Shown here: positions 1-64,000 of the stretch, one piece after another
Layout: each line of letters begins with the position of its first letter
Numbering within the stretch: position 1 is the first letter of the stretch
NCBI GenBank assembly: GCA_964455675.1
Contig: CAYVYK010000002.1
Location: 7,791 to 71,790 of the forward strand
Source: an uncultured Methanosarcinales archaeon
GTDB lineage: Archaea; Nanobdellota; Nanobdellia; Woesearchaeales; CAYVYK01
Reading direction: 5' to 3'
DNA length: 64,000 nucleotides
Notes under the pieces: model-generated
Database searches by the model: none
What the model saw: only the letters and a program-made list of their open reading frames with translations
Told to the model about the DNA's origin: nothing
Translations under genes and position numbers: made by a program

Positions 1-4
1 CAAC

Positions 5-1279
5 ATGTATACAGGAAAAATTAACGTCTTTTTGGGTTTTGCCTTTCTTCTTCTTGTATGTTTCATTTTTCTCCATTTTTTGGAATACCACACTTCCCGT
101 TGGTTTTATGTCCATATAACTATTGTTCTGAGTCTGATCGTGTTGACGCACATTCCTCAGGCTCTGTACCTGATACCTGTTTTGATAGTCTTAACAATAT
201 CAACTCACCGATGCACCCATCTTAAAACCCAAGATGCGTATCGATTCCTGATTGTAGGTATCCTCGTTCTAATAATCTGTGTTGATTTCCTTATGGTATT
301 CCTGAAAGCGTGGGTCCCCCATTATCCGTCTGCATTTTCCTTCGGTCCTCAGACGTTTTTTCAGCAAACAGTATACATGAACAATAATATCATGCTCACA
401 TTTGCACAGTATCAGCTTCCAGTCTGGGTGTGGATCATCATCGTAGCCGGAGCGATTCTCGCCCTATTTCAGGCGATCAAACAGCCAGACTCCAGAGTGT
501 TCCTTCTCTTTTTCATTCTAGTATTGATGTCTTTTATTGGCATTGTTAACAGTCGTTTTCTTGATTTGCATCGCATCTGGTATGTTTACTTTGCTTGTTT
601 TTTTGGATATTTTTTTCTGTTTATCCTCTCTCATGCTCAGAAAAAACTTAGGATCATTTCTGACTGGTGGATATACCCCCTGACCATCATTCTAGTTCTG
701 ATTGTGATCATCGGAAACAGAGGTGTTTTACACTCAGATCAAAATCTTTCTCGGGACTGGTCATTCCTGAGTGAAGCGCGAAAATACTTATCCGAATCAG
801 ACAAGATCCTAATTATCGTCCCTCGTGAGCATGATATGAATAAGTATTGGCACCTGCCATTACCAGTCCATATATGGGATAGCGCCATCATGAAACAGGA
901 TTTGATGGAGAAGCAAACGGTAGCAATGGATAGACTCCTCTTTGAGGGTTTTCGGGCACAGGAAGATTGCCAAGACATGGTGCTAGAACGAACCTCATTC
1001 CTGAACATTCATGATATGATAACAACGAGGGATATATGCAATGTCCGCAAACACAACCTGTGCGAATACTCCGTGCTGATATACATGGGTGATACTACTG
1101 GCGAATATAGCGACATGGTTGACGTGGAGTATATTGAACAATTTGCGAATAGTGTTGACTACATCCTTCAGGATTTGCAGACCAAGGGAAAGCTTCACTT
1201 CATGTATGTCGATGGAAATAATCTTGTGGGTAGATTGAATTTGACGAATGGTGAATGCAATTCAATGGAAGAAAATTAA
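5..1279 (+). CDS. Polytopic membrane protein with C-terminal soluble domain, function unknown
   Basis: 424-aa ORF; N-terminal ~230 aa made of multiple hydrophobic helices, C-terminal ~180 aa hydrophilic; no recognisable catalytic motif. Confidence 0.5.
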   Translation: MYTGKINVFLGFAFLLLVCFIFLHFLEYHTSRWFYVHITIVLSLIVLTHIPQALYLIPVLIVLTISTHRCTHLKTQDAYRFLIVGILVLIICVDFLMVFLKAWVPHYPSAFSFGPQTFFQQTVYMNNNIMLTFAQYQLPVWVWIIIVAGAILALFQAIKQPDSRVFLLFFILVLMSFIGIVNSRFLDLHRIWYVYFACFFGYFFLFILSHAQKKLRIISDWWIYPLTIILVLIVIIGNRGVLHSDQNLSRDWSFLSEARKYLSESDKILIIVPREHDMNKYWHLPLPVHIWDSAIMKQDLMEKQTVAMDRLLFEGFRAQEDCQDMVLERTSFLNIHDMITTRDICNVRKHNLCEYSVLIYMGDTTGEYSDMVDVEYIEQFANSVDYILQDLQTKGKLHFMYVDGNNLVGRLNLTNGECNSMEEN

Positions 1280-1607
1280 GTACCATAGCACTGTGTTGAT
1301 CGGTGCCTATCTAGCTCTTATTCTTGTTGGGTGTATTGCGTTCTATCGTGAAAATAGTCTGACAGTCATAATCACGGTAACAAAAATGTTTTATCTCTTC
1401 TTCCTTCCTGGATATGCTCTATTGCTTCCCTTCGAGAAGAATCTTGATATCATTCCAAGAGTTATTTGTGCTCCGGTGATCTCTCTTTCCTGGACAGGAG
1501 TTATTCTCTATCTCGCGGGTTCCTTTGGGATAAAAATATACATCTTCCCTCTATTCATCCCAGCTCTTCTAATACTCTTTGGAATGTTCCTCGTATGGTT
1601 GAAATGA
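1248..1607 (+). CDS. Small integral membrane protein (about 4 TM)
   Basis: 119-aa ORF, almost entirely hydrophobic helices; overlaps the end of the upstream ORF (possible operon). Confidence 0.4.
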   Translation: MVNAIQWKKIKYHSTVLIGAYLALILVGCIAFYRENSLTVIITVTKMFYLFFLPGYALLLPFEKNLDIIPRVICAPVISLSWTGVILYLAGSFGIKIYIFPLFIPALLILFGMFLVWLK

Positions 1608-1611
1608 GCGA

Positions 1612-2859
1612 TTACTTCTTAGTTAGTCTCCTTCCAACGATAACTATAACGACAATGGCAACGATCACCCACACGAGCCAATAATCCGCAAAGACTCCTC
1701 GGATAACGCTTTTTTCTCCCACCGAAAGAACTACCTTTGCTGTGTCCTGGAACTTCACTCCCTGGCTATCCTCAAAATCTAGGAGCACATCCATAACATA
1801 GGTACCGGGTGTTGCATCCTTGTCAATATTGACCGAGAATTCCACAGGTTCACGCTGCCCGACTTGGATCTCCTCAATGTATCGTGAGCTAGCGTCAAGA
1901 CTGAAGGGAAACTGTGGAAGCAGTCGAACTTTAATCTCGTGTGCGGTTTCGGTTCCGATATTTTGGATACCCAGTTTAAGCACTCGTCCATCTTGATTCG
2001 AATAAAATTTCTCCGATCCCTCATCCACAGCATTGAACATGGCTTTGGGGCTGACCTCGAGCTTATAGGTAAATGAGTTGGTATGACTCATTGAGTTCTC
2101 ATCGATGTATTGAAGTTCCAGCTTCAGCGGGTACGGGATGGCCTCTGCATTTTTTGGTACTTCGAATGCGAACTGCATGGTCCCTGATTGGTGTGGATTG
2201 AGTTGTGGAATAAGCGAGGTAGATTTTGACCACTTCACTTCAATTGGATCACTTGCAGATAGAGTCCCCGTAATTGCTCGAGCCTGAAAATCACCAGAGT
2301 TTTCCACGGTAAAAGTGATTGTAGCAACATCTCCTGGGTATATGTCAAGTGGCTGAGAGTCCGTGATAACCGCACGAATTTTTGGTCCTCCTTCAATATA
2401 GAGGTTAATCGTGCTCGTACTGCTGAACTGAACGAAAGTTATGGATTCGTAGTTACTTACTATCTTAATTGGGTATGTACCTGCAGTTGCAGAGGGATCG
2501 ACGCGTACGGGAAATTTGACGGTTGCTCTTCCAGTATCGCAAAGATCGCCAATGACGATCGTGCTAAGTCCCCTCATAACAAACGGATAGCTGACTTCGA
2601 GTGCAGATGTTACTGCACGCGCGCAGAGTGTTGGCTCAACGTTTGTCAGATTAACGACGAGCAAAAAATCCTTCCCTGCAGTGATCGGACCGTTTTCGAT
2701 TCCATAACTGGATACAACAATATTTGGTCGTGATATCGCCATTGCAGGCAGAGCTAGGATTGTTGCAAAAACACACATCAATACTACTGTTTTTAATGAT
2801 TTTTTCATAGGTATCACCTTAATCGATTTCTCTTTTAAACATGAGGAAGCATCCTCCAA
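1612..2859 (-). CDS. Secreted COG1361-like (S-layer/CARDB-like) domain protein, ABC-transporter associated, C-terminal TM anchor
   Basis: N-terminal signal peptide (MKKSLKTVVLMCVFATILALPAMA); beta-rich repeated domains; C-terminal hydrophobic anchor followed by basic tail (VIVIVGRRLTKK); last gene of PadR-ABC operon. Confidence 0.6.
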   Translation of the reverse strand: MEDASSCLKEKSIKVIPMKKSLKTVVLMCVFATILALPAMAISRPNIVVSSYGIENGPITAGKDFLLVVNLTNVEPTLCARAVTSALEVSYPFVMRGLSTIVIGDLCDTGRATVKFPVRVDPSATAGTYPIKIVSNYESITFVQFSSTSTINLYIEGGPKIRAVITDSQPLDIYPGDVATITFTVENSGDFQARAITGTLSASDPIEVKWSKSTSLIPQLNPHQSGTMQFAFEVPKNAEAIPYPLKLELQYIDENSMSHTNSFTYKLEVSPKAMFNAVDEGSEKFYSNQDGRVLKLGIQNIGTETAHEIKVRLLPQFPFSLDASSRYIEEIQVGQREPVEFSVNIDKDATPGTYVMDVLLDFEDSQGVKFQDTAKVVLSVGEKSVIRGVFADYWLVWVIVAIVVIVIVGRRLTKK

Positions 2860-4441
2860 GTGCTATCGATAGGAATAAGAGCAGGATAAGTAAGTCAGGC
2901 AAAACAGTCGTTAGTGCCATACCCTTTATCATAACGCCGCGTAGCGCGTTTGCAGCGTAAGTGACAGGTAAAAATCCCGCGATAGTCTGAAGAGCATGGG
3001 GCATTGCTTGAATTGGGAGGAATGCTCCAGCAAGAAAAATAGTTGGCATACTGACGAGCATCGCGATTCCAAAATACTGCTGTTCCGTCTTTACAAGTGT
3101 TGAGAGAAACATGCCGATTGCGGTAGATACCGCTGAGTAGAGAATGATTATGACAAATACTGCGAGGATGCTGCCCTCAATTTTTATATTGAAGAATCCC
3201 ATTGCTGTCAGAATGATGTACGTTGATCGTACGATCTCAAAGAGCACATAGAATATGAGGGTTCCAAGAAGAATAGTAACATTCGATGTGGGTGTAAGAA
3301 ACACTCTTGTAAGGGATCCTTCTTTTTTCTCCCCGGCGATAGCGCGTCCCATTCCCATTACTGCTCCCTGGAATATGGTGAGTGCGATGATGCTTGGAAT
3401 GAGAAAGTCAATGGCTTTTTTTCCCGTCCCGTATGGGGGATTTTCTTCGTATCGCACGGGTTCAAGGAGAACTGAGGGGTCTTCTGCTGCAAATTGATGT
3501 ATGACTCTCATGGGACGCACAATATTATGCTGTATTGATTCATGTTGCTGCCTTCCTATCACAGCCTTCGCGTCTGCATCCAGGATACTTTCGGATTTCT
3601 TGAGCGTTGCAGTCACGTCTTCGACGATGATCGCCCCTCCCTGGAGCGATGCGATTTGGGCTTTTGCAGCAAGAAATGATGCAGATTCTGCAACATATGT
3701 AGCATTGATCCCATAGGATGTACCTGCCGTGATGATAAGTGGTATGGGATAGACAAGACCTCTCTCTTCGAGATCGGCATTGTACTCAAGGATGGATCCT
3801 GCGCTCTCGAGAAGAGCGAGCGACATCTGCAATTGAGGGACAATTTGTGGACTCGTACTTGGCGCGCTAACAGCGTATTCTCTCAGTGTCTCACCAGCTT
3901 CGGTAACCGAGCGCTGATATCGCAGAATCTTGTCCGTGGCTATCTGCTGTCCAAAGCTTGCAGTGATGTATTGCATTGTCTGTTTGGATACCGCAGATAG
4001 TGCAGAGTCGGAATCATCCACCATGACAGTAACATGTATGCGTCGTCCTTCTGCAACGTCCTTCCCTAAGTTTGGAGGGATAGCGATGACTACTTTTACC
4101 TTACCATCATCAAGAAGTTTTCTTGCCTCCTGCTCTGTGGAGACCATATACTTCACCGCAAATACTTCACTTGCTATGATGTTCTCCTGCAACTGTAATG
4201 ACACTGGCGAGTTGTCATAGGGTATAATTGCCGTCGGTATATGTTTGGGAGTATTTCCTGAAGTGTAACCAAAAATGAGGATCATCACGATTGGGAATAT
4301 CATGAGCGGAACAATCCTCGCTTGATCGCGGATTATTACGAGGAAATTTTTATGGATAATAGCCCCCATTTTTTTAAAATCGAGTAGTTTTTCAGATGAC
4401 CTTGTGCTCCTTTCCTTTCTAGTTATGGTTTTTCGTTTCAT
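2819..4441 (-). CDS. ABC-2 type transporter permease with large extracytoplasmic domain
   Basis: 540 aa; N-terminal TM, ~300-aa loop, C-terminal cluster of 5-6 TM helices (ABC-2 architecture); 4-nt overlap with upstream ATPase gene. Confidence 0.7.
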   Translation of the reverse strand: MKRKTITRKERSTRSSEKLLDFKKMGAIIHKNFLVIIRDQARIVPLMIFPIVMILIFGYTSGNTPKHIPTAIIPYDNSPVSLQLQENIIASEVFAVKYMVSTEQEARKLLDDGKVKVVIAIPPNLGKDVAEGRRIHVTVMVDDSDSALSAVSKQTMQYITASFGQQIATDKILRYQRSVTEAGETLREYAVSAPSTSPQIVPQLQMSLALLESAGSILEYNADLEERGLVYPIPLIITAGTSYGINATYVAESASFLAAKAQIASLQGGAIIVEDVTATLKKSESILDADAKAVIGRQQHESIQHNIVRPMRVIHQFAAEDPSVLLEPVRYEENPPYGTGKKAIDFLIPSIIALTIFQGAVMGMGRAIAGEKKEGSLTRVFLTPTSNVTILLGTLIFYVLFEIVRSTYIILTAMGFFNIKIEGSILAVFVIIILYSAVSTAIGMFLSTLVKTEQQYFGIAMLVSMPTIFLAGAFLPIQAMPHALQTIAGFLPVTYAANALRGVMIKGMALTTVLPDLLILLLFLSIALGGCFLMFKREID

Positions 4442-5385
4442 TCATCACGGAGCTCCTTTTTAGTGAGATGAAGGAAGACTTCCTCGAGGGAATATTCCTT
4501 GAAACGTATTTCTCTGATATTGATCTTTCTTTTTCGAAAGAAGTCACTGATCATGTAGAACACATTCTCTTTTCCTTTTATGGTGAATGTAATGATCCGA
4601 CCGCTTGCATGCACACCATCCACATACCTCTCCTTCTTGAGGTCCCGTACGGCGTCGTGCATGTCTCGTATTGATTCCAGCTCAACCTCAACCTGCCCCT
4701 CATCACCCATTTGTCGTTTGATCTCTTGGCTTGTTCCAATCGCAATAATCTTTCCTTTATCCATGATTGATATGCGATCGCAGAGCTTGTCAGCTTCTTC
4801 CATGTCGTGCGTGGTATAAAGAACGGTCATTCCTTCACTATTCAGCTTTTTCGTCAGTTCCCGAATTGCTATTCTGCTTTGTGGATCTAGTCCGGTCGTT
4901 GGTTCGTCCATGAATAGCAGCTTGGGTTTGGACATAATTCCCGCAGCGAGGGACAGCCGCTGCTTCATTCCTCCGGAGAATACGCCTGAAATCCTGTTTC
5001 TATGCTCATAAAGTGAAACTGTTTTCAGAAGTATTTCTGTCCGATCGCGGATCAGCCTGTCCTCCATACCATACAACTTACCGATATACCCGAGATTCTC
5101 TTCAGCTGTCAACTCCGGAAATAAGGAAAAGACCTGTGGCACAACTCCAATGACAGACCGAACACCTGCGGGATTCTCTTGGATGCTGTGGCCAGCAATG
5201 CTTGCCATACCGGAAGTAGGTTTAATAAGAGTGGTGAGCATACTAATAGTGGTTGTCTTTCCAGCGCCGTTAGGCCCAAGAAAGCCAAAAATCTCTCCCT
5301 CCATGATATCGAGATTCATTGTATCAACTGCGGTAAACTTTCCCCACCTCTTGGTAAGCCCTCGTATTTCGAGTATTGCCGCCAT
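4438..5385 (-). CDS. ABC transporter ATP-binding protein
   Basis: Walker A GPNGAGKTTT, ABC signature SGGMKQRLSLA, Walker B LLFMDEPTTGLD, H-loop. Confidence 0.9.
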   Translation of the reverse strand: MAAILEIRGLTKRWGKFTAVDTMNLDIMEGEIFGFLGPNGAGKTTTISMLTTLIKPTSGMASIAGHSIQENPAGVRSVIGVVPQVFSLFPELTAEENLGYIGKLYGMEDRLIRDRTEILLKTVSLYEHRNRISGVFSGGMKQRLSLAAGIMSKPKLLFMDEPTTGLDPQSRIAIRELTKKLNSEGMTVLYTTHDMEEADKLCDRISIMDKGKIIAIGTSQEIKRQMGDEGQVEVELESIRDMHDAVRDLKKERYVDGVHASGRIITFTIKGKENVFYMISDFFRKRKINIREIRFKEYSLEEVFLHLTKKELRDE

Positions 5386-5874
5386 TTATAGCCTCCGGAT
5401 GCGGTCCGCAGTTTCAAGAATAGTCTTCCTGAATTCTGCACGCTTCTCCGGTTTCTTATTTGATTGCATGAATCTCATGACTGCTTCCCGGAGTTCTTGT
5501 ATAGCTTCTGCTTCTAATCCAATCTCTGTTCCCGCAGATCCTCCAAGGACTGTACGCTTGAAAGCTTCAATTTCAGACGGACCATGAACCTCCGAAAGTA
5601 TACGGACCATGCCTTTCAGAAATCTCTTTTTTTCTGATATCATATTCTGATATATTTTTTGACCTTTGGGTGTGAGGTGATAAATCTTCGACCTACCCAC
5701 AACAACCATCTTCACCATCCCTCGAGACTCAAGACCTGAAAGTAGAGGATACATGGTACCGGGCGAAGGTTTGGCGAGACCTGTATGCTCGTGATACAAG
5801 TTCATGAGCTGGTATCCGGAACGACCTCTTGTGTTAAGTTCCCTCAGCACAAACATTCGTAGGTATCCAAGCAT
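5386..5874 (-). CDS. PadR-family transcriptional regulator (long form with C-terminal helical extension)
   Basis: wHTH motif YQLMNLYHEH...GTMYPLLSGLESRGMV typical of PadR; contiguous with the ABC ATPase gene. Confidence 0.75.
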   Translation of the reverse strand: MLGYLRMFVLRELNTRGRSGYQLMNLYHEHTGLAKPSPGTMYPLLSGLESRGMVKMVVVGRSKIYHLTPKGQKIYQNMISEKKRFLKGMVRILSEVHGPSEIEAFKRTVLGGSAGTEIGLEAEAIQELREAVMRFMQSNKKPEKRAEFRKTILETADRIRRL

Positions 5875-5896
5875 ATGTATCGCCTTACGATATATC
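5875..5896. promoter_or_regulatory. Imperfect palindrome ATGTATCG-N5-CGATATAT immediately upstream of the PadR start: candidate PadR operator
   Basis: 7/8 inverted repeat abutting the start codon; TTTAAGA TATA-like element ~30 nt further upstream. Confidence 0.3.
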
Positions 5897-6043
5897 GGAT
5901 TGCGATACTATTTAAGACTTATGGAGAGAAATCGATAGGTATGGCTGTGGAACAATGATCTGCAGAATTTGCCAGCTGCTTAAGTGCCAAGTACTGTGAT
6001 TTGATTCGTAAGGCTTATTAACTTAAAGAGGGCATAGTATTGC

Positions 6044-6490
6044 ATGAAACTCTTGGTCGTAATCCTGGCTTGCTTGTTATTACTCTCATGCACATCTCAA
6101 CCTGAGCTCATCATGACTTATGAATCATTCACGAGTGCAGAATTCGATATGTTACCATACGAAACGGTGATCATCACTCCAGAAGTGATAAATTTTACAA
6201 AGTATAGATCCGACGGTAGGATTATGACAAGGGTGATCTATGCATTGGATGAACAGGATTACAGGAATTTTGTTACAGGAATGCAGAAAAGTAGGTACTG
6301 GGAACTGAATGACACCTATCGCTATTCCGATGTTACAACTGCAATCCAAATGGCTACCATCACAGTGGTTGGCAACAATATGACGAAGACTGTGACAATC
6401 GAGCCATTATATCCTCCGGCGGTGTCTCCGGAGATACGGAAGATTTTAAACGTTTTTAGGTCCGCGGCCAACCTTGCAGAGGCAAACTAG
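6044..6490 (+). CDS. Putative lipoprotein, function unknown
   Basis: Signal peptide with lipobox-like LLLSCTSQ; 148 aa. Confidence 0.5.
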   Translation: MKLLVVILACLLLLSCTSQPELIMTYESFTSAEFDMLPYETVIITPEVINFTKYRSDGRIMTRVIYALDEQDYRNFVTGMQKSRYWELNDTYRYSDVTTAIQMATITVVGNNMTKTVTIEPLYPPAVSPEIRKILNVFRSAANLAEAN

Positions 6491-6502
6491 TACCGGATTC
6501 AT

Positions 6503-6874
6503 TTATGAACATATTGCCTGATACATTACGTCAGATAATAGTTCTGTACTTGCACAGTCAAACCTGCTTTGTTTCCAGAAGTATGCGTACCATCTCTTGT
6601 ATTGCACTCTACTGCAATGCAGGTTTTGAGACGTGCATGCATGATCCCCACTTACGAAATATGCTTGTTCTGGGGGATTCTGGATGGGAATAACTGCAGT
6701 CACAGCGGTGGAATCAGCAGGCTCATGGATAGCCTTTCCGATAACGATTTGATCTCGATTCCATCTAAAGAAATCTGTTCCACCCTCATCATATGCCCAG
6801 TCCCAAAAATCAGGTAAGTGTACAACGAGAACACAACAAATCACTAGTATGAACACACCTGTAGACCTCTCCAT
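6503..6874 (-). CDS. Hypothetical N-terminally anchored protein
   Basis: 123-aa ORF with N-terminal hydrophobic helix. Confidence 0.35.
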   Translation of the reverse strand: MERSTGVFILVICCVLVVHLPDFWDWAYDEGGTDFFRWNRDQIVIGKAIHEPADSTAVTAVIPIQNPPEQAYFVSGDHACTSQNLHCSRVQYKRWYAYFWKQSRFDCASTELLSDVMYQAICS

Positions 6875-6935
6875 TGGTAAACAACCAAATAGGAGTATTA
6901 TAAAAATATTTTCCTCTTTTGTGGAACGATAAGAT

Positions 6936-7721
6936 TCATACAGCGCTAACTACCTGGTAGGTCTGCGGCGTGTATTGTGATACATCCATGAGTGATTCAC
7001 GTGCAAGCACAACTCTTCCATCCTTCCGCTCATATTCTCGGTGGACACATTCTATTCCGTTTGCTCCAAGGCGGAAGTGAGCGGTCTCTTTCACACCATC
7101 CTTTGTTGTGTGAACTACCATTCCCATGCCAAGTTGCCCATACGCACTCTGCTTTATCATGAATCCTTCGACGTCGTGATTGCCTTGGTACGCGCGTGGG
7201 ATCTTCACGGCAAGCCGTGTTTTCGTACCTACTTTCTTCCCCTCGACTGGAATGCTTCCGTCTACCGAGATAAAATCTGCGGGAAGAGATTCCATGAGTT
7301 CTTGCTCATTGACTCGGACTTTCTTTACAGGATTATATTGTGATACACGGGTGACTCGGTGATTCATTCCGTCATACAGATACGCTCCGTCCGCGGCCCC
7401 TTCATCTTCGATACTTGTTCCATGATTGTTGAGCTGACCATCAAGATACTGGAACAGTTCTTCCTTGTGTGGAACCTCAACAAAGCCCTCAAGACCATCA
7501 TCATCGAGGACATCATCAGCCTTCAGACGATTAAGGAGGGTATTTCCGTTTGAGATGATAAGAACTCCACCGTAATGCTTGTTCTCCGCTCCCTGTCTGT
7601 AGGGAAGCCCCTTTGGTGATTGCACTCGTCCATCAACGACATGAGGCATACACTGTGGTACATTCCGAGTGAAATGGTACTCCACAAGTGCCGAGAACAT
7701 ATCCGCGCTGCGCATAGTCAT
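6936..7721 (-). CDS. Hypothetical protein
   Basis: 261-aa ORF; single GNHD motif but no other metallophosphoesterase motifs in order, so no family assignment. Confidence 0.5.
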   Translation of the reverse strand: MTMRSADMFSALVEYHFTRNVPQCMPHVVDGRVQSPKGLPYRQGAENKHYGGVLIISNGNTLLNRLKADDVLDDDGLEGFVEVPHKEELFQYLDGQLNNHGTSIEDEGAADGAYLYDGMNHRVTRVSQYNPVKKVRVNEQELMESLPADFISVDGSIPVEGKKVGTKTRLAVKIPRAYQGNHDVEGFMIKQSAYGQLGMGMVVHTTKDGVKETAHFRLGANGIECVHREYERKDGRVVLARESLMDVSQYTPQTYQVVSAV

Positions 7722-7724
7722 GAG

Positions 7725-7742
7725 TATAGGTTTACCTATACT
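7725..7742. promoter_or_regulatory. Perfect palindrome GTATAGG-TTTA-CCTATAC in the divergent promoter region between the hypothetical gene and the Lrp gene
   Basis: 7-bp inverted repeat with 4-nt spacer seen directly; AT-rich TATA-like context. Confidence 0.3.
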
Positions 7743-7822
7743 TAAATCTTTTTATCTGTAGAATTTTACATTTATCCAATTTTAGCAATAAATATATATA
7801 ATAGTAAAGTATCAGTATTTAA

Positions 7823-8890
7823 ATGAATACTATTGACCGGAATCTGCTCTTCTTAGCGTCAGAAAATTCCAGGTGGAAAATAAAGGAGATGGGGGTTCTG
7901 CTAAAAAAGAGTTCACAACTGACGAAGTACTCTCTTGAGGCCCTGAAGAAGGAAGAGATTCTATACAAGCCGTATTGCGTCTTGGATTACTCATACCTTG
8001 GTCTAACTCTCTTTCGTGTCTACTTCCGAGGAGCCTACATCACAGAAAATGATAAGAATGAGGTTCTTCAGGTCCTACAGGATAATCCGTATGTTGTGGC
8101 GATATATGAACTTTCGGGGGAGTTCGATCTTGTTATTGAGATGCAAGCACCTAATCCTTCCAGGTTCAATAAGGAGCTTAAAAAACTAGGTACTCAGCGT
8201 CAGAGTCTCAATAACTACAAGGTGGTGCTGAATGTGGTAACTCATCTTTATGTTAGAGCATATCTGCCTAGCGACAATCAATTAGTCACATTGTTCCCTG
8301 AAGAGATCGTGGTTGGAGGGGATCGTCAGTTACAGGATTTTGATGGGCAAGAAAGAGCAGTTATCAGCGCGATTACAAATAATCCGCTCGCACGTCTAAC
8401 AACATTAGCTAAACTCGCTAACTTGAATGTCAAGACGGCAGCAAAAGTATTCTCACGTCTTCAGCACCGAAGATTGATTAGAGGATTTCAGTATCTTGTC
8501 AGAATCGACAGATTGGGAATCGCAAAATTTCGCCTGTTTCTCAAACTTCACAATCAGACACAGAACCGAGACACAGATCTCCTCAATTTCATGCTCCACA
8601 CAATGGAGATTGTTCAACTGAACCGTACCGTGGGTGACTGGGATATGGAGATTGATATCGAGAGTTATGATCGTGTGCGTGTCCGCGAGCTCATTCGCGA
8701 GATAAGAGAGCAGTTTAAGGACTTAATCGAGACTTTTAACATTCTCGAACTTTTTGACCGCTATAAGAGAGTATATCTCGCCGAGTACTGTCTCCAACAG
8801 CTTATGGACAAGAAGTCATTAGAAGAAGGTCACATAGAGGTGGGTAAAGAAATGAAACCCACATCCATAACTGATGTACACCATTTATAA
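7823..8890 (+). CDS. Tandem-duplicated Lrp/AsnC family transcriptional regulator (two HTH+RAM modules in one polypeptide)
   Basis: Two consecutive HTH_AsnC-like segments each followed by a RAM-like beta-alpha-beta-beta-alpha-beta segment (YVVAIYELSGEFDLVIE; LNRTVGDWDMEIDIE). Confidence 0.65.
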   Translation: MNTIDRNLLFLASENSRWKIKEMGVLLKKSSQLTKYSLEALKKEEILYKPYCVLDYSYLGLTLFRVYFRGAYITENDKNEVLQVLQDNPYVVAIYELSGEFDLVIEMQAPNPSRFNKELKKLGTQRQSLNNYKVVLNVVTHLYVRAYLPSDNQLVTLFPEEIVVGGDRQLQDFDGQERAVISAITNNPLARLTTLAKLANLNVKTAAKVFSRLQHRRLIRGFQYLVRIDRLGIAKFRLFLKLHNQTQNRDTDLLNFMLHTMEIVQLNRTVGDWDMEIDIESYDRVRVRELIREIREQFKDLIETFNILELFDRYKRVYLAEYCLQQLMDKKSLEEGHIEVGKEMKPTSITDVHHL

Positions 8891-8988
8891 GTTAGAACGT
8901 GACGGATTATATTCATCATGCAAGAAAAGACAACTGAAAAGAGGACCAAACCCAAAAGGATTTATAGGATCTCTCCATAACAGGAATA

Positions 8989-9483
8989 ATGAAACATTCG
9001 ATTATCCATCGGCACCGATTAATTGCTTCAGAGGTAAGGGGTCGGATTCTTGACGTTGGTTATGCTCAGGAGCCAAATCCATTTCTAAAAGATGTTGATG
9101 GCATTGACCTTCGAAAGATACCAAAGCCCGCTAACTATGTGAGAACATTTGCTGCAAATTTTGAAGAACCAAAGAAATATGGCGCATACGATAGTATTAT
9201 CCTCGGTGAAGTGATCGAACACGTGTGGAATATTGGGTCTTTCCTGGACAATGCACACCAAAACCTGAAAGCAGGCGGGATCCTTATCGTTACAACACCC
9301 GATCCGTACTATTGGAGGACTATGCTCCTCAACTTCTTTAACGTTAATTATCGTGATGATCCAACGAATAAAGTGTTCATTAGTAGGAAGGAGATGCGAC
9401 GCTTGCTCGAAGGTAAAAAATTTCAGGTTCTTAAAGAAAAGGCGATGGGCTACAGGTTCTTGATTAAAGCCAAGAAATTGTGA
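8989..9483 (+). CDS. Class I SAM-dependent methyltransferase
   Basis: Motif I-like ILDVGYAQEP; YDSIILGEVIEHV and GGILIVTTPDP typical of small-molecule methyltransferases. Confidence 0.65.
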   Translation: MKHSIIHRHRLIASEVRGRILDVGYAQEPNPFLKDVDGIDLRKIPKPANYVRTFAANFEEPKKYGAYDSIILGEVIEHVWNIGSFLDNAHQNLKAGGILIVTTPDPYYWRTMLLNFFNVNYRDDPTNKVFISRKEMRRLLEGKKFQVLKEKAMGYRFLIKAKKL

Positions 9484-9529
9484 TAGCACAGATCACATTA
9501 TTATAGGATGGAATATATCAGTATTTTCC

Positions 9530-10090
9530 ATGCGATTTGTATATATACTTCCTATACTTATGATAATCATCTCATGCACGGAAAGTGGCAAGTTAAATGA
9601 GTTCCAGTCTGTTCACTTTCCCGAGGGAGCATATGTTGAGGTGAGAAATGTGTCCGCATTGATAGTAAAGTGCCCTGATTTCGCGAATAATGCTCGAATT
9701 CCCGACGAATACACCTGCATGGGTGCCGATTCAAGTCCGGAGATTCTCGTCGAGGGAATACCAAAGGATACCAAGAGTCTGGTGCTTGTTGTCGATGATC
9801 CGGATGCGCCGAGAGGTACATGGGATCACTGGATTGTTTTTAACATCAAGCCAACTTCACGCATTCCAAAGGAATCCGTTCCTGGTGTTCAGGGAAGAAA
9901 TAGCTGGGGACGCACCGATTATGGTGGTCCTTGTCCTCCGTCTGGAACACACAGGTATTTTTTCAAAGTGTACGCGCTTGACATGGTCTTACCATTGACA
10001 GAGGGAGCCTCAAAATCTGATGTTATGCAGGCAATGAAGGGACATATTCTTGCTTCCGGTCAACTCATTGGATTGTATAGTAAGACATAG
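9530..10090 (+). CDS. PEBP (YbhB/YbcL, Raf-kinase-inhibitor-like) family protein, secreted/lipoprotein
   Basis: DDPDAPRGTWDHW and GPCPPSGTHRYFFKVYALD PEBP signatures; N-terminal signal with Cys (IISCTESG). Confidence 0.8.
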   Translation: MRFVYILPILMIIISCTESGKLNEFQSVHFPEGAYVEVRNVSALIVKCPDFANNARIPDEYTCMGADSSPEILVEGIPKDTKSLVLVVDDPDAPRGTWDHWIVFNIKPTSRIPKESVPGVQGRNSWGRTDYGGPCPPSGTHRYFFKVYALDMVLPLTEGASKSDVMQAMKGHILASGQLIGLYSKT

Positions 10091-10113
10091 GAATATAATC
10101 ATGAGCTCTCGTT

Positions 10114-10872
10114 CTATACAGCGAGGAAAAGCTTCAGTACGTACATGATCCCAATTCCAATAAGGAAGAATATTAACGCATAGAGGGATTTCTTTAAATC
10201 GGCTTCTCGGTGGAGTTCGGGAATAAGATCAGACGCGGCTATATATATGAATCCTCCGGCAGCAATCGGCACAAGGTAAGGTATAAACGTGTATTGGATA
10301 GACGATATTGTTAATCCAAAGAGGGCTCCAAGAACTGCGAATAGTGCTGTAAGAAAGTTTGCGAGAAGCGCTTTTGTTTTTGTAAATCCTCCATGGAGTA
10401 GTACCGCAAAGTCGCTGATCTCTTGAGGTATTTCATGCGCCATAATCGCAAGCGTTGTGACGACACCTAGACTCACTGAGGTTACAAATGCTGCTGCGAT
10501 AATGACTCCATCAATAAGGTTGTGGATACTATCACCAAGGAGACTCATATATGTGAAGGTGTGGACTTCACAGTCTCCCTCGTTCCTGTGGCAATGATGC
10601 CATTTCAGCATCCGTTCAACTATAAAAAATAAGGTGAATCCTGCAAGCACACCAAAACTTGCGACTTGGGGTCCTGATTCTTCCACAGACTCTGCGATAA
10701 GGTGAAGAAACGCTCCACCCATAAGGGCTCCAGCAGACATTCCGACAAGAAGGTATAGGGTCTTACGTAGGAAGGTATCTTTAAGTGATAAAGTTACGAG
10801 ACCGACAAGGCTGCATAAACTCACCGCAATGGTCGCGAGTAGTGTATATATTACAACGGACATGTGGTACAC
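10114..10872 (-). CDS. ZIP family metal (zinc) transporter
   Basis: 8-TM protein with HEIPQEISDFAVLL ZIP signature and His-rich loop (HHCHRNEGDCEVH). Confidence 0.8.
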   Translation of the reverse strand: MYHMSVVIYTLLATIAVSLCSLVGLVTLSLKDTFLRKTLYLLVGMSAGALMGGAFLHLIAESVEESGPQVASFGVLAGFTLFFIVERMLKWHHCHRNEGDCEVHTFTYMSLLGDSIHNLIDGVIIAAAFVTSVSLGVVTTLAIMAHEIPQEISDFAVLLHGGFTKTKALLANFLTALFAVLGALFGLTISSIQYTFIPYLVPIAAGGFIYIAASDLIPELHREADLKKSLYALIFFLIGIGIMYVLKLFLAV

Positions 10873-10963
10873 TCGAGCTGCGGGTACTTATAAGTATTGC
10901 GGTGGGAAGACACAAGTATTGTGCGTTTGATCTTGAGCCTATCAAAAATTATATATAGAAGCG

Positions 10964-11392
10964 ATGACAAAAAACAGAAGGGGTGTTACTATAGCACAGT
11001 GTAAAGTTTGCGGAAAGGAGATTGACCGTGAAGCTGATCAGGTGGCGTATTCTGACGCTGTTGGAGGTTTATGTCACTTAGAGTGCTGTGTACGCTCATC
11101 AATGACTGAAGCCTCTGCTGAACTCGATGCCCGTAACTATCAGACCTCAATACCAGCAGAAAGGGTTGCAGGCGATTTTTTTACAGCAACCGAGCCAATC
11201 CGTAAAAAAGAATCCAAGAAAAAGATGAAAAAGGGACCTAAAAAAATTAGGAAGGTAGTTAAACAGAAAATCAAGATAAAAAAGACCGTAAAGAAGCCCA
11301 AGAGAACTTTAAAGGCTCAAAAAACGGCCAAAAAATCAGAAAAGAGGTTTAATAGTCTTTTTCAAAGGGTAAAGAAAGCTCTGAAAAGGTAA
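10964..11392 (+). CDS. Zinc-ribbon protein with long lysine-rich basic C-terminal tail (putative nucleic-acid-binding protein)
   Basis: CKVCG...CHLEC Cys4 pattern N-terminal; C-terminal 70 aa >40% Lys (KKESKKKMKKGPKKIRKVVKQKIKIKKTVKKPKR). Confidence 0.5.
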   Translation: MTKNRRGVTIAQCKVCGKEIDREADQVAYSDAVGGLCHLECCVRSSMTEASAELDARNYQTSIPAERVAGDFFTATEPIRKKESKKKMKKGPKKIRKVVKQKIKIKKTVKKPKRTLKAQKTAKKSEKRFNSLFQRVKKALKR

Positions 11393-11396
11393 TTGT

Positions 11397-11822
11397 ATGC
11401 GTAAAGTACTTGTGTTTGGAACTTTTGATATCGTTCACCCTGGACACATGTTCCTCCTACGTAAGGCACGAGAGGGAGGTAATTATGTGACCGCAGTCAT
11501 AGCTAGAGACAAAAACGTGAGGAAGATTAAAGGTCATCCGCCGATCAATAAGGAACAAAAGCGTATTGAGGTATTGAGAAGCACCCACCTGGTACACGCT
11601 GCGATCCTTGGGGATTTGGATGACCCGCTTAAAATTCTTGAGAAGTATCGACCTGATATCATTTATTTGGGTTATGACCAGAAGCATTTTGTGCCTGAAC
11701 TAGAGGCCTATCTCAAGCGAAAGAAGATGAAGACCAAGATTCTCAGGGTGGCCGCCTACAAACCCAGAATATACCATGGTGCTAGGTTCCGACGGGGTCT
11801 ACCGATGGAGATGTGCGCGTAA
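11397..11822 (+). CDS. ribL: FAD synthase (archaeal RibL-type cytidylyltransferase-like nucleotidyltransferase)
   Basis: GTFDIVHPGH (HxGH), VIARDKNVRKIKGHPPI, PDIIYLGYDQ closely resemble the M. jannaschii RibL pattern. Confidence 0.7.
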   Translation: MRKVLVFGTFDIVHPGHMFLLRKAREGGNYVTAVIARDKNVRKIKGHPPINKEQKRIEVLRSTHLVHAAILGDLDDPLKILEKYRPDIIYLGYDQKHFVPELEAYLKRKKMKTKILRVAAYKPRIYHGARFRRGLPMEMCA

Positions 11823-12497
11823 GTTTGCGATTTTTCCGAAGTGATATGTTTTATCGTGCACAATGAATATATCCAGCATGTTTGCGTCCTTTACAAAGGG
11901 AGTTTTAAAATCATCTGACAAGAGGTTGCGACCTTCAGCGAACGCGCTGAATGCAGGCATCATGATAAGATGTCGTTTCCGATACATCCCAACGGCAAAA
12001 CACTTGTATCGTTCATGCTTGCTTCCCTCAGTAAGTTCTATTGATGGATGTTCATGACCTATGATTACAGTCTTCACATCTGAGGGTATCTCTTGTGGCT
12101 CCTGATCACCATGTAATACGAGGACGTCCTTCATGTGTAGCTCATTAACGGTTGATACGTTTCGCTTACTTGCGATTGGAGCAAGTATCACATCATGGTT
12201 CCCTTTCACGATAGTGATTTCCTTATCCTTGAAGGAGTCAAACAGGGCGATCAGGTCTCTCCATTCTAAAGGCAGGATGCTTCCAAACTCGTGTTTCACG
12301 TCACCGTTCAGAATGAGCCGTCGGAATGGAAGGTGTTTGAACGCTTGAAGCTCTTTCAGTGTGAGGTGGGTGTATGGTGTAAGAATCCCTCGTTTGCTCA
12401 ATGATTCCTCATATCCCAGATGGATATCTGACACAATGAGTGCATCATGACAAAGGAGTGCTAAACCAACAGTCTGGATACCTGGAAAAAGTTCCAT
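11799..12497 (-). CDS. Metallophosphoesterase (calcineurin-like)
   Basis: Ordered motifs SDIHLG, LNGDVKHEF, GNHD, LHGDQE, IIGHEHP. Confidence 0.75.
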   Translation of the reverse strand: MELFPGIQTVGLALLCHDALIVSDIHLGYEESLSKRGILTPYTHLTLKELQAFKHLPFRRLILNGDVKHEFGSILPLEWRDLIALFDSFKDKEITIVKGNHDVILAPIASKRNVSTVNELHMKDVLVLHGDQEPQEIPSDVKTVIIGHEHPSIELTEGSKHERYKCFAVGMYRKRHLIMMPAFSAFAEGRNLLSDDFKTPFVKDANMLDIFIVHDKTYHFGKIANLRAHLHR

Positions 12498-12529
12498 GCG
12501 GACAATGTTGCAGTTGAATTATAAAAAAC

Positions 12530-12931
12530 CTAAGAATTGTTTGGTGATTCCTTGATCCCTGAATCTCTAAGGGACTTCTTCCACATGAGCCCGATCTTCA
12601 TGAGGTCATTGTAAAACCTATCTGAAAGTTTGTAGGTCTTCTTGTAAAGGTCGTAGTCTATAAGGCCCATGCTTTTCATAGGCGTTAGAATTCGGTCATA
12701 AAACTGCCGCTTATTGTAGGACAATCGAACACGATTCTTATTGAGGACGGTCTCATACTTGCCCTCATGCAAAGAAATGGCAAACATGGACATAGCTGTT
12801 TTTCCAATTTCTCCTCCATTTTCAGCCATGTATTTCATAAGTTCCTTGGCTACGATCACTTGCTGCTCAGTAGCGAAGATCACTTCAAATACATCATTTG
12901 GTAAGTTAAATCGATCAAATAGTATGACCAC
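12530..12931 (-). CDS. Hypothetical protein
   Basis: 133-aa ORF, no recognised motif. Confidence 0.4.
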   Translation of the reverse strand: MVILFDRFNLPNDVFEVIFATEQQVIVAKELMKYMAENGGEIGKTAMSMFAISLHEGKYETVLNKNRVRLSYNKRQFYDRILTPMKSMGLIDYDLYKKTYKLSDRFYNDLMKIGLMWKKSLRDSGIKESPNNS

Positions 12932-13138
12932 TTCTACCCCCGGATACGTTCCATTTGTCTTAGTATATAAAGTTTACTCTTTTGTCGCCCTAGTGCACAC
13001 ATTTCGCAAAATGTAGGTTAAAGGGTAGCAGTGGAGCCTCCGTTTTTCCTTTTCGTCCTTAGGCAATGCTCTATAAGACGCGTAAATTGTTAAAAATCGA
13101 GCTGTCAACACAACATCAATAGAATACAAAGTGCATCG

Positions 13139-14491
13139 CTACTTTGCAAACCCCATACCGCCCTGCATCTTCTGGATGTTCTTTAGCATGCGGTCGGGAT
13201 TTTTTCCCCGGAACATCTTGACCATCTTCTTGCTCTGCCGATACTGCTTGACGAGCTCTCTCACATCAGCTACTTGATTTCCGGATCCTCGTGCAATGCG
13301 TTCGGCGCGATCAGCGCTAATGATTTCTGGATCCTCAAGCTCCTCTTTCGTGCATGAGTCCATGATATGGCGCCATCGTTCAAGTTTACCCTCTTGGACT
13401 TGGAGCGCGTCTTTGGGCAATTTAATCTGTGATAGACCAGGAACCATCTCGATGACTTTGCTAAGTGGACCCATTTTCCTCATTGTTTGCATTTGTTCGT
13501 ACAAATCAATGAGATTGAAATCGCCCTTGAGTAGACGGGTACCAAGGTCCTTGACTTCTTCCTCCTGGAATGCTTCCTGTGCTTTGTCAAGTAGTGCTTC
13601 AAGGTCCCCCATCCCAAGCAACCTACTAACAAATCCCTTAGGATTGAAAGGCTCAAGGTCCTCAACTTTTTCTCCAACTCCGATGAATTTTATTGGCGCT
13701 TTCGTGATTGCACATGCCGAGAGCGCGCCACCTGCTTTTGAAGTCCCATCCATCTTTGTAGCTATGACACCGGTGATTCCACAGCTCTTGTGAAATTCCT
13801 CTGCTTGGCGTTGTGCAGCTTGGCCGATATCAGCTGAGATGACAAGAAGGTTCTCTTGAGGTTTGAGTGTATTATTGATCGTACGAATTTCTGTAATCAA
13901 GTCTTCCGATAGGGCGTCCCTTCCTGCGGTGTCGATAATGATAATGTCATAAGATTCAAGGTCCCGTCGAAATTTCTCCCAAATCTTTACTGGATCCTTG
14001 ATCACGCGGTCAACATAGACAGGAATACTGATGGTTTTCCCGATCTGTTCGAGCTGGTCCATAGCTGCCGGTCGGTGAACATCTAGTCCAAGTAGTGCCA
14101 CTCGATGCCCACGCTTTGAGAAGTACCTTGCAAGTTTTCCGCTCGTAGTAGTCTTTCCGGAGCCAAACAATCCAACCATCATTATATGGAATGGTTTTTT
14201 CTCTATAGCTATCTCGCTACGCTCTCCACCAAGAAATCCAGTAAGCTCATCGTAGACTATGTTGATGAGGTGTTCCTTCTTGGAAAGCCCTGCGGGTGTT
14301 TCTTCCTTGAGTGCTCGCTCTTTTATCTTGTTTGAGAGATCAAACACGAGCTTAACGTTCACATCTGCCTGCAACAGACTTCGCTGGATGTCCTTCACAA
14401 GTTCGTTGACAAGTTTTTCATCGACGAAAACAGCCTTAGCTATCTTGCTTAGGGTTTCCTTGAGAGAGCTACTTAACTTATCAAGTACCAT
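13139..14491 (-). CDS. srp54: Signal recognition particle protein SRP54
   Basis: Archaeal N-terminus MVLDKLSSSLKETL; GTPase motifs GLFGSGKTTT, DTAGR, TKMDG; M-domain Met-rich C-terminus. The ORF-track start at 14737 carries an 82-aa extension that does not match the SRP54 N-terminus. Confidence 0.9.
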   Translation of the reverse strand: MVLDKLSSSLKETLSKIAKAVFVDEKLVNELVKDIQRSLLQADVNVKLVFDLSNKIKERALKEETPAGLSKKEHLINIVYDELTGFLGGERSEIAIEKKPFHIMMVGLFGSGKTTTSGKLARYFSKRGHRVALLGLDVHRPAAMDQLEQIGKTISIPVYVDRVIKDPVKIWEKFRRDLESYDIIIIDTAGRDALSEDLITEIRTINNTLKPQENLLVISADIGQAAQRQAEEFHKSCGITGVIATKMDGTSKAGGALSACAITKAPIKFIGVGEKVEDLEPFNPKGFVSRLLGMGDLEALLDKAQEAFQEEEVKDLGTRLLKGDFNLIDLYEQMQTMRKMGPLSKVIEMVPGLSQIKLPKDALQVQEGKLERWRHIMDSCTKEELEDPEIISADRAERIARGSGNQVADVRELVKQYRQSKKMVKMFRGKNPDRMLKNIQKMQGGMGFAK

Positions 14492-14630
14492 ACCATTTGG
14501 GATGAAAAGATCGTATTTAAAGCTATGGTCTCTGACAGGCGAGGGAATGGTTGGGGCGCAAATATCCAGATGAGACGCAGAAAGAAATGACACGGTGAAA
14601 TGATTTAGCAAAAGGCTTTTAATTGCGAAC

Positions 14631-15635
14631 ATGCTCGGAGAGTATATGCAGAGGTACTGTCTCGGAATTGAGAGCACTGCGCATACGTTTGGCGCAAGTG
14701 TTGTAACTTTTGATGGTAGGGTAGTATCCAATGTCAAGCATAGTTATACGACGAAGAAAGGCGGCATGATTCCATCGCAGGTGGCTGAACATCATATTCT
14801 CGTTGTTGATACTGTAATTGCTGATGCTCTTGTGAAAGCTTCCATTTCGTTACATGATATCAGCTTGCTCGCATTCTCACAGGGCCCTGGCATGGGTCAT
14901 GCGCTAAACATTGGAGCATGGACAGCACGTGCAATAAGCATACTTAGGGGAATTCCACTTATCGGCGTGAATCACTGTATTGCTCATCTTGAGATTGGCA
15001 GAGCCATCACGAAGGCGCAAGATCCCGTGCTACTGTATGTTTCGGGTGCAAACACTCAAGTTATTGCATATGATGGGGGCAAATATCGTATTTTTGGGGA
15101 GACTCTCGACATTGGCGTTGGGAATTTTATTGACTCCTTGGCTCGTGAGTTGGGCCTTGGATTTCCAGGCGGTCCGGAAGTGTACAGACTAGGATTGAAG
15201 GGCAGGAACTACATTGAATTGCCATATTGCGTCAAAGGAATGGATGTCAGCTTTGGTGGGATACTCACGAACATCAAACATAAGATCCATGAAAAGAAAT
15301 TCAATCCGGAGGATCTTGCATATTCCGCCGAGGAGACTGTGTTTGCCATGCTTCTTGAAGTAAGTGAGCGTGCAATCGCGCACTGCGAGAAGACCGAACT
15401 ACTCCTCGGTGGCGGTGTTGCTTGCAACATTCGATTCCAGGAGATGGCAAGGGAGATGTGTAAATCACACGGGTGGAAATGCTACATTCTGCCAAACGAA
15501 TATAATGTTGATAATGCTGCCATGATCGCTCTGACTGGTGTGATGATGCACAATAAAGGCATTGTGACGAAATTGACAGATAGCGAAGTGAGGCCATACG
15601 AACGTACTGACGACGTAGAAGTTAAATGGCGTTAA
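14631..15635 (+). CDS. kae1: tRNA N6-adenosine threonylcarbamoyltransferase Kae1 (KEOPS catalytic subunit), not fused to Bud32
   Basis: CLGIESTAHTFGASVV and HCIAHLEIG Kae1/TsaD metal-binding His motifs; 334 aa. Confidence 0.85.
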   Translation: MLGEYMQRYCLGIESTAHTFGASVVTFDGRVVSNVKHSYTTKKGGMIPSQVAEHHILVVDTVIADALVKASISLHDISLLAFSQGPGMGHALNIGAWTARAISILRGIPLIGVNHCIAHLEIGRAITKAQDPVLLYVSGANTQVIAYDGGKYRIFGETLDIGVGNFIDSLARELGLGFPGGPEVYRLGLKGRNYIELPYCVKGMDVSFGGILTNIKHKIHEKKFNPEDLAYSAEETVFAMLLEVSERAIAHCEKTELLLGGGVACNIRFQEMAREMCKSHGWKCYILPNEYNVDNAAMIALTGVMMHNKGIVTKLTDSEVRPYERTDDVEVKWR

Positions 15636-15907
15636 TCCGCGGCAAATAGCCGCGAGTCATGCACATCAAAAACTCCGATGCGTGCTCCTGCGTCGAGCCA
15701 CCCGTGCGCATAGTTCACGGCTGCAAACGCATTGACATAATCACCTTTGTTCTTAAAGTGTCTTGCGTCGGACAAGTAACGTTCAATCATGTCAAGAAAC
15801 TCTTCGCGCGAGATCTTTGTTCTATTTTTGCTTTTACGTGCCAAGTCCAATGCCTGTGTCGTCAATTCCAGGTACTTTTGCAGTTTTTCTTCAGTTATTT
15901 CTCGCAT
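15632..15907 (-). CDS. Small conserved hypothetical protein (helical)
   Basis: 91-aa ORF convergent with kae1 with 4-nt overlap; no motif recognised with confidence. Confidence 0.4.
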   Translation of the reverse strand: MREITEEKLQKYLELTTQALDLARKSKNRTKISREEFLDMIERYLSDARHFKNKGDYVNAFAAVNYAHGWLDAGARIGVFDVHDSRLFAAD

Positions 15908-15910
15908 GGT

Positions 15911-16570
15911 TCACTCCCCGAATCGACACATGAGTTCTCCGATACCAGTGAATGTGGCTACTTGATACCCAAGTTGTCTAGCGACATGTATGTGTCTTTC
16001 CTGGTCATCCACAACGAGCGTCCTATTCGGTGGAACACCTAGTTCAGTCGTTGCACGATGCCACATGTGTTCATCTGGTTTTACATATCCCACCATCCAT
16101 GAATAGATGACACAGTTTGGTTCAAAAAACTGATCGAGATCCCATGATGGTTGCAACACCTCATAGGGCGAGGCGTTGGAAAGTAACGCCAGACGGTATC
16201 CTTTTCGATGAAGATGTTCAAGCATCTGATGCACCCCTGTGATAGGCTGAGACCCAGGCCTTTCACCTGTTCCAATGAGGCTTTCGCGCAACGTATCAGC
16301 GACGTAGTGGATGTTCTGTTCGGTCGCGGGTATGTGAAATGCACCAAGGAAATATATTGCTATAATCTCCGGGGTAGTGAGCTGAGGCGACAATTGAAGT
16401 GCTTCTTCGTATGTGCGTGGGTATTCATCATGTACTGGTGATGCCTTTCCATAGCTAAAAGGTCGCTCGATCCCAAAGTGATCCCTCAGTCGTTCCTTTA
16501 CACTGAATGGTTTTCTCACGAGAGTATACCAGAGGTCAAAAATGACTGCTTCGATTGGCTCGTCAGACAT
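15911..16570 (-). CDS. HAD superfamily hydrolase
   Basis: Motif I VIFDLWYTLV (DxD-type), later conserved Ser/Lys and DD motifs. Confidence 0.7.
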   Translation of the reverse strand: MSDEPIEAVIFDLWYTLVRKPFSVKERLRDHFGIERPFSYGKASPVHDEYPRTYEEALQLSPQLTTPEIIAIYFLGAFHIPATEQNIHYVADTLRESLIGTGERPGSQPITGVHQMLEHLHRKGYRLALLSNASPYEVLQPSWDLDQFFEPNCVIYSWMVGYVKPDEHMWHRATTELGVPPNRTLVVDDQERHIHVARQLGYQVATFTGIGELMCRFGE

Positions 16571-16816
16571 TATTTAACGTAACTACACGAGATTATAATA
16601 AAATTGTGTTGTTTTTTGAATTTCCCACTTCTGGCGAGATTTTCAATCCAAAGAGACATCACGGCGGTCTGCCAGCTCAGATATCCAGAAAGTATTTCTT
16701 AGTCACAAAGACCTCACGATCAAAACACCAAAATGTCAAATGAGTCCCTAGCTTTCAAAAAACTACAGTTCTTTTGTGTACCCTGGCCTTCAAGATAGAA
16801 ATTAGCGGGGCCTTTG

Positions 16817-16951
16817 TTATTCCACAAGAAAATGACGGAGCGCTGCCTCGACAACCTGGCTCTTGTTCTTAAGGGACCGATCAGCTCGTATCTTATCGCG
16901 GATTTTGTAGATAAGTCCCTCTTCCACTGATACGCTCATTTTGAATTTCAT
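16817..16951 (-). CDS. 44-aa ribbon-helix-helix-like small protein (MKFKMSVSVEEGLIYKIRDKIRADRSLKNKSQVVEAALRHFLVE), CopG/antitoxin-like
   Basis: Intact ATG..TAA ORF below the ORF-track size cut-off; beta-strand then two helices pattern with AALRHFL typical of RHH proteins. Confidence 0.35.
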   Translation of the reverse strand: MKFKMSVSVEEGLIYKIRDKIRADRSLKNKSQVVEAALRHFLVE

Positions 16952-17053
16952 GAATATAAAGAAAAGGCCTTCCTTTTATAAATGTATCGTTTATGTAACC
17001 ACTACATGGTGGTTAATAATACCCAGCGAAAGGGAAAAAATTCTCGCCAGAGC

Positions 17054-18325
17054 TTATACTCTGTAAGGACTTCCGCCCCACTTGCTAGCATGGCCTTCCG
17101 ATGACTCGGTCGTCGATCTGCGTTCCCGATGCCCGCGGTGCTCGTATCCCCCCCGAAAGGATTCTCGCCGCTCTCCTCGTATTGGTCTTCGTTCCCTTGA
17201 GTCACCACCGGTATGGAAACTAAGCCGGGGAAATGAGGGTTTGGGTAGTTCTTTGACGGTCACGTCATACTTGCTGAGAATATCTCTAAATGCCTCATGA
17301 TCGCGCTCGCTGAGAAGTGTTATGGCTTTTCCAGACTGACCCGCTCTTGCAGTTCTGCCCACGCGGTGGATGTATTCCTGCGGGTCTTTTGACAGATCAT
17401 AGTTGATGATGTGGCTTACATCCTCGATGTGGAGTCCACGAGCAGCGACGGCACTTGCGACAAGGATGGCGATCTTATTGTGATGGAAATCCTCGATTAC
17501 TTTAAGTCGGCGGGTCTGACTGAGTTTCCCGTGTATCATCTCAGCGCTAAATCCATACCTTCGAAGATTCCGACCAACAATATCCACGGTCGTGCGCGCT
17601 GAACAGAAGATGATCACCCTGTTCGGTTTCTCGGTCTTTAACAGATGAACGAGGATGGAAAATTTCTCGTGCGGCTGCACGCAATAGAAGTACTGCTTGA
17701 GATATTCCTCTTGAACGTACATGCTAGTCTTCACTGTCTCCGGATCATGCATGTATCTTTGTTTCAACATCTCAATCTCTTGGGATATCGTTGCACCAAA
17801 GAGGAGCAACTGGCGATTTTCCGGTGTATGGTCAAGGATTTGTGTTATGTCCTCTATGAATCCCATCTCAACCATCTTGTCCGCTTCATCAAGTACAACG
17901 CAAGAAATACGGGATAGGTCAATCGTCTCTCGCCCGATATGATCAAGCAACCTTCCTGGAGTACCGACTACAATGTCTGCAGTTGTCAATTTTTGTATTT
18001 GTGGTTCAATCGCGACGCCCCCAAATATCGTAACGATTTTGCATGGGGTGTACTTCGCGAGTTTTGCGAGGTCCTGTCCGATCTGAACGACAAGCTCCCT
18101 CGTAGGCCCCATGATTAGGTATTGGGGCCCTTTTCCTCCCTCTAGATGCTCGAGAATGGGTATTCCAAACGCAGCAGTCTTTCCTGAACCTGTCTTGGAT
18201 ATCCCAATAACATCCTTTCCCTCCCTGATCAGGGGAAGCGTGAGCTCTTGAATTTTTGTTGGTTTTGTTATGTTCAGTTCGTTGAGTGATTTGATTAGTT
18301 CTGGCTTTAGTGTTTTGAATGGCAT
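17054..18325 (-). CDS. DEAD-box ATP-dependent RNA helicase with C-terminal Arg/Gly/Glu-rich tail
   Basis: Q motif, Walker A GSGKTAAF, PTRELV, DEAD-type VLDEADKM, HRVGRTARAG; start taken at MPFKTLK, not the upstream extension. Confidence 0.9.
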   Translation of the reverse strand: MPFKTLKPELIKSLNELNITKPTKIQELTLPLIREGKDVIGISKTGSGKTAAFGIPILEHLEGGKGPQYLIMGPTRELVVQIGQDLAKLAKYTPCKIVTIFGGVAIEPQIQKLTTADIVVGTPGRLLDHIGRETIDLSRISCVVLDEADKMVEMGFIEDITQILDHTPENRQLLLFGATISQEIEMLKQRYMHDPETVKTSMYVQEEYLKQYFYCVQPHEKFSILVHLLKTEKPNRVIIFCSARTTVDIVGRNLRRYGFSAEMIHGKLSQTRRLKVIEDFHHNKIAILVASAVAARGLHIEDVSHIINYDLSKDPQEYIHRVGRTARAGQSGKAITLLSERDHEAFRDILSKYDVTVKELPKPSFPRLSFHTGGDSRERRPIRGERRESFRGGYEHRGHRERRSTTESSEGHASKWGGSPYRV

Positions 18326-18498
18326 GTATTCACCTGGAACCAAGGTCTCCTTGGGAAACAGAATGAGCGATTCGCCTCTGTTTCGTCCTTCCGACACAAA
18401 CAAAACGGCATGTTCTTTTAAGCTTTGCGATATTCCTTTTTACTGTCGACGAAAAGTGCTACCCTGGTTAAATACCTGTAACCGCTGACCACAGATGC

Positions 18499-19494
18499 TC
18501 AGACACCAAGAAGAGTGCGCACATCACCTGCGACCCTCGATGGTAGCATTGCGACTGCATCCGGGCGATCGAGGAGTCTCATGGCATGTTGAAGCTCATC
18601 CCCTCCATACCGTGATCCGATGTAGCAGAGCACTCCTGCAATGCATGATCTGGTCGGTTCCCACTCTTGTGAGTTTAGAAAAGCGATAAGATTGGCAGGA
18701 TCTGCACGTACAGAGAACAATTGTCTGGAGAATTGGTCGCTTTCGCGAAACATATCTTGGAGCTTGCTTGGTGTTTCATCTATCTCAACGACGTATACAC
18801 CATCAAAACCTTTGGGTCCCACAATTGGGAAGTAATTCAGTCCGATGAAGTGCTTTGCGTCAATTGCTCTCGCCATTTCACCAGTCTCGTTAAGCATGAT
18901 TCGGTCTATAAAGTCTGGAACGGAGATATGATTATCATGGATGTCTCTCTCGTTTGAAAACCCGCCGAATGCAGAGATCTTCTTATCTCCAAAGTCTCTC
19001 TTGTTGCCAAACAAGGCGAAATGACCGCCATCGCACACTGGAAGAATCCAAGATGCAAAGGGATTGTACCCAAGCGTATTTGCTGTTTGGGTATCATGCA
19101 TCTGTGTATCCGCACGGTTGAAATGCTGATTGTACCGGAAACCTGCTGTAAATACACCCGCCTCGTATCTCGTGTGCGGATACTGGGCGCCATTGTCAGC
19201 GAACGAATGGAGGTAGGCGATAGGAGAATCCTTTGCTGTGGGCCTTTTTGCACAAAATTTCTGCCATGTATCGTTTACTCTCGCTTCCACGTCCACAGGA
19301 ACCTCTGGTGCCACACGGTTAACGGTGATGGTCAGGTGATCTAATGTCAGTGGGTGGTGGAAGTCCCATATCTGGATTGGAGAAAGATATGCCATTACTG
19401 AGAGAGTTACTTTTCTGAATAAAAGGGTTTCTATGCCTGAAAACTTATAAATACTGGATAATTGTCGAATGAAGTATGACATTCCAAAAACCAA
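18499..19494 (-). CDS. Hypothetical protein
   Basis: 331-aa ORF; N-terminus overlaps the hisS start on the other strand, so the true start is probably internal (for example MAYLSP). Confidence 0.45.
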   Translation of the reverse strand: MVFGMSYFIRQLSSIYKFSGIETLLFRKVTLSVMAYLSPIQIWDFHHPLTLDHLTITVNRVAPEVPVDVEARVNDTWQKFCAKRPTAKDSPIAYLHSFADNGAQYPHTRYEAGVFTAGFRYNQHFNRADTQMHDTQTANTLGYNPFASWILPVCDGGHFALFGNKRDFGDKKISAFGGFSNERDIHDNHISVPDFIDRIMLNETGEMARAIDAKHFIGLNYFPIVGPKGFDGVYVVEIDETPSKLQDMFRESDQFSRQLFSVRADPANLIAFLNSQEWEPTRSCIAGVLCYIGSRYGGDELQHAMRLLDRPDAVAMLPSRVAGDVRTLLGV

Positions 19495-20717
19495 AAGGGA
19501 CAGAGGATTTCTTTCCCGAGGACATGAGTATCAGGCAGCAAGTAGTCGGAAGGCTACGCGCTACTGCAGAACGTTATGGCTATGGAGAAGTGAGTTCTCC
19601 TGCTTTTGAAAGCCTTCAACTGCTCACCGAGAAGGAAGGCGAAGAGATAAGGGGCCAGATTTTCACCCTCGAAAAACGCAGCAACGAGGAGTTCGGTCTA
19701 CGTTTTGATTTGACTGTTCCCATGGCTCGGATGGTCATAGAGAGAATTCGTGCAATGCCTAAACCGATTCGGTGGTTCATGATTGATAGAATGTGGAGGT
19801 ACGAGAAACCACAGGCAGGAAGACTAAGGGAATTTTATCAGCTGAGCGTGGAGCTTTACGGTGCAGAAGGCGCTGATGCTGATGCAGAACTCATAAAGCT
19901 CGTTATCGCATGCCTTGAGAGTTTTGGGCTCACATCTCGTGACATTAAAGTCCGGATCAACAACCGAAAACTGCTCGAGGGACTTTTGCGCGAGAAGGTT
20001 GGAAAAGACGATGTCCTTGATCTGATTCCCGTGATCGACAAGTTCTCCAAATTATCCAGGGAGGATTTCAAAGCGGAACTGTCAAGATTCACAGAAGATA
20101 GTGATGCGATTATTGAAATTCTCGAGACGGAAGACATCTCGAAGATAATGACCAAGAATCAGCTTGCCAAGGAAGGTTTATCCGATCTCCAGAGTATATT
20201 TCGTCAGCTCCCAGCAGGATATGCAGTGTTTAGTCCATCGACCGCGAGAGGCCTCGCGTATTACACAGGGACGGTATTTGAGGTTTTTGACACAAAGGGG
20301 AAGTATCGCGCAATTGCCGGTGGTGGAAGGTACGATAATATGATTGCACTATTCAAGGGACCAGCAACTCCGGCAAGCGGGTTTGGACTAGGGATTACGA
20401 CGTTGACTCTCCTCTTGAAGGATCTGGGATTATTACCAAAACCAAACGTAAGTCCTGATTATTTTGTGGCAGTTGCCAATTCTGAATGCCGAGAAAAGGC
20501 GATGCTCATCGTCGAAAAAATGAGGAGGAGATGGTCCGTTGTCGTCGATATTTCCAACCGGAACCTTAAGAACCAAGTGTCGTATGCAGGTTCGATTGGC
20601 GCACGAAAGCTCATCGTTATTGGTGACCAGGAGATCGCCTCTGGCGTACTCAAGGTTAAAGACATGCAGACCGGCGCTGAGACGGAACTCCAGATAGAGA
20701 GTATGAGTAAAACGTAA
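19476..20717 (+). CDS. hisS: Histidine--tRNA ligase
   Basis: Class II aaRS motifs; N-terminal KPKGTEDFFPED, RYDN, GGGRYD signature of HisRS. Confidence 0.9.
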   Translation: MTFQKPKGTEDFFPEDMSIRQQVVGRLRATAERYGYGEVSSPAFESLQLLTEKEGEEIRGQIFTLEKRSNEEFGLRFDLTVPMARMVIERIRAMPKPIRWFMIDRMWRYEKPQAGRLREFYQLSVELYGAEGADADAELIKLVIACLESFGLTSRDIKVRINNRKLLEGLLREKVGKDDVLDLIPVIDKFSKLSREDFKAELSRFTEDSDAIIEILETEDISKIMTKNQLAKEGLSDLQSIFRQLPAGYAVFSPSTARGLAYYTGTVFEVFDTKGKYRAIAGGGRYDNMIALFKGPATPASGFGLGITTLTLLLKDLGLLPKPNVSPDYFVAVANSECREKAMLIVEKMRRRWSVVVDISNRNLKNQVSYAGSIGARKLIVIGDQEIASGVLKVKDMQTGAETELQIESMSKT

Positions 20718-20777
20718 CCACTGATATGTAGTTAAAACACGGAACGTTTATATAGGAGTATCCGCATAACTCGACTC

Positions 20778-21488
20778 ATGACAAGAAGGCCACCACTCGT
20801 CTATTCGTATCAAGTGGATTTCATGCAAGGAATTCTTGAGCAGGAACTCCTCCATCCAGTCCTTGGGTATCATCCATGCAAATGGATCGTGGGTGTTACA
20901 GGAATTTCACCAAAATCTGTACTACGTTTTCAACATGATCAGGATATGCCCTCGCTCACAGTCCCTCTTGATGCGTCAATCACGTTAAAGGGAAAGAATG
21001 GTACATATGAGAATCAACCCACACTTGAAAGAATTGAGAACACAAGACCAAGGATACGGTATGATTCTTACCTTGACGCGCTCATGGATCCTAACTTCTT
21101 GGGATTTACGCTTAGATCCTGGCCCGCCCATCATCCACCAGAGTCACCGTATGAGCCTGAGGACGTAGGTTCCCTAGTGGCGCACTGGGATTCTTTCAGG
21201 GACGCAAACGGCTACTTGTACTCAAGAGTGCATTTTCACGTGGCAGATATTATCGGAACCGATAAGGATAGAAACATGCGAGAAAGTACGATATTCAAGC
21301 CAGAAAAGCAGCTTCTAATCCCAGTAAAAACCGGTCAAGATGCGTGTGTTATTGGTACATATGTGGACATTACTGAAGATGAAGGATATGTTTTTCCTTG
21401 TGTTTCCTGCACAGAGATTCGGGAACAACTGACGGAGGGGGGAAGGGCAAGGATTGGACTTGCTGCAAGAGTATACCGCGTGGGTTAG
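20778..21488 (+). CDS. Hypothetical protein, translationally coupled to the downstream FHA gene
   Basis: 236-aa ORF; stop 8 nt before the FHA gene start; no recognised domain. Confidence 0.5.
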   Translation: MTRRPPLVYSYQVDFMQGILEQELLHPVLGYHPCKWIVGVTGISPKSVLRFQHDQDMPSLTVPLDASITLKGKNGTYENQPTLERIENTRPRIRYDSYLDALMDPNFLGFTLRSWPAHHPPESPYEPEDVGSLVAHWDSFRDANGYLYSRVHFHVADIIGTDKDRNMRESTIFKPEKQLLIPVKTGQDACVIGTYVDITEDEGYVFPCVSCTEIREQLTEGGRARIGLAARVYRVG

Positions 21489-21496
21489 GTAGAATC

Positions 21497-21955
21497 ATGA
21501 CAAACGCAATCCTGCAATGGGACAACGAGCGGTTTACATTGGATCCACTCATAGCCCGTCCGTACTGGACGATTGGCCGTCATATGCACAATGATCTGAC
21601 GCTTGAGAACCGACATGGACTCCTGCAACTTTCAAGGTTTCACGCCTCCATCATCCACATACAGCATTCTAATAGTCATCCGGGTGGATTCTACATCGGT
21701 GACCATAGTTGCCATCAGACAGGTATTGTGTATCCAGATGGAAGAAGAGATGTAGTGAAGCAGTTCTTTCCTCAGCACGGAACGTTTAGAACTGATAAAG
21801 AATTATCCTGTGCACTTAGTGAGGAATTGACACACCAAGGAAAAAACCTTGCGGACCGCCTTACTTATCTTATAGATCATTCCGTACTTGAGCTTCCATA
21901 CAGTTGTGGCCCGATGGGTTACCAGATCCGTTTTGTCCTTCAATCACAATCTTGA
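21497..21955 (+). CDS. FHA (forkhead-associated) domain protein
   Basis: YWTIGRHMHNDLTL...LSRFHASI...YIGDHSCHQTGIVYPDG matches the FHA core pattern (G-R ... S-R-x-H ... D-x-S ... G-T); start at ATG 21497, the TTG-started extension is unlikely. Confidence 0.6.
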   Translation: MTNAILQWDNERFTLDPLIARPYWTIGRHMHNDLTLENRHGLLQLSRFHASIIHIQHSNSHPGGFYIGDHSCHQTGIVYPDGRRDVVKQFFPQHGTFRTDKELSCALSEELTHQGKNLADRLTYLIDHSVLELPYSCGPMGYQIRFVLQSQS

Positions 21956-23403
21956 TCGCTAGTGTCCAGGAACCCGTCACAATCGTTGTCTTTTCCGTCG
22001 GAACAGGTGATCTCGGTGCCATATTCAAAGAATCCACACAGCCCGCCAATGTCTATGCAGAGTTCATTTTGATTTTTTTGGCCATCATGGCAGGTCGCCC
22101 CTGTTGATGTTGTGTAGAGATACTTGAATATCTGGGCGTCATCTTCCGCCACATAGAGTTCGCAGTCTTTGATAGTGATACCTTCCTGATCAGTCCCTGG
22201 GATACTGCGATAATCAGCGTGATACAGGTAATATGTGCCATCCACATCGAATCTTCCAATCTTGTCTTCGTTATCCCAGACAGCATATAGTTTGTTTTCT
22301 CTTGGCTCGAAGTAGAGGTCTGCCAAATCTGCATAAGCAGTATCATAGTGTGTGATTTCCGTCCATGCCGTGGATGTCTCACTTGAAATTATTGGTAAAT
22401 CAAGGACATAGACTGTTCCCTTTCCTGCGGTTCCAGCTTGATCTCCAACAAAGAACACACCACCTTCCGGATGGGAATCTAAATGATAAAAAGTTAAAGC
22501 TTCCATTCCATTCTGCGTTCCGTAGCTTCCGAGGATAAATTCTCGTCGTATCGTACCTGTCTGAATATTAAATTCAACAATACTTGCTGGATCCTGCTCC
22601 TTTAACAAGTACAAATAATCAGATGTTGGGTCCGCAAGTGCAATGCCCTCAAGATCACGGCCTCCAAGGGACCAGGAACTGAGGAGAACTCCTTCTTCAC
22701 TCATCTGGTACAGGTATCCATCATCTTCCACCCAAAAAAGAGATTCTGTACCCGGATGCCAAACAATACCGCTTGGTTCGTCCTGATGTGCTCCTGAACC
22801 GCTGAAGATAAGCGACCCCCCTCCAACTTCAGGAAGAGTCCCAGGTTCACAGGAAGGCTCTTCAAGCACACAGAGCTGTGTGCGCACCTCACATGTGGAT
22901 GTACACACAAGGTTTCCGCCATAAAAGCCGTACGACTGGCATGTCGCATCACCAAAATCGGTTCCGTCACACGATTCTGCCCCCTGTTGTATTCCATCCC
23001 CGCAGAGAGTTACCATGGGTCCACAAAATCCATTGCTGCATCCAGTTCCTGTTTGACAGTCAAACACCTCACTCGCTACATTGTCACGCCGACAGTAGTA
23101 TTCCCTGACTCGAGTCGCCGAAACACAAACATCCCGAAACAAGGTTGTACCTGTAGACATGCTGACCATTCCATACTTTGTGATATCAATTCCGTTATCG
23201 GTATCAGTGCAGAGCAGCGTAGTCATGGGTACTCTCTGCATCGGTAAGGTTTCACTAGCTGTTTGGGGTTGTGAAGTCTTTGTCGTACGGAGGGCATCGA
23301 CTGAAAATACCTGCACAACATGGCCGGTTACACTAGGCTCACCTGTTGAAACGAGTAGTATGCAAACGAATAAAAGGATTAACGGAAAGTAGATTTTCTC
23401 CAT
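21940..23403 (-). CDS. Secreted beta-propeller-like (phytase-like/SdiA-regulated-like) protein with Cys-rich modules
   Basis: Signal peptide; Cys-rich repeats (CGDGIQQGAESCDGTDFGDATC); C-terminal CSDGKDNDCDGFLDTSDQDCD metal-binding-like motif. Confidence 0.5.
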   Translation of the reverse strand: MEKIYFPLILLFVCILLVSTGEPSVTGHVVQVFSVDALRTTKTSQPQTASETLPMQRVPMTTLLCTDTDNGIDITKYGMVSMSTGTTLFRDVCVSATRVREYYCRRDNVASEVFDCQTGTGCSNGFCGPMVTLCGDGIQQGAESCDGTDFGDATCQSYGFYGGNLVCTSTCEVRTQLCVLEEPSCEPGTLPEVGGGSLIFSGSGAHQDEPSGIVWHPGTESLFWVEDDGYLYQMSEEGVLLSSWSLGGRDLEGIALADPTSDYLYLLKEQDPASIVEFNIQTGTIRREFILGSYGTQNGMEALTFYHLDSHPEGGVFFVGDQAGTAGKGTVYVLDLPIISSETSTAWTEITHYDTAYADLADLYFEPRENKLYAVWDNEDKIGRFDVDGTYYLYHADYRSIPGTDQEGITIKDCELYVAEDDAQIFKYLYTTSTGATCHDGQKNQNELCIDIGGLCGFFEYGTEITCSDGKDNDCDGFLDTSDQDCD

Positions 23404-23484
23404 TGGACTGTCTTAACCTTTTCTGGTATATAAAAGTTGACAGACTAAAAAACTAGTGACAAATATGAGAGGATAATAAAGTAA

Positions 23485-23498
23485 TCACTAAATAGTGA
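23485..23498. promoter_or_regulatory. Perfect palindrome TCACTA-AA-TAGTGA in 415-bp divergent intergenic region
   Basis: Seen directly; flanked by a second CTAGTGAC copy 35 nt upstream. Confidence 0.25.
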
Positions 23499-23818
23499 CT
23501 ACAACATAGAAAGATTTATATACTAGTAATCCTAATTAGTTACTTAGGGGTGACAATGGCAAATACCTCTCCTGAAACCTTCATCGGTTTCTACACCTCC
23601 GTGGCCAAAGTTGCCCCGCCCTTTTCAAACAAGAGGTGAAATGATGACAGCACTACCCAAATGCTTGGAAATCAAGTTGGAACATGCTCCGCACCTGAAC
23701 GCAGAGAAGGTGGATAAGGTAGTCAGTGCACCGAGCCAAAAGAGCGATGATACTTACTACAATGGGAAGGCCGTGGCGTGTGCTCCTTCAAATCCGATTT
23801 TTTGGCGGTGATTAGTAT

Positions 23819-24817
23819 ATGATTGCGAAAAGCATTCAGATCCTGGAGTCTTTGCAAACACCCTCGGGCCTCTGTTCAGCGTCGAAACAGAGCGTGAACA
23901 CAGGCTACAATAGGGCTTGGATTCGTGATAATATTTATGAGTCTCTGGGTCTTGAAGCAGCGAAGCGACACTGGGCACTTAAGCGTATTTACCGGGCGAT
24001 TTTTGACGTGCTCCTCAAGCATGAAGGCAAGATCGATGCCGCAATTCAATCAAAGCCCCAGCATCACTATGAGTATATTCACCCTCGGTACGATCCGCAT
24101 ACGTTAAGCGAAATCTGGGAGGAGTGGGGAAATCGACAGAATGACGCTATCGGCGCATTTCTGTATAAGGTTGGCGATCTAGAATCAAAAGGTGTGAAGG
24201 TTATCAGGGATGATGATGATCGCCGAATTCTGCAGAAGCTTGTATGGTATCTTGATGCCATTGAGTATTGGCACGATGAGGATAATGGTGTCTGGGAGGA
24301 GAATCTCGAAATCCATGCATCATCTGTTGGTGCCTGCGTCGCAGGACTCCGTGCTGTTCGGAACCTCGTTGACGTTCATCCAGATCTTTTAAGGAAAGGC
24401 GAGGAATCACTAAATGACCTGTTGCCATACGAATCGACTACAAAGGACGCAGACCTTGCACTCCTTAGCCTAGTCTATCCGTTCAATGTTGTTTCCGACT
24501 CGCAGCGCGACGCCATTTTAAAAAATGTGGAAGAGAAGCTCGTCCGTCAGCGAGGCACTATCCGCTATGTTGGTGATAAGTACTATAACCGCGATGGAGA
24601 AGCAGAATGGGTAATGGGATTTCCATGGCTTGCAGTGATCTACAAGTCCTTGAACCGCCCTGACAAATATGCTCACTATATGAGAAAGACAATCGAATGC
24701 GCTAATGCAGAAGGAGAACTGCCCGAATTGTATTATGCGAACTCCACAGAGTGCAACGAAAATACTCCTCTTGGCTGGACGCAAGCACTCTTTCTCGTCG
24801 CTGCGATGGACGAATGA
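23819..24817 (+). CDS. Glycoside hydrolase family 15-like (glucoamylase-related) protein, short form
   Basis: YNRAWIRDN and NGVWEEN (GH15 general-acid Glu region) motifs. Confidence 0.6.
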   Translation: MIAKSIQILESLQTPSGLCSASKQSVNTGYNRAWIRDNIYESLGLEAAKRHWALKRIYRAIFDVLLKHEGKIDAAIQSKPQHHYEYIHPRYDPHTLSEIWEEWGNRQNDAIGAFLYKVGDLESKGVKVIRDDDDRRILQKLVWYLDAIEYWHDEDNGVWEENLEIHASSVGACVAGLRAVRNLVDVHPDLLRKGEESLNDLLPYESTTKDADLALLSLVYPFNVVSDSQRDAILKNVEEKLVRQRGTIRYVGDKYYNRDGEAEWVMGFPWLAVIYKSLNRPDKYAHYMRKTIECANAEGELPELYYANSTECNENTPLGWTQALFLVAAMDE

Positions 24818-24869
24818 GGCGCAGGTACATAAGATTTGGTTCAAGAGTATGCTTGGTTCTAGAGAATGA

Positions 24870-26117
24870 TTAGGCTTTCTTTATGATTCCATATCCAATG
24901 AGTCGGAATCGATTTCCCACGCGTCGCGAAATAGTGACCCTGCTTCCTGCTGGAGCGCACACAGGTATCTTCAGTTTGCAATGAACGTGATTCTTCTCTA
25001 GTTCGGTAACGACGCCGACCGTCGCTGCGGAGTTCACGTTCAGCATGAGCATTTCTAGTTTCTTCAGCGGCTCGACAAGCAGTTCGTCCTTTGTACCAAC
25101 AACCCGCTCAAGAAGATGGACTTCCAGCTTGAATGCATACCAGAGCGGTGGAAGCTTTCCAACCAGCCCAACAACTGATCCTGTGAGTTTATCTGATTTG
25201 ACCGCGCTCGGGTCAAGCCCTGTGAGCAGCGCTATGCTACCGCCTGGCGTTGCTTCTTTAAGCGGTGTTGAACCGCTCATAATTCCTCGTATGTCCGTTC
25301 GTAATGGCTTCCATATCTTCTGATTTCTTTCTTCATTTTCATATCCTGGTTGTATCTCGATCTTCTCCCCGATCTTGAATACTCCCTGTTTTATTGCTCC
25401 TCCAAGTATTCCCCCATTAAGTTCGCTTATTGGTTTTCCTGGCCTGTTTGTGTCAAACGATCGTGCGACATACATAATAGGTTCTTTTGTTAGGTCGCGT
25501 TCAGGTGTTGGGAAGTACTCCTCGATTGATTTGAGGAGGTATCCCATGTTTACCCTATGCTGCGCTGATATCGGGATGATTGGGGCGTCAGCGTATTCAG
25601 TTGTTTTGAGAAACTGTTGGATTTGTTCGCGATTTTTTATTGCGGCTTCTTTAGTCACAAGATCGATCTTGTTTTGGACAACGATGACTTTCTTGATGCC
25701 AACGATCTGTAGCGCCATGAGGTGTTCGCGTGTCTGCGGTTGTGGGCATTGCTCATTCGCTGCAATGAGGAGTAATGCTCCATCCATGATTGTGGATCCT
25801 GCAAGCATGGTCGCCATCAGGCTTTCGTGCCCTGGTGCGTCGACAAGACTAACCGTTCGGACGGATTCTGTGGCTGTCCCGTCAGGAAGCTTTTCTGTTG
25901 TAGTATACATGATCTGGTTCCCATCAAGGTACTTGAAAATAGTCAGATTAGCATATCCAAGGCGGATCGTAATTCCTCGTTTTAACTCTTCAGAATGAGT
26001 GTCTGTCCATTTCCCGGAAAGAGCTTGCGTAAGTGTCGTCTTTCCATGATCCACATGCCCCACAAGGCCAATATTGAGGACCGGCTGTGCTGCTTCAACG
26101 GTTACTTTTTTCGCCAT
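24870..26117 (-). CDS. eif2g: Translation initiation factor 2 subunit gamma (aIF2-gamma)
   Basis: NIGLVGHVDHGKTTL G1 motif with archaeal/eukaryal e/aIF2-gamma N-terminus, zinc-knuckle Cys, 415 aa. Confidence 0.9.
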   Translation of the reverse strand: MAKKVTVEAAQPVLNIGLVGHVDHGKTTLTQALSGKWTDTHSEELKRGITIRLGYANLTIFKYLDGNQIMYTTTEKLPDGTATESVRTVSLVDAPGHESLMATMLAGSTIMDGALLLIAANEQCPQPQTREHLMALQIVGIKKVIVVQNKIDLVTKEAAIKNREQIQQFLKTTEYADAPIIPISAQHRVNMGYLLKSIEEYFPTPERDLTKEPIMYVARSFDTNRPGKPISELNGGILGGAIKQGVFKIGEKIEIQPGYENEERNQKIWKPLRTDIRGIMSGSTPLKEATPGGSIALLTGLDPSAVKSDKLTGSVVGLVGKLPPLWYAFKLEVHLLERVVGTKDELLVEPLKKLEMLMLNVNSAATVGVVTELEKNHVHCKLKIPVCAPAGSRVTISRRVGNRFRLIGYGIIKKA

Positions 26118-26466
26118 GATACTGGGGAAAAGGAGTTGATTTATAAATGTTGTTTAAGTGGTTATAATCAAATAAAAAAAAAGAAAACGAGGGGTTTTTG
26201 AGGTTTAGATGGTTAGGAAATATCAGCAACGTTCTTGCTCCAGTGGGTTTTTCGGGTCCTTTTCTGGCGCAAAAATTCGAGGTATTCGAGCTCGAATTCA
26301 GTGAGATTGTTCCTTGCATCACCGATAGTAAAGGGCATGAGTTCTGGCATCAGATCACCTCCGATCTTCCATTTTCTGAGGATATGTTTATTAAGTAGTT
26401 TATGAACAGATCATAAGGAAAAGGGATTCATAAGCTTTTTAAAACGAAAAAAAGGACTATCGCCAA

Positions 26467-27162
26467 ATGATTAATCTCCACTGGATCCGATTCGTCTTTA
26501 GCCCCACATATTTCAATGGTTTTGATAGTGTGATGGAGATTATCACTGTTATTGTTTCTCTCCTTATTGCATACGTGAGCTATCGGTGCTACAAGTTTTC
26601 TGGAGAAAAAAAGTACAAGTACTTCGCGTGGGCTTTTGCTGCGATATCTGTGGCTTTTTTCTTCAAGATCATCACAAATATCAGCATCTACTACCAGGTC
26701 CTTGAGACTGTCCGTATGGGCAGGATTGAGATGAGATTCCTCTCCATTAAGCAGACGGACCTTATGTATATTATAGGCTATTTCCTCTACAGGTCATTGT
26801 TCTTTTTCGGTCTGCTTGGAATCTGGTTTACACTTGAGAAGATCTCCTCAAAAAGGCTAATTCTCCTGATGGCTTGGTTCATATTTGTTGTGAATTACTT
26901 CAGCCATTACGCATATTTCTTCTTCCACATCACAATCTTCCTGATGCTTCTGTTCATCAGTTCATCATATTTCTATCATCAGCGGAAAGTCTGTTCGCTG
27001 TCTTCACGTCTTGTGACCGTCGCCTTTGGACTTCTTGCGGTTTCCCAGCTCTTCTTCATTTTTGAGTGGCTGAAGCTCGACTTGTACGTTATTGGCACGA
27101 TCATCCAAACCATCGCGTTCATCATTTTGCTATATACTTATTTGTTGGTGCACAGACGATGA
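26467..27162 (+). CDS. Integral membrane protein (6-7 TM), function unknown
   Basis: 231-aa hydrophobic ORF; ATGA overlap with the downstream wHTH gene. Confidence 0.5.
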   Translation: MINLHWIRFVFSPTYFNGFDSVMEIITVIVSLLIAYVSYRCYKFSGEKKYKYFAWAFAAISVAFFFKIITNISIYYQVLETVRMGRIEMRFLSIKQTDLMYIIGYFLYRSLFFFGLLGIWFTLEKISSKRLILLMAWFIFVVNYFSHYAYFFFHITIFLMLLFISSSYFYHQRKVCSLSSRLVTVAFGLLAVSQLFFIFEWLKLDLYVIGTIIQTIAFIILLYTYLLVHRR

Positions 27163-27434
27163 AAGCTCGCCGAAGCCGCATGGACATCATTAATGATATG
27201 TTATTGTCCATTCAGGGAAAAGGTGGGAAGATCAAGCCGACGCATTTGATGTACAAAGCGAATCTTTCCCATAAAAGTCTGACTGATTACATTGAGGAGC
27301 TTTCGACGAAGGAATTGATCAAGGAAGTCCGGAGTACAGAGGATAATAAATACTTGATTCTCACGGATAAAGGTTTTGAATTCATCAGTGAATTCCGTCG
27401 AATGAAAGAATTCCAGGAAAGTTTCGGTTTATAG
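27159..27434 (+). CDS. Small winged-helix DNA-binding protein
   Basis: 91 aa from MKARRSRMDIINDMLL...; helix-turn-helix-wing pattern; start overlaps the upstream stop (ATGA). Confidence 0.5.
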   Translation: MKARRSRMDIINDMLLSIQGKGGKIKPTHLMYKANLSHKSLTDYIEELSTKELIKEVRSTEDNKYLILTDKGFEFISEFRRMKEFQESFGL

Positions 27435-27439
27435 ACAAA

Positions 27440-27838
27440 TTATTCCATTTCAGGATTCTTCCGAAAGAAGTCCAGTACTCCTTGTTGAATGCACGGCCAT
27501 TGCCAGTAGGCACTTTGCTGCGCGTTCAAGACGTCCATGAGCGTTCCATCCTGGTGACCTCGTTTTAGGTCTTGCGCGAGCTGGGCATTAACATAGACTC
27601 CGCTGAAGAACACGCGTATAGGTTCTCTATGTCCTGGCGCTTGATAGTTGTTTACGTGTGATTCAATACGGACAGCCATGCATTCATAGTCTACTGATGG
27701 ATTGACCATGGTTATCCTCACCTTAGTATATGACTGCAACGAGAATTCTCTTGATCTGGGAGAAGCGTACTCGTCCAGGATCTTCGAGCGCGTTGTTATC
27801 TCCCTTGAACTTTGCATACCATCCAAGATGGTCTTCAC
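27440..27838 (-). CDS. Hypothetical protein (true start probably internal, around 27709)
   Basis: ORF overlaps the signal-peptidase gene by 115 nt in another frame; internal Met MVNPSV gives a non-overlapping 90-aa product. Confidence 0.35.
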   Translation of the reverse strand: MKTILDGMQSSREITTRSKILDEYASPRSREFSLQSYTKVRITMVNPSVDYECMAVRIESHVNNYQAPGHREPIRVFFSGVYVNAQLAQDLKRGHQDGTLMDVLNAQQSAYWQWPCIQQGVLDFFRKNPEME

Positions 27839-28280
27839 CTACTTCAATCACTCGGTGGATGACAGTTGCATTTGCGATAGGCGAATAGTAGGAAACAATA
27901 TCTCCGACGTGAATGTCTTCCGCACTTTTCGGAATAATTTCGATACCTGTCGATGTCGAATCAAGAACTGGGTCCATGGAGTATGTCGCGCTGAATCGCG
28001 CCCATTTCGCATTCTCAATGTCGAGAATCACCTTATCCTGTAAGATAGAAATGTCTTCCTCCTTGAGCCAGTCATGTGGTGATGGCTTATCTCGCCCGCT
28101 TGATTCCCGTGCTTTTTGGGCTTCTTCAAATGAGAGCGCTTTGGATGTCGAACCTGTCTGTTCACTCTCGATAAAATTCGGAGTAATGGATTTTGACCCG
28201 ATCAGATAGCCAGTGAACCCAGAGAGACCTACGCAGACGAAAACCGCAAGGCACATCCCAAGGATTTGTATCAAGTCCAT
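27723..28280 (-). CDS. Signal peptidase I (archaeal/eukaryal S26B, Sec11-like)
   Basis: N-terminal TM anchor; catalytic Ser region SMDPVL (SM.P motif); conserved His/Asp region VIHRVIEV...GD. Confidence 0.75.
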   Translation of the reverse strand: MDLIQILGMCLAVFVCVGLSGFTGYLIGSKSITPNFIESEQTGSTSKALSFEEAQKARESSGRDKPSPHDWLKEEDISILQDKVILDIENAKWARFSATYSMDPVLDSTSTGIEIIPKSAEDIHVGDIVSYYSPIANATVIHRVIEVGEDHLGWYAKFKGDNNALEDPGRVRFSQIKRILVAVIY

Positions 28281-28302
28281 TCGTTGTTCACCCCAAATAT
28301 GA

Positions 28303-28317
28303 TACTACTGAGTAGTA
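28303..28317. promoter_or_regulatory. Perfect palindrome TACTACT-G-AGTAGTA in AT-rich divergent promoter region
   Basis: Seen directly; further ACTACTACTAAGTAACTAAT repeats 30 nt downstream. Confidence 0.25.
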
Positions 28318-28376
28318 CTAATATATAAATGTTTCTATTAATTACTACTACTAAGTAACTAATATCAACGTTCTGT

Positions 28377-29081
28377 TTGTCGTTAAGTTTATATACATTC
28401 CTCATGCTAGGAAACCACATGTCCGAAAAGTTCGATTTCGACATCAAGCCGAATAAGTCCCGTAATCGGACAATTTTTGCGCTTGCCATCGTGCTCGTTG
28501 GTGCCCTCATTGCTACGGCATATCTTCTGAACGGATCAGGTGATTCTCCGCAAGTGACAGGCGCAGCTGTTGGTACAAATTCGGTTCACAGCAGTTCTGA
28601 TTCCCTGTTCAACATATGGTCAAAAAAGGGCGATTCTTCGCTCGTGAATGCCGTCCTATTGCTCAGGGAGGCGTCCATTGATCATGACACGATGCGTATT
28701 GCTGAACTCGTTACGGAAATTGAAAGTTCTATTAAGGAATCAGAGTATGCCGAACAGATGAATGCTTGGAACGCTCTGCTTGAGTGTGTATACTCACAAT
28801 GTGAGGACGCGGATTATTTGCGGCTGATGAATCTTATCGTCAGCACTGATCTTAAGAATACGCAGAATCGCCTCTCACACAACATCATCCAACTCTACGT
28901 CTTGTGGGATGGAAAACAGGTCGTGGAATTTTCGAGATACCTCTCGGAAACAAATGAGATGATCGCGCAGATTGAGAGTCCGGTCTTGCAGGATACATGG
29001 AAAGCCTGGATTGAATGCAATGGCGAGTGCGAAAAATCTGACGAACTTGTGTTTGCTCTCCTGACAGAAGTGTTGAAGTGA
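28377..29081 (+). CDS. N-terminally membrane-anchored hypothetical protein
   Basis: TM helix IFALAIVLVGALIATAYLL then a helical soluble domain; overlaps pth2 start (GTGA). Confidence 0.45.
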   Translation: MSLSLYTFLMLGNHMSEKFDFDIKPNKSRNRTIFALAIVLVGALIATAYLLNGSGDSPQVTGAAVGTNSVHSSSDSLFNIWSKKGDSSLVNAVLLLREASIDHDTMRIAELVTEIESSIKESEYAEQMNAWNALLECVYSQCEDADYLRLMNLIVSTDLKNTQNRLSHNIIQLYVLWDGKQVVEFSRYLSETNEMIAQIESPVLQDTWKAWIECNGECEKSDELVFALLTEVLK

Positions 29082-29416
29082 AACAAGTTATTCTCGTTCG
29101 GATGGATTTGAAGATGAGCAAGGGAAAAACTGCAACCCAGGTAGCCCATGCCAGTGTTGATGCTGTTCTGCAGACTGATAAGAAGACTGTTCAATCCTGG
29201 CAGAATGATGGCGCAAAAAAAGTGGTGCTCAAAGTTGATGGACTTGCCGCGTTGAAGCAGTACCTTGAGAAAGCAAAAAAGGGAGGTGTGGTGTGCGCAT
29301 TGATTTCAGACGCTGGAAGAACGCATCTTGAACCGGGAACCACCACATGCCTTGCTATCGGCCCCGACGATGAGGATAAGCTCGACACAATAACTGGTGA
29401 CCTCAAGCTGTTGTAA
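29078..29416 (+). CDS. pth2: Peptidyl-tRNA hydrolase, archaeal PTH2 type
   Basis: LVRMDLKMSKGKTATQVAHASV and CLAIGP motifs of the PTH2 family; 112 aa; GTG start. Confidence 0.85.
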   Translation: MKQVILVRMDLKMSKGKTATQVAHASVDAVLQTDKKTVQSWQNDGAKKVVLKVDGLAALKQYLEKAKKGGVVCALISDAGRTHLEPGTTTCLAIGPDDEDKLDTITGDLKLL

Positions 29417-29523
29417 GTGTTATTCTCTGATGGATCCATGTTTTGAAGATCGAGCGCTATTGACCATAAATTTATATAGGTATACATTATAGGCAACTCT
29501 TATACCATTTAAGAGGTGATTGA

Positions 29524-31062
29524 ATGGGCGGTTTCAAGAATATTGTCAGCGTTATCGTTTTCTGTCTGTTGTGCGCATCGTCAGTGAGCGCAGCTGTGTA
29601 TCAAGGACAAAGAATGGTTGCCACGGGGAGAGCGGTCTTCAATCCGATGCAAGTTGTTCCTGCGGAACAGATCCCAGCAACTCAGGGTGAAGTTGTCTAT
29701 GCGGATGATACGATGGTGCCACTGATTAATGCGAACGCATGTTCAAAAGACTCTCAGTGTGAGACGAATAGCGTCAAGGTCGGTAATCCGGGAACGACTC
29801 CCTCATATGGGGATATATCAACTTCCGGAATAATCAAGACTTACGGAGGCCTTTCGGTTCTCGGCGGATATCTGAACCTTCCGCAAAACAGTGTGCAGGA
29901 GGAGGATATCATGTTCACAACCTACTGCGGCCCCGAGGATTCTCTCTACATTATGGGGGGTGATCTTCAATGCGGTCCTGGCGGAGGACAGGGGTGCCAG
30001 TGCCTTTACTGGCTGGATGCTGACCTTGGTGTAAAACAAGCGATCGACAATGGTGACACCATCACAATAAGTGGGGGTCCGGGCATCGTAACAAATGTGT
30101 ATACTCCAGAAAATATAAGTGTCAGCATTCTGCCGGATGGAATAAAGACCTATATGGTTGAGGATGAACAGATTACCTCAGAAAAAATTCATTGGAATAC
30201 TATCAGATCGGAGGATATTGAAGACCAAGCAATAAATAGCCCGAAAATCAGATCCAACGCAGTCACTTCTGATAAAGTCGTTGATGGAACGATAAGCCCA
30301 GCAGATGTTGGATTCAATTATGCAGGCAGCTCTTCAAAGGGAGGTCCTGCAACATCAGCCTACTCAGTTCCATGGACGGGAATAACAGGAATGCCTGCCG
30401 GATTTGCCGATGGTATTGATGATGTAGGATCAGGAGGCTCGTTCTACTTCACACTTGATGGTGACCTTGGACCGATGGAAACCGTTTACAATGGTGACAC
30501 CTTGGGTGTAAGGGGTGGGGAGGGTATCATTACAGAAGTCCTCACACCGGACAATGTAAGCATATCCATTATTCCAGGAGGAATCGACAACAACCTTCTA
30601 GGACAGAATGCAGTGACCTCAAACAAGATCGCCGACGGTACCATAACATACTCAGACATAAACACCGCATCAGTCCAGCGACGCGTTACAGGATCCTGCC
30701 CTTCAGGTTCAAGCATCCGCATCATTAACCCAGACGGAACCGTCGCATGTGAAACAGACGATTCAGGTTCCGGTGGAGGTGTGGTTGCTGGTGATGGCCT
30801 TTCAGGAAGTGGAACAGCTATGGATCCACTAGTTGTTAATGCCGGAAGTGGTATTTACGTGGACGGAGCGGGTGTGAGTGCTACCCTTGGAACCGCCATC
30901 AGCAGTTCGGAAATTATGGACGGAACAGTGGCAACCCAGGATATCATGAATGGCGCCGTAACCCAAACGAAGTTGAACCTCGGTCTATCGGGCTCAGGAA
31001 ACGCCTACGTCTGTGTGAACAGCGCAGGTCAGTTGTATAGAAGCCAAACTCCCTGCGTGTAG
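29524..31062 (+). CDS. Secreted repeat protein (tail-fibre-like short repeats), function unknown
   Basis: Signal peptide; repeated ~12-15 aa units (SEKIHWNTIRSEDI / SPKIRSNAVTSDKVVDGTISPADV / NAVTSNKIADGTITYSDI / GAVTQTKLNLG); Cys pairs at both ends; ends 80 nt before tRNA-Lys. Confidence 0.55.
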   Translation: MGGFKNIVSVIVFCLLCASSVSAAVYQGQRMVATGRAVFNPMQVVPAEQIPATQGEVVYADDTMVPLINANACSKDSQCETNSVKVGNPGTTPSYGDISTSGIIKTYGGLSVLGGYLNLPQNSVQEEDIMFTTYCGPEDSLYIMGGDLQCGPGGGQGCQCLYWLDADLGVKQAIDNGDTITISGGPGIVTNVYTPENISVSILPDGIKTYMVEDEQITSEKIHWNTIRSEDIEDQAINSPKIRSNAVTSDKVVDGTISPADVGFNYAGSSSKGGPATSAYSVPWTGITGMPAGFADGIDDVGSGGSFYFTLDGDLGPMETVYNGDTLGVRGGEGIITEVLTPDNVSISIIPGGIDNNLLGQNAVTSNKIADGTITYSDINTASVQRRVTGSCPSGSSIRIINPDGTVACETDDSGSGGGVVAGDGLSGSGTAMDPLVVNAGSGIYVDGAGVSATLGTAISSSEIMDGTVATQDIMNGAVTQTKLNLGLSGSGNAYVCVNSAGQLYRSQTPCV

Positions 31063-31141
31063 CGGGGTTTTTTCCTCTTTTTTCTTTAATATTTTTCTTC
31101 TCAGAAACATTTTTAAAGGATGTGCGAAAGCTTTCTCTCGT

Positions 31142-31215
31142 GGGCACTTAGCTCAGCCTGGCAGAGCGGACGGCTCTTAACCGTCAGGTCGGGGGTTCGA
31201 ATCCCCTAGTGCCCG
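31142..31215 (+). tRNA. tRNA-Lys (anticodon CUU)
   Basis: Cloverleaf folded by hand: acceptor GGGCACU/AGUGCCC, D-arm GCUC/GAGC, anticodon stem GACGG/CCGUC with loop CUCUUAA, T-arm GGGGG-UUCGAAU-CCCCU; no encoded CCA. Confidence 0.85.
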
Positions 31216-31253
31216 TAGCGAAGGGTACTAGGCTACGAACGACAGTGAGTTTG

Positions 31254-31265
31254 CCTAGTGCCCGT
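31254..31265 (+). repeat. Exact 12-nt direct repeat of the tRNA-Lys 3' end (CCTAGTGCCCGT), 37 nt downstream of the tRNA
   Basis: Identical to the tRNA's last 12 nt, seen directly; typical att-core duplication left by tRNA-targeting integrative elements. Confidence 0.55.
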
Positions 31266-31303
31266 TATTTCAGCAGTAGCTGTTCTGACCATTGTCTCCT
31301 GAG

Positions 31304-31632
31304 CCCGCAAGGGCGCAATAATTTTTATAATATCGGGGAATACTGGATACCGCCTTCTAGATATCGTGATGGTTCCCCAGCCCCTTGTGGACGAATGAGT
31401 ACGTCGGCAAACTTTGTTAGTGTGATTCCATTGAGGATGCTGCATCGTACAAAGTGATAAAAGATTTTGCTCGAGCAAATCTACTGCGTGAAGGACGTTA
31501 TTGCCACCTTGACCCGCAAGGATTCAATAATAATTCTCGGTGTACAGTGTAGTAGAACTTTCTATCACCCGAGAACACTGGTATGATGAATAAAGAGGTT
31601 CTTTCTTCCCAAAACCGCAAGGGCGCAGTAAC
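31304..31632 (+). repeat. Three dispersed copies of a ~19-nt motif (C)CCGCAAGG(G)...CA(A/G)TAA(T), each forming a short GNRA (GCAA) tetraloop hairpin
   Basis: Copies at about 31304, 31513 and 31614 in the non-coding region between tRNA-Lys and the amidase cluster. Confidence 0.5.
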
Positions 31633-31691
31633 TATCCTATTTATGTAAATGGATTTTTCTAAGAAAATGGGGAGTATCCAACGATGAGTTG

Positions 31692-32033
31692 CTAAGACAT
31701 CTCCTTATGGGGGATATACTCAAGAACGAACGATTCCTCTTCATCCTCAACATGCCGAGTTATGCGGAATTTCACTTTATCACGATTTGAACTGAAAGGC
31801 TTGAGGTGTTTCTTGAGCTGTTCTTTAAGTGAGTAGTCCCACACGCTCCATATCTTGTCAACAGCCTGGCCATTCTCAGAACTGACTGCTGTGCAAAACA
31901 AGCTATCATTGTCAGGATTTTTTTTGAAATTCCAATCTGAGATTTCGAGTTCGTATACCTGATCCGGGAGGAAATGCATGTATGCGTCCCAGTTACTCTT
32001 CTTTCGCTGCTTCTGGTACTTCCATGTCACCAT
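31692..32033 (-). CDS. Hypothetical protein
   Basis: 113-aa ORF downstream of and co-oriented with the amidase gene. Confidence 0.4.
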   Translation of the reverse strand: MVTWKYQKQRKKSNWDAYMHFLPDQVYELEISDWNFKKNPDNDSLFCTAVSSENGQAVDKIWSVWDYSLKEQLKKHLKPFSSNRDKVKFRITRHVEDEEESFVLEYIPHKEMS

Positions 32034-32069
32034 ATCTACACCATTAGTGGGTGCGCTTTAAAAGGTTTA

Positions 32070-33077
32070 CTACCGTGAAAGTCTGGCGATGAGCTCGTCC
32101 GCATCGGTGTAGATTCGCGTGCCAACCGGAAGTGCTCTCCAGTTGCGAACCTGCTCACCGGTCATGTGACCTTTGGGAGTGATGTAGAGAGTGTTTGCGT
32201 CGTCGTATTTCGCGCCCACCAACTGATACGCAGTCTGACCTCTGCCTAGGACGTATTCATGATGAGCAGGTTCATCTCCTGAAGCCAGAAAATTGTACTT
32301 GATGTTCGACCCGGCTTTGAGCGTAATTGTTCGTCCGTCCGCAAGTTTGAGAGTTCCATTTTTTTGAGGGACTGCCGTTTCAGGGACAATCCTTCCAGCT
32401 GCAACATCAGGGTCTTCGTCAGCCCAGTGGACTCCTAGCTTCTGCATGTCAACCGAGTTGGCACATTTTTTCCCTCGTTGCCTGAGTATTGCAGTTCCAT
32501 TTTTTAATTTTACCCGTTGTTCGTACACGCGTACTTGGCTGTGTTTAAGCACATGATCGTCATCCACTTGGTATCTTGTTTTGAGCTCTCCGATGAGCCA
32601 TGCTCCGCTAGCGTATTGTTCAGGCGTCAATTCCTTTGCATACGTCCCTTCAAATTCTATTCCAAGAGATCTACTATTCAGATATTCCTGCCCGTTCCAA
32701 ACGCTTGGTCCTGCGTGCTCTGCTCGTTCACGTTCTGGTACGATGGAGTAGATGGTTCCGTCTTTTCTGACAAGGTATTGAGCAGAATGATTATTTCGTA
32801 GCGTTTCAAGCGCGCCCGAGAAACCGCCTTCAGTAGTATGAATGATGATGTATTCTGTCGTCTTTCGTACCTTGCCGGGATTCTCCGCAACTTGGTGCGA
32901 TCGAACGATGTCAGTAAGCGGTGCGATAGCGTTGAGTGGCTGTGCTCGAAGTGGGGATGCGCTCCGCATGCTGTGTGATACAACATAGGTGACTCCCGCA
33001 GTCCCAAGAACCGCTGCAAGTATCCCGACTCCAATTTTAGATTTCCATAGACTGTTATGGAGAGGTTCTGACATCAC
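32070..33077 (-). CDS. N-acetylmuramoyl-L-alanine amidase (Amidase_2/PGRP domain), membrane-anchored, with C-terminal extra domain
   Basis: N-terminal TM anchor; IIIHTTEG ... AEHAGPSVWNGQEYLNSRSLGIEFEG matches the zinc-amidase PGRP/T7-lysozyme core; extra ~150-aa C-terminal region. Confidence 0.7.
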   Translation of the reverse strand: MMSEPLHNSLWKSKIGVGILAAVLGTAGVTYVVSHSMRSASPLRAQPLNAIAPLTDIVRSHQVAENPGKVRKTTEYIIIHTTEGGFSGALETLRNNHSAQYLVRKDGTIYSIVPERERAEHAGPSVWNGQEYLNSRSLGIEFEGTYAKELTPEQYASGAWLIGELKTRYQVDDDHVLKHSQVRVYEQRVKLKNGTAILRQRGKKCANSVDMQKLGVHWADEDPDVAAGRIVPETAVPQKNGTLKLADGRTITLKAGSNIKYNFLASGDEPAHHEYVLGRGQTAYQLVGAKYDDANTLYITPKGHMTGEQVRNWRALPVGTRIYTDADELIARLSR

Positions 33078-33264
33078 TCGAGAAGTAAACTACTCATATT
33101 TAAAGGTATCTAATATTAACTATTAATAAGTGGTAACAATATCACAATATGCTTAGGGAAAATACATGAATGAGAACCACAGTATAAAAGAGGATGGAAT
33201 TAACATAACCTCTTCTGAGTAACAGCACAATATTAATAAGGAAAACTACTGAAAAACCTTTGAA

Positions 33265-34536
33265 ATGGCGGAAGAGGTAGGGAAGGCAGATCAGTCATCA
33301 GTACAGAAGAAACCTGAAGATAAAAAAAACCCAGATGACGAGCTGGATCTTCTGTCTGCCCCAAGAAAACAGCTTCTCCTTCTTATTACAAAGAGCCTCG
33401 AAGCAGGAAAGAACGAGAAAGCCATCCAAAGTGATCTCATAAAGGCTGGCTGGTCCAAGACCATGGTCAAGGAACTGATGGACGAGGCACAGAATAGTGG
33501 TCAAGTCGCAAAAGCTGGTTACTTTAAACGTAAGGAGGGCGAAGCGCCCGTGCCTATTCTCAAGGATGCTCCAATCATTCGTTTCGAGGAGGTATCAAAG
33601 GCATTTGATGAGAATATTGTGCTGAACAAGATTAACCTTGAAATTAAGGCTGGAGAAATTTTTGGGATCATCGGTCTATCTGGGAGTGGCAAGAGCACGA
33701 TGCTCAACCTCATCATCGGATTTTATTATGCTGACGAGGGCAAAGTAATCTATCGCACACCGGGCAGCCCCGAGTATAAGAGTGTAGTGACTCACCCGGA
33801 TGAAGTGAAGAACCTCATCGGATTCTCGCCCCAGGATGCATCATTCTATTCAAACCTAACTGCGGAAGAGAATTTATTCTATTTTGGGAGTCTGTACGGC
33901 CTTTCATCACAGACACTGAGACAGAACGTGTATGCGCTACTCGATCTTGTCGAGCTCACGAGTTCGAGAAAGACACTCGCGAAGCATCTAAGTGGGGGAA
34001 TGCAACGTAGACTGAGTATCGCGTGCGCTCTCATACATGAGCCAAAGATATTGGTGCTCGACGAGCCGACCGCAGATCTTGACCCAGTTATCCGGCAGGA
34101 TATCTGGGAGGTTATTGAGAAAATCCACGAGAAGGGGACGACGGTTATTCTCACGTCGCATCTATTGTCTGAGCTTGAGACGTTGTGCGACCGCGTAGCA
34201 ATCATCCACAATGGAGGAATCTTAAGGCTCGGAACTCCCCTTGAGATCAAGAACCTCTACACTCACGCACAGGAAATCGTGATCGAAACCATGATGGGAG
34301 AGTACACGCCGATTATGGATCAGATCAAGAAAATGAGGCTACCAGTGAAGAAAATGGTTGTTGAGCATAATCGCCTGGTTATGATGAGTGATAGCGCCGA
34401 AGAAGTGCTGCATAAAGTGCTCAACATCCTCGAGAAACGCAGCGAGAGTGTTATTGATATCACCCTCAACAAACCCAGTTTGTCCGAAGTATTCAGCAAC
34501 CTTGTGAAGCACAAGAAGGACGAACCCGAGACTTGA
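33265..34536 (+). CDS. ABC transporter ATP-binding protein with ~100-aa charged N-terminal extension
   Basis: Walker A GLSGSGKST, signature LSGGMQRRLSIA, Walker B ILVLDEPTADLD. Confidence 0.85.
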   Translation: MAEEVGKADQSSVQKKPEDKKNPDDELDLLSAPRKQLLLLITKSLEAGKNEKAIQSDLIKAGWSKTMVKELMDEAQNSGQVAKAGYFKRKEGEAPVPILKDAPIIRFEEVSKAFDENIVLNKINLEIKAGEIFGIIGLSGSGKSTMLNLIIGFYYADEGKVIYRTPGSPEYKSVVTHPDEVKNLIGFSPQDASFYSNLTAEENLFYFGSLYGLSSQTLRQNVYALLDLVELTSSRKTLAKHLSGGMQRRLSIACALIHEPKILVLDEPTADLDPVIRQDIWEVIEKIHEKGTTVILTSHLLSELETLCDRVAIIHNGGILRLGTPLEIKNLYTHAQEIVIETMMGEYTPIMDQIKKMRLPVKKMVVEHNRLVMMSDSAEEVLHKVLNILEKRSESVIDITLNKPSLSEVFSNLVKHKKDEPET

Positions 34537-34540
34537 AATC

Positions 34541-36310
34541 ATGAACCGTATTATCAGCATTATAAAGAAGAACTTGAAGCTTCTCGTCAGGGCGAAGAGC
34601 TCAGCGCTGATTGTAGTACTTGGGCCGCTGCTCCTGATTTTCCTTGTGGGGCTCGCATTTGATAACACACAAGCTTACCAGGTATCGATTGGAACGTATT
34701 CTGAAGGGTACAACGAGCTTTCCACATCGTTCATCGAGAACTTGAAGGAGAGCCAGTTCAGGGTTGAAGCTTTCCCGACGGAAGAATTGTGCATTGACGC
34801 GATAAAACAGGGAAAAGTACACACGTGCATGGTTTTCCCTCCAGGCCTACAGATCGGCAAAGAAGGCAGCAACCAGATAACGTTTCATATAGATTATTCC
34901 CGCATCAACCTGGTATGGTCAATCCTTGATACGGTATCAGGCCATGTGACTGAGAGATCATCACAAATATCGCTCAACCTTACTAATACGGTTCTAAATG
35001 CGCTCCTCCAGGTGAGAGATCGCGCGATCAAGACTAAGCCAATTCTTGTTGACTCAACAACGAAGAATTCCGATGTGCAGAAGAAAGTAAGCGATGTGAA
35101 GAAGGATCTTATTGCGCTTGATCTAAGCATGAATCCCGCAGAGTTCAAGCTCACGGAGATTCAGACTTGGGCCACCTCGTTTCAGCAGCAGGTCCAGACA
35201 TTGATTACGGGATCAGACAAGTACTTCGCAAACATCACGTCAAGGACAAATGATGTTATAGATTCAGTCGAAGACGCAAACCTGTCCACTTCCACGGAGA
35301 ATGCGATTATTGGCGATCTCGAGGAAATCTTGAACCTAACAAAGAAGGTAGACACTCTCGTAAGCGGTCAGACGTCGCTCTCTACGACAAAAATAACAGA
35401 GCTCAACACCCTGCTCGACCAGATCGAAGGAAAAGTGACGGAGACTAAGACGAAGATCGATGGCGTTGTTCAGTTCCGTGAGGGTGCAAACGCGAAGCTC
35501 TCCGAAGTGGATCAGTTGCTCACGAATAGCCTGAACAACATCGTTGTCATTCAGAAGAACATGAACTTTATTGAGAGCACCGTAGATTCTATTGAGTTTA
35601 AGGAAGCATCATCGATTGTTGCACCAATCACGACACAGATTAAACCAGTCATTACGGAAAAGACACACTTAAATTATCTTTTTCCAAGCCTTATCGTTCT
35701 TGTTATTATGTTTATCTGTATCCTACTTTCCGCGATTCTCGTCGAGATGGAAAAGAACAGCAAGGCGAATTTCAGAAGCTTCCTGACGCCAACACCAGAT
35801 ATAATTTTTGTCGTTGCGACGTATCTCACAACCATGATTCTCCTGGTCATTCAGCTGGCTATTATTCTTGGTACGACAGCGATCTTTTTCAAGGCGAGAG
35901 TGTTTGGCAATCTCTGGATTTCCGCCCTCGTCCTCCTGCTCATCGGAACGTTTTTCTCGCTCTTTGGCATGTTGATTGGATATGTTCTAAAGTCTGAGGA
36001 GACCGCAACCCTCGCAGCAATTTCGATAGGCACGATTTTCCTCTTGTTGTCAGGACTTGTTCTCCCGATGGAGAGCATGCCTCAATATATCCGCGATGTT
36101 GCTGAGTATAATCCCTATGTCATTGGGGAAGGTGTACTTAGGAAAGCTATGTTATTCAGCGCAAATATTGGGGATATGGACATCGCGATATATACTCTGC
36201 TTGGGTACTCTGCTGCAGTGTTCTATATCATCTATCTCCTACAGAAACTAAGCAAAAAGCGTTTGCTGAGCGGTATTTTCAAACTACCGCGTATGAGAAG
36301 GGCAAAATAG
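34541..36310 (+). CDS. ABC-2/YhgE-Pip-like permease with ~330-aa coiled-coil-rich extracytoplasmic domain
   Basis: N-terminal TM, long hydrophilic helical region, 5 C-terminal TM helices. Confidence 0.7.
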   Translation: MNRIISIIKKNLKLLVRAKSSALIVVLGPLLLIFLVGLAFDNTQAYQVSIGTYSEGYNELSTSFIENLKESQFRVEAFPTEELCIDAIKQGKVHTCMVFPPGLQIGKEGSNQITFHIDYSRINLVWSILDTVSGHVTERSSQISLNLTNTVLNALLQVRDRAIKTKPILVDSTTKNSDVQKKVSDVKKDLIALDLSMNPAEFKLTEIQTWATSFQQQVQTLITGSDKYFANITSRTNDVIDSVEDANLSTSTENAIIGDLEEILNLTKKVDTLVSGQTSLSTTKITELNTLLDQIEGKVTETKTKIDGVVQFREGANAKLSEVDQLLTNSLNNIVVIQKNMNFIESTVDSIEFKEASSIVAPITTQIKPVITEKTHLNYLFPSLIVLVIMFICILLSAILVEMEKNSKANFRSFLTPTPDIIFVVATYLTTMILLVIQLAIILGTTAIFFKARVFGNLWISALVLLLIGTFFSLFGMLIGYVLKSEETATLAAISIGTIFLLLSGLVLPMESMPQYIRDVAEYNPYVIGEGVLRKAMLFSANIGDMDIAIYTLLGYSAAVFYIIYLLQKLSKKRLLSGIFKLPRMRRAK

Positions 36311-36404
36311 CCAAAAGTTTGCTCATGAGTAACGAAGAGTATGCGAATGTCTACTGTTTTTTTAAAAATAAGAAGCAAGAAAAAAAAGTATTAAAAAAGA
36401 GGCA

Positions 36405-37178
36405 CTAGAGTTTGGAACGGAGTTCCTGCGACTTCTCGATGGCAAGGTCAACCATGGCGCTGATATCGTCCGTGGTAAGCGCACCATCTCCTCCCTTCTG
36501 CATAGAGCAGATGATACCATCTTCAGTGCAACCGACGGTTAATCGAGCATCATAGAGTTCTTCCTCATCGGACGCTGGATCAACGAGATACACTCCGCCG
36601 ACTTTTAGGACTGTTATCGACATGGGAACTCTGCTAAGTGGCAGACTCTTGTCGGTATGGTCCTTGTAGTCAACACTTCCGTCTTCTTTCAGCTTGGGGA
36701 ATTTGACGTTTCGTATGGCCGCAATTGTCGCGAGGGCCGCAGCATCAAATATGTTGCCCGCATCGTTGATTGTGCAAATGTCGACCATGACGGACCACAC
36801 TTTGCCACCCTGTTCAACACATAATGCCTTGTTGTCGATCGCCTTGCTCTCCCGTACAGCCCGGTCAACAACTCGTGCTATTTCAATAGCGTAAGAACCG
36901 GGGGGGCCTGGCTCAAACTCCGGGTTCGACATCGGAAGTAGCTCCGCTCCGATCATGAGGTTTCCTTCTTCTGGCGTGTCAGCATACGGTGTTTCGAGGC
37001 TCATCTTCACTCCAGCGATGACGTCAGTTTCTCCGATTCTGACTCGCGCGGATCCTTCTGCGTTGACGGAGACTCCATATTCGACGCTGATCGGCCGGTA
37101 TTCAGTGAGTTTTCGTCCATCGAAGTGGATTCCTGACCTCACGAACTTCACATAGTGTTTGTAGCGTTCGTCGTTCAT
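36405..37178 (-). CDS. rrp42: Exosome complex component Rrp42
   Basis: RNase PH-like fold sequence, position after rrp41 with 4-nt overlap; start MNDERYKHYVKFVRSGIHFDGR typical of Rrp42. Confidence 0.85.
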   Translation of the reverse strand: MNDERYKHYVKFVRSGIHFDGRKLTEYRPISVEYGVSVNAEGSARVRIGETDVIAGVKMSLETPYADTPEEGNLMIGAELLPMSNPEFEPGPPGSYAIEIARVVDRAVRESKAIDNKALCVEQGGKVWSVMVDICTINDAGNIFDAAALATIAAIRNVKFPKLKEDGSVDYKDHTDKSLPLSRVPMSITVLKVGGVYLVDPASDEEELYDARLTVGCTEDGIICSMQKGGDGALTTDDISAMVDLAIEKSQELRSKL

Positions 37179-37903
37179 GCTCCCACCCCATAGCGTTTGC
37201 GAAGCGCATCTGCCTGCATTCTGTTGATATCTTTGAGAACATGCCGTGCTAATGTTAGCGCTTGCATGAGCTGTTCTTTAGTTGCTTGTCCATCCATCTG
37301 AAGCAGTGTTACTTCTCCTGTTGATGGAATCATAGCAACAGGAATGTCCGCGACAAATCCTCCTCCTTCGTATGCCTCCTCTGCATACTGCAAGTCTGCC
37401 GCGACTTGGCCGCCAACGACTCCGACTGCTACCGCCGCAACGAGATCCTTCATGGGGACTCCCGCGTCAGCAAGCGCAATTGATGCCGCAGTCAGTCCTG
37501 CGCATCTTGTTCCGGCGTCAGTTTGTGGCAGCTCAATAAAGATGTCAAAGAGAGCGTTTGGGAATTCTCGCAGATCCACGACTGGCATGAGCGCTCGCTC
37601 GATGACCATGGAGATTTCCTTGCTTCTTCTGTTTCCCCCTGGCCGCACGCGTTCTCCGCTTCCGGAGAATGGCATCATATTGTAGTGGACGCGGAGCTTT
37701 CCAGTTTCTGGATCCTGTACCGCTTTTTGGAACGGCGTTTTCGGACCATAGACCGCTGCATATGCTTCAGTCTTTCCGATCTTGAAGTATCCAGATCCAA
37801 GCGCTCGCGGGATGACTCCTGCTTTAGCTTCCATTGGCCTCAGTTCATCGAACCTTCGGCCGTCGAATCGTTCTTTATATGTCACTTCGTTCATCATGCT
37901 CAC
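37175..37903 (-). CDS. rrp41: Exosome complex exonuclease Rrp41
   Basis: DGRRFDELRP, phosphate-binding GxxRxxxE-type region, RNase PH family. Confidence 0.85.
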   Translation of the reverse strand: MSMMNEVTYKERFDGRRFDELRPMEAKAGVIPRALGSGYFKIGKTEAYAAVYGPKTPFQKAVQDPETGKLRVHYNMMPFSGSGERVRPGGNRRSKEISMVIERALMPVVDLREFPNALFDIFIELPQTDAGTRCAGLTAASIALADAGVPMKDLVAAVAVGVVGGQVAADLQYAEEAYEGGGFVADIPVAMIPSTGEVTLLQMDGQATKEQLMQALTLARHVLKDINRMQADALRKRYGVGA

Positions 37904-38606
37904 CTGTTACCTTCTTGCCGGTTTTTTGCTCGAGGAATGCCTTGACGACATCCGTGAGTCCGGTTGTGTGTGAATTTCGTTCGATGGTGGTTATCGCTTC
38001 TACCGCAATGAGCTCCATCCGTGGTTCGCCCATGATCCATATGAGGCCATTCTGTCCAACGACAACATTGCATCCGGTCGCGTGTTTGATCATGCTGATC
38101 ATACTGCCCTGCTTACCGATGATTCTTGGGACTTTCAGCGGATTGACACCAAAGACGCGTCCTCCCTCCAATTTCTTTAGGCCTGGGCCCTTGAGAGAGA
38201 GATCAATCAGCCTCTTTGCCGAGATGTTGCTCACTTTTGCGACGATCATGTCACCCACTTCAAAATACTGTGACAAGTCCGCGCCGCGATTGATAAAGTC
38301 GCTTGTGGCGTCCTTTATTGTCAGCACTGCGGTGTATGCGCAGTTGATGTCGACACGCCATCCCGCAATAAATATTTCCTCAACCCGGCCAATGACGGTG
38401 TCTCCTCTCTTGGGATGGTAGTATCCTCTGATGGGAATAAGTTTTATTACCTTACCCTCAATCTGTACGATACCGACCCGATCCGCGCGGATCGAGTCTC
38501 CGTCCCTGTACGTTCCAAAACTTGGCAGATAGTCCATGCCTTCCGCGATGACTTCACCGGGTACGACAATTGACTTCTGCTGGAATAACAACTTACTTTC
38601 TGTCAT
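37875..38606 (-). CDS. rrp4: Exosome complex component Rrp4 (S1 + KH domains)
   Basis: N-terminal domain, S1 fold segment, C-terminal KH GxxG (IIGKQGSMISMIKHATG). Confidence 0.85.
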   Translation of the reverse strand: MTESKLLFQQKSIVVPGEVIAEGMDYLPSFGTYRDGDSIRADRVGIVQIEGKVIKLIPIRGYYHPKRGDTVIGRVEEIFIAGWRVDINCAYTAVLTIKDATSDFINRGADLSQYFEVGDMIVAKVSNISAKRLIDLSLKGPGLKKLEGGRVFGVNPLKVPRIIGKQGSMISMIKHATGCNVVVGQNGLIWIMGEPRMELIAVEAITTIERNSHTTGLTDVVKAFLEQKTGKKVTGEHDERSDI

Positions 38607-38617
38607 GATATCTCCTC

Positions 38618-39340
38618 CTAAGACTCTTTAAGTATGCGTGTTGTGTTGTTGCCATGAGTGATTTGGTTCAAGAGGTCATAAAATTCTTCTTCCATTCCTC
38701 CTGGAAGTTCGATGACTCCATACCATGCACCACTGCTCTCCCATTGGCTCTTGATGAGCTTTCCGAAGCGCTTCGCATGCGGATAAAATGCGGACGCGTA
38801 TTTCTGTGGTACGCGCACTTCAACTTCCTTTACCTCGAAACGTATCGGGAGTATGGGGAGCAGTTTCTTAAGGATTTCCTGGACTTGCTCCTCAACGGGT
38901 TTACTTGGGTGGATATGCACCTTTGCTTCTTCCATGGCGCGTTCTATTCGGTCAGGCGGATGCGGTAGTTTTGTTGCTGGATCAACTCCATTCCTATGAA
39001 TGATGTTGATGATTTGTTTCTGCTTCTGCATGAGCTGTTTCTTCCGGTGTTCCGCTGTAAGCTGTATCTCGCCCTTGTGAAGAATGACGTCCGCGATAGT
39101 AAAGACATCCGTCGTACCAAACGCTTTTTGAAGGTTTGCCTCGGATGCTCGCATGCCTCGATGGGTGTCCTCAAAGATGTGCTCTGCCTGAAGAACCTCT
39201 GCCAGTTCAACACTTCTTCCCTCAAGGTAATCGGCTGCTTTATCAGCGTCGATTGGTACCTCAAAGTTCACCCCTTCGCGCTTGAGTTTCGCGAGGTTGA
39301 TATGCAGCTTCTCATGATCAAAAGTGAATGTTTTTCCCAT
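38618..39340 (-). CDS. sdo1: Ribosome maturation protein SBDS/Sdo1
   Basis: FYSH-domain-like N-terminus ([19 protein letters not shown]...EVPID) and conserved position in the exosome superoperon. Confidence 0.8.
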
Positions 39341-39341
39341 C

Positions 39342-40067
39342 TTACTTGCCCTTCTTGTTCACTTTCTCGATATCGTCTGCTGCAAACCTTGTGAACTTCA
39401 TCTCGTCTGATTTGATATAAGCCGCGTCGATTCGTTCGATACTAAAATTCTTGTCGAGTACTTTTTTAAGCGCGCGCATGCAAAGGTCCATGCCTTGCAC
39501 GATTGTCATATTTGGGGAGTACTCCTTGTGGAATATCTCTTCGATTTCCGTTTCGTATTCCCCGATGACGCTTGCGCGGTAACGGAAGTAGATACCCGTT
39601 GGATCCGTCTCGAAGAGCTTTGGCCCGTCAAGATCAACTCCTGCGATGAGGAGAGAGACTCCAAAGGGTCGCAGGCCTCCTGACTGTGTGCAGAGTTGTT
39701 TAAGGTCTGAAAGATCCTTGACGATTTCAATGACATCAATATTGGAGTCGTAGGTGACGCGGTGCTGTTGTGCACGCAGCTGAGCTCGTTCGATAAGGAC
39801 GCGAGCATCGCTCAGGATTCCTGCAGCAGTTGCTCCGATGTGGGAGTCAACTTGCCATAATTTTTCCACGCTCTCTGGGACGATGAGTTTGTCCACGATA
39901 CGCTTATCGGTCACGAGGATTACACCGTCCTTGCAAACCATTCCGATTGCAGTGGATCCCTGCTTCACGGTCTTTTTTGCGTACTCGACTTGTAAAAGTC
40001 TTCCGTCTGGGCTGAACATGGTAATGGCACGATCATATCCCATTAACTGATGTGGCATTGGTTGCAT
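39342..40067 (-). CDS. psmA: Proteasome subunit alpha
   Basis: [22 protein letters not shown]-terminal signature; start taken at [13 protein letters not shown], not the upstream extension. Confidence 0.9.
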
Positions 40068-40086
40068 GCTTTCACCTTCGTCTTGC

Positions 40087-40428
40087 TTAGCTGACATGGG
40101 GCGACACCTTCCGCAGGATACCGCTGACGCCAAGACTTCTCACGATAACCTGCTGATTTTCTATTGTATCCGTAAGGCAGAACGTAGCCTTCAGCGCGTC
40201 AACATACCGATTGTTGATGCGAATGATGCCTCGCTGCTTCCGCGGATTGAATTTCTCATCAATGAACATGTATCCGGCGCGGCCTGCGCCGCTTGTACCA
40301 AGGAAAGAGTAGAACGATCGCGCAAGCGCGCCGATTGCTTGGTGTTGGCTTATTGGATTATCTGATAGGATTTCAAAAGCAACATAGCGCTTTTTCTCAC
40401 GCATACTGGGTGTCAATGACTTTTTCAT
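40087..40428 (-). CDS. rnp2: RNase P protein component Pop5 (Rpp14)
   Basis: REKKRYVAFEI and LGVSGILRKV motifs; first gene of the exosome superoperon; start taken at MKKSL. Confidence 0.75.
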   Translation of the reverse strand: MKKSLTPSMREKKRYVAFEILSDNPISQHQAIGALARSFYSFLGTSGAGRAGYMFIDEKFNPRKQRGIIRINNRYVDALKATFCLTDTIENQQVIVRSLGVSGILRKVSPHVS

Positions 40429-40455
40429 GATCGATGGAGAAGGCGTCCTTTTCAT

Positions 40456-40706
40456 TCACCTTAGCTTCTCTCGTTATCGTCAAGGGGAGAGAGGCAACTT
40501 TATAAACGTTGTGTTTCGATCCCTGGATGTATGATAGGTATATTAGTATAGTCATTAGTATATTAGTAGTGCTATATTATTAATTAGTATATAAATATAT
40601 ACTTAAGTATATCTATATTATTATATGTATACTAGTATGGTAAATAAGTCCCAACCAGATCATCACCGATACTGTGGTGTTGAATCAAACGTAAGACCTG
40701 GTGGTA
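40456..40706. promoter_or_regulatory. AT-rich promoter region of the exosome superoperon with reiterated TAGTATA(T) / TATATTAGTA units
   Basis: Seen directly: gtatattagtatagtcattagtatattagtagtgctatattattaattagtatataaatat. Confidence 0.3.
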
Positions 40707-41435
40707 TTATTGAGCTCGAGTGTTTAGTCTCGACTGAGTCGCGATCATTATGATAATAGAGGGAGCGATCGTAATCATGAGAATAAACACAAGCCAGGAA
40801 GGCAGTTCTATGATCGGCTGCACAGCAAGCGCGTAGGTCCAGAAGAATGTTCCAAGAAAGATAAGGAAAACTAGGACAATGCCGAGAAAAACGAGACTTC
40901 CGTATTGGATGAACAGCCGCGATCCTCGTGTGTCAATCTGGCTGGCAACAAATAGCGTCATTGCCACCGTGACAAGAAAAGGCGTGAGCGCAATCGAGGG
41001 AAGAATGAATATCCTGCGGGGCATCATGCCGGTAGTCAGACTTATTTCCTTTGATGATTTCCACATCCAATAAAACCAATAGACTCCAAACGTAATGATT
41101 GTGAGAATCACCATGAGGGCGACATTTCTGTGCTTTACTTGGTAGTAGAAGTTTCGGTCAGATGCTGGGGCCACTTTTTCTGGTTGTATGACATACTTCA
41201 TGTCTGAATCCGAGGAAGGTTCAGCTGAAGTCTCTTCAGGTTCGGCGGTTTCTTCCTTATCCTCCTGCACGGGTGCCTCTGGTGTCTCTTTTCTTAGAAT
41301 TCCGAGGCCTTCAAAAGCTTCCGTTATTGCCGTAGGTGAGTATCCATACTTCTGTAAGTACTCCCTCATCTCATTTGGAGAATATCCCTTATCCTTGTTC
41401 CGAGTAATCCAATCTACAAGCCCCTTATCGACCAC
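40707..41435 (-). CDS. Membrane protein with N-terminal cytoplasmic helical domain and acidic linker
   Basis: 242 aa; N-terminal ~50-aa soluble helical domain, Glu-rich linker, 4 TM. Confidence 0.45.
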   Translation of the reverse strand: MVDKGLVDWITRNKDKGYSPNEMREYLQKYGYSPTAITEAFEGLGILRKETPEAPVQEDKEETAEPEETSAEPSSDSDMKYVIQPEKVAPASDRNFYYQVKHRNVALMVILTIITFGVYWFYWMWKSSKEISLTTGMMPRRIFILPSIALTPFLVTVAMTLFVASQIDTRGSRLFIQYGSLVFLGIVLVFLIFLGTFFWTYALAVQPIIELPSWLVFILMITIAPSIIIMIATQSRLNTRAQ

Positions 41436-41535
41436 AAGGGGAAATATCCGGTCAACCTATTTTATACTTTTAGAGTAACATAAGAGTAACAACAGACCGC
41501 AGTCTAACATGCACGAGTACGAATGGAGGAAAAGG

Positions 41536-42405
41536 TCATGCTAACGTAATCAAAATAACTCCACCGACCATGAGCAGTGCTCCTATCCAGCGTTGCACTC
41601 CGAACTTCTCTCGGAAGATGAGTAAGCCCCAGAAAACCGCGAAGAGGGCAGCGAGCCTCTTGATCGCAATAACATATACTACAAGCATGAGCGTGAGTGC
41701 AGTATATTGTGCGAGAAGCCCGACAGCGGTGACGATCCCAATCAGAAGGAGCGGCTTCCAGTTCAGGGTAAACGCGTGTCGTGCAGAAGGTTTGAACATA
41801 ACAGGAAGGAGTACGAGTGTGACTCCAGCGTTGAACACGACTGCCCAGAACCATACCGATGAATGAGTTATTGCGATCTTGTCGAGATTTGATCCTATGC
41901 TGAATAGGAAAGCGACGATTAGCATGTACCGAGATCCCTTTTCCCTCACGATTGACAAGAGTGGATCGAGGAGGTTTTGATGATTTCCTGCCTGCGCGCC
42001 CTTTGTATGTGTGATATACGCTCCAATCACGATGAGGAGTACACCAAGTATCCCGACAAATGAAGGGTATTCAGAGACGAGCAATGGTGATAAGATCAGC
42101 ATGAAGAGTGGTGTGAACGTGATTAATGGCCCAACTTTTGAGAGGTCTGAATGCTTGAGTGCCTGAAGATAAAGAATGGAAGCAAAAGCATTCACGATAA
42201 CTGCGCCAACAAAAGCCAACCAGAATGTTCCATCAGTTTGTGGAATAGGGAATAGGAAAAGCAGTGGAAGGAGGAGGATGAATGTGAAGAACCTGAATGC
42301 CCACGCAATTGTAAAGGCGTCTAGGTGTTGTGTTTGTTTTTTTGAGAGTACTGCCCGCAGTGACTCAAGCACCGCAGTGAGGAATGCGAGAAAAAATCCA
42401 AGCAT
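41536..42405 (-). CDS. EamA/DMT-family transporter
   Basis: 10 TM helices in two repeated halves, 289 aa. Confidence 0.6.
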   Translation of the reverse strand: MLGFFLAFLTAVLESLRAVLSKKQTQHLDAFTIAWAFRFFTFILLLPLLFLFPIPQTDGTFWLAFVGAVIVNAFASILYLQALKHSDLSKVGPLITFTPLFMLILSPLLVSEYPSFVGILGVLLIVIGAYITHTKGAQAGNHQNLLDPLLSIVREKGSRYMLIVAFLFSIGSNLDKIAITHSSVWFWAVVFNAGVTLVLLPVMFKPSARHAFTLNWKPLLLIGIVTAVGLLAQYTALTLMLVVYVIAIKRLAALFAVFWGLLIFREKFGVQRWIGALLMVGGVILITLA

Positions 42406-42472
42406 AAAAAATCAAGAAGAAGAGGAATATAAAAAAATATGTAAAAATCCCGCAAAGCGGGATGTAACGCTC

Positions 42473-43690
42473 CTAGATCAGGTCCTGGAACGATGGGGGT
42501 CGGTTCACGTCCTGGACATTGATGGTGACATCTGCTGTTGATGATGTCTTGCCATCGGACGCAGTTATGGTCACTACATGTGTTCCCTGGTCGCTGAATC
42601 CGGTTTGCTTCGTGCTTGTCGTCATCCATCCGGAGTACGTAACAGTGACGGGATCGCCGTCAGCGTCTTGCACAACAGGTGTGAGTACAACAAGGTCGTT
42701 CTCGCGCACATTGATCGGACTTTGAATCTGGATCGTAGGTGCGGAGTTCTGCTGTTCAACCGTGAGGTTAAACCGGACGCTGGTCTCAAGGAATCCGTCA
42801 CTTGCGGTAACGGTAATCATTTTGACTCCAACATCCTCCTCTTCAGGTCTCCATGACCCCGATTCGTCAAGTGGTTCGCTAAACTTGTAGGATATGACAT
42901 CCCCATCAGGATCGCTTCCTTGCGGTTTCACGGTAACTTTCTGTCCTGCTTTGATGGTCACTGCGTCAATCGGACTTATGACTGGTGCGCGGTTGACGTT
43001 CAATATTTTAAGTGTGACTGTTCTCTGCGTCGCACTCTTGCCATCGTCTGCAGTGATCGTTACCTGGTAGGTTCCAGCGTCATCATATGTCGTCAGTTTG
43101 GAGTTGCCGGTCATCCATCCACTATAGCTGATCTGTACCTGATCTCCATCATTATCAGTGACTGACGGATTGAGTTCGATCTTATCACCCTCGCGGAATG
43201 TAAGTTCCCCAAGGTCTTTTATGATCGGTGGCGCATTTCGCGGCTCAACGATAATGAGTACGTCCTGGCTGACGATGCTCTTTCCATCCGATGCGGATAT
43301 CTTGATCTTGTACTGGCCGGCATCGCCGATCTTTGTCTGCCATGTTCCATCCGCTGCGAGCGGCGAACTGAATGTGTATGTCACGGGATCCCCGTCAGGG
43401 TCGGTGACCCGTAGATTCGGGAAACTCACAACGTCTCCCTCGCGTACCTTAAGTATAGGTACCTCATTGACATTGACGCCTTCACTTGGTTCAGACGTTT
43501 CTGTTGGTGGTGGCGTTATCGTCACCAGGGGTGTCTCTTCTGGAGTCTCGATGCCTGGCGGCGTACCTATGCCGTTCGGCAGCAAATCCATCCCGCTGAG
43601 ATTCTCCTCAACGACTGGTGGCGTATATGTACAGCCTACCAAGATCAACAAGAAGAATGCACTTATCCACTGTAAATGTGTTAATCTCAT
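42473..43690 (-). CDS. Secreted lipoprotein-like protein with four cadherin/Ig-like repeats
   Basis: Signal plus LVGCTY lipobox-like; four ~95-aa repeats (VTITASDGK...NVNRAP/PP, D-rich). Confidence 0.6.
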   Translation of the reverse strand: MRLTHLQWISAFFLLILVGCTYTPPVVEENLSGMDLLPNGIGTPPGIETPEETPLVTITPPPTETSEPSEGVNVNEVPILKVREGDVVSFPNLRVTDPDGDPVTYTFSSPLAADGTWQTKIGDAGQYKIKISASDGKSIVSQDVLIIVEPRNAPPIIKDLGELTFREGDKIELNPSVTDNDGDQVQISYSGWMTGNSKLTTYDDAGTYQVTITADDGKSATQRTVTLKILNVNRAPVISPIDAVTIKAGQKVTVKPQGSDPDGDVISYKFSEPLDESGSWRPEEEDVGVKMITVTASDGFLETSVRFNLTVEQQNSAPTIQIQSPINVRENDLVVLTPVVQDADGDPVTVTYSGWMTTSTKQTGFSDQGTHVVTITASDGKTSSTADVTINVQDVNRPPSFQDLI

Positions 43691-43844
43691 CTGATATTCA
43701 CCTCAAGTAGCCCAATTGAAACCCGATGCTGTTACTATTCACCAATCTGAATCTTCTATATAAACTTTCTGGTAGTCACTCCGTGTCACAACTTCATGAT
43801 TTATATCTGATACTCTGTGTGTGGGACAAAGGAGTAACAACCTT

Positions 43845-44453
43845 CTACTGTTGAAAATACCGTCGTGCTGCCCATGCACCAAGAAGTATGAGTGCAGCAT
43901 ACCATACTCCTGCACCGATAATGCGAATGAGTGCGTCTTCAAAAAACTGCATGGGATACATCCGGATGATGAGGGAGTTGACGTCAAAGATCCATGTCCC
44001 TGATTTGAAGAACAATTCATGGAATCCATAAAAAAGTCCCGTAAAGAGTGATCCTGCGATGATGACGAGGATGAGTGACAAAGCAAGATGCACTCCCGAA
44101 CCGTAGAGTAATACCGTGACCGCTTCACGAAAGCCGTGCTTTTTCCATTCATACCATACCACGATACTGCAGAGGAGAAGCGCGATCATGGCGGATATCT
44201 CGATACTAAGGATGATCACTCGCACATCACGCATATGCGCCCGTTCTTCATCTGTAAAGGGGACACCATCGATTGTTGATGAGAAACCGGTGAGATAGCG
44301 CGCAACAGATGCGTGATACTCTGTTGGTTCTGGTATCCCAAGGTGTATTCGTTCGTTTTCGTAGAAGCCACTATCAAGAAGTACAGTCATGAGAGCCAGA
44401 CCGCAGACAAGGATTGGAACGGATACCGCGCCTAGAATAATCGTTGCTCGCAT
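43845..44453 (-). CDS. Integral membrane protein (DUF1461-like)
   Basis: 202 aa, 4-5 TM helices. Confidence 0.45.
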   Translation of the reverse strand: MRATIILGAVSVPILVCGLALMTVLLDSGFYENERIHLGIPEPTEYHASVARYLTGFSSTIDGVPFTDEERAHMRDVRVIILSIEISAMIALLLCSIVVWYEWKKHGFREAVTVLLYGSGVHLALSLILVIIAGSLFTGLFYGFHELFFKSGTWIFDVNSLIIRMYPMQFFEDALIRIIGAGVWYAALILLGAWAARRYFQQ

Positions 44454-44460
44454 GGTAGCG

Positions 44461-45078
44461 CTACTTCCTGCGCCTGCGCACCCTCTTCCCGATTCTGACG
44501 ATCTGATCTACGACGCGCAGCCGTGCAAGGATGAGGAGAAGTGCAGCAGCAAGCAAAACGAGAATGAGTACAACAATAGAAGGATGCATTCTCGTGACTG
44601 TTGTGGTGTGAGGAGTTGAAGTCGGTGTAGGTAACTCGGTATCTTCGGGATCATCTAGCAACTCATCTGCAAGTACGAGCTCCATTCCCCTCCAGTACCA
44701 TGTATCTCCATTGATGTCCAGATAGTTGTCTCCACAGCCAAGAATGTGGTACCCAAGTATACCTTCCGGCAGCGGAGTGTTTGGATCATCATCGTACCTG
44801 ATGTATGTCTGCTGGTCTATTCCAAGGAGAAATTCTGCGATAATGATATCAGGAATCCCAGGACCATTTATAGTCTGGATTGGGTGGTATTCTGCTCCGT
44901 TTGGGGTGAAAACCACGCGGTTGAATGTGAGGTTATGCGTCCTGCAATCTACTTCCATTTGCTTTGATAAAAGCCGAATGAATTCCTCGCTTTTCTGTGC
45001 TTCCACATCTGCTGAAAGTATACAGGCAAGGATCAAGCAACCAATGATGACAGTAATGTGCATGATGCGGTTATTCAT
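44461..45078 (-). CDS. Secreted protein with Thr/Pro linker, C-terminal TM anchor and poly-basic tail
   Basis: Signal peptide; TELPTPTSTPHTTT linker; C-terminal TM; ends KRVRRRRK. Confidence 0.5.
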   Translation of the reverse strand: MNNRIMHITVIIGCLILACILSADVEAQKSEEFIRLLSKQMEVDCRTHNLTFNRVVFTPNGAEYHPIQTINGPGIPDIIIAEFLLGIDQQTYIRYDDDPNTPLPEGILGYHILGCGDNYLDINGDTWYWRGMELVLADELLDDPEDTELPTPTSTPHTTTVTRMHPSIVVLILVLLAAALLLILARLRVVDQIVRIGKRVRRRRK

Positions 45079-45360
45079 TATGAAGCTGCGGAGTGGAGGT
45101 CCTATTTATTATTAATGCATCCAGCTTGCGAGGATACATGAAAAACTCGAATCAGAGCATGAACAGTATTCGCTGATGTACTTCAATAATGCCACGATGT
45201 TGACCTTTCAATAGACTAGGTAATTAAATTACGTAAAAGATACATGCATTATCGACGATTGGAAGGCGCTGATGTGAATTGTACGTCTGGTCAGTAGTCT
45301 GGTCTGTATACAGTAATCTAGTCTGTATAGAATGCTTTTTTAATAACCTCATCATTTAGT

Positions 45361-46074
45361 GTGTTTATGGGTAGATTTGTGTGTAAGCATATGGGATCCT
45401 GCTGTGAGAATCCTGCAGCTCCCGTCAATGTGACCGCGGCGGATCTTGTTCGTATTGCTGACTATCTTCAAGCCTCTGTTCTGGAGCTATTTGGCACCGG
45501 ATGGTGTATGATTCCTTTTGGGATTCCCGAGAAACGCTTCTCGTACACTGTCGAGCCAGGTCTTGAGACTCCCTGCCAGTTTCATAAGGAGGGAAGATGT
45601 AGAGTCTATCCTGTGCGTCCGCTGAATTGTCGTATGTTTCCGTACTGGATCCTTGCAGTGATTCCAAAAGAGGGGAGGGAACACTTTGTGAAGGAAGACC
45701 TTTGCTGCGCTGCAAACCATTTCCCTTCCGTGAAAGAGAGAAAGAAGATCAGAGCATACGTGAACGCCATGGGCAAGGTATTAATGGAGGAATCACGTGT
45801 GACGGACGAGGTGTTGAAGAATCTCAATCTTAGCCGCACACTTGATGTGAAAAGTGAATCAACAGAGTTCTTCAATGATTTTCTCGCGGTGACTTATTCT
45901 GGAAAAAATCTCCGCAGAATGCAAGCTGAGCATCAGATAGCGTTCGCGAAGACTCTGATTAAACAGGAGGAGTATATCCCGTTCGTGAAATATGTCGTTG
46001 AGCATCACCAAGAAATTCGCGAAAAATCTGCAACAGCTGATTCTCTTATCGCTATTGAGAAGATGCTTGACTGA
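45361..46074 (+). CDS. YkgJ/UPF0153-family Fe-S/zinc cluster protein
   Basis: Cys motifs CKHMGSCC and CQFHKEGRCRVYPVRPLNCRMFP. Confidence 0.5.
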   Translation: MFMGRFVCKHMGSCCENPAAPVNVTAADLVRIADYLQASVLELFGTGWCMIPFGIPEKRFSYTVEPGLETPCQFHKEGRCRVYPVRPLNCRMFPYWILAVIPKEGREHFVKEDLCCAANHFPSVKERKKIRAYVNAMGKVLMEESRVTDEVLKNLNLSRTLDVKSESTEFFNDFLAVTYSGKNLRRMQAEHQIAFAKTLIKQEEYIPFVKYVVEHHQEIREKSATADSLIAIEKMLD

Positions 46075-46363
46075 ATCACTATGAAAAATGATATGATGGA
46101 AAATGGCATGATTAACACAGAAGAATAAACATGCTATATGTAAGGTGTTATCTGCTTCCCAATCCTTTTTTTGCATCCTTCCATCTGCAGTTCAATAAAA
46201 AAAAAGAAGAAAGCCCCCAACTGTTGTACCACAAGGCTCTCCTTCCCGAGAATAGCCTTTGTTTGCTTACCTTCTTTCTCGATTTTACCGTATATAAATC
46301 TTTCCGTCGGTGGTAGTGAAATAAGTATACTGGAATAGGGGAACACATTCTGTCAAGGGCATC

Positions 46364-47224
46364 CTAGCCAGTATCAGAATCTTGTTTTTCCGATAGCTGG
46401 TTTATAAAGGAAAGTACCTGCAACCTGAGGAGCACAAACATCGGCATGAAGAGTATGATGAATGCTGGTGGCATGAGCGCTGCATGGATCATCCCAAGTA
46501 GCATGACCACAAATATGCCGCATGCTGCAATCAAACAGACAAGGAAATAGTTCGTGAATACCTTTAGGGTTCTGAGGACTCCGGTATGGAACACAAGCAT
46601 TGTCGCTTTTGTAATCCGATGCTTGAGTAGGTACGCGTGATGGAGCGGAACAAAGTAGAGAATGCAGAGCATAAGGAAAAAGAAGGTGAAGCTCCAGATC
46701 TCCTTAAAGAATGGTACGTAGAGGACACTCGTGGCATACCCGAACAGTAATCCAACGAGTAGCACAAACCACCCGACATTGACTGCCATGACGCGTCCAA
46801 GGTATGTGATAATCGAGGCTTTTTCCGGATGGCCTCCAAGGAGGTACCATCCAAGTCCTCCAAATATGGACCAGCACACGTACGCGAAGATGAGTAGTAC
46901 AATGAAGAGCAGCGTCGCCTGGTGGAGGTATGCTTCAATCTCAATCTGTGTTGAGGCAAGTTTTGGGATGTAGGACGCACTGACCGATTCCACATTGATA
47001 TAGTTCAGAGCAGGTGCAATCATTTCGTTTGCATTCTTGAGTATTTCAAGGATTGCCGGAACCACGCGTACACCGACTAATCCAATTAGGAAGATGAGCG
47101 CGATGTCCATAAGAAATGATATGAATGCTGCAAGGGGTGCCTTGCGCACAAGGTGCACGTTCTGGACGAGCAATTCCACAACTGAATTGGTTTTATGAGT
47201 TTCCGTCTTTTGAGCCTTTGTCAA
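46364..47224 (-). CDS. Integral membrane protein, function unknown
   Basis: 286 aa, 7-8 TM. Confidence 0.45.
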   Translation of the reverse strand: MTKAQKTETHKTNSVVELLVQNVHLVRKAPLAAFISFLMDIALIFLIGLVGVRVVPAILEILKNANEMIAPALNYINVESVSASYIPKLASTQIEIEAYLHQATLLFIVLLIFAYVCWSIFGGLGWYLLGGHPEKASIITYLGRVMAVNVGWFVLLVGLLFGYATSVLYVPFFKEIWSFTFFFLMLCILYFVPLHHAYLLKHRITKATMLVFHTGVLRTLKVFTNYFLVCLIAACGIFVVMLLGMIHAALMPPAFIILFMPMFVLLRLQVLSFINQLSEKQDSDTG

Positions 47225-47384
47225 TTGATCACCAGACCAGTATTCCAGTATTTTTACACGTAAGTATTGTCAAACGGTCATCAAATCTTTTCATGCCATT
47301 TCTTTTCATGATATTTTTTCACGCTATTTTCATGCTATTTATAGTCAGTTCATGACTTCATGCATACTCATATGCTCATATTGC

Positions 47385-50300
47385 TTATGTCACAACCACT
47401 TGCAGTGGCCTGCCATCGCGGGTGTTGCCGTTGTTGTCTTCTGCGCGGAATACGAGGTCATACGTCGCTGCTGCCCCACCAGTCATTTCGCTGAATGCAA
47501 ACTGGTATAGTACCTCTGTGCTTCCAGAGGGTGACTCGCGCTTGATCCCGTCTCGGACGACGGATTCCTTTCCTGCTGAATTTACCGTCAGTTTGACTTT
47601 TTTGACGCCGCTTGGCGAAACGCCCTGACCGGTATCTCCAAAATCAACCACCGGGATATCAATATAATAATCTTTACCTCGGGATACTTCATATTTGTCC
47701 TCTTTGGTCTCTACGAGTTTGTATTGGTCCCCTTCCTTGTAGTACATGGTGGTAGTTCGTAGTTCGGGGGGTGTGACGTCTCTCTTGTCGATCCCTCCGG
47801 CTGTTGTCGAACCGATTGGTTCTGCGCAGATTGCCGAGAATTGGTACTCGAACTTCTGCGCAGTGCCGAGGTATTGCGCGACGCTGTTCTGGTTTGGTTC
47901 GATCGTCCCGTCTGCTGCCTGAATTCCTTCATATATCGTGAACGTTCCAGTCCACGCAACTGGCCTATTCTGATCACACTGCTGAGTTCCCTGCTCGGTC
48001 TGGGTGACTGCTCGGCCGACGAGAACGCTTGCCGTCAGTTTGCCAAAGTCGTTTATTGACGTTCTCAGTGTAATAATGGATTCTCCGCAGTAGTATGTCT
48101 TTCCATCCCCTCTGCAGCGAATCACTGATCCACTTGGTTCAAATGTCTGCACTCCAGTGTTTGGATTCTTCACAAAGTCTCCTGCGATGTATTCAAGATA
48201 TTTCTCTCCGTTCGGTCCAAGCTCTTCAGATACCTGCACTTTCATCGTCGATGAACATTGAACAGGTGTCACGATGCCAAGGTTGTTCACTCCCTCGATG
48301 ACGCATGTGCTGCTGAGCGTGCCAGGTCCTGTGGTGAAATCTGTTCGTGATATCGGAGGGAATGATCGTGTGAGAGGAATGGTTTCACGCCCGTTGAAAG
48401 CGAGGACCTCTGGATTGTTGTAATTATTGTAAATGGATAATCCGTTCTGGTTATTCACATTCACGACGAGATATTTGGTGTACGGACACTCGCTTTCGGA
48501 AACGCCCTCGCATCCTGCCTCATCTGGCATTTTCTGGCTGACCTCGACATCAAATCCAAGGGAATCTCCGATCCTGAATGGATCACCTAGGGCCTTTGGC
48601 CTTCCAATGATGCGCGCCCAATTCTCAGTGCCTGTCTGGAATCCGCAGCGATAACTTAGTGTTGCGACGTCAAATCCGCAAATGCTTGGTGGCGGCGCTC
48701 CTTCCTGTCCAATGTCGCATTCCACGCTGTCCTTGACTGTTTGGTCTTTATTGTCCTTGTACTCCCATGTGAGTCGTGCTTTGTTGTATCGATAGGGCAT
48801 GGTTGTTGTCCAAAAGATGTCCCCTATGTCCTGTTCGCTCAGAACATCTCCTGCTTTCATGTATCCGCCCTTGATGATTGTGGTTTGTGGTGTTCCGCGT
48901 TGGCAGTCGCATAGTCCGTTCTCGAATCCTTCGCTCGCCTTGCATTCTGGTGTTGCGCTGCATTCCATCTCAAGGTACCATCGTATGTCCGCTCCAGCGA
49001 CAAGTCCCGCTCCAAAGTGATACGTCCATGTTGTCATTCCTGGTACTGGCCTTGAGACTTGATTGAATGACATGAATCGCCGCTGGCATGGATAAAGGAG
49101 TCCTTGGCTTTTCACTGGAACAGGGAATCCTTCGCCCTCGACGAGTCCTTCAACGTCGAGATCCCAAACACCAGTAAACGCCCATAAGCAGATCGCGTGG
49201 ATGAGCCGTTTTTCAACAAACAGCGTTTTATAGAGTGTCGTTCCGCCATAGCGATTTGTTATTGAGTCTGACACGCTGTTTCCCGCGCTCGTGAGGGCAC
49301 CGAAGAGATTTCCCATCGTGTCGCTTCCTCCTCGCTGCAGTCCTGAGGCGTACTTCTCCGTGAAGCAATTGATCATGTCCCAGATGAGATCACAGATGTA
49401 GACGCTGAGGACTGCCCTGCAGATGCCTGCGCTTCCGTCTCCTGTCTGGATGATGCTGTTAAAGCATGTCTTAACGGCTGTGAGAATTGCCTTCCACAGC
49501 CGCAGGTAGCTCGTGATTGCAGGCAAGCATACGCACTGGATGCTGCGAAGAAGACTGCTAGTTGGATCAACAATGTATTCCTGGTCCGTTATTCCAATTT
49601 TTGCGTAAATCCGCTCCCACACGTCGTCCGTTTCCTGCCGGTTGATCATTCTGCCATCGGACGCGCACCCGATGACATCCGCGTGGAACTTCTCTTTGAG
49701 TGAAAGCTTGAGCTGGTCGCGTGTCCTTTGATCCGCGTCGTCTTTTGGCATTTCAAACATATCGGTAACGTCCTGGACTGGCCTGAATACGAGGTACGAG
49801 TTTACGGGGCTATCCCCCATGCTGCCAGTTTCATAGTCACTTACACCTGCATTCTCGACTTCTATTGCGCGAAGATCCTTTCGTTCCACGATATAGCCTC
49901 GGTGGATGTAATACAGTTTGTCCTCCGCTGCCCTGCTTCCTCCGATCGATTCTGCGAAGTCTTCAGCGCTGATGATGCGGTAGTAAATGTTTCTGTCGTC
50001 ATTATACGAAAAGACATGCCCTCCAGTGCACGGATATGTTTTTCCCCGGATTTCTCGGGGTTCTCCTTCCGCTTCCCGCATGGCTGACTCTTTTCCAGCT
50101 TCGTCAGGGTAGAATATCACATTTCCAAGGAGTGTGTTCACAGCTCGTCCAGATGGAGAGTACGGGTCCGATACAAGCGCTCTGCTTTCTGATCCATATC
50201 GGAAGTAGGTGTTGACGAGTTGTGGTACCGCCTTTCCATCAGCATCACAGAATCCAGCGACGGCGTTCCAGAGTTTGTTGCAGTCTCCCTCGTTTGAACG

Positions 50301-53300
50301 GTCGTTCGCCTGTTCTGCGGCGAGGCATTTTGATTCTTTCAGCTCGTTCATGATGACGCATGCCGAATTCCAGGTGTTCATGTATTCTGTGCTGCAGCAT
50401 TTTTCGTTTCTTTCGTGAAGTTTACTGCAGTCAACATCCGTTTCTGCGTTTGCCTCACCAGCAACAGTTCCTGCAACAGTCCCGCTTCCTCCGGCTGCGT
50501 TTCCTTTGCCGTTTTGTTGATAGTAATTGTACTGCTTGATGATCTCGTTATAATCATCCGTCGGTACTTCCGCGCAGTCGCTTCCAGCTTTGATAATTGC
50601 TCCATTCCCGCCTCCAAGGTTGACATCAGTGTTCCTTTTATTGCGCTGGTTGTCCTTGATGTATTTCTGGAATGTTGGCGCGCTCGGACAGAACATGCGA
50701 TCGCAAACCCAGTGAGAGAGCTTTTCGAATTTCTGCCTGGTCTCGATTGCCCCTTGGCATGCAAGGCAAGCTTCATTCTTCTGTTTTGATCCTTCATTAT
50801 CTGCTGGATAGACAACATTACATTGTCCCGTCGCTGCGACATCCTTCTTGAACACTCCGCCAGTAAACATTTGGAGGATGTTGCTGTATTCGCAGTTCCA
50901 GCTCTCTTGGAAAGCTAAGACAAACTGGAATAGCCATCCAAAGAGGCACGCGTAAAGCGTGTATTTTTGCACGGTCGCGAGTGGCTTGAGTACTTTGTCT
51001 ATTAGCTCAACCGCTTTTTCTAGGACCTGCACCGATGTCTTCAGGAAGTTGTTTGGGATTACGCTTGGGGGAATGCGTTTGTCTATCGGTATTTCGAGCA
51101 GCCAGCACTGTCTTTGGATGATATTGTTCACTCGGAATCCTTCTTCAGTCATGTCAAGGTATGCTGCCTGGAAGTTCTCGTCGATTTTTTCTTCGATCGT
51201 GAGTTCCATGACGAGTGGTACCCTGATGCATCCTGTTCCCTGGAGGATGCATCGGTCCTCATGGAGCATGCTGATGTTTCTTTCCTTTTCGTAGATTGTC
51301 CAATTCTTTCCTTCACGCGGCTGCTCATTGCCCTGGTAGGACGGATCATATGCGCGGATGTTGACATTGATATACCCGGCCGTGTAGTCCTTGTTCCACA
51401 TTGATCGCACGGTGACTTTATCCGTGTCATAATGGTTTTTCCAGTTTTGCGATAGCGTTTGGAACGTGATCCTTGGTTGCCTTGTGATTTTGTATCGCGG
51501 TGTTGATGTCTGTCCGTAGCTCGTCTCGTTCTGTATGCTTGCCGTCGATGAGAGGTTAACCGCAAATCCTATTTTTGCAAGGCCTTCGAGGATGAGCCTT
51601 GGATTGAGCATGGAGGGGGTGGGTTGTGATATGACAACGTTGAACCAGTTGCCATACCCGCACATCGCGTAGATAATGTCTTTTCGCTCTTCAGCTTCAA
51701 GTCCAGACGTTCCTCGCGCAACAATTCGAACATGATTCATCCATGCGTCGGAGCTCTCGATAAGTCCTTGGACTGATTCTCCTTCTTCTCCCGTTTCTGA
51801 GCTGAACTTGATGTCTCTTTCGAGGGGGATGTGCATTGTGAATGAGTAGTCCTCATGGGTTACGGTAACGTTGACAGGACTTGTCTTGTTGTTGACATAC
51901 GCGTAGAGCGTTGCCTTTTTGTCGAGCTTTCCTCGGACATAGATATCGTTCACATAGCTTGGAGTCAATTCATCAAGGTTGATCTCAACGAATTTTGGCG
52001 CCTGATTTTCAAACACGACTTTCTTTTCCACGGTCACTTTGTTTCCTGCTCGATCCTCGGCCGTGATGGTAACATAGTTCTCGCCCTGGCCCAGCGACAC
52101 CGACTGTGAGAAGTCGCCGCTCAGTGTGAGTTTTTGTGCTTGTTTGAATATCGAACAGGTGAGGTTGAACGTATTCGGCGTCCGGTTGAACTGCTGGCCT
52201 CCAAGAGGTGTTGTGATGATGAGCGACTCTGATAGGACACCTTCATTGCATGAGTCATCAATTGCGCTCACCTGGTACCGATAGGTAGATCCGGAATCAA
52301 CGAATGCGCCCGTATCTCGAAAGTTCGTCGTCCTCGTTGACGTGATCCTCATTCCGTTTCTGTAGATGACGTATTCTCGCAGGTCTTTCTCGGTGTTGCG
52401 ATCCCATCGTAATTCGATCGTGTTCGTGTATACCGTTCCGTTCGTCAGTCCCTTGACCCGTGCTGGTGCTTCTCTGTCTGCTTTGTTGATAACGTCGAAT
52501 GTTATCGTCGCGAGTTCATCCACACTTCCATTCACTGTTATTGCTTGTGTCTTTGCCGTGTCATTGATAGTTCCAATGACAAGCTTGGGAGGCCTGGTAT
52601 CGACGGTGACGGCGAACTCCTTGGCAAGTGTTCCGCCAAGTTGGTCGGTCGCTTCCACTTTAAGCTTATTCTCTCCTTCGTTGAGCATAATTCCGGCGAT
52701 CATGAAGCTTCCGTTCGAGTTTGATCGCACGGATCTGCGAAGTTGTCCTCCCATGAAGAATTTGACGTCGCTGTTCACTTTTGTCGTGCCGGTGACATCA
52801 ATCAATTTTTGGCTCATGAATGGTGGAAGCGTGACGTTCAGGAATGGCTGTACGGTGTCTTCTCCCGTGACAAGCGTTGATTCTGTGCTATTCGTGCATA
52901 CGTTTGCGACGCTGCATGAGCTCACGAGGTACTTGTAACTTTTCCCTTCCTGCAAGGAGAGGACGATCGCGTGCTGGAAAACATATCCTGGAGAGGTATC
53001 AGTGGTGTTTGCTTTCTCAATGCCATAGTACACTTTGGATGTTGCAGGAACATCGGTTGTCCAGCCGATTGTTGCGGTTGTCTTCGTCACACTTTGTATT
53101 TTGACATTTGTTACTTGTGGAGGGTTGAGATTTGGCTGCTGGGCCGTCGTGAAATGGTAGTTTGATCCGAGATTGTCAAGCGTAACGGACTCTCCTTGTT
53201 CGTCGATTCCAACAATCCTGTAGTAGTAGAGTGTTTGGCTTTCCAATGGCGAGAGGACGACGCTGTGGGTCGTTGATAACTGTGCTGATTCACCGATGAG

Positions 53301-53546
53301 GCTGAGGCTTCCCATCGATCCATACTCCACGCGTCCTGTTGACGGAACATCGCTCGTCCACGAGATTGTGGCTTGATTAAATCCAACGCTTGTGTGCGGC
53401 GGTGTCGAAGGCGTGATCGTCAACGCGTACGTCATATGGATAGGTATGAAGATGATGAGTTGTATCATAAATATCGCCACCACTCGAAGGACTGCTTGCG
53501 ATGGCTTCAGAGAACTCCATGGTTGCTCGTCTGCCATGTTGCTCAC
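47385..53546 (-). CDS. Giant (2053 aa) N-terminally anchored surface protein: FN3-like and Ig-like domains followed by ~1300-aa cysteine-rich region of unknown fold
   Basis: Uninterrupted 6.2-kb ORF; N-terminal hydrophobic anchor; two purple-acid-phosphatase-N-like FN3 domains, a further FN3 and Ig-like segments; >40 N-x-S/T sequons; ~70 Cys in the C-terminal two-thirds; GTG start overlapping the upstream stop. Confidence 0.8.
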   Translation of the reverse strand: MSNMADEQPWSSLKPSQAVLRVVAIFMIQLIIFIPIHMTYALTITPSTPPHTSVGFNQATISWTSDVPSTGRVEYGSMGSLSLIGESAQLSTTHSVVLSPLESQTLYYYRIVGIDEQGESVTLDNLGSNYHFTTAQQPNLNPPQVTNVKIQSVTKTTATIGWTTDVPATSKVYYGIEKANTTDTSPGYVFQHAIVLSLQEGKSYKYLVSSCSVANVCTNSTESTLVTGEDTVQPFLNVTLPPFMSQKLIDVTGTTKVNSDVKFFMGGQLRRSVRSNSNGSFMIAGIMLNEGENKLKVEATDQLGGTLAKEFAVTVDTRPPKLVIGTINDTAKTQAITVNGSVDELATITFDVINKADREAPARVKGLTNGTVYTNTIELRWDRNTEKDLREYVIYRNGMRITSTRTTNFRDTGAFVDSGSTYRYQVSAIDDSCNEGVLSESLIITTPLGGQQFNRTPNTFNLTCSIFKQAQKLTLSGDFSQSVSLGQGENYVTITAEDRAGNKVTVEKKVVFENQAPKFVEINLDELTPSYVNDIYVRGKLDKKATLYAYVNNKTSPVNVTVTHEDYSFTMHIPLERDIKFSSETGEEGESVQGLIESSDAWMNHVRIVARGTSGLEAEERKDIIYAMCGYGNWFNVVISQPTPSMLNPRLILEGLAKIGFAVNLSSTASIQNETSYGQTSTPRYKITRQPRITFQTLSQNWKNHYDTDKVTVRSMWNKDYTAGYINVNIRAYDPSYQGNEQPREGKNWTIYEKERNISMLHEDRCILQGTGCIRVPLVMELTIEEKIDENFQAAYLDMTEEGFRVNNIIQRQCWLLEIPIDKRIPPSVIPNNFLKTSVQVLEKAVELIDKVLKPLATVQKYTLYACLFGWLFQFVLAFQESWNCEYSNILQMFTGGVFKKDVAATGQCNVVYPADNEGSKQKNEACLACQGAIETRQKFEKLSHWVCDRMFCPSAPTFQKYIKDNQRNKRNTDVNLGGGNGAIIKAGSDCAEVPTDDYNEIIKQYNYYQQNGKGNAAGGSGTVAGTVAGEANAETDVDCSKLHERNEKCCSTEYMNTWNSACVIMNELKESKCLAAEQANDRSNEGDCNKLWNAVAGFCDADGKAVPQLVNTYFRYGSESRALVSDPYSPSGRAVNTLLGNVIFYPDEAGKESAMREAEGEPREIRGKTYPCTGGHVFSYNDDRNIYYRIISAEDFAESIGGSRAAEDKLYYIHRGYIVERKDLRAIEVENAGVSDYETGSMGDSPVNSYLVFRPVQDVTDMFEMPKDDADQRTRDQLKLSLKEKFHADVIGCASDGRMINRQETDDVWERIYAKIGITDQEYIVDPTSSLLRSIQCVCLPAITSYLRLWKAILTAVKTCFNSIIQTGDGSAGICRAVLSVYICDLIWDMINCFTEKYASGLQRGGSDTMGNLFGALTSAGNSVSDSITNRYGGTTLYKTLFVEKRLIHAICLWAFTGVWDLDVEGLVEGEGFPVPVKSQGLLYPCQRRFMSFNQVSRPVPGMTTWTYHFGAGLVAGADIRWYLEMECSATPECKASEGFENGLCDCQRGTPQTTIIKGGYMKAGDVLSEQDIGDIFWTTTMPYRYNKARLTWEYKDNKDQTVKDSVECDIGQEGAPPPSICGFDVATLSYRCGFQTGTENWARIIGRPKALGDPFRIGDSLGFDVEVSQKMPDEAGCEGVSESECPYTKYLVVNVNNQNGLSIYNNYNNPEVLAFNGRETIPLTRSFPPISRTDFTTGPGTLSSTCVIEGVNNLGIVTPVQCSSTMKVQVSEELGPNGEKYLEYIAGDFVKNPNTGVQTFEPSGSVIRCRGDGKTYYCGESIITLRTSINDFGKLTASVLVGRAVTQTEQGTQQCDQNRPVAWTGTFTIYEGIQAADGTIEPNQNSVAQYLGTAQKFEYQFSAICAEPIGSTTAGGIDKRDVTPPELRTTTMYYKEGDQYKLVETKEDKYEVSRGKDYYIDIPVVDFGDTGQGVSPSGVKKVKLTVNSAGKESVVRDGIKRESPSGSTEVLYQFAFSEMTGGAAATYDLVFRAEDNNGNTRDGRPLQVVVT

Positions 53547-55546
53547 TCTAGCCTCGGGACGAGCTCGTCCGCGTATTCTCCGGTCTCAAAATAATTTGCG
53601 ATCATTGCCTGGTCTTTCTCCGTTACGGGTGTTGGCCTGAATTCGAACATGTTGAAGATGATAGTGTCTGAGGAAGCTACATCATCGTAGCTTGGACTCC
53701 AGGTCCCATCATATCCTCCAAATATGTACTCCCTCGCGTACCCGCGTTTGCTTCCCATGATCTTGACGTCATAGACTATTCCCTCGTCAAGAACGAGGTC
53801 GATTGTTGATCCTGGTGATGGGTAACTGGCATATTGTTCATAGGTTGCGTTTTTCACTGACAGCGATATGGTGACGTTTTCTCTCTCATCAAGGGGTATG
53901 GACACGGGAATGAGCGTTCCCGTCTCGCTGAAGTAGAGATTCTTCCGGACTTCGTAGTTCATCTTCTTTAATCGTTTCATGGGGATCTCTATTGTGTCCT
54001 GTTCCATGTTTAATAATTGTTCCTTCGCCGGAAGGTAGCCTTGTTTTTCACCAAGGATGTAGGGGTATGCACAGTTTGAAGGAAGGGTGGTGCGTAGCTG
54101 GTAGTGTCCATCCTCTCCTCCCGTGATCCCAAGCTCGCAGTAGTCGGAAATGCATAGGTAGCTGATGTTGACGCCGCTAATTTCTTGGCTGTACATTCCG
54201 CCAAACATGCCCATTGCCTTGATCGTAACATCATTTCCTTCCTGCATGCAGAGGTCGCGTGACTGATCTGGGACGTCGAAGAATGTCACGCCGATATCCT
54301 CACGCACGCCCCGATTCTGCTTGATTTGCACAGGCAGGAAGAATGAATAGACATACCCTTGACCGCCATACGATTCCGTGTCGGTGATGGATATTTGCAC
54401 AGGATAGACGACGTCGTATGTAAAGTGATAGAAGTTTATGCAGAGGAACTGGAGGTATTGCTCCGCTCCCCTCGCGCTTTTGGATTTTAGGTATCCGTTG
54501 TGGCTTGGATTGCCGCGGAAGTACATGCCCCATCTTGGTTCGTAGCTAAAACCGACTCGCATGCTAGGTTCGCTCGCCCCAGCATCGACGAGCATGTGGA
54601 AATAGTAGTATGCATCATCCGGTAGACTGAATGTTGGCAAATTTTTGATTTCCCCAGTTTTCTCGTCACGTGGAAGTCCTCTGAACGATTCATATGTTTC
54701 ACGCGGTGCTTCGAATGGCGTGTAGATCGTGTTCTCGACGCGCATCATAGGGATGTTGTATGCGAGGAGTTCTTGCACCTTTGCCCTAAGGCTGCTAATC
54801 TTCCACTTTTCGTGTGTTTTTTGTGTCCCGCATTCAAAAGCGAGGTTCGTGAATGGAATATCAGGATGCCCTGCCATGAGGTCGATCGTGACATTTTCCA
54901 TGAACAGGTATTCATTCTCTGCATCAACAATTTTTTTGGCGAGCGCAAGGATTTTCTTCATACGGACGGGGACATGTATAACGAATTCCTGGATGTCTGC
55001 CCTCGTTTGATTTCCGAAATTGGCTTGCGCACGAAGGAGGTATGTCGTTCGCACTTCAATATCTTCGTTCGTGAAGAGGGTGACTGTCTTCGGGCTTGAG
55101 AGTATCTGCACAGTGTAGTGCTCCTGGAATGCGGTGAAGTTGTTGACGCAGTAGGGGAGCTGTTCATTCATGTAGTTGTTGAATTGCTGTGCAATGACGT
55201 TGAGGTCGGGAAGCTGGCTTTTCCCCCGGTAGTACCACAGAGGACTTTTAAAGTACCCTTGTGGATCCAGATTTACGTACGCCTGAGGTTTTCTAAGTAT
55301 TTCTGGGGGGATCGTGATATAGCCTCCCTGGACTCCCATGAGTTGAACAGCGTTTTCCGCGACATCCTCCATACAGCTTTGCACATAAAGTTGGAGGGGA
55401 ACGATCTCTGGGGGGGTGAGAGCTTCTGGTTGTGTATGCTCGTATTGTCGTCGGTAGAAGATGAATGATAGGATGAGTATGATTGCGATAATGATTACTA
55501 GAATAAAGACTGTCAACTGTCCTTTCACGCACCTCTTTTTTCGCAT
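53543..55546 (-). CDS. N-terminally anchored 667-aa extracellular protein, function unknown, coupled to the giant protein gene
   Basis: N-terminal basic segment plus TM (MRKKRCVKGQLTVFILVIIIAIILILSFIFY); many N-glycosylation sequons; 4-nt stop/start overlap with the giant gene. Confidence 0.7.
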   Translation of the reverse strand: MRKKRCVKGQLTVFILVIIIAIILILSFIFYRRQYEHTQPEALTPPEIVPLQLYVQSCMEDVAENAVQLMGVQGGYITIPPEILRKPQAYVNLDPQGYFKSPLWYYRGKSQLPDLNVIAQQFNNYMNEQLPYCVNNFTAFQEHYTVQILSSPKTVTLFTNEDIEVRTTYLLRAQANFGNQTRADIQEFVIHVPVRMKKILALAKKIVDAENEYLFMENVTIDLMAGHPDIPFTNLAFECGTQKTHEKWKISSLRAKVQELLAYNIPMMRVENTIYTPFEAPRETYESFRGLPRDEKTGEIKNLPTFSLPDDAYYYFHMLVDAGASEPSMRVGFSYEPRWGMYFRGNPSHNGYLKSKSARGAEQYLQFLCINFYHFTYDVVYPVQISITDTESYGGQGYVYSFFLPVQIKQNRGVREDIGVTFFDVPDQSRDLCMQEGNDVTIKAMGMFGGMYSQEISGVNISYLCISDYCELGITGGEDGHYQLRTTLPSNCAYPYILGEKQGYLPAKEQLLNMEQDTIEIPMKRLKKMNYEVRKNLYFSETGTLIPVSIPLDERENVTISLSVKNATYEQYASYPSPGSTIDLVLDEGIVYDVKIMGSKRGYAREYIFGGYDGTWSPSYDDVASSDTIIFNMFEFRPTPVTEKDQAMIANYFETGEYADELVPRLE

Positions 55547-55606
55547 GCGATTTTCCCTAGTTTCCCCGCTGGCTTTTTAAGAATGACAGTTTATATACTT
55601 TTCGAA

Positions 55607-56866
55607 TTATTCAGACGCAGGCTTTCGCAAGCGTATTCTGCCGGGATGCAGATGGTTCCAGGCTTCTTCAAGTTCTGTAAGAATGGTGTCTGCAGTTATG
55701 CTATCTAGGTCCTTAAGTGCTTCTTTGAGATCGTGTTCCGCATGTGCAATCGTGGCGCTTGCGCTGGTCAGGGTTTCTTGGAGCTTGTCCTCGTTTGTTT
55801 TCGCTCCGTTATCCTGGATACTCTCCGTGAGCTCCCGCACCTTTTTTGCCATCGCGTTATACTCGGAAAGGTACTTGGCGAGTTTTTGGACTGTAAGAGC
55901 GTCTATGACCGATAGTGTCTTTTCCTTCCTTCGTTCCTCTATTTCGACCTCATTTGATTGAATGACTTTCTTGAGTTTTTGGAGCGCTCGTACTATTTTC
56001 AGTTCATAATCGTTCACAAGTGCCTGTACAGGGTGAGAGAGGTACGGTTTGATGATCGCTTCTTCTTCAAACGCGATATATGCTAGCTTTTTCAACGGTT
56101 TTTCGAGGAGTTGGAATTCATCAATGAATTCCTTCTCATGTTTTCTGACGGCTTCCTGTGCTTTCAGGAGTTCCTGGTGCATTTTCTCATGATTTGCATA
56201 GATTTCGCTCTCATAGAACTCCCGTAATTTCTGGTCCGCTTCATCCTTTGCGATTCGTGCATCCTCAAGCAATTTTCGGAGCTTATCATGCTCTTCCTGT
56301 TTCTTTCTCCTTAAATCGTGACGCTCGTCAAGAGTTGATATTTTTCTCATAATGTGACGATATGTGTCAAGTTTGAGGTCGGTTAGTCGTGTCTTTAGAT
56401 CGTCATATTCGTTGTCGACATCCTTGATTTTCTGGGCGACTATTTCGCTCTCATGCGCAAAGAACTCCTGCAATATTTTGTATGCTCTCACCGTGCTAAG
56501 CGAAAACCGATCAATCTCTTTTTGGAAATTCGCAAGGCTTTCTTCGATCTGGTCGAGGCTTTCGGGCACATGGAGGTCACGCTCGAGCATTCTCGCCATT
56601 TTAACGTACGTTGCTCGGTTTCCCTGCATGAAATGCTTTGCTTTGTCCGGAATGTTGGGATTTCGGAGTTCCGCTTTCTCGAGGGCATCGAGCGCTTCCA
56701 GAAGTTCTCTTCGCTTGTCAGCAATTTCCTTTGACTTTTCTGTGAGGTAGTTCTTGAGTTCTTCCTCGCCTGTCATGATTTTTTCTGCTGCCTTCGCGCG
56801 CAGTTCATCGATCGTAAGCTCCTCTGGTGGTTCCTCTGCAAAGAATTTCTTCAGGAAGTCGAGCAT
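55607..56866 (-). CDS. Cytoplasmic all-helical coiled-coil protein (419 aa), first gene of the giant-protein operon
   Basis: No TM; Glu/Lys/Leu-rich heptad-like sequence throughout. Confidence 0.6.
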   Translation of the reverse strand: MLDFLKKFFAEEPPEELTIDELRAKAAEKIMTGEEELKNYLTEKSKEIADKRRELLEALDALEKAELRNPNIPDKAKHFMQGNRATYVKMARMLERDLHVPESLDQIEESLANFQKEIDRFSLSTVRAYKILQEFFAHESEIVAQKIKDVDNEYDDLKTRLTDLKLDTYRHIMRKISTLDERHDLRRKKQEEHDKLRKLLEDARIAKDEADQKLREFYESEIYANHEKMHQELLKAQEAVRKHEKEFIDEFQLLEKPLKKLAYIAFEEEAIIKPYLSHPVQALVNDYELKIVRALQKLKKVIQSNEVEIEERRKEKTLSVIDALTVQKLAKYLSEYNAMAKKVRELTESIQDNGAKTNEDKLQETLTSASATIAHAEHDLKEALKDLDSITADTILTELEEAWNHLHPGRIRLRKPASE

Positions 56867-56943
56867 GATTTAGGAGATAGAGTAAGCTATTTAAATTTTG
56901 TACCTGCCATAAACTTATTATACTGCAACATGCAGGAACTCAT

Positions 56944-57342
56944 TTGGTGATGGTATTGGTGAAAAAAACTCAATCAAAGAAAAAAGGTGCTCCAGAGCAC
57001 ACAACACCGACGGTTTCAAAGGACGCCTCCGCTTCGGACGGAAAAGCATGTGCAGTACTCGCGTACTTTCTCGTGGGAATAATCTGGTATTTTGTCGACG
57101 AGAAGATGAAATCCAATGAACTAGCGAAGATTCATGTAAAGCAAGCGCTCGTGCTGCTGCTCGCATCGATCATCGTCAGTGTTGCAGGCGCGATCATCCC
57201 GATCATTGGATGGTTTATCATCGGTCCGATAGGAGGAATTATCGTGTTTGTGCTGTGGATTATTGGTATCGTGTATGCCGCTACAGGGAAGGTGCAAGGC
57301 GTCCCGCTCCTCGGAAACTTTGCGGACAAACTCAAGCTGTAA
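56944..57342 (+). CDS. Small membrane protein (DUF4870-like)
   Basis: 132 aa; Lys-rich N-terminus then 3 TM helices with Gly-rich motifs. Confidence 0.45.
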   Translation: MVMVLVKKTQSKKKGAPEHTTPTVSKDASASDGKACAVLAYFLVGIIWYFVDEKMKSNELAKIHVKQALVLLLASIIVSVAGAIIPIIGWFIIGPIGGIIVFVLWIIGIVYAATGKVQGVPLLGNFADKLKL

Positions 57343-57381
57343 TCCACAACCCTTATAAATGCCGAGAGACTTTGACAGGGA

Positions 57382-57870
57382 ATGATCGACGGCACGATTG
57401 AGATCCAGACAGAGCATGATACTCAAGTATTGACCATTACGGATCGCATTAAGCCCCTTGTTCCAAAGAGCTACGGCATGTTGTTTCTTTTTAATCTTCA
57501 TACAACGTCAGCTATCGCTATGAACGAAAATGAGCAGGGTCTTCATCGCGATCTTGTTGACTTTTTCAAAATGGTTGTTCCAAAACCAAAGGTACCTGGT
57601 TCCAGGTATGAGGATTTTGTAGTGAGCGGAGGAAAAGGCGCTTTCTACCACCATGATGATTTGAGCAGTCGAACACAGAACCTTCGGGAACAGGAGCGAT
57701 CTAATGGCTGGGCGCATATCCGAAGCTTGCTCCTTCCCCAGCAGTTGTGGATTCCATACAAGGCCGGAGAGTTAGTTTTAGGTCAGTTCCAGGAAGTTCT
57801 ATATCTTGAGTTTGACGGTCCACAGAAGAGATCCTTGTATTATAGGTTGGTCGATGGCGCGGTATCATAA
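57382..57870 (+). CDS. YjbQ/UPF0047 family protein (secondary thiamine-phosphate synthase-like)
   Basis: LHTTSAIAMNENE...DL and HIRSLLLPQQLWIPYKAGELVLGQFQEVLYLEFDG match the YjbQ pattern. Confidence 0.7.
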   Translation: MIDGTIEIQTEHDTQVLTITDRIKPLVPKSYGMLFLFNLHTTSAIAMNENEQGLHRDLVDFFKMVVPKPKVPGSRYEDFVVSGGKGAFYHHDDLSSRTQNLREQERSNGWAHIRSLLLPQQLWIPYKAGELVLGQFQEVLYLEFDGPQKRSLYYRLVDGAVS

Positions 57871-58219
57871 GGCTGAGAAGGTCAAGGAACAGGCAAAGAT
57901 TGAGATCAGGCGTTTTTTTGATCTCGCGCGTTCTGAATTTACGACAAACCCTACCCGCGCCCACAGGTATATGGACGTTGCTCACAGCCTTGCACTTCGC
58001 ACGAAGTCAAGGTTTCCAAGTGACATGAAGCGCCAGTTCTGCAAGAAATGTCATCATTTTCTCGTCCCAGGTAATAACCTCCTCGTGCGGACTAAGGAAG
58101 GTCATATGATATTCACGTGCAGGGACTGCGGACATGTCATGCGATTTGGATACCTCAAAGAGAAGAATGAACGCAAAAAGCAGCGTACTCATTCCGTATC
58201 AGTTGGACTTCCTGAGTAA
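57854..58219 (+). CDS. rnp4: RNase P protein component Rpp21 (Rpr2)
   Basis: Helical N-terminal region and C-terminal zinc ribbon CKKCHHFLVPG...CRDCGHV. Confidence 0.75.
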   Translation: MARYHKAEKVKEQAKIEIRRFFDLARSEFTTNPTRAHRYMDVAHSLALRTKSRFPSDMKRQFCKKCHHFLVPGNNLLVRTKEGHMIFTCRDCGHVMRFGYLKEKNERKKQRTHSVSVGLPE

Positions 58220-58251
58220 AACATATTAATCTCCTTGACTTTGTTTTTGCT

Positions 58252-58836
58252 ATGAAGCTGATTCTAGTTCGTCATGGGGAAACTGACCGGAATGCAAAAC
58301 GGATCACCGACGGCCACGGTGCGAGTCCTCTTAACGCGAATGGCAGAGCGCAGTGTGAGTTAACAGGTAAGCGTCTCTCAAAGGAGCGTATTGACATCAT
58401 GTTCGTGAGTGATCTCAAGAGAACTCGTGAGACCGCAAGCATTATTCTCCCATATCTGCCCAGTGTCCCAGTATTCTTCGACCCAATGATTCGGGAGAAG
58501 TCCGCAGGGTTTCTCGAGGGAAGAACACATGAAGAGATATCCGCTTACATTGAACAGCATAAGTTGGACTGGGAAACATTTGAGCCTGAGGGCGGGGAAA
58601 GCCAAAAGGACCTCAGAGATAGGGTTATCGTATTTTTTGAAATGATCCAAAGGAAGTACCCAAAGAAGAACCTGCTTATCATTACGCATGGAGGCGTTAT
58701 CCATGCTCTATTACAGCATTTGTCGCTTCCAACCGACGATGGATTTGCCAACTGCTCAGTCACCATCGTGAAGATTCTGGAAAAACCCGAATTGCTGGTC
58801 TTTAACGATACTTCCCATCTCGCGGGGAAAAAATGA
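58252..58836 (+). CDS. Histidine phosphatase family (phosphoglycerate mutase-like) protein
   Basis: LVRHGETDRN RHG motif and second His in ITHGGVIHAL. Confidence 0.75.
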   Translation: MKLILVRHGETDRNAKRITDGHGASPLNANGRAQCELTGKRLSKERIDIMFVSDLKRTRETASIILPYLPSVPVFFDPMIREKSAGFLEGRTHEEISAYIEQHKLDWETFEPEGGESQKDLRDRVIVFFEMIQRKYPKKNLLIITHGGVIHALLQHLSLPTDDGFANCSVTIVKILEKPELLVFNDTSHLAGKK

Positions 58837-58854
58837 TAGCTAGAAAATAGACCA

Positions 58855-59943
58855 TTAGAATTTTTCAATCGTGATTTTGCCCTCTTCAATCCGTATCACG
58901 ATATCATGTGCTGCGGAAAGCTTGGCAAGCTTGGTTACAATCTCTGGCAATAAGAGCTTGTTCCCTCTTAGGTCTGCCGTCGTGATCATCTCGTGATGTT
59001 GCTTCTCGGTATGGCCTATTCCAGCATGCTGGAAGATGTCCCTGCTGTCTTTTTTCTGGCGTGCCTGTATCGTCTCCTCAGTTTTTTTCCGCAAGAATTT
59101 TGCGATTTTTTCTGCCACATTCACTTTCGTCGCTGCAGTAATGCCCTGTAGGCCCGGCGAGAGGTTTACCTCGAGGACTGCGTATCCTCGTGATGTACGG
59201 AGCAAGTCGACACCGGCGATCTGCGCGCCAATTGCTTTTGCCGCCTCAATCGCGATCCGTTCGCCCGCCCCATCAAGGTCGTACGCCTTTCCTTCGCCTC
59301 CAGCGTGGATGTTTGCCCGAATATCCCCTTCTGCGCTCTGTCGTTCCATACATGCGACTACTCGATCTCCAACGACAAATGCCCGAATGTCCTTTCCGCC
59401 AGTCTCAAGATACTCCTGGATGAGAATGAATTGGTTCAAAGCGTCAAGTGCGTCGAGCATGCTGCATGCGGACGCATATGAATCTGAGACCATAACGCCT
59501 TTTCCCTGCGTTCCTGAGGGAAATTTCATGATGATGGGAAAGTGCATCTCGCGCATCACTTTTTTCGCCTCATCGACGGTACTGGTAATGTAGGTTTTGG
59601 GGATGGGAACTTTTGCCTGCTCGAGCGCGATTGCTGTGAGAACCTTATTTTGTGCGATGGAAAATGCTCGGGGGGATGTTGGCATGAAGCATGCTCCCTT
59701 ATCCGTAAAGCTTTGCGAAAGGATCTGCATCGGTACAGTGTATCTGAATGAACCTTTGAGATAGATGCAGTCATAGTCTTTCTCGAGTTTTTCGCCGTTG
59801 TAGTGAACGCCGCTGCCGCGATCGCCTATCGAGATTTCGAACTTGTTGAGGTCGAGCGCATCGACTTCATCGAACACGCGTTGCATTTCCTCAAGAGTCC
59901 ATTTAGAGCTTGTGCTTCCAAGACTGATGATCGCTGCTTTCAT
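58855..59943 (-). CDS. RimK-family ATP-grasp alpha-L-glutamate ligase with ~70-aa C-terminal extension
   Basis: ATP-grasp pattern (KFPSGTQGKGV; DLLRTSRGYAVLEVNLSPG); 362 aa versus ~300 for typical RimK. Confidence 0.7.
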   Translation of the reverse strand: MKAAIISLGSTSSKWTLEEMQRVFDEVDALDLNKFEISIGDRGSGVHYNGEKLEKDYDCIYLKGSFRYTVPMQILSQSFTDKGACFMPTSPRAFSIAQNKVLTAIALEQAKVPIPKTYITSTVDEAKKVMREMHFPIIMKFPSGTQGKGVMVSDSYASACSMLDALDALNQFILIQEYLETGGKDIRAFVVGDRVVACMERQSAEGDIRANIHAGGEGKAYDLDGAGERIAIEAAKAIGAQIAGVDLLRTSRGYAVLEVNLSPGLQGITAATKVNVAEKIAKFLRKKTEETIQARQKKDSRDIFQHAGIGHTEKQHHEMITTADLRGNKLLLPEIVTKLAKLSAAHDIVIRIEEGKITIEKF

Positions 59944-60290
59944 GGGTTCGTCCCCGGCACGATAACAAAGTCATGGATAAGAATGTTGCGTCCGATGAGG
60001 AGCGGATATTTCATGTTCTTTCGGTTTGCAATAGTGAACTCTCCCTGGATGCTTTTTCCTTTCAGCATGATAGTGAATATGTGAACTGGTCGATTATACA
60101 CTCCTTGTGCGTTTCGCACAGCTTTTTCCCTAATCTTGCCCCCACTTCCAAGCTCTTCTGCGAGGACCGCATCTATCGAACTCACGCTTGCCCCAGTATC
60201 AATTCGCGCAAGGACACTCCTTGATGCCTTCGTTCCCTGGACGTCCACTTGTTCAACCACGGACAGAACAGTTTTTCCATCGACAGTCAT
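59940..60290 (-). CDS. Retropepsin-like aspartic protease (RimB / ATP-dependent zinc protease family, PF05618-like)
   Basis: Active-site ARIDTGAS (D-T/S-G-A); 116 aa; 4-nt overlap with the rimK-like gene. Confidence 0.65.
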   Translation of the reverse strand: MTVDGKTVLSVVEQVDVQGTKASRSVLARIDTGASVSSIDAVLAEELGSGGKIREKAVRNAQGVYNRPVHIFTIMLKGKSIQGEFTIANRKNMKYPLLIGRNILIHDFVIVPGTNP

Positions 60291-60395
60291 AGATCCACTC
60301 TCTCTGTATCACGCATATTTTGACCTGTTCGGTCACTTTCTACTCACATATAAAAGTATGGGAACAGAAGGTTTATATAAATTGGTGCGTAAAAT

Positions 60396-61523
60396 ATGTG
60401 TATGAGGTTCCTCGTTGTTGCCGTTGTTCTTCTAGTTTTGGTATCTTGCTCACCGGCCAATAAGTATGATAACCTCGCGCAGGCTCCAGTGACCGGGTAC
60501 GCGATCCGTGTTGACGACGGTCCAATCTTTGCCGGTGTCAAGGTCAAGGCACCCCATATGCCTTCGGCATTTTTGTTGAATGGAGCGCCAGAAGAGGTAA
60601 ATCCGGTTACAGATTATTCCGCCGTTCCACTGACAGGTATGGTCGTCAGTAAAAGCGGAGAGGATATGACCGTGGGTATGACTCCGTCAACGGTTGCGGC
60701 AGGCCAAACGGTAACGATCAATGTGAATCCCACATCAGCGGGCGCGTATCGATATGTGCTGGTCTATCGAGAGAACGGAGTATTCAAAACGACACTCGAG
60801 CTTCCCTGTGTTGAAGTGTGTACAGACTCCGTTTCGAAGAATCTGGATATCCCAGCAACGTGGGCTCCGGGTGGCTATGAAGTCCGCGTGTTTGACTATG
60901 CATCCCAGACCTGGCAGAAATCAGAATTCGTCGTCGAGCGCGGAAACGATAATGTTCCATATATTTATACGGACACACCAAGTTCCTCCGGCGCTGTGCT
61001 CTTCGTGCATTTTAACGGCGGTTCGGAGGGTTTCGGACCGGTCATGACTATCTACCGTGACGACAGGCTGATGATGGCCTATCAGGTTTGTGAGAGGGCT
61101 TGTTCCGGAGAGAAGTCTGTTGGGCTCGATGTGCCCGCGTCATGGCCTGCAGGTATGTACACACTGCATTACATTGACTACAACGATCCGAAGAGGCAGG
61201 CAAAGAGTCTTGAGTTTGAGATTGTGGGAGGCGGCCAGGTATTTCCGCTTGATGTGACACTGCAGAGTCCAGCAGTACAGCGGGGTTCAGAGCTGCGTGG
61301 TGTTGTCAGCAAGTCAACGTATGGCGCATCCGAGGTCTATGCGATTCTTGCGAAGGATGGGAGTATTGTTAGAGAGGGGTACTTTAGCGTGGATGATTAT
61401 CGGATATTTGATAGGTACGAGTTTGCGGTGTTTGTGGATCTAGATCCAGGTGAGTATTTCCTATCAGTGTATGATTACCAGCAGGAGAGGCCGCAGAGCC
61501 TTCCTTTCTCCGTTTTTGAGTGA
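60396..61523 (+). CDS. Secreted lipoprotein-like protein with four ~85-aa repeats
   Basis: Signal plus LVSCSP lipobox-like; repeated C..C ... PA(S/T)W.PG.Y....DY units. Confidence 0.55.
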   Translation: MCMRFLVVAVVLLVLVSCSPANKYDNLAQAPVTGYAIRVDDGPIFAGVKVKAPHMPSAFLLNGAPEEVNPVTDYSAVPLTGMVVSKSGEDMTVGMTPSTVAAGQTVTINVNPTSAGAYRYVLVYRENGVFKTTLELPCVEVCTDSVSKNLDIPATWAPGGYEVRVFDYASQTWQKSEFVVERGNDNVPYIYTDTPSSSGAVLFVHFNGGSEGFGPVMTIYRDDRLMMAYQVCERACSGEKSVGLDVPASWPAGMYTLHYIDYNDPKRQAKSLEFEIVGGGQVFPLDVTLQSPAVQRGSELRGVVSKSTYGASEVYAILAKDGSIVREGYFSVDDYRIFDRYEFAVFVDLDPGEYFLSVYDYQQERPQSLPFSVFE

Positions 61524-61610
61524 GCCCTCACGCCTTCCTTGCACAAGGATGCAGATCGGAAATTCCTGATGATGAACAGCCCAAGCTATCGGAATACACA
61601 ACTTTTTTAA

Positions 61611-63557
61611 ATGAGGATTTCCTTCCGAATGATCATGGCAGCGAAGAAGAAAGCAGTTGCAAGTCCTTCTTCAAAGTTCAATGCGAAATATAAGACGACG
61701 GCTGATCTCTCGATTCCTGAACAGACTATTGATCAGGTAATCGGACAGGATGAAGCAGTCAATACGGTGAGGAAGGCATCTGAGCAGCGTAGGCACGTTC
61801 TCCTTATTGGAGAACCAGGCACCGGTAAGTCTATGCTTGGTATGGCGCTTGCCTCCCTTCTTCCCAAGGAAAAGATGGTAGATATCCTCGCGTTTCAGAA
61901 TCCAAACGATGAGCAAGCTCCCCTCATCAGGGCGTGTCCCGCGGGTAAGGGGCGCGAAATTGTTGCTCAGGCAAAGCTTGAGAATCTTTCCATGTTCCGT
62001 GGCCAGAACATCATCTTCTTCGTCCTCCTGATCATTGTCTCGATCATTCCTTACTATCTTTACTACAAGAAGATATTTCCATTTGACAGCCCCACAGTAT
62101 TTGCGGCTTCCATGATCAGCAGCATGGTATTCTTGGTTGGTCTTATCCTCTTTATGAATCTGAACAAGCGTATGGCCCAATCGAGAAAACCGGTTCCAAA
62201 ACTGATTGTGGATAATTATGATAAGAAACAGATTCCGTTCTTTGACGCGACGGGGGCGCATGCTGGCGCGCTTTTAGGTGATGTGCTGCATGATCCTTTC
62301 CAGACTGGTGGTCTTGGTACTCCAGCACATGAACGTGTAGTTGCTGGCCTTATTCACAAATCTCACATGGGAGTCCTTTTTATCGATGAGATAGCAACCC
62401 TTGAACCCGCGACGCAGCAGGAACTCCTGACTGCCATCCAGGACGGGAAACTACCGATTACAGGGCAGTCCGAGCGCAGCGCTGGCGCGATGGTCCGCAC
62501 AGAACCCGTTCCGTGCAAGTTCATCATGATTGCAGCGGGGAATTTTGAGACGATTCGGCACATGCACCCAGCTCTCAGGTCGCGTATCCGAGGGTACGGG
62601 TACGAGGTCTATATGGAGGAGTCCATGAAGGACACGGAGAGTAATCGCCAAAAGATTGCAACATTCGTCGCCCAGGAAGTGGTGAAGGATGGAAAGATTC
62701 CTCATTTTGACCGTGGAGCTGTCGAGGAGATCATCGAGATGGCGCGCCGCATGGCGAACCGGAAAGGCCATCTGACCCTGAGGCTACGGGAGCTTGGTGG
62801 ACTTATCAGAGCGTCCGGTGACTACGCGAAGACGACAAAGGCGGATATAGTGACAAAGGAACATATCAAAGCCGCACAGCGCGTTGCCCGCGGCCTTGAG
62901 CAGCAGATCGCTGATAAATTCATCGAACGAAAGAAGGAGTATGAAGTCATTATTACGCAAGGTCAGCTTGTCGGCCGCGTGAATGGCCTTGCTGTCATGG
63001 GAACGGGAAGCGCGCTCTCGGGTATCATTCTTCCAATCGAGAGTGAAGTGACTCCCGGCGGAAAGGAAAAGGAGATCATCGCGACTGGAAAACTTGGAGA
63101 GATCGCGAAGGAAGCCGTTATCAACGTCTCAGCTCTGATCAAGAAGTATTTTGGTGAGGATATCAAGGAGAATTATGACCTATACGTCCAGTTCCTCCAG
63201 ACATACGAGGGTGTGGAAGGCGATTCCGCATCCATCGCGATTGCAACATCCATCATCAGCGCGTTCCACAAGATTCCGATTAAGCAGGAGTTTGCGATGA
63301 CGGGCAGCATGTCTGTTCGCGGCAACGTGCTTCCTGTGGGTGGTGTTACGAGCAAAGTTGAAGCCGCGATCGAAGCGGGCATTAAGCATGTTATTGTGCC
63401 AAAATCCAACATACGGGATATCATTATTGATGAGTCAAAGCTGAAAATGATAAACATCCACCCGGTTGAACACATTATTGAGGTACTTGAGCTCGCGCTT
63501 GTCTGGAAGGGCAAGGAAGATGTTCTCAAGCGGATTAAGTCAGGTCATACGAAGTGA
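61611..63557 (+). CDS. lonB: Archaeal membrane-bound Lon protease LonB
   Basis: Walker [10 protein letters not shown]; two-TM insertion inside the AAA+ domain; C-terminal Lon domain with catalytic Ser in [10 protein letters not shown] and Lys in GVTSKVEAA. Confidence 0.9.
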
Positions 63558-63620
63558 CCACGGAAAACCAGCAGTAGACTTTATATACCAGCAATTCTGG
63601 GATAATGTTTCGTGGGGATA

Positions 63621-64000
63621 ATGAGAGGGATACTGACAGTTATCGTGCTATTAATGACTATCGCAGGTATAGTCAGCGGGGACGAAATTTCTGGCATGAC
63701 AGTCTATCCTTCCCTCTCAAAAGAATGCACTAGCAGCTGGCAGTGTTCTGCATGGAGTTTTTGCGTCGAGGGCGTTCAGACGAGGATGTGCGAAGATCTG
63801 AATAAGTGTGAGGGTAGCGCTCAGCCTGATGTGAAGATGCCTTGCGCTGACCGCATGGAGACAGGCGAAGAGCTTATCGACCAGGTATTTCCCGCCCTGC
63901 AGATAATAAAAGCAGAGCGAAAAGACACTGATTCTAATCCGCCGATAGACTTCGAAATGCCCAGAGATGAACCGGAAGAGGACCCTGCTGAACAGACTCC
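63621..64000 (+). CDS. Partial (5' part) secreted Cys-rich protein, runs off the window end
   Basis: ATG at ~63621 followed by signal peptide MRGILTVIVLLMTIAGIVSG and Cys-rich sequence; open to the end of the window. Confidence 0.4.
   Translation, partial: MRGILTVIVLLMTIAGIVSGDEISGMTVYPSLSKECTSSWQCSAWSFCVEGVQTRMCEDLNKCEGSAQPDVKMPCADRMETGEELIDQVFPALQIIKAERKDTDSNPPIDFEMPRDEPEEDPAEQT

Follow-up and report, generated by a model that had tools for sequence, protein, structure and literature searches.

FHA domains are uncommon in archaea (PMC6509490), as an earlier reading of the DNA described here, made without database searches (the sequence-only reading), had also held. The best-studied archaeal case is the ArnA/ArnB pair of Sulfolobus acidocaldarius, in which ArnA combines a zinc finger with an FHA domain and ArnB carries a vWA domain (PMC6509490, PMC5007285, PMC4858521). 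The two genes share an operon, and ArnA uses its FHA domain to bind the phosphorylated C-terminus of ArnB (PMC5007285, PMC6509490). Conserved Arg, Ser and Asn residues together with a structural His play the known roles in phospho-threonine (pThr) binding by FHA domains (PMC10470591, PMC5007285), and the Asn is represented by the essential N200 in St0829 and by the conserved N170 in SisArnA.

Here we describe two adjacent genes, A and B, in a 64-kb stretch of archaeal DNA (the window), the second of which encodes a small protein that resembles the first part of an FHA domain. The window also encodes aIF2-gamma, Kae1, SRP54, exosome subunits, proteasome alpha and LonB, and the archaeal proteins nearest to its histidyl-tRNA synthetase (52-54% identity) come from sources that label them Candidatus Woesearchaeota or Nanoarchaeota. 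The host is a DPANN archaeon of Woesearchaeota/Nanoarchaeota-like affiliation, from a lineage that is poorly sampled; the collections searched contained no close relative of it, and a scan of genome contigs with hisS returned only bacterial genes at 30% identity.

Organization of the locus

The sequence-only reading had placed an FHA-domain gene 8 nt downstream of a 236-aa gene that in turn neighbours hisS, and both the ORF listing and the sequence bear out these positions, the spacing and the neighbour. The locus comprises the following features, with positions given within the window:

19476-20717, plus strand: hisS, histidyl-tRNA synthetase (Pfam tRNA-synt_His, 1.6e-49), the upstream neighbour of A
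20747-20754, plus strand: TATA-box-like element TTTATATA, 31 nt before the ATG of A, read directly from the sequence
20778-21488, plus strand: gene A, a 236-aa ORF (ATG at 20778, TAG at 21486-21488), an orphan without recognizable domain
21487-21496, plus strand: A-B junction, made of the last two bases of the TAG of A and the 8-nt spacer
21497-21955, plus strand: gene B, a 152-aa ORF (ATG at 21497, TGA at 21953-21955), an orphan
21551-21721, plus strand: FHA-like segment of B (residues 19-75), with G27-R28, S46-R47-F48-H49-A50 and D69, and with Q74 at the position expected for the FHA Asn
21940-23403, minus strand: convergent gene for a 487-aa, probably secreted, Cys-rich, SdiA-regulated/phytase-like protein

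A and B lie on the same strand with a gap of 8 nt between them (21489-21496), and 60 nt separate the stop of hisS (20717) from the start of A. hisS is not part of the A-B pair and has its own TATA-like element. At the other side, B and the convergent 487-aa gene share 16 nt at their 3' ends, so that the A-B unit ends here, and this convergent gene again has its own TATA element at -31. The NCBI-derived protein for B has a start identical to the ATG at 21497.

Of the 38 gene starts in the window, 13 have a TATA-like hexamer that begins between -34 and -24, compared with 1.1% of random positions. Judging from these sequences, first genes in this genome typically seem to be leaderless and to start about 25 to 30 nt after the TATA box, a geometry that A fits, and TTTATATA probably serves as promoter for a leaderless transcript of A and B. 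Within the 60 nt upstream of B there is no TATA-like element, and because the box stands at A and none at B, the two genes most likely form one operon and would be co-transcribed. B would then be translated by re-initiation or by means of a weak Shine-Dalgarno-like tetramer, AGGT (21487-21490), that lies 10 nt before its ATG; the other operon-internal genes of the window have GGAGG or GGTGA at -5 to -14. The 8-nt spacing and this weak AGGT at -10 are the two features that hint at translational coupling from A to B. Scans for sigma-70 promoters and terminators, using a model that is uninformative for an archaeon, gave background levels, and no structured RNA was found at 18000-24000.

Coding status of A and B and the search for relatives

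A and B are real ORFs. Thirty shuffled windows contained no ORF as long as A (236 aa) and, per 64 kb, 0.57 that were at least as long as B (152 aa); chance would not be expected to produce ORFs of such length. In an independent Logan assembly of the same sequencing run (SRR12133404), two contigs cover 16347-23330 with five mismatches, and since none of these falls in A or B, assembly frameshifts are unlikely. A codon model trained on 24 genes of the window with Pfam support ranks the annotated frame first of the six for both A and B, and the scores are low, with a log-likelihood of 0.11 bits per codon for A and -0.017 for B compared to 0.08-0.36 for core genes. Both genes retain the coding-type pattern of GC1>GC3>GC2, with GC3 values of 0.41 (A) and 0.43 (B) against 0.51 in core genes. 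Their amino-acid usage is atypical in being poor in Lys, with Arg above Lys, and B is in addition rich in His (7.9% against 2.2% in core genes) and contains three Cys only (C72, C105 and C137) and no CxxC pairs.

Both A and B are orphans in all collections searched. Whether whole or in halves, A had no match in Pfam, NCBIfam, PHROGs or PADLOC and only noise among PDB sequences (E of at least 0.5). Remote-homology searches returned A only, and its AF2 structure prediction reaches a pLDDT of 31, in agreement with the earlier description of this partner as uncharacterized; nor has A, being without relatives in the collections searched, turned out to be a common housekeeping enzyme. For the two proteins together, tblastn within the window and the hisS loci of relatives detected no homologue, a word-seeded search of 5.8 billion clusters and a full phmmer pass of the concatenated A+B over 1.84 billion representatives returned self-matches only, and scans of metagenome contigs and IMG/VR viral contigs gave 0 matches for A and 0 for B, while tblastn of B against plasmids produced only noise. 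At each of the three nearest hisS loci that were inspected, the genes downstream of hisS are unrelated to A and B. Since no homologue of either protein was found, comparison yields neither evidence of selection nor a conserved pairing.

Two stretches of A ('GKNGTYEN' at 72-79 and 'LTEGGRARIG' at 218-227) were considered as traces of a degenerate FHA domain and rejected, given that 147 of 5,000 shuffles score equally and that hhalign assigns E=0.09 and a probability of 0.6%. Paralogy of A and B was likewise rejected (blastp of A against B, E=6).

A partial FHA match in B

The single Pfam match of B is PF00498 (FHA), with 20.8 bits where the gathering score is 20.7 (a margin of 0.1 bit) and an E-value of 5.3e-4 that includes the correction for 24,736 Pfam models. 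Residues 24-75 of B are aligned onto profile positions 1-44 of 67, where the full profile spans strands beta3-beta10 with NGT..vNG and L..GD.I.iG, so that the FHA assignment of the sequence-only reading passes the PF00498 threshold but does so with the first two thirds of the profile only. Residues 1-110 score 22.0 bits (E=2.2e-4) with equally partial coverage, and residues 77-152 alone have no Pfam match at E up to 5.

We compared B also to an independent FHA HMM, built from an alignment of 12 diverse plasmid proteins that a search with the GarA FHA domain had retrieved; 11 of them are annotated as GarA or FHA-domain proteins and one as an ABC transporter. The GarA sequence used for the search is 89% identical to an annotated Gordonia garA. 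This HMM scores B at 12.0 bits and places 19-IARPYWTIGRHMHNDLTLENRHGLLQLSRFHASIIH-54 on its GR...SRxHA columns, with 4 aa inserted. When B was shuffled 20,000 times with its composition preserved, 12 bits were never reached (maximum 8.4), and of the 397 segments of 60 aa or more from the six frames of the window, B alone matches, the next one scoring 2.4. Using hhalign, residues 21-73 of B are aligned at E=1.1e-3 with a probability of only 20% and with a second insertion, of 6 aa, before 'FYIGD'.

In these alignments, the conserved FHA Arg, Ser and His columns are filled in B by G27-R28 ('IGR') and S46-R47-F48-H49-A50 ('SRFHA'), so that R28, S46, R47 and H49 correspond to the conserved Arg, Ser-Arg and His of FHA domains. 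Of the residues of the 11-stranded FHA beta-sandwich, the Arg belongs to the beta3-beta4 loop and the Ser to the beta4-beta5 loop, while the Asn, with Gly/Thr, sits in the beta6-beta7 loop and completes the recognition of the pThr peptide. The core motifs attributed to B by the sequence-only reading are thus present as far as GR and SRxHA are concerned, but what it had called 'D.S.NGT-like' is D69-H-S-C-H-Q-T-G76, without the Asn-Gly of the NG(T) loop; an extended hhalign alignment of low confidence puts H73/Q74 opposite S-x-N-G. The C-terminal FHA strands are not recognizable in B (no second HMM segment), and phmmer of B against all PDB sequences returned nothing at E up to 10. A frameshift that would hide the missing half of the domain was ruled out, as the other plus-strand frames of 21400-22150 contain no FHA-like segment, and is countered also by the identical sequence in the independent assembly.

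A single-sequence AF2 model of B is poor overall (mean pLDDT 58) and has six beta-strands in residues 4-57 (pLDDT 63-76); a disordered stretch comes next, then helices at 84-127 and, at 142-150, one last strand. The strand layout modelled for residues 4-57 would fit the opening strands of an FHA sandwich. Foldseek searches of the PDB and BFVD with this low-confidence model gave no FHA match and nothing better than E=0.5. Taking profile matches and model together, the FHA-like stretch begins at about residues 4-24, and B probably contains an N-terminal segment of FHA descent.

Signalling context in the window

The sequence-only reading had seen no Ser/Thr kinase or PP2C nearby, and none turned up in our scans either: Some 55 ORFs spread over the 64 kb gave no match to the Pkinase, RIO (RIO1), ABC1, PP2C and vWA families. 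The only phosphoesterase-type match in the same 64 kb is a weak one to Metallophos at 11799-12497, 9 kb away. A Bud32 gene beside Kae1 (14631-15635) was considered and rejected, as the 127-aa ORF found there (15659-16042) has no Pfam match and a codon usage of non-coding type. That A and B might form a phospho-dependent signalling pair, as had been suggested, is a possibility, plausible only by analogy with ArnA/ArnB.

A candidate peptide-binding adaptor and competing explanations

We tentatively regard A and B as an orphan operon that is specific to its lineage, with a divergent FHA-like protein as its second product, which would serve as a peptide-binding adaptor. Transcription from the TATA box 31 nt before the ATG of A would give rise to a leaderless A-B mRNA on which B would be translated from an internal start 8 nt past the stop of A. 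B itself would be a small and fast-evolving protein with an N-terminal part (about residues 4-76) that is derived from the FHA fold or convergent on it. It would keep R28, S46-R47 and H49, the apparent counterparts of the residues that hold the pThr phosphate in characterized FHA domains, and would have lost the Asn-Gly loop together with any recognizable likeness in its C-terminal half (77-152). Most likely, B would then act by binding a peptide, probably a phosphorylated one, that belongs to A or to the target of A, i.e., as a peptide-binding and probably phospho-threonine-binding adaptor that either docks onto A or brings A to a phosphorylated target. This role is modelled on the docking of ArnA to its operon partner ArnB in Sulfolobus, and a gene for the kinase would lie in another part of the genome.

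It is possible, though rather doubtful, that B is of FHA descent but has lost pThr binding with the Asn, the insertions into its loops and the rebuilding of its C-terminal half. A and B would then be lineage-specific accessory proteins with a function unrelated to phospho-signalling, one possibility being a His-rich metal- or pH-responsive small protein with an unrelated partner. Such degeneration would account for a PF00498 match that stops at position 44 of 67, for the missing Asn-Gly loop and for the absence of a kinase or phosphatase partner from the 64 kb, and it fits with the nine His and one Cys that residues 29-73 of this His-rich protein place in the would-be loops of the binding face. 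However, B still has the Arg and Ser-Arg that touch the phosphate directly in characterized FHA domains, as well as the structural His (PMC10470591), a Gln at the position of the Asn retains the amide group, and the absence of a kinase covers a 64-kb window of a 205-kb contig.

We consider it unlikely that the resemblance arose by chance, with GR...SRxHA as a short-motif coincidence in a young or foreign orphan (B and perhaps also A) that, in the case of B, may be non-functional or barely expressed. Against such a coincidence stand an E-value of 5e-4 that is already corrected for all Pfam models, the score with the independent profile that none of the shuffles and no other segment of the window attained, and the extent of the match, which covers about 50 residues, has its motifs correctly ordered and is accompanied by modelled N-terminal strands. 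With its 152 aa, B also occupies the sole open frame, comes directly after a promoter-bearing gene and is identical in an independent assembly. What a fortuitous match would explain more easily is the Pfam score just 0.1 bit over the threshold, the hhalign probability of 20%, the lack of any PDB sequence match or structural match for B, its codon score below the range of core genes, the reduced GC3 of both genes and the lack of homologues among the 1.84 billion representatives; moreover, the chance-level 'GKNGTYEN' of A shows how easily FHA-like fragments arise.

Horizontal acquisition of the pair from a virus, plasmid or defence module and its insertion downstream of hisS seem improbable to us, because the atypical GC3 and amino-acid usage of A and B, a GC3 below that of core genes also in the orphan genes to either side (18499-19494 and 21940-23403) and a hisS neighbourhood that the nearest relatives do not share are countered by the lack of PHROGs or PADLOC matches, of IMG/VR contig matches, of plasmid matches for B and of any integrase family in the scanned ORFs, by the distance of 9 kb to the only tRNA gene, by an overall GC (0.46) equal to the surroundings and by the host-typical leaderless promoter geometry at A.

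Little more than speculation, and very improbable in its full form, is the idea of a minimal phospho-recognition or His-mediated metal- or pH-responsive module private to an unsampled DPANN lineage, in which B would be an FHA scaffold rebuilt with a Gln-for-Asn binding loop, His-lined loops and a helical insertion and would act together with a partner of wholly new fold, relying on generic Bud32/RIO-type kinases in a reduced genome without Hanks-type signalling.

If B is a working FHA module as in the adaptor that we favour, it would extend phospho-threonine reading to the DPANN archaea, which have reduced genomes and essentially uncharacterized signalling, and it would pair an FHA domain with a partner without recognized fold. 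As it stands, A-B joins the many orphan gene pairs that are specific to one lineage, here a poorly sampled archaeal one, and its function is without an anchor because conservation, structure and a nearby enzyme are all lacking. The pair is of practical use mainly as a caution: A half-domain FHA match at the level of the threshold should not become the annotation of a signalling system.

Comparison with known systems

B resembles canonical FHA domains of PF00498 (such as those of GarA/OdhI, Rad53 FHA1 and EmbR) in the order and approximate spacing of its G-R and S-R-x-H-A motifs, in a hydrophobic strand ending in Asp after SRxHA and in its beta-rich N-terminus. Unlike these domains, it carries 4 inserted residues between GR and SR and another 6 ahead of the 'FYIGD' strand, lacks the NG(T) loop and has no recognizable 'L..GD.I.iG' C-terminal strands, while about 45 extra residues are predicted, with low confidence, to be helical; by phmmer, it is unlike any FHA chain in the PDB. 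Bacterial clusters of FHA, Hanks-type kinase and PP2C genes, such as actinobacterial FhaA-FhaB-PstP-PknB or the kinase-FHA pairs of Streptomyces plasmids, share with A-B the arrangement of a small FHA-type gene beside a presumed partner, but A-B has no Pkinase, RIO, PP2C or PPP gene adjacent to it.

Compared to the ArnA/ArnB system of Sulfolobus, B lacks the N-terminal Zn-ribbon of ArnA (with no Cys before C72) and the Asn that is N200 in St0829 and N170 in SisArnA, whereas A has no vWA/MIDAS match as would be expected of an ArnB. The FHA-like gene is the second one of the A-B pair, which also differs from the Arn arrangement, and there is no sequence relationship between the two systems, with A and B matching only themselves in homology searches. 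What A-B and ArnA/ArnB have in common is therefore a matter of layout only: Both are archaeal and comprise a small FHA-type protein and its partner from the same (in the case of A-B, inferred) operon, with kinases that are encoded elsewhere or, for A-B, would be.

Genes flanking hisS

Outside the orphan genes A (236 aa) and B (152 aa, with a partial FHA match), two further genes without a housekeeping function lie close to hisS:

18499-19494, minus strand: 331-aa ORF, divergent from hisS (298 aa by the Logan gene call)
21940-23403, minus strand: 487-aa gene, convergent with gene B and overlapping its 3' end by 16 nt with its own 3' end

The 331-aa ORF is probably a further orphan, without any match in Pfam, NCBIfam, PHROGs or PADLOC, and combines a reduced GC3 of 0.47 with a codon score equally low as that of gene A. 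The N-terminus of the 487-aa protein is hydrophobic, and Cys-rich modules at either end flank a central match to SdiA-regulated/phytase-like beta-propellers (PF06977, 2.5e-7). Across all four non-housekeeping genes at 18499-23403, GC3 is 0.41-0.47 as opposed to 0.51 in the core genes and codon scores (-0.02 to 0.12) are below those of the core genes, while overall GC is unchanged. The region may represent a fast-evolving or acquired accessory block that is interrupted by hisS.

FHA-like motifs and histidines in genes A and B

Two short stretches of gene A are reminiscent of the FHA fold, with 'GKNGTYEN' (residues 72-79, 20991-21014) resembling its NGT loop and 'LTEGGRARIG' (residues 218-227, 21429-21458) its GD.I.iG strand, the two elements that are both missing from B. 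Statistically, this resemblance is at chance level (P ~0.03; hhalign E=0.09). The independent Logan assembly of the same sequencing run (SRR12133404) is broken inside gene A, where its contigs L008 and L021 overlap by merely 17 nt (21023-21039). Both contigs are identical to the window across A and B, and the break could stem from locally low coverage or from strain variation.

Residues 29-73 of B (21584-21715) hold nine histidines and one cysteine (H29, H31, H40, H49, H54, H57, H61, H70, C72 and H73), located in loops that would make the peptide-binding face in an FHA fold. Histidine accounts for 7.9% of B overall, compared to a maximum of 5.0% in the window's core genes, and the cluster might reflect a dependence on metal or pH.

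Promoters and translation starts

Throughout the window, a TATA-like hexamer starts 24-34 nt before the start codon at 13 of 38 gene starts (e.g., at 8961, 19445 and 20747 or, on the minus strand, at 23434, 26147 and 56895) but only at 1.1% of random positions. Genes inside operons have GGAGG or GGTGA between -5 and -14 instead, and because of this division the mRNAs of first genes seem to be leaderless in this genome, with Shine-Dalgarno motifs serving the internal genes.

Other genes of the window

14631-15635: Kae1/TsaD
32070-33077, minus strand: N-acetylmuramoyl-L-alanine amidase (Amidase_2, 9.4e-25)
within 47385-56866, minus strand: giant 2053-aa protein with Ig-like, fn3 and glucodextranase-B-like domains

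No recognisable Bud32 kinase is fused to Kae1/TsaD or encoded directly downstream, and a 127-aa ORF at 15659-16042 has no Pfam match and a codon usage favouring the opposite strand. N-acetylmuramoyl-L-alanine amidases cleave peptidoglycan, and the one encoded here, in the genome of a DPANN-type archaeon, could target the cell walls of bacteria. Downstream of the 2053-aa gene, in the same orientation, lie genes for 667-aa and 419-aa proteins without Pfam match, the latter with the top codon score in the window, and together the three genes (47385-56866) possibly form a cell-surface or attachment cluster.

The hisS locus in relatives

Directly upstream of hisS, two Woesearchaeota relatives share a conserved gene pair (L005, 5383-5941; L006, 5375-5936), which is absent upstream of hisS in the window. 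One gene of the pair encodes 109 aa and matches Fic weakly, and the other encodes 80-81 aa. The hisS product itself comprises 413 aa in the window compared to ca. 477-485 aa in many relatives.

Follow-up and report, generated by a model that had tools for sequence, protein, structure and literature searches.

The amidase locus

The DNA analysed here is a continuous stretch of 64 kb, referred to as the window, from an archaeal genome of the DPANN/Woesearchaeota type. Its archaeal character, already recognized in the preliminary description, is evident from the presence of eIF2-gamma, SBDS, the exosome proteins Rrp4, Rrp41 and Rrp42, proteasome alpha, LonB, SRP54 and Kae1, and the eIF2-gamma is 62–67% identical to those of Woesearchaeota/Nanoarchaeota MAGs. 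On the reverse strand lies a real open reading frame (32070..33077), which encodes an amidase of 335 residues when read from the GTG at 33077 to the stop codon at 32070–32072. The ATG at 33074 is the more likely start and gives a protein of 334 residues. This is P0001, an identical 334-residue protein assembled independently in two Logan runs and in an NCBI record (a 205-kb contig). An archaeal TATA-box-like element, TTTAAATA, is found on the same strand at 33097..33104, with its centre approximately 26 nt upstream of this ATG, and a spacing of this kind suggests that the transcript may be leaderless. A scan for sigma-70 promoters and terminators gave a signal at the level of shuffled sequence, using a model that is irrelevant to an archaeon.

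The gene is closely flanked by PTH2 and eIF2-gamma on one side and by the exosome genes on the other. Its composition is that of its surroundings: the GC content (0.496), GC3 (0.455) and codon distance (0.207) are all inside the range of the window. These features bear on whether mis-assembly or binning could have placed a bacterial gene on an archaeal contig, a concern that arises as the protein family is mostly bacterial. Such an artefact is extremely improbable, given the archaeal markers within 3–7 kb on both sides in a continuous 64-kb window, the same junctions in two independent Logan assemblies and the 205-kb NCBI contig, the archaeal TATA-like box at −26 and the native composition.

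Two further features lie downstream. The first is an orphan ORF of 113 residues on the same strand (31692..32033), which begins 36 nt from the amidase gene, has a TATA-like sequence of its own (TTTTAAAG, reverse strand, 32056–32063) and is co-assembled with the amidase in L001 and L002. It has no transmembrane segment and no match in Pfam, NCBIfam, PHROGs or the PDB. An immunity or partner protein was considered for this ORF and rejected, as it has no database match and is absent beside homologs of the amidase. The second is a tRNA-Lys gene (CTT anticodon) on the forward strand (31141..31216), located approximately 850 bp from the amidase gene. Here, the preliminary description had placed the amidase in a tRNA-associated island. 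That proposal is not supported: the 27-mer at the 3′ end of the tRNA occurs once in the window with up to three mismatches allowed, so that there is no att-like repeat, no integrase family was matched among the neighbouring ORFs scanned (a subset of those in the window), and the composition is typical of the window.

The catalytic domain and its zinc site

The amidase is a zinc amidase of the Amidase_2/PGRP fold, as first described, and this is borne out by both the Pfam match and the predicted structure. The catalytic domain, including a C-terminal extension that is specific to the family, spans residues 73–230 (32388..32861, reverse strand), as delimited by HMM, alignments and an AF2 model. 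Pfam Amidase_2 (PF01510) matches residues 73–182 (E=9.4e-25; 87.9 bits, cutoff 26), and the same model is matched by all 29 aligned relatives. The AF2 model has a pLDDT above 90 over residues 70–180 and of approximately 85–90 over residues 180–230. When this model was compared with the PDB using Foldseek, the top 50 matches were all AmpD, AmpDh, AmiD, endolysin amidases or PGRPs (best E=3.5e-9). The motifs originally listed are located at residues 80–84 (HTTEG), 119–123 (AEHAG) and 137–144 ((SL)GIEFEG).

The residues of the active site can be placed using the family alignment and AmpD, whose catalytic glutamate is E116. All lie on the reverse strand. The first zinc ligand is H80, in HTTEG (32838–32840); the catalytic glutamate, E141 (32655–32657), aligns with AmpD Glu116; and the second ligand, H179 (32541–32543), aligns with AmpD His154. 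The zinc histidines are presumably H34 and H154 in AmpD and H17 and H122 in T7 lysozyme. The catalytic lysine and third ligand are K128-x-C130 in T7 lysozyme and K162-x-D164 in AmpD. In the window protein, the putative third ligand is C205 (32463–32465), which follows K203/K204. This assignment comes from the family alignment, since the Pfam and PDB alignments end at residue 182; the standard models miss C205 because a 25-residue β-hairpin insertion precedes it. A further motif, DPDVAAGR, follows at residues 222–229 and was also identified in the family alignment.

Conservation among 192 family members is high. E141 and H179 are present in every one (192/192 each) and H80 in all but one (191/192). 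The column of C205 contains Cys in 154 members, Asp in 19 and Gly in 16, where Gly may reflect a shift in the alignment. The residues ahead of it are nearly invariant (R201, 191/192; K204, 179/192; and likewise G202), and the RGRKKDPG found in relatives agrees with the 'RK.DPG' of AmpD/AmpDh2. An alignment of the catalytic residues had been proposed at the outset as a check for loss of the zinc site; no such loss was found, as H80, H179, C205 and E141 are all conserved.

It is also conceivable that the protein is a receptor or adhesin that binds peptidoglycan without cleaving it and, like the non-amidase PGRPs, senses or sticks to bacteria. The fold is common to the PGRPs in the Foldseek list, including the non-catalytic PGRP-SA, and the third zinc ligand is beyond the reach of standard HMM alignments. 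Against this stands the presence of H80, E141, H179, K203/K204 and C205, all conserved family-wide. Further, loss of the Cys/Asp ligand is typical of PGRPs without catalytic activity, and here the ligand is kept as C205. A role as a non-catalytic receptor is therefore quite unlikely.

The β-hairpin and the C-terminal module

The insertion that separates the second and third zinc ligands is a β-hairpin covering residues 183–201 (32475..32531, reverse strand), defined by alignment and the AF2 model. Its strands comprise residues 183–191 and 194–201, with pLDDT values of approximately 85–89. As a result of the insertion, the gap between the His and Cys ligands is 25 residues in the window protein, as against 21 for most family members. 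In T7 lysozyme and AmpD, the corresponding gap is presumably about 7–9 residues.

The extra C-terminal region noted in the preliminary description is also present and spans residues 216–335. Neither this region nor 43 repeat units matched anything in Pfam, even at E≤10. It contains one copy of a repeat of approximately 55 residues (residues 272–327; 32097..32264, reverse strand), which scores 70.3 bits against the repeat HMM and is modelled with a pLDDT of 91. The consensus of the repeat is TAWxIAGxxYxxxxTxYxFPxGxxxxGxxIxxWxxIPxGTxV. Of the 220 related proteins that were collected, 172 contain it, with one to four copies per family member.

The repeat is a candidate cell-wall-binding module. 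LysM has a β-α-α-β fold, and a likeness of the repeat to it was looked for at several levels. Foldseek against BFVD returned LysM matches that are weak (probability ≤0.72, E≥0.22, TM about 0.46, rmsd 2.7–3.3 Å), and an hhalign comparison with a set of seven LysM sequences gave a non-significant probability of 10% over 16 columns. LysM was not matched in the Pfam search of the repeat. Against the PDB, Foldseek found nothing significant (best E=0.35), and the sequence profile of the repeat gave only chance matches, such as Pim-1 kinase.

A putative N-terminal export segment

The amidase has a single hydrophobic stretch, IGVGILAAVLGTAGVTYVV, at residues 15–33 (32979..33035, reverse strand), at the place where an N-terminal membrane anchor was initially proposed. 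This 19-residue h-region has a Kyte-Doolittle mean of 2.04 and is preceded by K12 and K14, which form an n-region. Residues 33–35, immediately after it, read S-H-S and are a possible cleavage site. The segment may thus be either the h-region of a Sec signal peptide or a signal anchor with an N-in, C-out orientation. Signal-peptide-like N-termini, with Sec- or Tat-like leaders, are found in other family members too, and one of these, P0004, has a Tat-like RR motif.

A mostly bacterial family with archaeal members

The window protein is a member of an extensive family of exported amidases found mostly in bacteria, with 2639 homologs at E<1e-3. The family is marked by the hairpin insertion, the motifs RGRK(C/D) and DPDVxAGR, and the C-terminal repeat. 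Relatives that carry a taxon name are assigned to Kiritimatiellae, Acidobacteriota, Parcubacteria and an unclassified 'bacterium', and several homologs are located in bacterial gene contexts, with exosortase and YkuD. On the basis of these relatives and contexts, the ancestry of the amidase is read as bacterial.

The family is also found on at least four other archaeal contigs (L088, L089, L090 and L101). Archaeal markers on these include S3Ae and Bud32 (L088), aEF-1beta and an archaeal TopA (L089) and an archaeal S13-S4-S11 (L101), and L089 and L090 are syntenic. In a neighbour-joining tree, bootstrap values were 17–66%. The window protein was grouped with the archaeal sequences P0104, P0137 and P0138 in 35 of 200 replicates, and P0005 was never among them. 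As support is low, no claim is made for a single archaeal acquisition or for a donor phylum. A search of genome contigs with the amidase as the query gave no match. The amidase was absent from 80 Woesearchaeota loci that were compared, where synteny is almost nil, making the comparison uninformative about insertion.

An origin in a virus had also been raised, and the gene could in principle have been carried in, or left behind, by a virus or element integrated at the tRNA-Lys gene, and would then encode the endolysin of a bacterial or archaeal virus. The core domain finds matches among the PHROG lysis families (2.6e-16 at best), the tRNA gene is nearby, and a neighbouring secreted protein of 512 residues has a tail-fibre-like repeat (phrog_892, 1.9e-13). 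The Amidase_2 endolysins, including T7 lysozyme (PDB 1lba, 6srt, 7f5i; PHROG 1794), share the fold, and the Cys that serves as putative third ligand in the window protein is as in T7 lysozyme. However, the best matches in phages and IMG/VR are 27–46% identical over about 70–110 residues of the core domain and do not have the hairpin, the DPDV motif or the repeat that mark the window family, and the closest relatives are chromosomal genes. The window gene is without phage context: no integrase, capsid, terminase or holin family was matched among the neighbouring ORFs scanned (a subset of those in the window, with six near the gene run against PHROGs), housekeeping genes closely flank the amidase, and the lack of a second copy of the 3′ end of the tRNA, together with the typical GC, GC3 and codon usage described above, likewise speaks against integration. 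The viral-lysin origin was not borne out and is very unlikely.

Relation to known amidases and to catalogued archaeal hydrolases

Among solved structures, the family profile comes closest to AmpDh2 and AmpDh3 of P. aeruginosa and AmiD of E. coli (PDB 4bj4, 4bxd, 2bh7), with E-values from 3.9e-24 to 5.5e-15. Within the PDB matches of the profile, AmpDh2 has 3.9e-24, AmiD 6.5e-17 and AmpD 1.4e-15. The AmpDh and AmiD enzymes resemble the window protein in the fold, the His/His/(Asp or Cys) zinc site, the catalytic glutamate and the overall plan of an exported amidase with a C-terminal domain, which in AmiD and AmpDh2 is of the PG_binding type. In contrast to these enzymes, the window family has a β-hairpin of 21–25 residues between the second His and RGRK(C/D) and an invariant DPDVxAGR, and the window protein itself has the repeat module, an archaeal host and no lipobox Cys.

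The best single-sequence match in the PDB is AmpD (1j3g/2y2b; 5.5e-10), a cytoplasmic 1,6-anhydro-MurNAc-L-Ala amidase that functions in recycling. The window protein differs from AmpD in its putative export segment, hairpin insertion, Cys rather than Asp ligand and C-terminal repeat, and it scores 61.4 bits with the AmpD equivalog NF008758, below the cutoff of 143. With this hydrophobic segment at its N-terminus, a cytoplasmic recycling role like that of AmpD is incompatible.

Woesearchaeota have been discussed as carriers of genes for peptidoglycan degradation since 2015–2022 (PMC9723730, PMC8204110). These include the GH23 murein-like lytic transglycosylases of Woesearchaeota/Pacearchaeota, for which the same biology, extracellular wall binding or degradation, has been proposed (PMC8204110, PMC9723730). 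They are transglycosylases of up to 3000 residues, whereas the window protein is an amidase of 335 residues. Modular peptidoglycan hydrolases (PGHs) of archaea, including Amidase_2 types in DPANN, were catalogued by Strock et al. (2025, PLoS Biol; PMC12352652), and examples in that survey are SH3_3+Amidase_2 in Halovivax, PG_binding_1+Amidase_2 in Pacearchaeota and LysM+Amidase_2 in Aenigmarchaeota. The Woesearchaeales entries in part 2 of its S2 table are LysM+SLT or LysM+Peptidase_M15 (PMC12352652). The novelty implied by the preliminary description was thus overstated.

The window amidase is similar to the catalogued enzymes in being a putatively secreted, bacterial-type Amidase_2 with an extra module, a patchy distribution, ancestry by horizontal transfer and a prominence in DPANN (PMC12352652). 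The gene differs from them in being chromosomal and in a core region, rather than on a plasmid or small contig. Amidase_2 is on the S10 list of catalytic domains used by Strock et al., and the operational definition includes a Pfam cell-wall-binding domain, which the C-terminal module of the window protein is not (PMC12352652). As this module is absent from Pfam, the amidase would therefore escape a survey so defined (PMC12352652).

Proposed function

Taken together, the protein is probably a zinc N-acetylmuramoyl-L-alanine amidase that is exported and competent for catalysis, was acquired from bacteria by a DPANN (Woesearchaeota-like) ancestor and acts on bacterial peptidoglycan. In the mechanism proposed, a leaderless mRNA would be made from the archaeal TATA promoter and the N-terminal segment would direct Sec export, so that the catalytic domain would end up on the outside, either tethered by an uncleaved anchor or released. 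There, Zn2+ would be held by H80, H179 and C205, with E141 as the general base and K203/K204 stabilizing the transition state, roles which are assigned as in AmpD, AmpDh2 and T7 lysozyme. By analogy with the family, the enzyme would hydrolyse the MurNAc lactyl-L-Ala amide and thereby strip the stem peptides from glycan strands, and the hairpin (residues 183–201) and the single repeat probably shape or bind peptidoglycan. The peptidoglycan cleaved would be that of bacteria living nearby or acting as hosts, or would come from debris of bacterial walls, and its cleavage could serve in attack or attachment, or in the scavenging of peptides and amino sugars.

Bacterial peptidoglycan is proposed since murein synthesis is not known from the lineage of this archaeon, and it is the best inference from an Amidase_2 domain with intact residues and bacterial ancestry. 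The substrate could instead belong to the archaeon itself or to an archaeal host, for instance an envelope polymer that resembles pseudomurein or has amide linkages of another kind. The DPANN in cultivation live as episymbionts of archaea (PMC8204110). In addition, several archaeal lineages have a family member in a conserved chromosomal context, as in the syntenic L089 and L090, which suggests a stable, housekeeping-like role. On the other hand, the Amidase_2 enzymes characterized so far are known to have MurNAc-L-Ala as their target, and no Mur-type genes were seen within the 64-kb window, which is part of the genome. Pseudomurein has no MurNAc and is confined to Methanobacteriales and Methanopyrales (PMC10117817). 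PGHs are almost absent from pseudomurein makers in the archaeal survey (PMC12352652). An archaeal envelope polymer is an unlikely substrate.

A more specific form of the bacterial-peptidoglycan proposal, put forward tentatively and held to be rather doubtful, is that the amidase stays membrane-anchored and works at sites of contact with a bacterial host or prey, with the repeat serving as an unrecognized peptidoglycan-binding module.

Implications

The amidase fits the pattern, already described, of archaea that own anti-bacterial wall hydrolases; the finding is solid and not surprising, and no established concept is altered by it. What it flags is a subfamily of Amidase_2 that bears a hairpin, together with a conserved, unannotated repeat of approximately 55 residues. 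Surveys that use lists of domains, such as that of Strock et al. (2025), miss archaeal hydrolases with binding modules outside Pfam. Should the repeat be a binding module, current counts of modular wall hydrolases in archaea, and in bacteria, would be underestimates. If the enzyme is active, the means by which DPANN archaea degrade walls, so far described mostly as GH23 transglycosylases, would come to include an amidase, and this would support the idea that bacteria are partners, food or targets of attack for some of these ultra-small archaea. If, in addition, it is anchored and works at contact sites, it would provide molecular evidence for episymbiosis or predation between DPANN and bacteria.

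Gene, transcript and host genome

The amidase gene occupies 32070..33077 on the minus strand and encodes 335 aa from a GTG. An ATG one codon later, at 33074, gives the 334-aa version (P0001), which is also found unchanged in an NCBI record of a 205-kb contig and in L001 and L002, two Logan assemblies made independently. As the three assemblies agree and the GC, GC3 and codon usage of the gene are native to the window, mis-assembly is very unlikely. A TATA-like octamer, TTTAAATA at 33097-33104 (-), is centred ~26 nt upstream of the ATG, a spacing that would fit an archaeal TATA box and a leaderless mRNA. A 113-aa ORF on the same strand starts 36 nt downstream of the amidase and has its own TATA-like octamer at 32056-32063 (-), ~26 nt before its ATG. 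There is thus one octamer for each gene, and the arrangement suggests two separate leaderless transcripts and not an operon. No role is assigned to the 113-aa ORF because family, PHROG and PDB searches detected no relatives and it is not kept beside the amidase in the homolog neighbourhoods compared.

The surroundings are archaeal, as the preliminary description had stated. Among the genes of the window are those for eIF2-gamma, SRP54, a DEAD helicase, HisRS and Kae1, for three exosome subunits (Rrp4, Rrp41 and Rrp42), and for SBDS, archaeal LonB and proteasome alpha. The genes for eIF2-gamma and PTH2 lie ~6 kb from the amidase on one side, and the exosome/SBDS/proteasome cluster lies 3 kb away on the other. 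The eIF2-gamma is 62-67% identical to those of dozens of Woesearchaeota/Nanoarchaeota MAGs, with nothing closer found, which makes the organism a divergent, Woesearchaeota-type DPANN archaeon.

Two separate ABC-2-type exporter pairs, each an ATPase and a permease with a large extracellular loop, are encoded at 2819-5385 (-) and 33265-36310 (+), the latter divergent from the amidase, with its start 187 bp away from that of the amidase; no evidence was found of a functional link between these pairs and the amidase. A homolog of Lit, lipoprotein intramolecular transacylase (PF07314, E=2.8e-22), lies at 43845-44453 (-). Lit is a bacterial (Firmicutes-type) lipoprotein-modifying enzyme, and the homolog would be a further bacterial-type envelope gene in the archaeal window. 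Three large ORFs (2053, 667 and 419 aa) follow one another at 47385-56866 (-). The largest carries Ig-like, fn3, purple-acid-phosphatase-N and glucodextranase-B domains and is devoid of a transglycosylase domain; it recalls the giant surface proteins that are typical of DPANN. A 512-aa secreted protein (29524-31062, +), with a signal peptide and internally duplicated halves, ends 79 bp before a tRNA-Lys. Its repeat matches the phage tail-fibre family phrog_892 (1.9e-13), no homolog occurs in 80 Woesearchaeota loci, and it may be a surface adhesin. Between the tRNA-Lys and the 113-aa ORF is a 475-bp non-coding stretch (31217-31691), without an Rfam match, that holds three copies of TTAYTGNNNCCTTGCGG (31305-31321, 31514-31530 and 31615-31631, all on the minus strand). 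This sequence is found nowhere else in the 64 kb (0.05 expected); each copy is preceded by AT-rich sequence and includes a short GC hairpin whose loop is GCAA. The copies may mark promoters or starts of small RNAs, or act as a regulatory repeat.

Active site and fold

The zinc-amidase core, N-terminal hydrophobic segment and extra C-terminal domain of the preliminary description are all present. The motifs HTTEG, AEHAG and SLGIEFEG lie at residues 80-84, 119-123 and 137-144, and residues 73-182 match the Pfam Amidase_2 model with E=9.4e-25, scoring 87.9 bits where the cutoff is 26. The single hydrophobic segment spans aa 15-33 (Kyte-Doolittle mean 2.04) and is preceded by two lysines, while the C-terminal 120 residues have no Pfam match.

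H80 is the first zinc histidine, and a single-sequence PDB search gave a gapless alignment with AmpD that places E141 on Glu116 and H179 on His154. The standard models end at aa 182, short of the third zinc ligand, because a family-wide insertion precedes the RGRK(R/K)(C/D) motif. An exhaustive HMMER search returned 2639 homologs at E<1e-3, including 19 with E<1e-30 that are ~35% identical, and alignment of 28 of the best matches places the insertion between the second His and this motif. Relatives read RGRKKDPG, equivalent to the 'RK.DPG' of AmpD and AmpDh2; the window protein has R201-G202-K203-K204-C205. Across 192 family cores, E141 and H179 are invariant, H80 and R201 are each kept in 191 and K204 in 179; the C205 column holds Cys in 154 and Asp in 19. 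The His-to-Cys gap is 25 residues here and 21 in most family members, compared with ~7-9 (to Cys or Asp) in T7 lysozyme and AmpD.

In an AlphaFold2 model built with the family alignment (pLDDT >90 over aa 70-180 and ~85-90 over aa 180-230), the insertion folds into a beta-hairpin whose strands span residues 183-191 and 194-201. All of the top 50 matches listed by Foldseek against the PDB belong to AmpD, AmpDh2/3, AmiD, amidase endolysins, T7 lysozyme or PGRPs. The conservation of H80, E141, H179, K204 and C205 speaks against a degenerate binder, which loss of the zinc residues would have implied, and the window protein is predicted to be an active zinc amidase.

The family and its C-terminal repeat

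The best solved relatives of the family profile are AmpDh2 (3.9e-24), AmiD (6.5e-17), AmpD (1.4e-15) and AmpDh3 (5.5e-15); AmpDh2, AmiD and AmpDh3 are exported Gram-negative enzymes. The window protein falls short of the AmpD equivalog model (61 bits vs 143). The family is marked by a Sec- or Tat-like N-terminal leader, the hairpin insertion, a DPDVxAGR segment that is invariant (D222 in 192/192) and a ~55-aa C-terminal repeat in one to four copies, with the consensus TAWxIAGxxYxxxxTxYxFPxGxxxxGxxIxxWxxIPxGTxV. The repeat occurs in 172 of the 220 related proteins collected: once in 35, twice in 64, three times in 56 and four times in 17. The window protein has a single copy at aa 272-327 (70 bits).

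Modeled in isolation, the repeat has a pLDDT of 91 and a beta-alpha-beta-beta-beta-alpha topology. It has no Pfam match, a PDB sequence search gave chance matches only and a PDB structure search gave nothing significant (best E=0.35). LysM proteins recur among its weak matches in a viral structure set (probability <=0.72, E>=0.22, rmsd ~3 A), and profile comparison with LysM, using approximate LysM sequences, gave only 10% probability. As the structural matches are weak and the profile probability is low, a LysM-like wall-binding role is a lead and not a result.

Bacterial ancestry and archaeal carriers

The named members of the family belong to Kiritimatiellae, Acidobacteriota, Parcubacteria and an unclassified 'bacterium'. 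Four of the homologs lie on bacterial chromosomes, among genes such as those for exosortase EpsH, YkuD L,D-transpeptidase and toxin-antitoxin pairs. The window is not the sole archaeal carrier. The second-best match, P0005 (three repeats), lies on contig L088, which also encodes ribosomal protein S3Ae and an archaeal Bud32; window ORF 27723-28280 has a homolog there as well, at 50% identity. P0137 is on L089 with aEF-1beta and an archaeal-type topoisomerase I, P0138 is on the syntenic L090, and P0221 (P0104 cluster) is on L101 with an archaeal S13-S4-S11 operon.

P0137 (L089 10001-11197) and P0138 (L090 4437-5549) lack the C-terminal repeat and have a ~140-aa N-terminal extension instead. Their neighbourhood of thioredoxin, acetate kinase, FBP aldolase, ROK kinase and GH15 is conserved in two species; a GH15-like gene in the window (23819-24817, 8 kb from the amidase) may be coincidental. 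P0227, from a Candidatus Micrarchaeota archaeon, combines PG_binding_3 with Amidase_2 and adds an independent case of a DPANN wall hydrolase of the Amidase_2 type.

In NJ trees, the window protein falls in a divergent 19-member group in which these archaeal sequences stand among bacterial ones (66% bootstrap). Its grouping there with P0104, P0137 and P0138 has 17% support, and P0005 never joins that grouping. Transfer from bacteria to archaea follows from the family distribution and function.

Lateral acquisition thus stands as to bacterial ancestry. A viral lysin source is not supported: phage GenBank matches (31-46% identity) cover no more than 70-112 core-domain residues, IMG/VR matches (27-33%) lack the family hallmarks, and the PHROG matches of the amidase reflect the shared catalytic fold only. 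The proposed tRNA-associated island is likewise unsupported, since no integrase or virion gene family was found among the neighbouring ORFs scanned (six near the gene against PHROGs), the tRNA-Lys 3' 27-mer has no second copy in the 64 kb with <=3 mismatches allowed, and composition is flat across gene and window. Woesearchaeota synteny is eroded too far to reveal any insertion. The preliminary observation is confirmed and its interpretation partly supported.

Relation to archaeal wall hydrolases and possible function

Modular peptidoglycan hydrolases occur in ~5% of archaeal genomes, Nanoarchaeota being prominent, and two haloarchaeal examples kill a bacterium (Strock et al. 2025, PMC12352652). 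Entries in the S2 table of that survey include Amidase_2 architectures in Halovivax, Pacearchaeota, Aenigmarchaeota, Methanofastidiosa and Borrarchaeota, and Woesearchaeales entries in its part 2 have LysM+SLT or LysM+Peptidase_M15. The window protein falls outside the survey's operational definition, the sole reason being that its C-terminal module is outside Pfam. GH23 transglycosylases have been proposed as the means by which Woesearchaeota and Pacearchaeota degrade bacterial walls (PMC8204110, PMC9723730, PMC10936187), and scavenging of wall amino acids has been proposed as well (PMC11537232). Judged by its sequence, the window protein is predicted to work like the published archaeal wall hydrolases.

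What is new here is modest: a hairpin-bearing subfamily, an unannotated C-terminal repeat and carriage by several archaeal lineages. The protein combines an Amidase_2 active site that is intact and conserved, a hydrophobic leader at its N-terminus and an appended conserved repeat, and is encoded by a gene of bacterial ancestry on an archaeal chromosome. It would be exported by Sec so that its domain lies outside the cell, anchored or released. There, it would hydrolyse the MurNAc-L-Ala amide of bacterial peptidoglycan in a zinc-dependent manner, and the hairpin and C-terminal repeat may help to bind the substrate. A membrane-tethered weapon or adhesin at a DPANN-bacterium contact site, equipped with a new wall-binding module, is a speculative and rather unlikely form of this. 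More generally, the exported amidase may be used to attack bacterial neighbours or attach to them, or to scavenge wall peptides.

What the first reader, a model, noticed from the sequence alone, without database searches (positions are those of the whole stretch)
47385..51200. ~1300-aa cysteine-rich C-terminal region of the giant protein with no recognisable domain
Roughly residues 780-2053 contain about 70 Cys, often in CxxC or C-x(n)-C pairs (for example EACLACQG, CSATPECKASEGFENGLCDC), many N-x-S/T sequons and no internal repeats that I could detect. This implies a unique disulfide-stabilised extracellular fold and not a repeat-built adhesin. The protein has no C-terminal TM or sorting signal, so it ends free in the extracellular space.
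Basis: seen in the sequence. Interest (0 to 1): 0.6.

Follow-up and report, generated by a model that had tools for sequence, protein, structure and literature searches.

The report
Cysteine-stapled core of DPANN giant protein
The region is the conserved, disulfide-rich core of a giant secreted surface protein found only in tiny symbiotic (DPANN) archaea; it has no known fold, and it probably helps these cells dock onto or breach bacterial cell walls.

Summary
The ORF (47385..53546, minus strand, 2053 aa) is real. Residues 780-2053 match no Pfam, NCBIfam or PDB sequence, and Foldseek finds no PDB or BFVD fold match.

There are 41 Cys, not about 70, and only one CxxC. There are zero N-x-S/T sequons, not "many"; all 15 lie in residues 1-779.

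The region is not unique. It is the core of a DPANN-restricted family of 656 clusters. About 36 Cys are at least 93% conserved. AlphaFold (pLDDT 70) gives a beta-sandwich, two long-helix bundles, a second beta-sandwich and a variable tail.

Across 109 relatives sequons are enriched 1.4-fold in the N-terminal Ig-like stalk and depleted 5-fold in the core. That pattern indicates an extracellular region that must stay unglycosylated.

The gene is always preceded by a 650-aa partner with a prepilin-like N-terminus, here with overlapping stop and start codons. A polytopic membrane protein follows.

Seven of 75 relatives carry peptidoglycan hydrolases of six families in the tail. This genome encodes a separate amidase.

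My best reading is a host-contact or wall-breaching device aimed at bacteria. The core's own activity is unknown.

The parts
47385..53546 (-). Giant protein ORF, 2053 aa. It starts at a GTG that overlaps the partner's TGA (GTGA), or at the ATG at 53537.
   Evidence: The NCBI call (P0001, 2016 aa) starts at M38 and removes the signal peptide.
53424..53546 (-). Residues 1-41: Sec-type signal peptide. Its hydrophobic core is residues 18-36 (KD 2.56) and it ends ...TYA|LT.
   Evidence: Homologues have equivalent N-terminal signal peptides.
51780..53414 (-). Residues 45-589: stalk of Ig-like/FN3 domains that carries most of the protein's N-x-S/T sequons.
   Evidence: Pfam Pur_ac_phosph_N 57-134, fn3 144-214, Big_13 261-317, Glucodextran_B 468-511. 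Sequons are enriched 1.4-fold in this part across 109 relatives.
51054..51779 (-). Residues 590-831: conserved beta-sandwich and long beta-hairpin that open the conserved core (C629, C766, C773, C814).
   Evidence: AF2; conservation.
50235..51053 (-). Residues 832-1104: helical Cys-rich block A. It has a 64-residue helix (832-895) that contains a semi-hydrophobic stretch (862-880), then helices 918-952, 959-969, 999-1012, 1048-1062 and 1068-1079. It holds 15 conserved Cys, including the only CxxC.
   Evidence: AF2 (pLDDT mostly 70-90 here). Cys conservation; hydrophobicity.
49731..50234 (-). Residues 1105-1272: poorly conserved, partly disordered insert with small beta elements.
   Evidence: Identity 0.11-0.15 and many gaps. 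pLDDT is below 50 for residues 1121-1169.
49137..49730 (-). Residues 1273-1470: helical Cys-rich block B, the most conserved part of the family (LLRSxQCxCLPAITSYL..., ERKLVHAIC.WAFTGTWDLD). Its 7 conserved Cys mostly lie in or beside predicted helices.
48534..49136 (-). Residues 1471-1671: conserved beta-sandwich with 8 conserved Cys (including C1529, C1535, C1546, C1548, C1610, C1623, C1634).
   Evidence: AF2 (pLDDT 70-93).
47388..48533 (-). Residues 1672-2053: variable beta-rich tail with a conserved Cys pair (C1857/C1907). It has no anchor and, in this protein, no enzyme domain. In relatives this is the position of fused peptidoglycan hydrolases.
53543..55546 (-). Partner gene, 667 aa. Its N-terminus is MRKKRCVKGQLTVFILVIII..., with the family consensus [KR][GA]Q[ILV][TS]x[FY] followed by a hydrophobic helix. 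It has 8 conserved Cys (9 in the window copy) and is sequon-enriched. Its stop codon overlaps the giant gene's start here.
   Evidence: (immediately upstream in about 30 loci)
46364..47224 (-). Downstream 286-aa polytopic membrane protein with 6 KD-predicted TM helices. Relatives have a 6-8-TM protein of about 270 aa in the same position.

Best explanation
The flagged region is the conserved core plus variable tail of a giant secreted cell-surface protein family specific to DPANN (Woesearchaeota/Nanoarchaeia-type) archaea.

Shown:
- The protein has a signal peptide, then an Ig-like/FN3 stalk enriched in N-glycosylation sequons.
- A core of about 1100 aa follows: beta-sandwich, two bundles of long helices, beta-sandwich. 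About 34 near-invariant Cys lie in it and it has no detectable relative of known structure.
- The core is followed by a variable tail.
- Sequons are strongly purged from the core.
- The gene always follows a 650-aa protein with a prepilin-like N-terminus, usually overlapping it or separated by a short gap. A polytopic membrane protein comes next.

Inferred:
- The Cys form about 17 disulfides that staple the helices into a rigid extracellular module that has to stay free of glycans.
- The partner, and possibly the membrane protein, tether it to the archaeal surface.
- The assembly is a host-contact device that docks on and locally opens bacterial peptidoglycan walls. The hydrolase is supplied in cis in some relatives, and in this genome probably in trans by the amidase at 32070..33077.
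- The biochemical activity of the helical core itself remains unknown. It could be a scaffold, an oligomerisation hub or a membrane-active element.
For: Family and taxon:
- 656 clusters with E<=1e-3 and 390 with E<=1e-30, nearly all 1.3-3.1 kaa.
- 32 genome loci, nearly all DPANN MAGs.
- The window is archaeal: exosome subunits, SBDS, proteasome alpha, aIF2-gamma, SRP54.

Conserved cysteines:
- 33 Cys at least 93% conserved in residues 766-1634, plus C629 and C1857/C1907.
- The partner has 8 conserved Cys.

Structure:
- AF2 with a 41-sequence alignment gives pLDDT 69.8 and pTM 0.57.
- No PDB or BFVD fold match; best E-values are 0.028 and 0.019, on Ig-like parts only.

Extracellular and unglycosylated:
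- The sequon null model is calibrated on 14 cytoplasmic window proteins: observed 14, expected 14.7.
- This protein, residues 780-2053: 0 against 8.8 expected.
- 109 relatives: head 931 against 663, core 97 against 496, tail 162 against 447. 58 of 109 cores have no sequon.
- Partner family: 126 against 78.

Operon:
- The partner is immediately upstream in about 30 loci, mostly overlapping by 4-44 nt.
- In the window the junction is a GTGA overlap.
- The partner N-terminus is conserved as [KR][GA]Q[ILV][TS]xF plus a hydrophobic helix.

Bacterial wall link:
- Fused SLT (2 members), Amidase_2, Peptidase_M74, VanY, Glucosaminidase and NlpC/P60 in 7 of 75 members scanned. No other enzyme class passed the thresholds.
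- These domains lie downstream of the core in the three members mapped.
- The window encodes a signal/TM-bearing Amidase_2 protein.

Literature:
- Large extracellular lytic-transglycosylase-domain proteins of up to 3000 aa have been noted in Woese- and Pacearchaeota and proposed to bind bacterial walls (PMC8204110; also PMC9723730).
- Archaeal peptidoglycan hydrolases are prominent in Nanoarchaeota (PMC12352652).
Against: - Only 9% of the members scanned carry a hydrolase and the window protein carries none, so wall attack may be an add-on and not the family's core role.
- No type IV pilus ATPase or platform gene lies within 10 kb in the loci examined.
- Pfam Class_IIIsignal matches the partner only below threshold, E about 1 in 2 of 10.
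- Disulfides are inferred and were not modelled; I had no coordinates from which to measure Cys-Cys distances.
- The AF2 model is of medium confidence, with parts of block B and the insert below 50.
- No host is known for this organism.
Confidence: 0.5

Rival explanations
1. It is a structural surface-coat or envelope protein of the DPANN cell itself, S-layer-like or S-layer-associated. The Cys-rich core would be a lattice or oligomerisation module, and the occasional hydrolase tails would be opportunistic display fusions.
For: - It is a widespread, syntenic, single-copy-like family in one lineage.
- The stalk is a glycosylated Ig-like array.
- Sequon purge in the core would also follow from burial in a tight lattice.
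- 91% of the members scanned lack any enzyme domain.
Against: - There is no C-terminal TM or sorting tail of the kind used to anchor archaeal S-layer proteins.
- An extreme load of conserved Cys is atypical for S-layer proteins (my own knowledge).
- The only enzymes ever fused are bacterial-wall hydrolases of six different families, which argues for a target outside the archaeon.
- The prepilin-like partner suggests a discrete appendage and not a lattice.
Confidence: 0.22
2. The helical core is a membrane-active module, a fusogen or pore-former. It would be held metastable by disulfides and kept glycan-free so that its semi-hydrophobic helices (862-880, 1374-1396, 1451-1469) can insert into the host membrane once the wall is opened, creating the cytoplasmic connection or leak that feeds the episymbiont.
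For: - There are very long helices (64 and 35 residues) and conserved semi-hydrophobic helices with family mean KD of 1.2-1.25.
- The 5-fold sequon purge is specific to the core.
- Wall hydrolases sit in the tail.
- Predatory or 'vampiristic' lifestyles have been proposed for Woesearchaeota (PMC9723730).
Against: - There is no fold similarity to any solved fusogen or pore-forming toxin or to any viral protein model.
- Hydrophobicity is borderline. Only 29% of members exceed KD 1.5 at 862-880, which fits ordinary buried core helices.
- There is no experimental or contextual evidence of membrane activity.
Confidence: 0.15
3. Residues 862-880 are a true transmembrane helix. Everything downstream would then be cytoplasmic, and the Cys would bind Zn or Fe-S instead of forming disulfides. 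This would explain why sequons stop at residue 779.
For: - All 15 sequons lie before residue 780.
- C927-x2-C930 ... C948-x4-C953 resembles a zinc-ribbon spacing.
- The 862-880 segment reaches KD 1.32, and up to 2.0 in some relatives.
Against: - A cytoplasmic segment should show the neutral sequon frequency, as the calibration set does (14 against 14.7). It should not show a 5-fold deficit.
- The segment falls below the usual TM threshold in 71% of members.
- In relatives the tail holds peptidoglycan hydrolases and Ig-like domains with a conserved Cys pair, which act outside the cell.
- There is no CxxCH or classical Fe-S motif.
Confidence: 0.04
4. The region is a concatenation of already known domains, or it is a spurious ORF.
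For: The flanking beta-sandwiches give weak Ig-like Foldseek similarities with E of 0.03 or worse.
Against: - No Pfam, NCBIfam or PDB-sequence hit, whether with the sequence or with profiles.
- Hundreds of homologues conserved at 30-50% identity along the full length prove it is a real gene.
Confidence: 0.03

Closest known systems
Large extracellular murein lytic-transglycosylase-domain proteins of Woesearchaeota/Pacearchaeota (fam00969 in Castelle et al. 2021, PMC8204110; 'large lytic murein transglycosylase' in PMC9723730)
   Same: The lineage is the same (DPANN). The size range is the same, up to about 3000 aa. Both are predicted to be extracellular. Some members of the present family carry an SLT domain in the tail.
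   Different: The window protein has no SLT or any other hydrolase domain. The papers describe the hydrolase domain only. They do not describe the Cys-rich core, the sequon purge or the prepilin-like partner. I could not test whether fam00969 and this family are the same.
Pilus-tip adhesin plus minor-pilin arrangement (bacterial PilY1/PilC type)
   Same: A very large Sec-secreted non-pilin protein is encoded next to a protein with a prepilin-like N-terminus, and the two would be expected to act as a complex at the cell surface.
   Different: There is no PilY1 or vWA Pfam match. No pilus ATPase or platform genes lie nearby. The partner is about 650 aa, far larger than a minor pilin. The system is archaeal.
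Polymorphic, contact-dependent effector proteins (CdiA/Rhs-like logic)
   Same: A conserved N-terminal and central scaffold carries a variable C-terminal tail that, in some members, holds different enzymes aimed at another cell.
   Different: There are no TPS, FHA or RHS/YD repeats, no immunity gene and no sequence or fold relationship. Most tails carry no recognisable enzyme.
Disulfide-rich helical surface domains of eukaryotic parasites (for example DBL domains, VSG-type helical bundles); comparison from my own knowledge
   Same: Both are extracellular helical bundles cross-linked by many conserved cysteines and used at a host interface.
   Different: Foldseek detects no structural match against the PDB. 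The organisms and evolutionary origin are unrelated, and those parasite proteins are usually glycosylated.

Membership tests
Any curated domain family (Pfam-A, NCBIfam) | Significant profile-HMM match within residues 780-2053 | tested here: not met
   The Pfam hits (two above, two below their gathering cut-offs) all lie in residues 57-511. NCBIfam gives only a sub-threshold repeat hit at 484-503.
Any solved structure | Sequence or fold similarity to a PDB chain | tested here: not met
DPANN large lytic-transglycosylase-domain proteins (PMC8204110) | Murein lytic transglycosylase (SLT/GH23) domain in the protein | tested here: not met
   The window protein has no SLT hit. Only 2 of 75 family members scanned have one.
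DPANN large lytic-transglycosylase-domain proteins (PMC8204110) | Very large extracellular protein restricted to Woese-/Pacearchaeota-type DPANN | tested here: met
   2053 aa with a signal peptide. Relatives occur in Woesearchaeota, Nanoarchaeota and Nanoarchaeia MAGs.
Archaeal type IV pilin-like proteins (class III signal peptide), applied to the 667-aa partner | N-terminal [KR][GA]-cleavage motif followed by a hydrophobic helix. This is the FlaFind-type pattern, cited from my own knowledge. | tested here: inconclusive
   The motif [KR][GA]Q[ILV][TS]x[FY] plus a hydrophobic stretch is near-invariant in 25 homologues. Pfam Class_IIIsignal matches only at E about 1 in 2 of 10. Cleavage was not tested.
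PilY1/PilC-type pilus-tip adhesin | PilY1 beta-propeller or vWA domain, and neighbouring pilus machinery genes | tested here: not met
   No such Pfam hit. No pilus ATPase or platform gene in the flanks of L001, L003 or L037.
Archaeal S-layer glycoprotein | C-terminal membrane anchor or sorting tail (TM, PGF-CTERM type), and glycosylation along the exposed protein | tested here: not met
   There is no C-terminal hydrophobic segment. Sequons are purged from the C-terminal two thirds.
Fusexin / HAP2-type class II fusogen | Three-domain beta-rich class II fold with C-terminal TM helices | tested here: not met
   The core is helix-dominated. Foldseek against PDB finds no class II fusogen match. There is no C-terminal TM.
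Multihaem cytochrome / Fe-S protein | CxxCH haem motifs or clustered CxxCxxC motifs | tested here: not met
   The only CxxC is CLACQ. There are no CxxCH motifs.
Disulfide-stabilised extracellular domain (general class) | Conserved Cys that form disulfide pairs | not testable with these tools
   Conservation and an even count (34 in the core plus a pair in the tail) fit this class.

The most novel reading that the evidence does not exclude
The sequon-free, disulfide-stapled helical core is a previously unknown kind of membrane-active or envelope-penetrating module. Together with its prepilin-like partner and wall hydrolases, it would form the apparatus by which Woesearchaeota-type DPANN archaea attach to and tap bacterial hosts. 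That would be a cross-domain episymbiosis or predation machine with no homologue among known secretion systems, fusogens or toxins.
Probability: 0.15. Interest if true: 0.85.

Novelty: new variant of a known kind. Interest (0 to 1): 0.6.

Why it matters
The hosts and attachment mechanisms of the very abundant Woesearchaeota and Pacearchaeota are unknown. Whether some of them live on bacteria is an open question (PMC8204110, PMC9723730).

This locus gives that question a concrete handle. It is a lineage-wide three-gene module: a prepilin-like partner, a giant protein and a membrane protein. The giant protein's variable end is repeatedly fused to bacterial-wall hydrolases.

The conserved core of about 34 Cys has no known fold and carries a strong signature of selection against glycosylation. 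That makes it a clear target for structure determination, for localisation at cell-cell contacts, and for use as a marker to find the hosts.

It also adds a large uncharacterised domain family of 656 clusters to the catalogue. Separately, the deposited gene start removes the signal peptide.

Tried and rejected
1. The second homologous-protein run, with the 1111-aa profile, returned only 3 hits because the word prefilter saturated. The exhaustive HMM search replaced it.
2. The first AF2 run, with 9 sequences, was too poor to use (pLDDT 49.5).
3. An alignment of 83 full-length homologues failed.
5. An apparent partner-giant gene fusion in L025 turned out to be a run of masked N across the junction, so it is not a Rosetta-stone fusion.
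6. The idea of a cytoplasmic, metal-binding domain behind a TM helix at 862-880 was rejected because sequons are depleted and not neutral, and because hydrophobicity is borderline.
7. A viral or mobile-element origin was rejected: there are no relatives in IMG/VR.
8. Paralogy between the giant core and the 1054-aa Cys-rich proteins of a second module in relatives is supported only by a 43-column motif (hhalign E 0.0014, probability 17%). I did not accept it.
9. PDB sequence searches with the partner and with the tail found nothing.


Full report
**The object.** A single ORF runs from 53546 to 47385 on the minus strand and encodes 2053 aa. Its GTG start overlaps the TGA of the upstream gene (GTGA), and an ATG lies three codons further in. 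The deposited gene call for the identical protein (P0001, 2016 aa) starts at Met38, which removes the signal peptide. Residues 18-36 are the only strongly hydrophobic segment (KD 2.56) and are followed by ...TYA|LT. This is a Sec-type signal peptide, as in the homologues.

The window is archaeal. It encodes exosome subunits Rrp41/42/4, SBDS, proteasome alpha, aIF2-gamma, SRP54, HisRS and LonB.

**Checking the observation.** Residues 780-2053 contain 41 Cys, not about 70. They hold one CxxC, two CxC and one CC. The Cys fraction is 3.2%, against 1.0% in 29 other window ORFs, so the enrichment is real. Self-BLAST finds no internal repeat. Pfam finds Ig-like/FN3 domains only in residues 57-511, and NCBIfam finds nothing meaningful. 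The C-terminus has no hydrophobic or sorting segment.

The claim of "many N-x-S/T sequons" is wrong. All 15 sequons lie in residues 1-779, and the flagged region has none against 8.8 expected from its composition (P = 1.5e-4). I calibrated the expectation on 14 cytoplasmic proteins of the same window, which gave 14 observed against 14.7 expected.

**It is a large family, not a one-off.**
- A word-indexed search found only 9 relatives.
- An exhaustive profile search of 1.84 billion representatives found 656 clusters at E<=1e-3 and 390 at E<=1e-30. Nearly all are 1.3-3.1 kaa and align over the whole core.
- A scan of species-representative genomes returned 32 loci. Nearly all are Woesearchaeota, Nanoarchaeota or Nanoarchaeia MAGs, and several carry an automatic 'Methanosarcinales' label.
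- The loci examined have archaeal neighbours such as Alba, S8e and NOG1.
- No relative exists in IMG/VR.
- Conservation is highest from about residue 517 to about 1670, with a variable insert at 1105-1272 and a variable tail.
- In a 41-sequence alignment, 33 Cys between residues 766 and 1634 are at least 93% conserved. So are C629 and the pair C1857/C1907. The core averages 35 Cys across 109 members.

**Structure.** AlphaFold2 on residues 760-1700 with the 41-sequence alignment gave pLDDT 69.8 and pTM 0.57. The predicted elements are:
- a long beta-hairpin (773-820);
- a 64-residue helix (832-895);
- further helices to about 1079;
- a low-confidence insert;
- a second helical bundle (1273-1470);
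- a well-predicted beta-sandwich (1481-1671).

Many conserved Cys sit in or next to the helices.

**The sequon signature.** Across 109 family members, each representing a separate cluster at 50% identity, the counts are as follows.

| Part | Observed | Expected | Ratio |
|---|---|---|---|
| Part N-terminal to the HMM core match (stalk and first beta-sandwich) | 931 | 663 | 1.4 |
| Core (after its first 130 residues) | 97 | 496 | 0.20 |
| Tail | 162 | 447 | 0.36 |

Of the 109 cores, 58 have no sequon at all. The partner protein family is enriched, with 126 observed against 78 expected.

A cytoplasmic segment would show the neutral frequency. A five-fold deficit means selection against glycosylation. 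That implies the core is exposed to the N-glycosylation machinery, and so lies outside the cell, yet must stay bare. This rejects the idea that residues 862-880 are a transmembrane helix with a cytoplasmic metal-binding domain behind it. That segment's family mean KD is only 1.25, and 71% of members fall below 1.5.

**Genomic context.** A protein of about 650 aa lies immediately upstream of the giant gene in about 30 loci, usually overlapping it by 4-44 nt. Its N-terminus is near-invariant: M(K)KKGQ[IL]T[ILV]FIIIG..., or more generally [KR][GA]Q[ILV][TS]x[FY] followed by a hydrophobic helix. It has 8 conserved Cys. This is the pattern of archaeal class III (prepilin-type) signal peptides, which I cite from my own knowledge. 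The Pfam model matches only below threshold, so I count that membership test as inconclusive.

A 6-8-TM protein of about 270 aa follows the giant gene. Several relatives have a second, similarly built module upstream: a pilin-like protein, a 1054-aa Cys-rich secreted protein, a 471-aa protein and a 7-TM protein. They also have a transglutaminase-like protein downstream. No pilus ATPase or platform gene lies within 10 kb in the loci inspected.

**Link to bacterial walls.** I scanned 75 family members with Pfam. Apart from Ig-like modules and one Dickkopf-type Cys-rich domain, every additional domain that passed the thresholds is a peptidoglycan hydrolase: SLT (2 members), Amidase_2, Peptidase_M74, VanY, Glucosaminidase and NlpC/P60. 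That is six families in seven proteins. In the three members I mapped, these domains lie 480-840 residues beyond the end of the core.

The window protein has no such domain. However, the window encodes a separate 335-aa Amidase_2 protein with an N-terminal hydrophobic segment at 32070..33077.

[quoted passage not shown] It has also proposed predatory lifestyles for Woesearchaeota (PMC9723730). Peptidoglycan hydrolases are prominent in Nanoarchaeota genomes (PMC12352652). None of the passages I read in these papers mentions the Cys-rich core, its partner or the sequon purge. I could not test whether their fam00969 is this family.

**Interpretation.**
- Shown: this is a secreted giant protein with a sequon-rich Ig-like stalk, a conserved helix-rich core bearing about 34 Cys and no detectable relative of known fold, a variable tail, and a strictly linked prepilin-like partner.
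- Inferred: the Cys form about 17 disulfides that lock the helices. The partner and the membrane protein tether the giant protein. The assembly contacts bacterial cells and, with hydrolases in cis or in trans, opens their wall.

I put 0.5 on this explanation. The main rivals are an envelope or surface-lattice role for the archaeon itself (0.22) and a membrane-active fusogen or pore-former reading of the core (0.15). The cytoplasmic-metal reading (0.04) and the known-domain reading (0.03) are effectively excluded.

**Verdict.** The finding is a new variant of a known kind, namely giant DPANN surface proteins for host interaction. It contains an uncharacterised domain that deserves structural and cell-biological follow-up.

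Noticed in passing
window 32070..33077 (-): A 335-aa protein with an N-terminal hydrophobic segment and a Pfam Amidase_2 domain (N-acetylmuramoyl-L-alanine amidase, E 9e-25). It is a peptidoglycan hydrolase in an archaeal genome, about 14 kb from the giant gene.
   Followed up: partly
window 53435..53546 (-): The deposited gene call for the giant protein (P0001, 2016 aa) begins at Met38 and so deletes the signal peptide. The longer start (GTG overlapping the partner's TGA, or the ATG at 53537) matches the homologues.
   Followed up: yes
window 43845..44453 (-): A 202-aa protein that matches the Lit family (lipoprotein intramolecular transacylase, PF07314, E 3e-22). This family is otherwise bacterial, so its presence in a DPANN archaeon is unexpected.
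   Followed up: no
window 42473..43690 (-): A 405-aa protein made of PKD, Big_9 and cadherin-like Ig domains. It is another likely surface or adhesion protein close to the giant gene.
   Followed up: no
window 55607..56866 (-): A 419-aa, highly charged, helix-rich, Lys/Glu-rich protein directly upstream of the partner gene. It has no homologue in the synteny of the related loci.
   Followed up: partly
L001 407..8068 and equivalents in L012, L013, L014, L016, L024, L027, L021: Many relatives carry a second, similarly built module upstream: a 740-aa pilin-like paralogue of the partner, a 1054-aa secreted protein with about 22 invariant Cys, a 471-aa secreted protein and a 7-TM protein. The 1054-aa family shares a short motif (C[LI]P[AG]I..[YN]L..W[KR].I) with block B of the giant protein (hhalign E 0.0014, probability 17%). 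No member of this second module has a BLAST match in the window.
   Followed up: partly
L001 17798..18592; L037 8636..9463: A transglutaminase-core (PF01841) protein of about 265-275 aa recurs two genes downstream of the giant gene in some relatives. I found no equivalent next to the window's copy.
   Followed up: no
L025 6881..14737: An apparent single ORF that fuses the partner and the giant protein is an artefact of a masked N run across the junction.
   Followed up: yes
P0151 residues 2030-2133 (family member, not in window): A sub-threshold GDSL/SGNH-hydrolase-like stretch (E 1.7e-4, below the Pfam cut-off) follows the SLT domain. It might be a peptidoglycan O-acetyl esterase partner domain.
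   Followed up: no
window 1612..5385 (-) and 33265..36310 (+): Two ABC-2-type transporter gene sets (ATPase plus ABC2_membrane_3 permease). One lies next to a CARDB/NPCBM_assoc surface protein (1612..2859). There is also a GH15-like glycoside hydrolase at 23819..24817.
   Followed up: no
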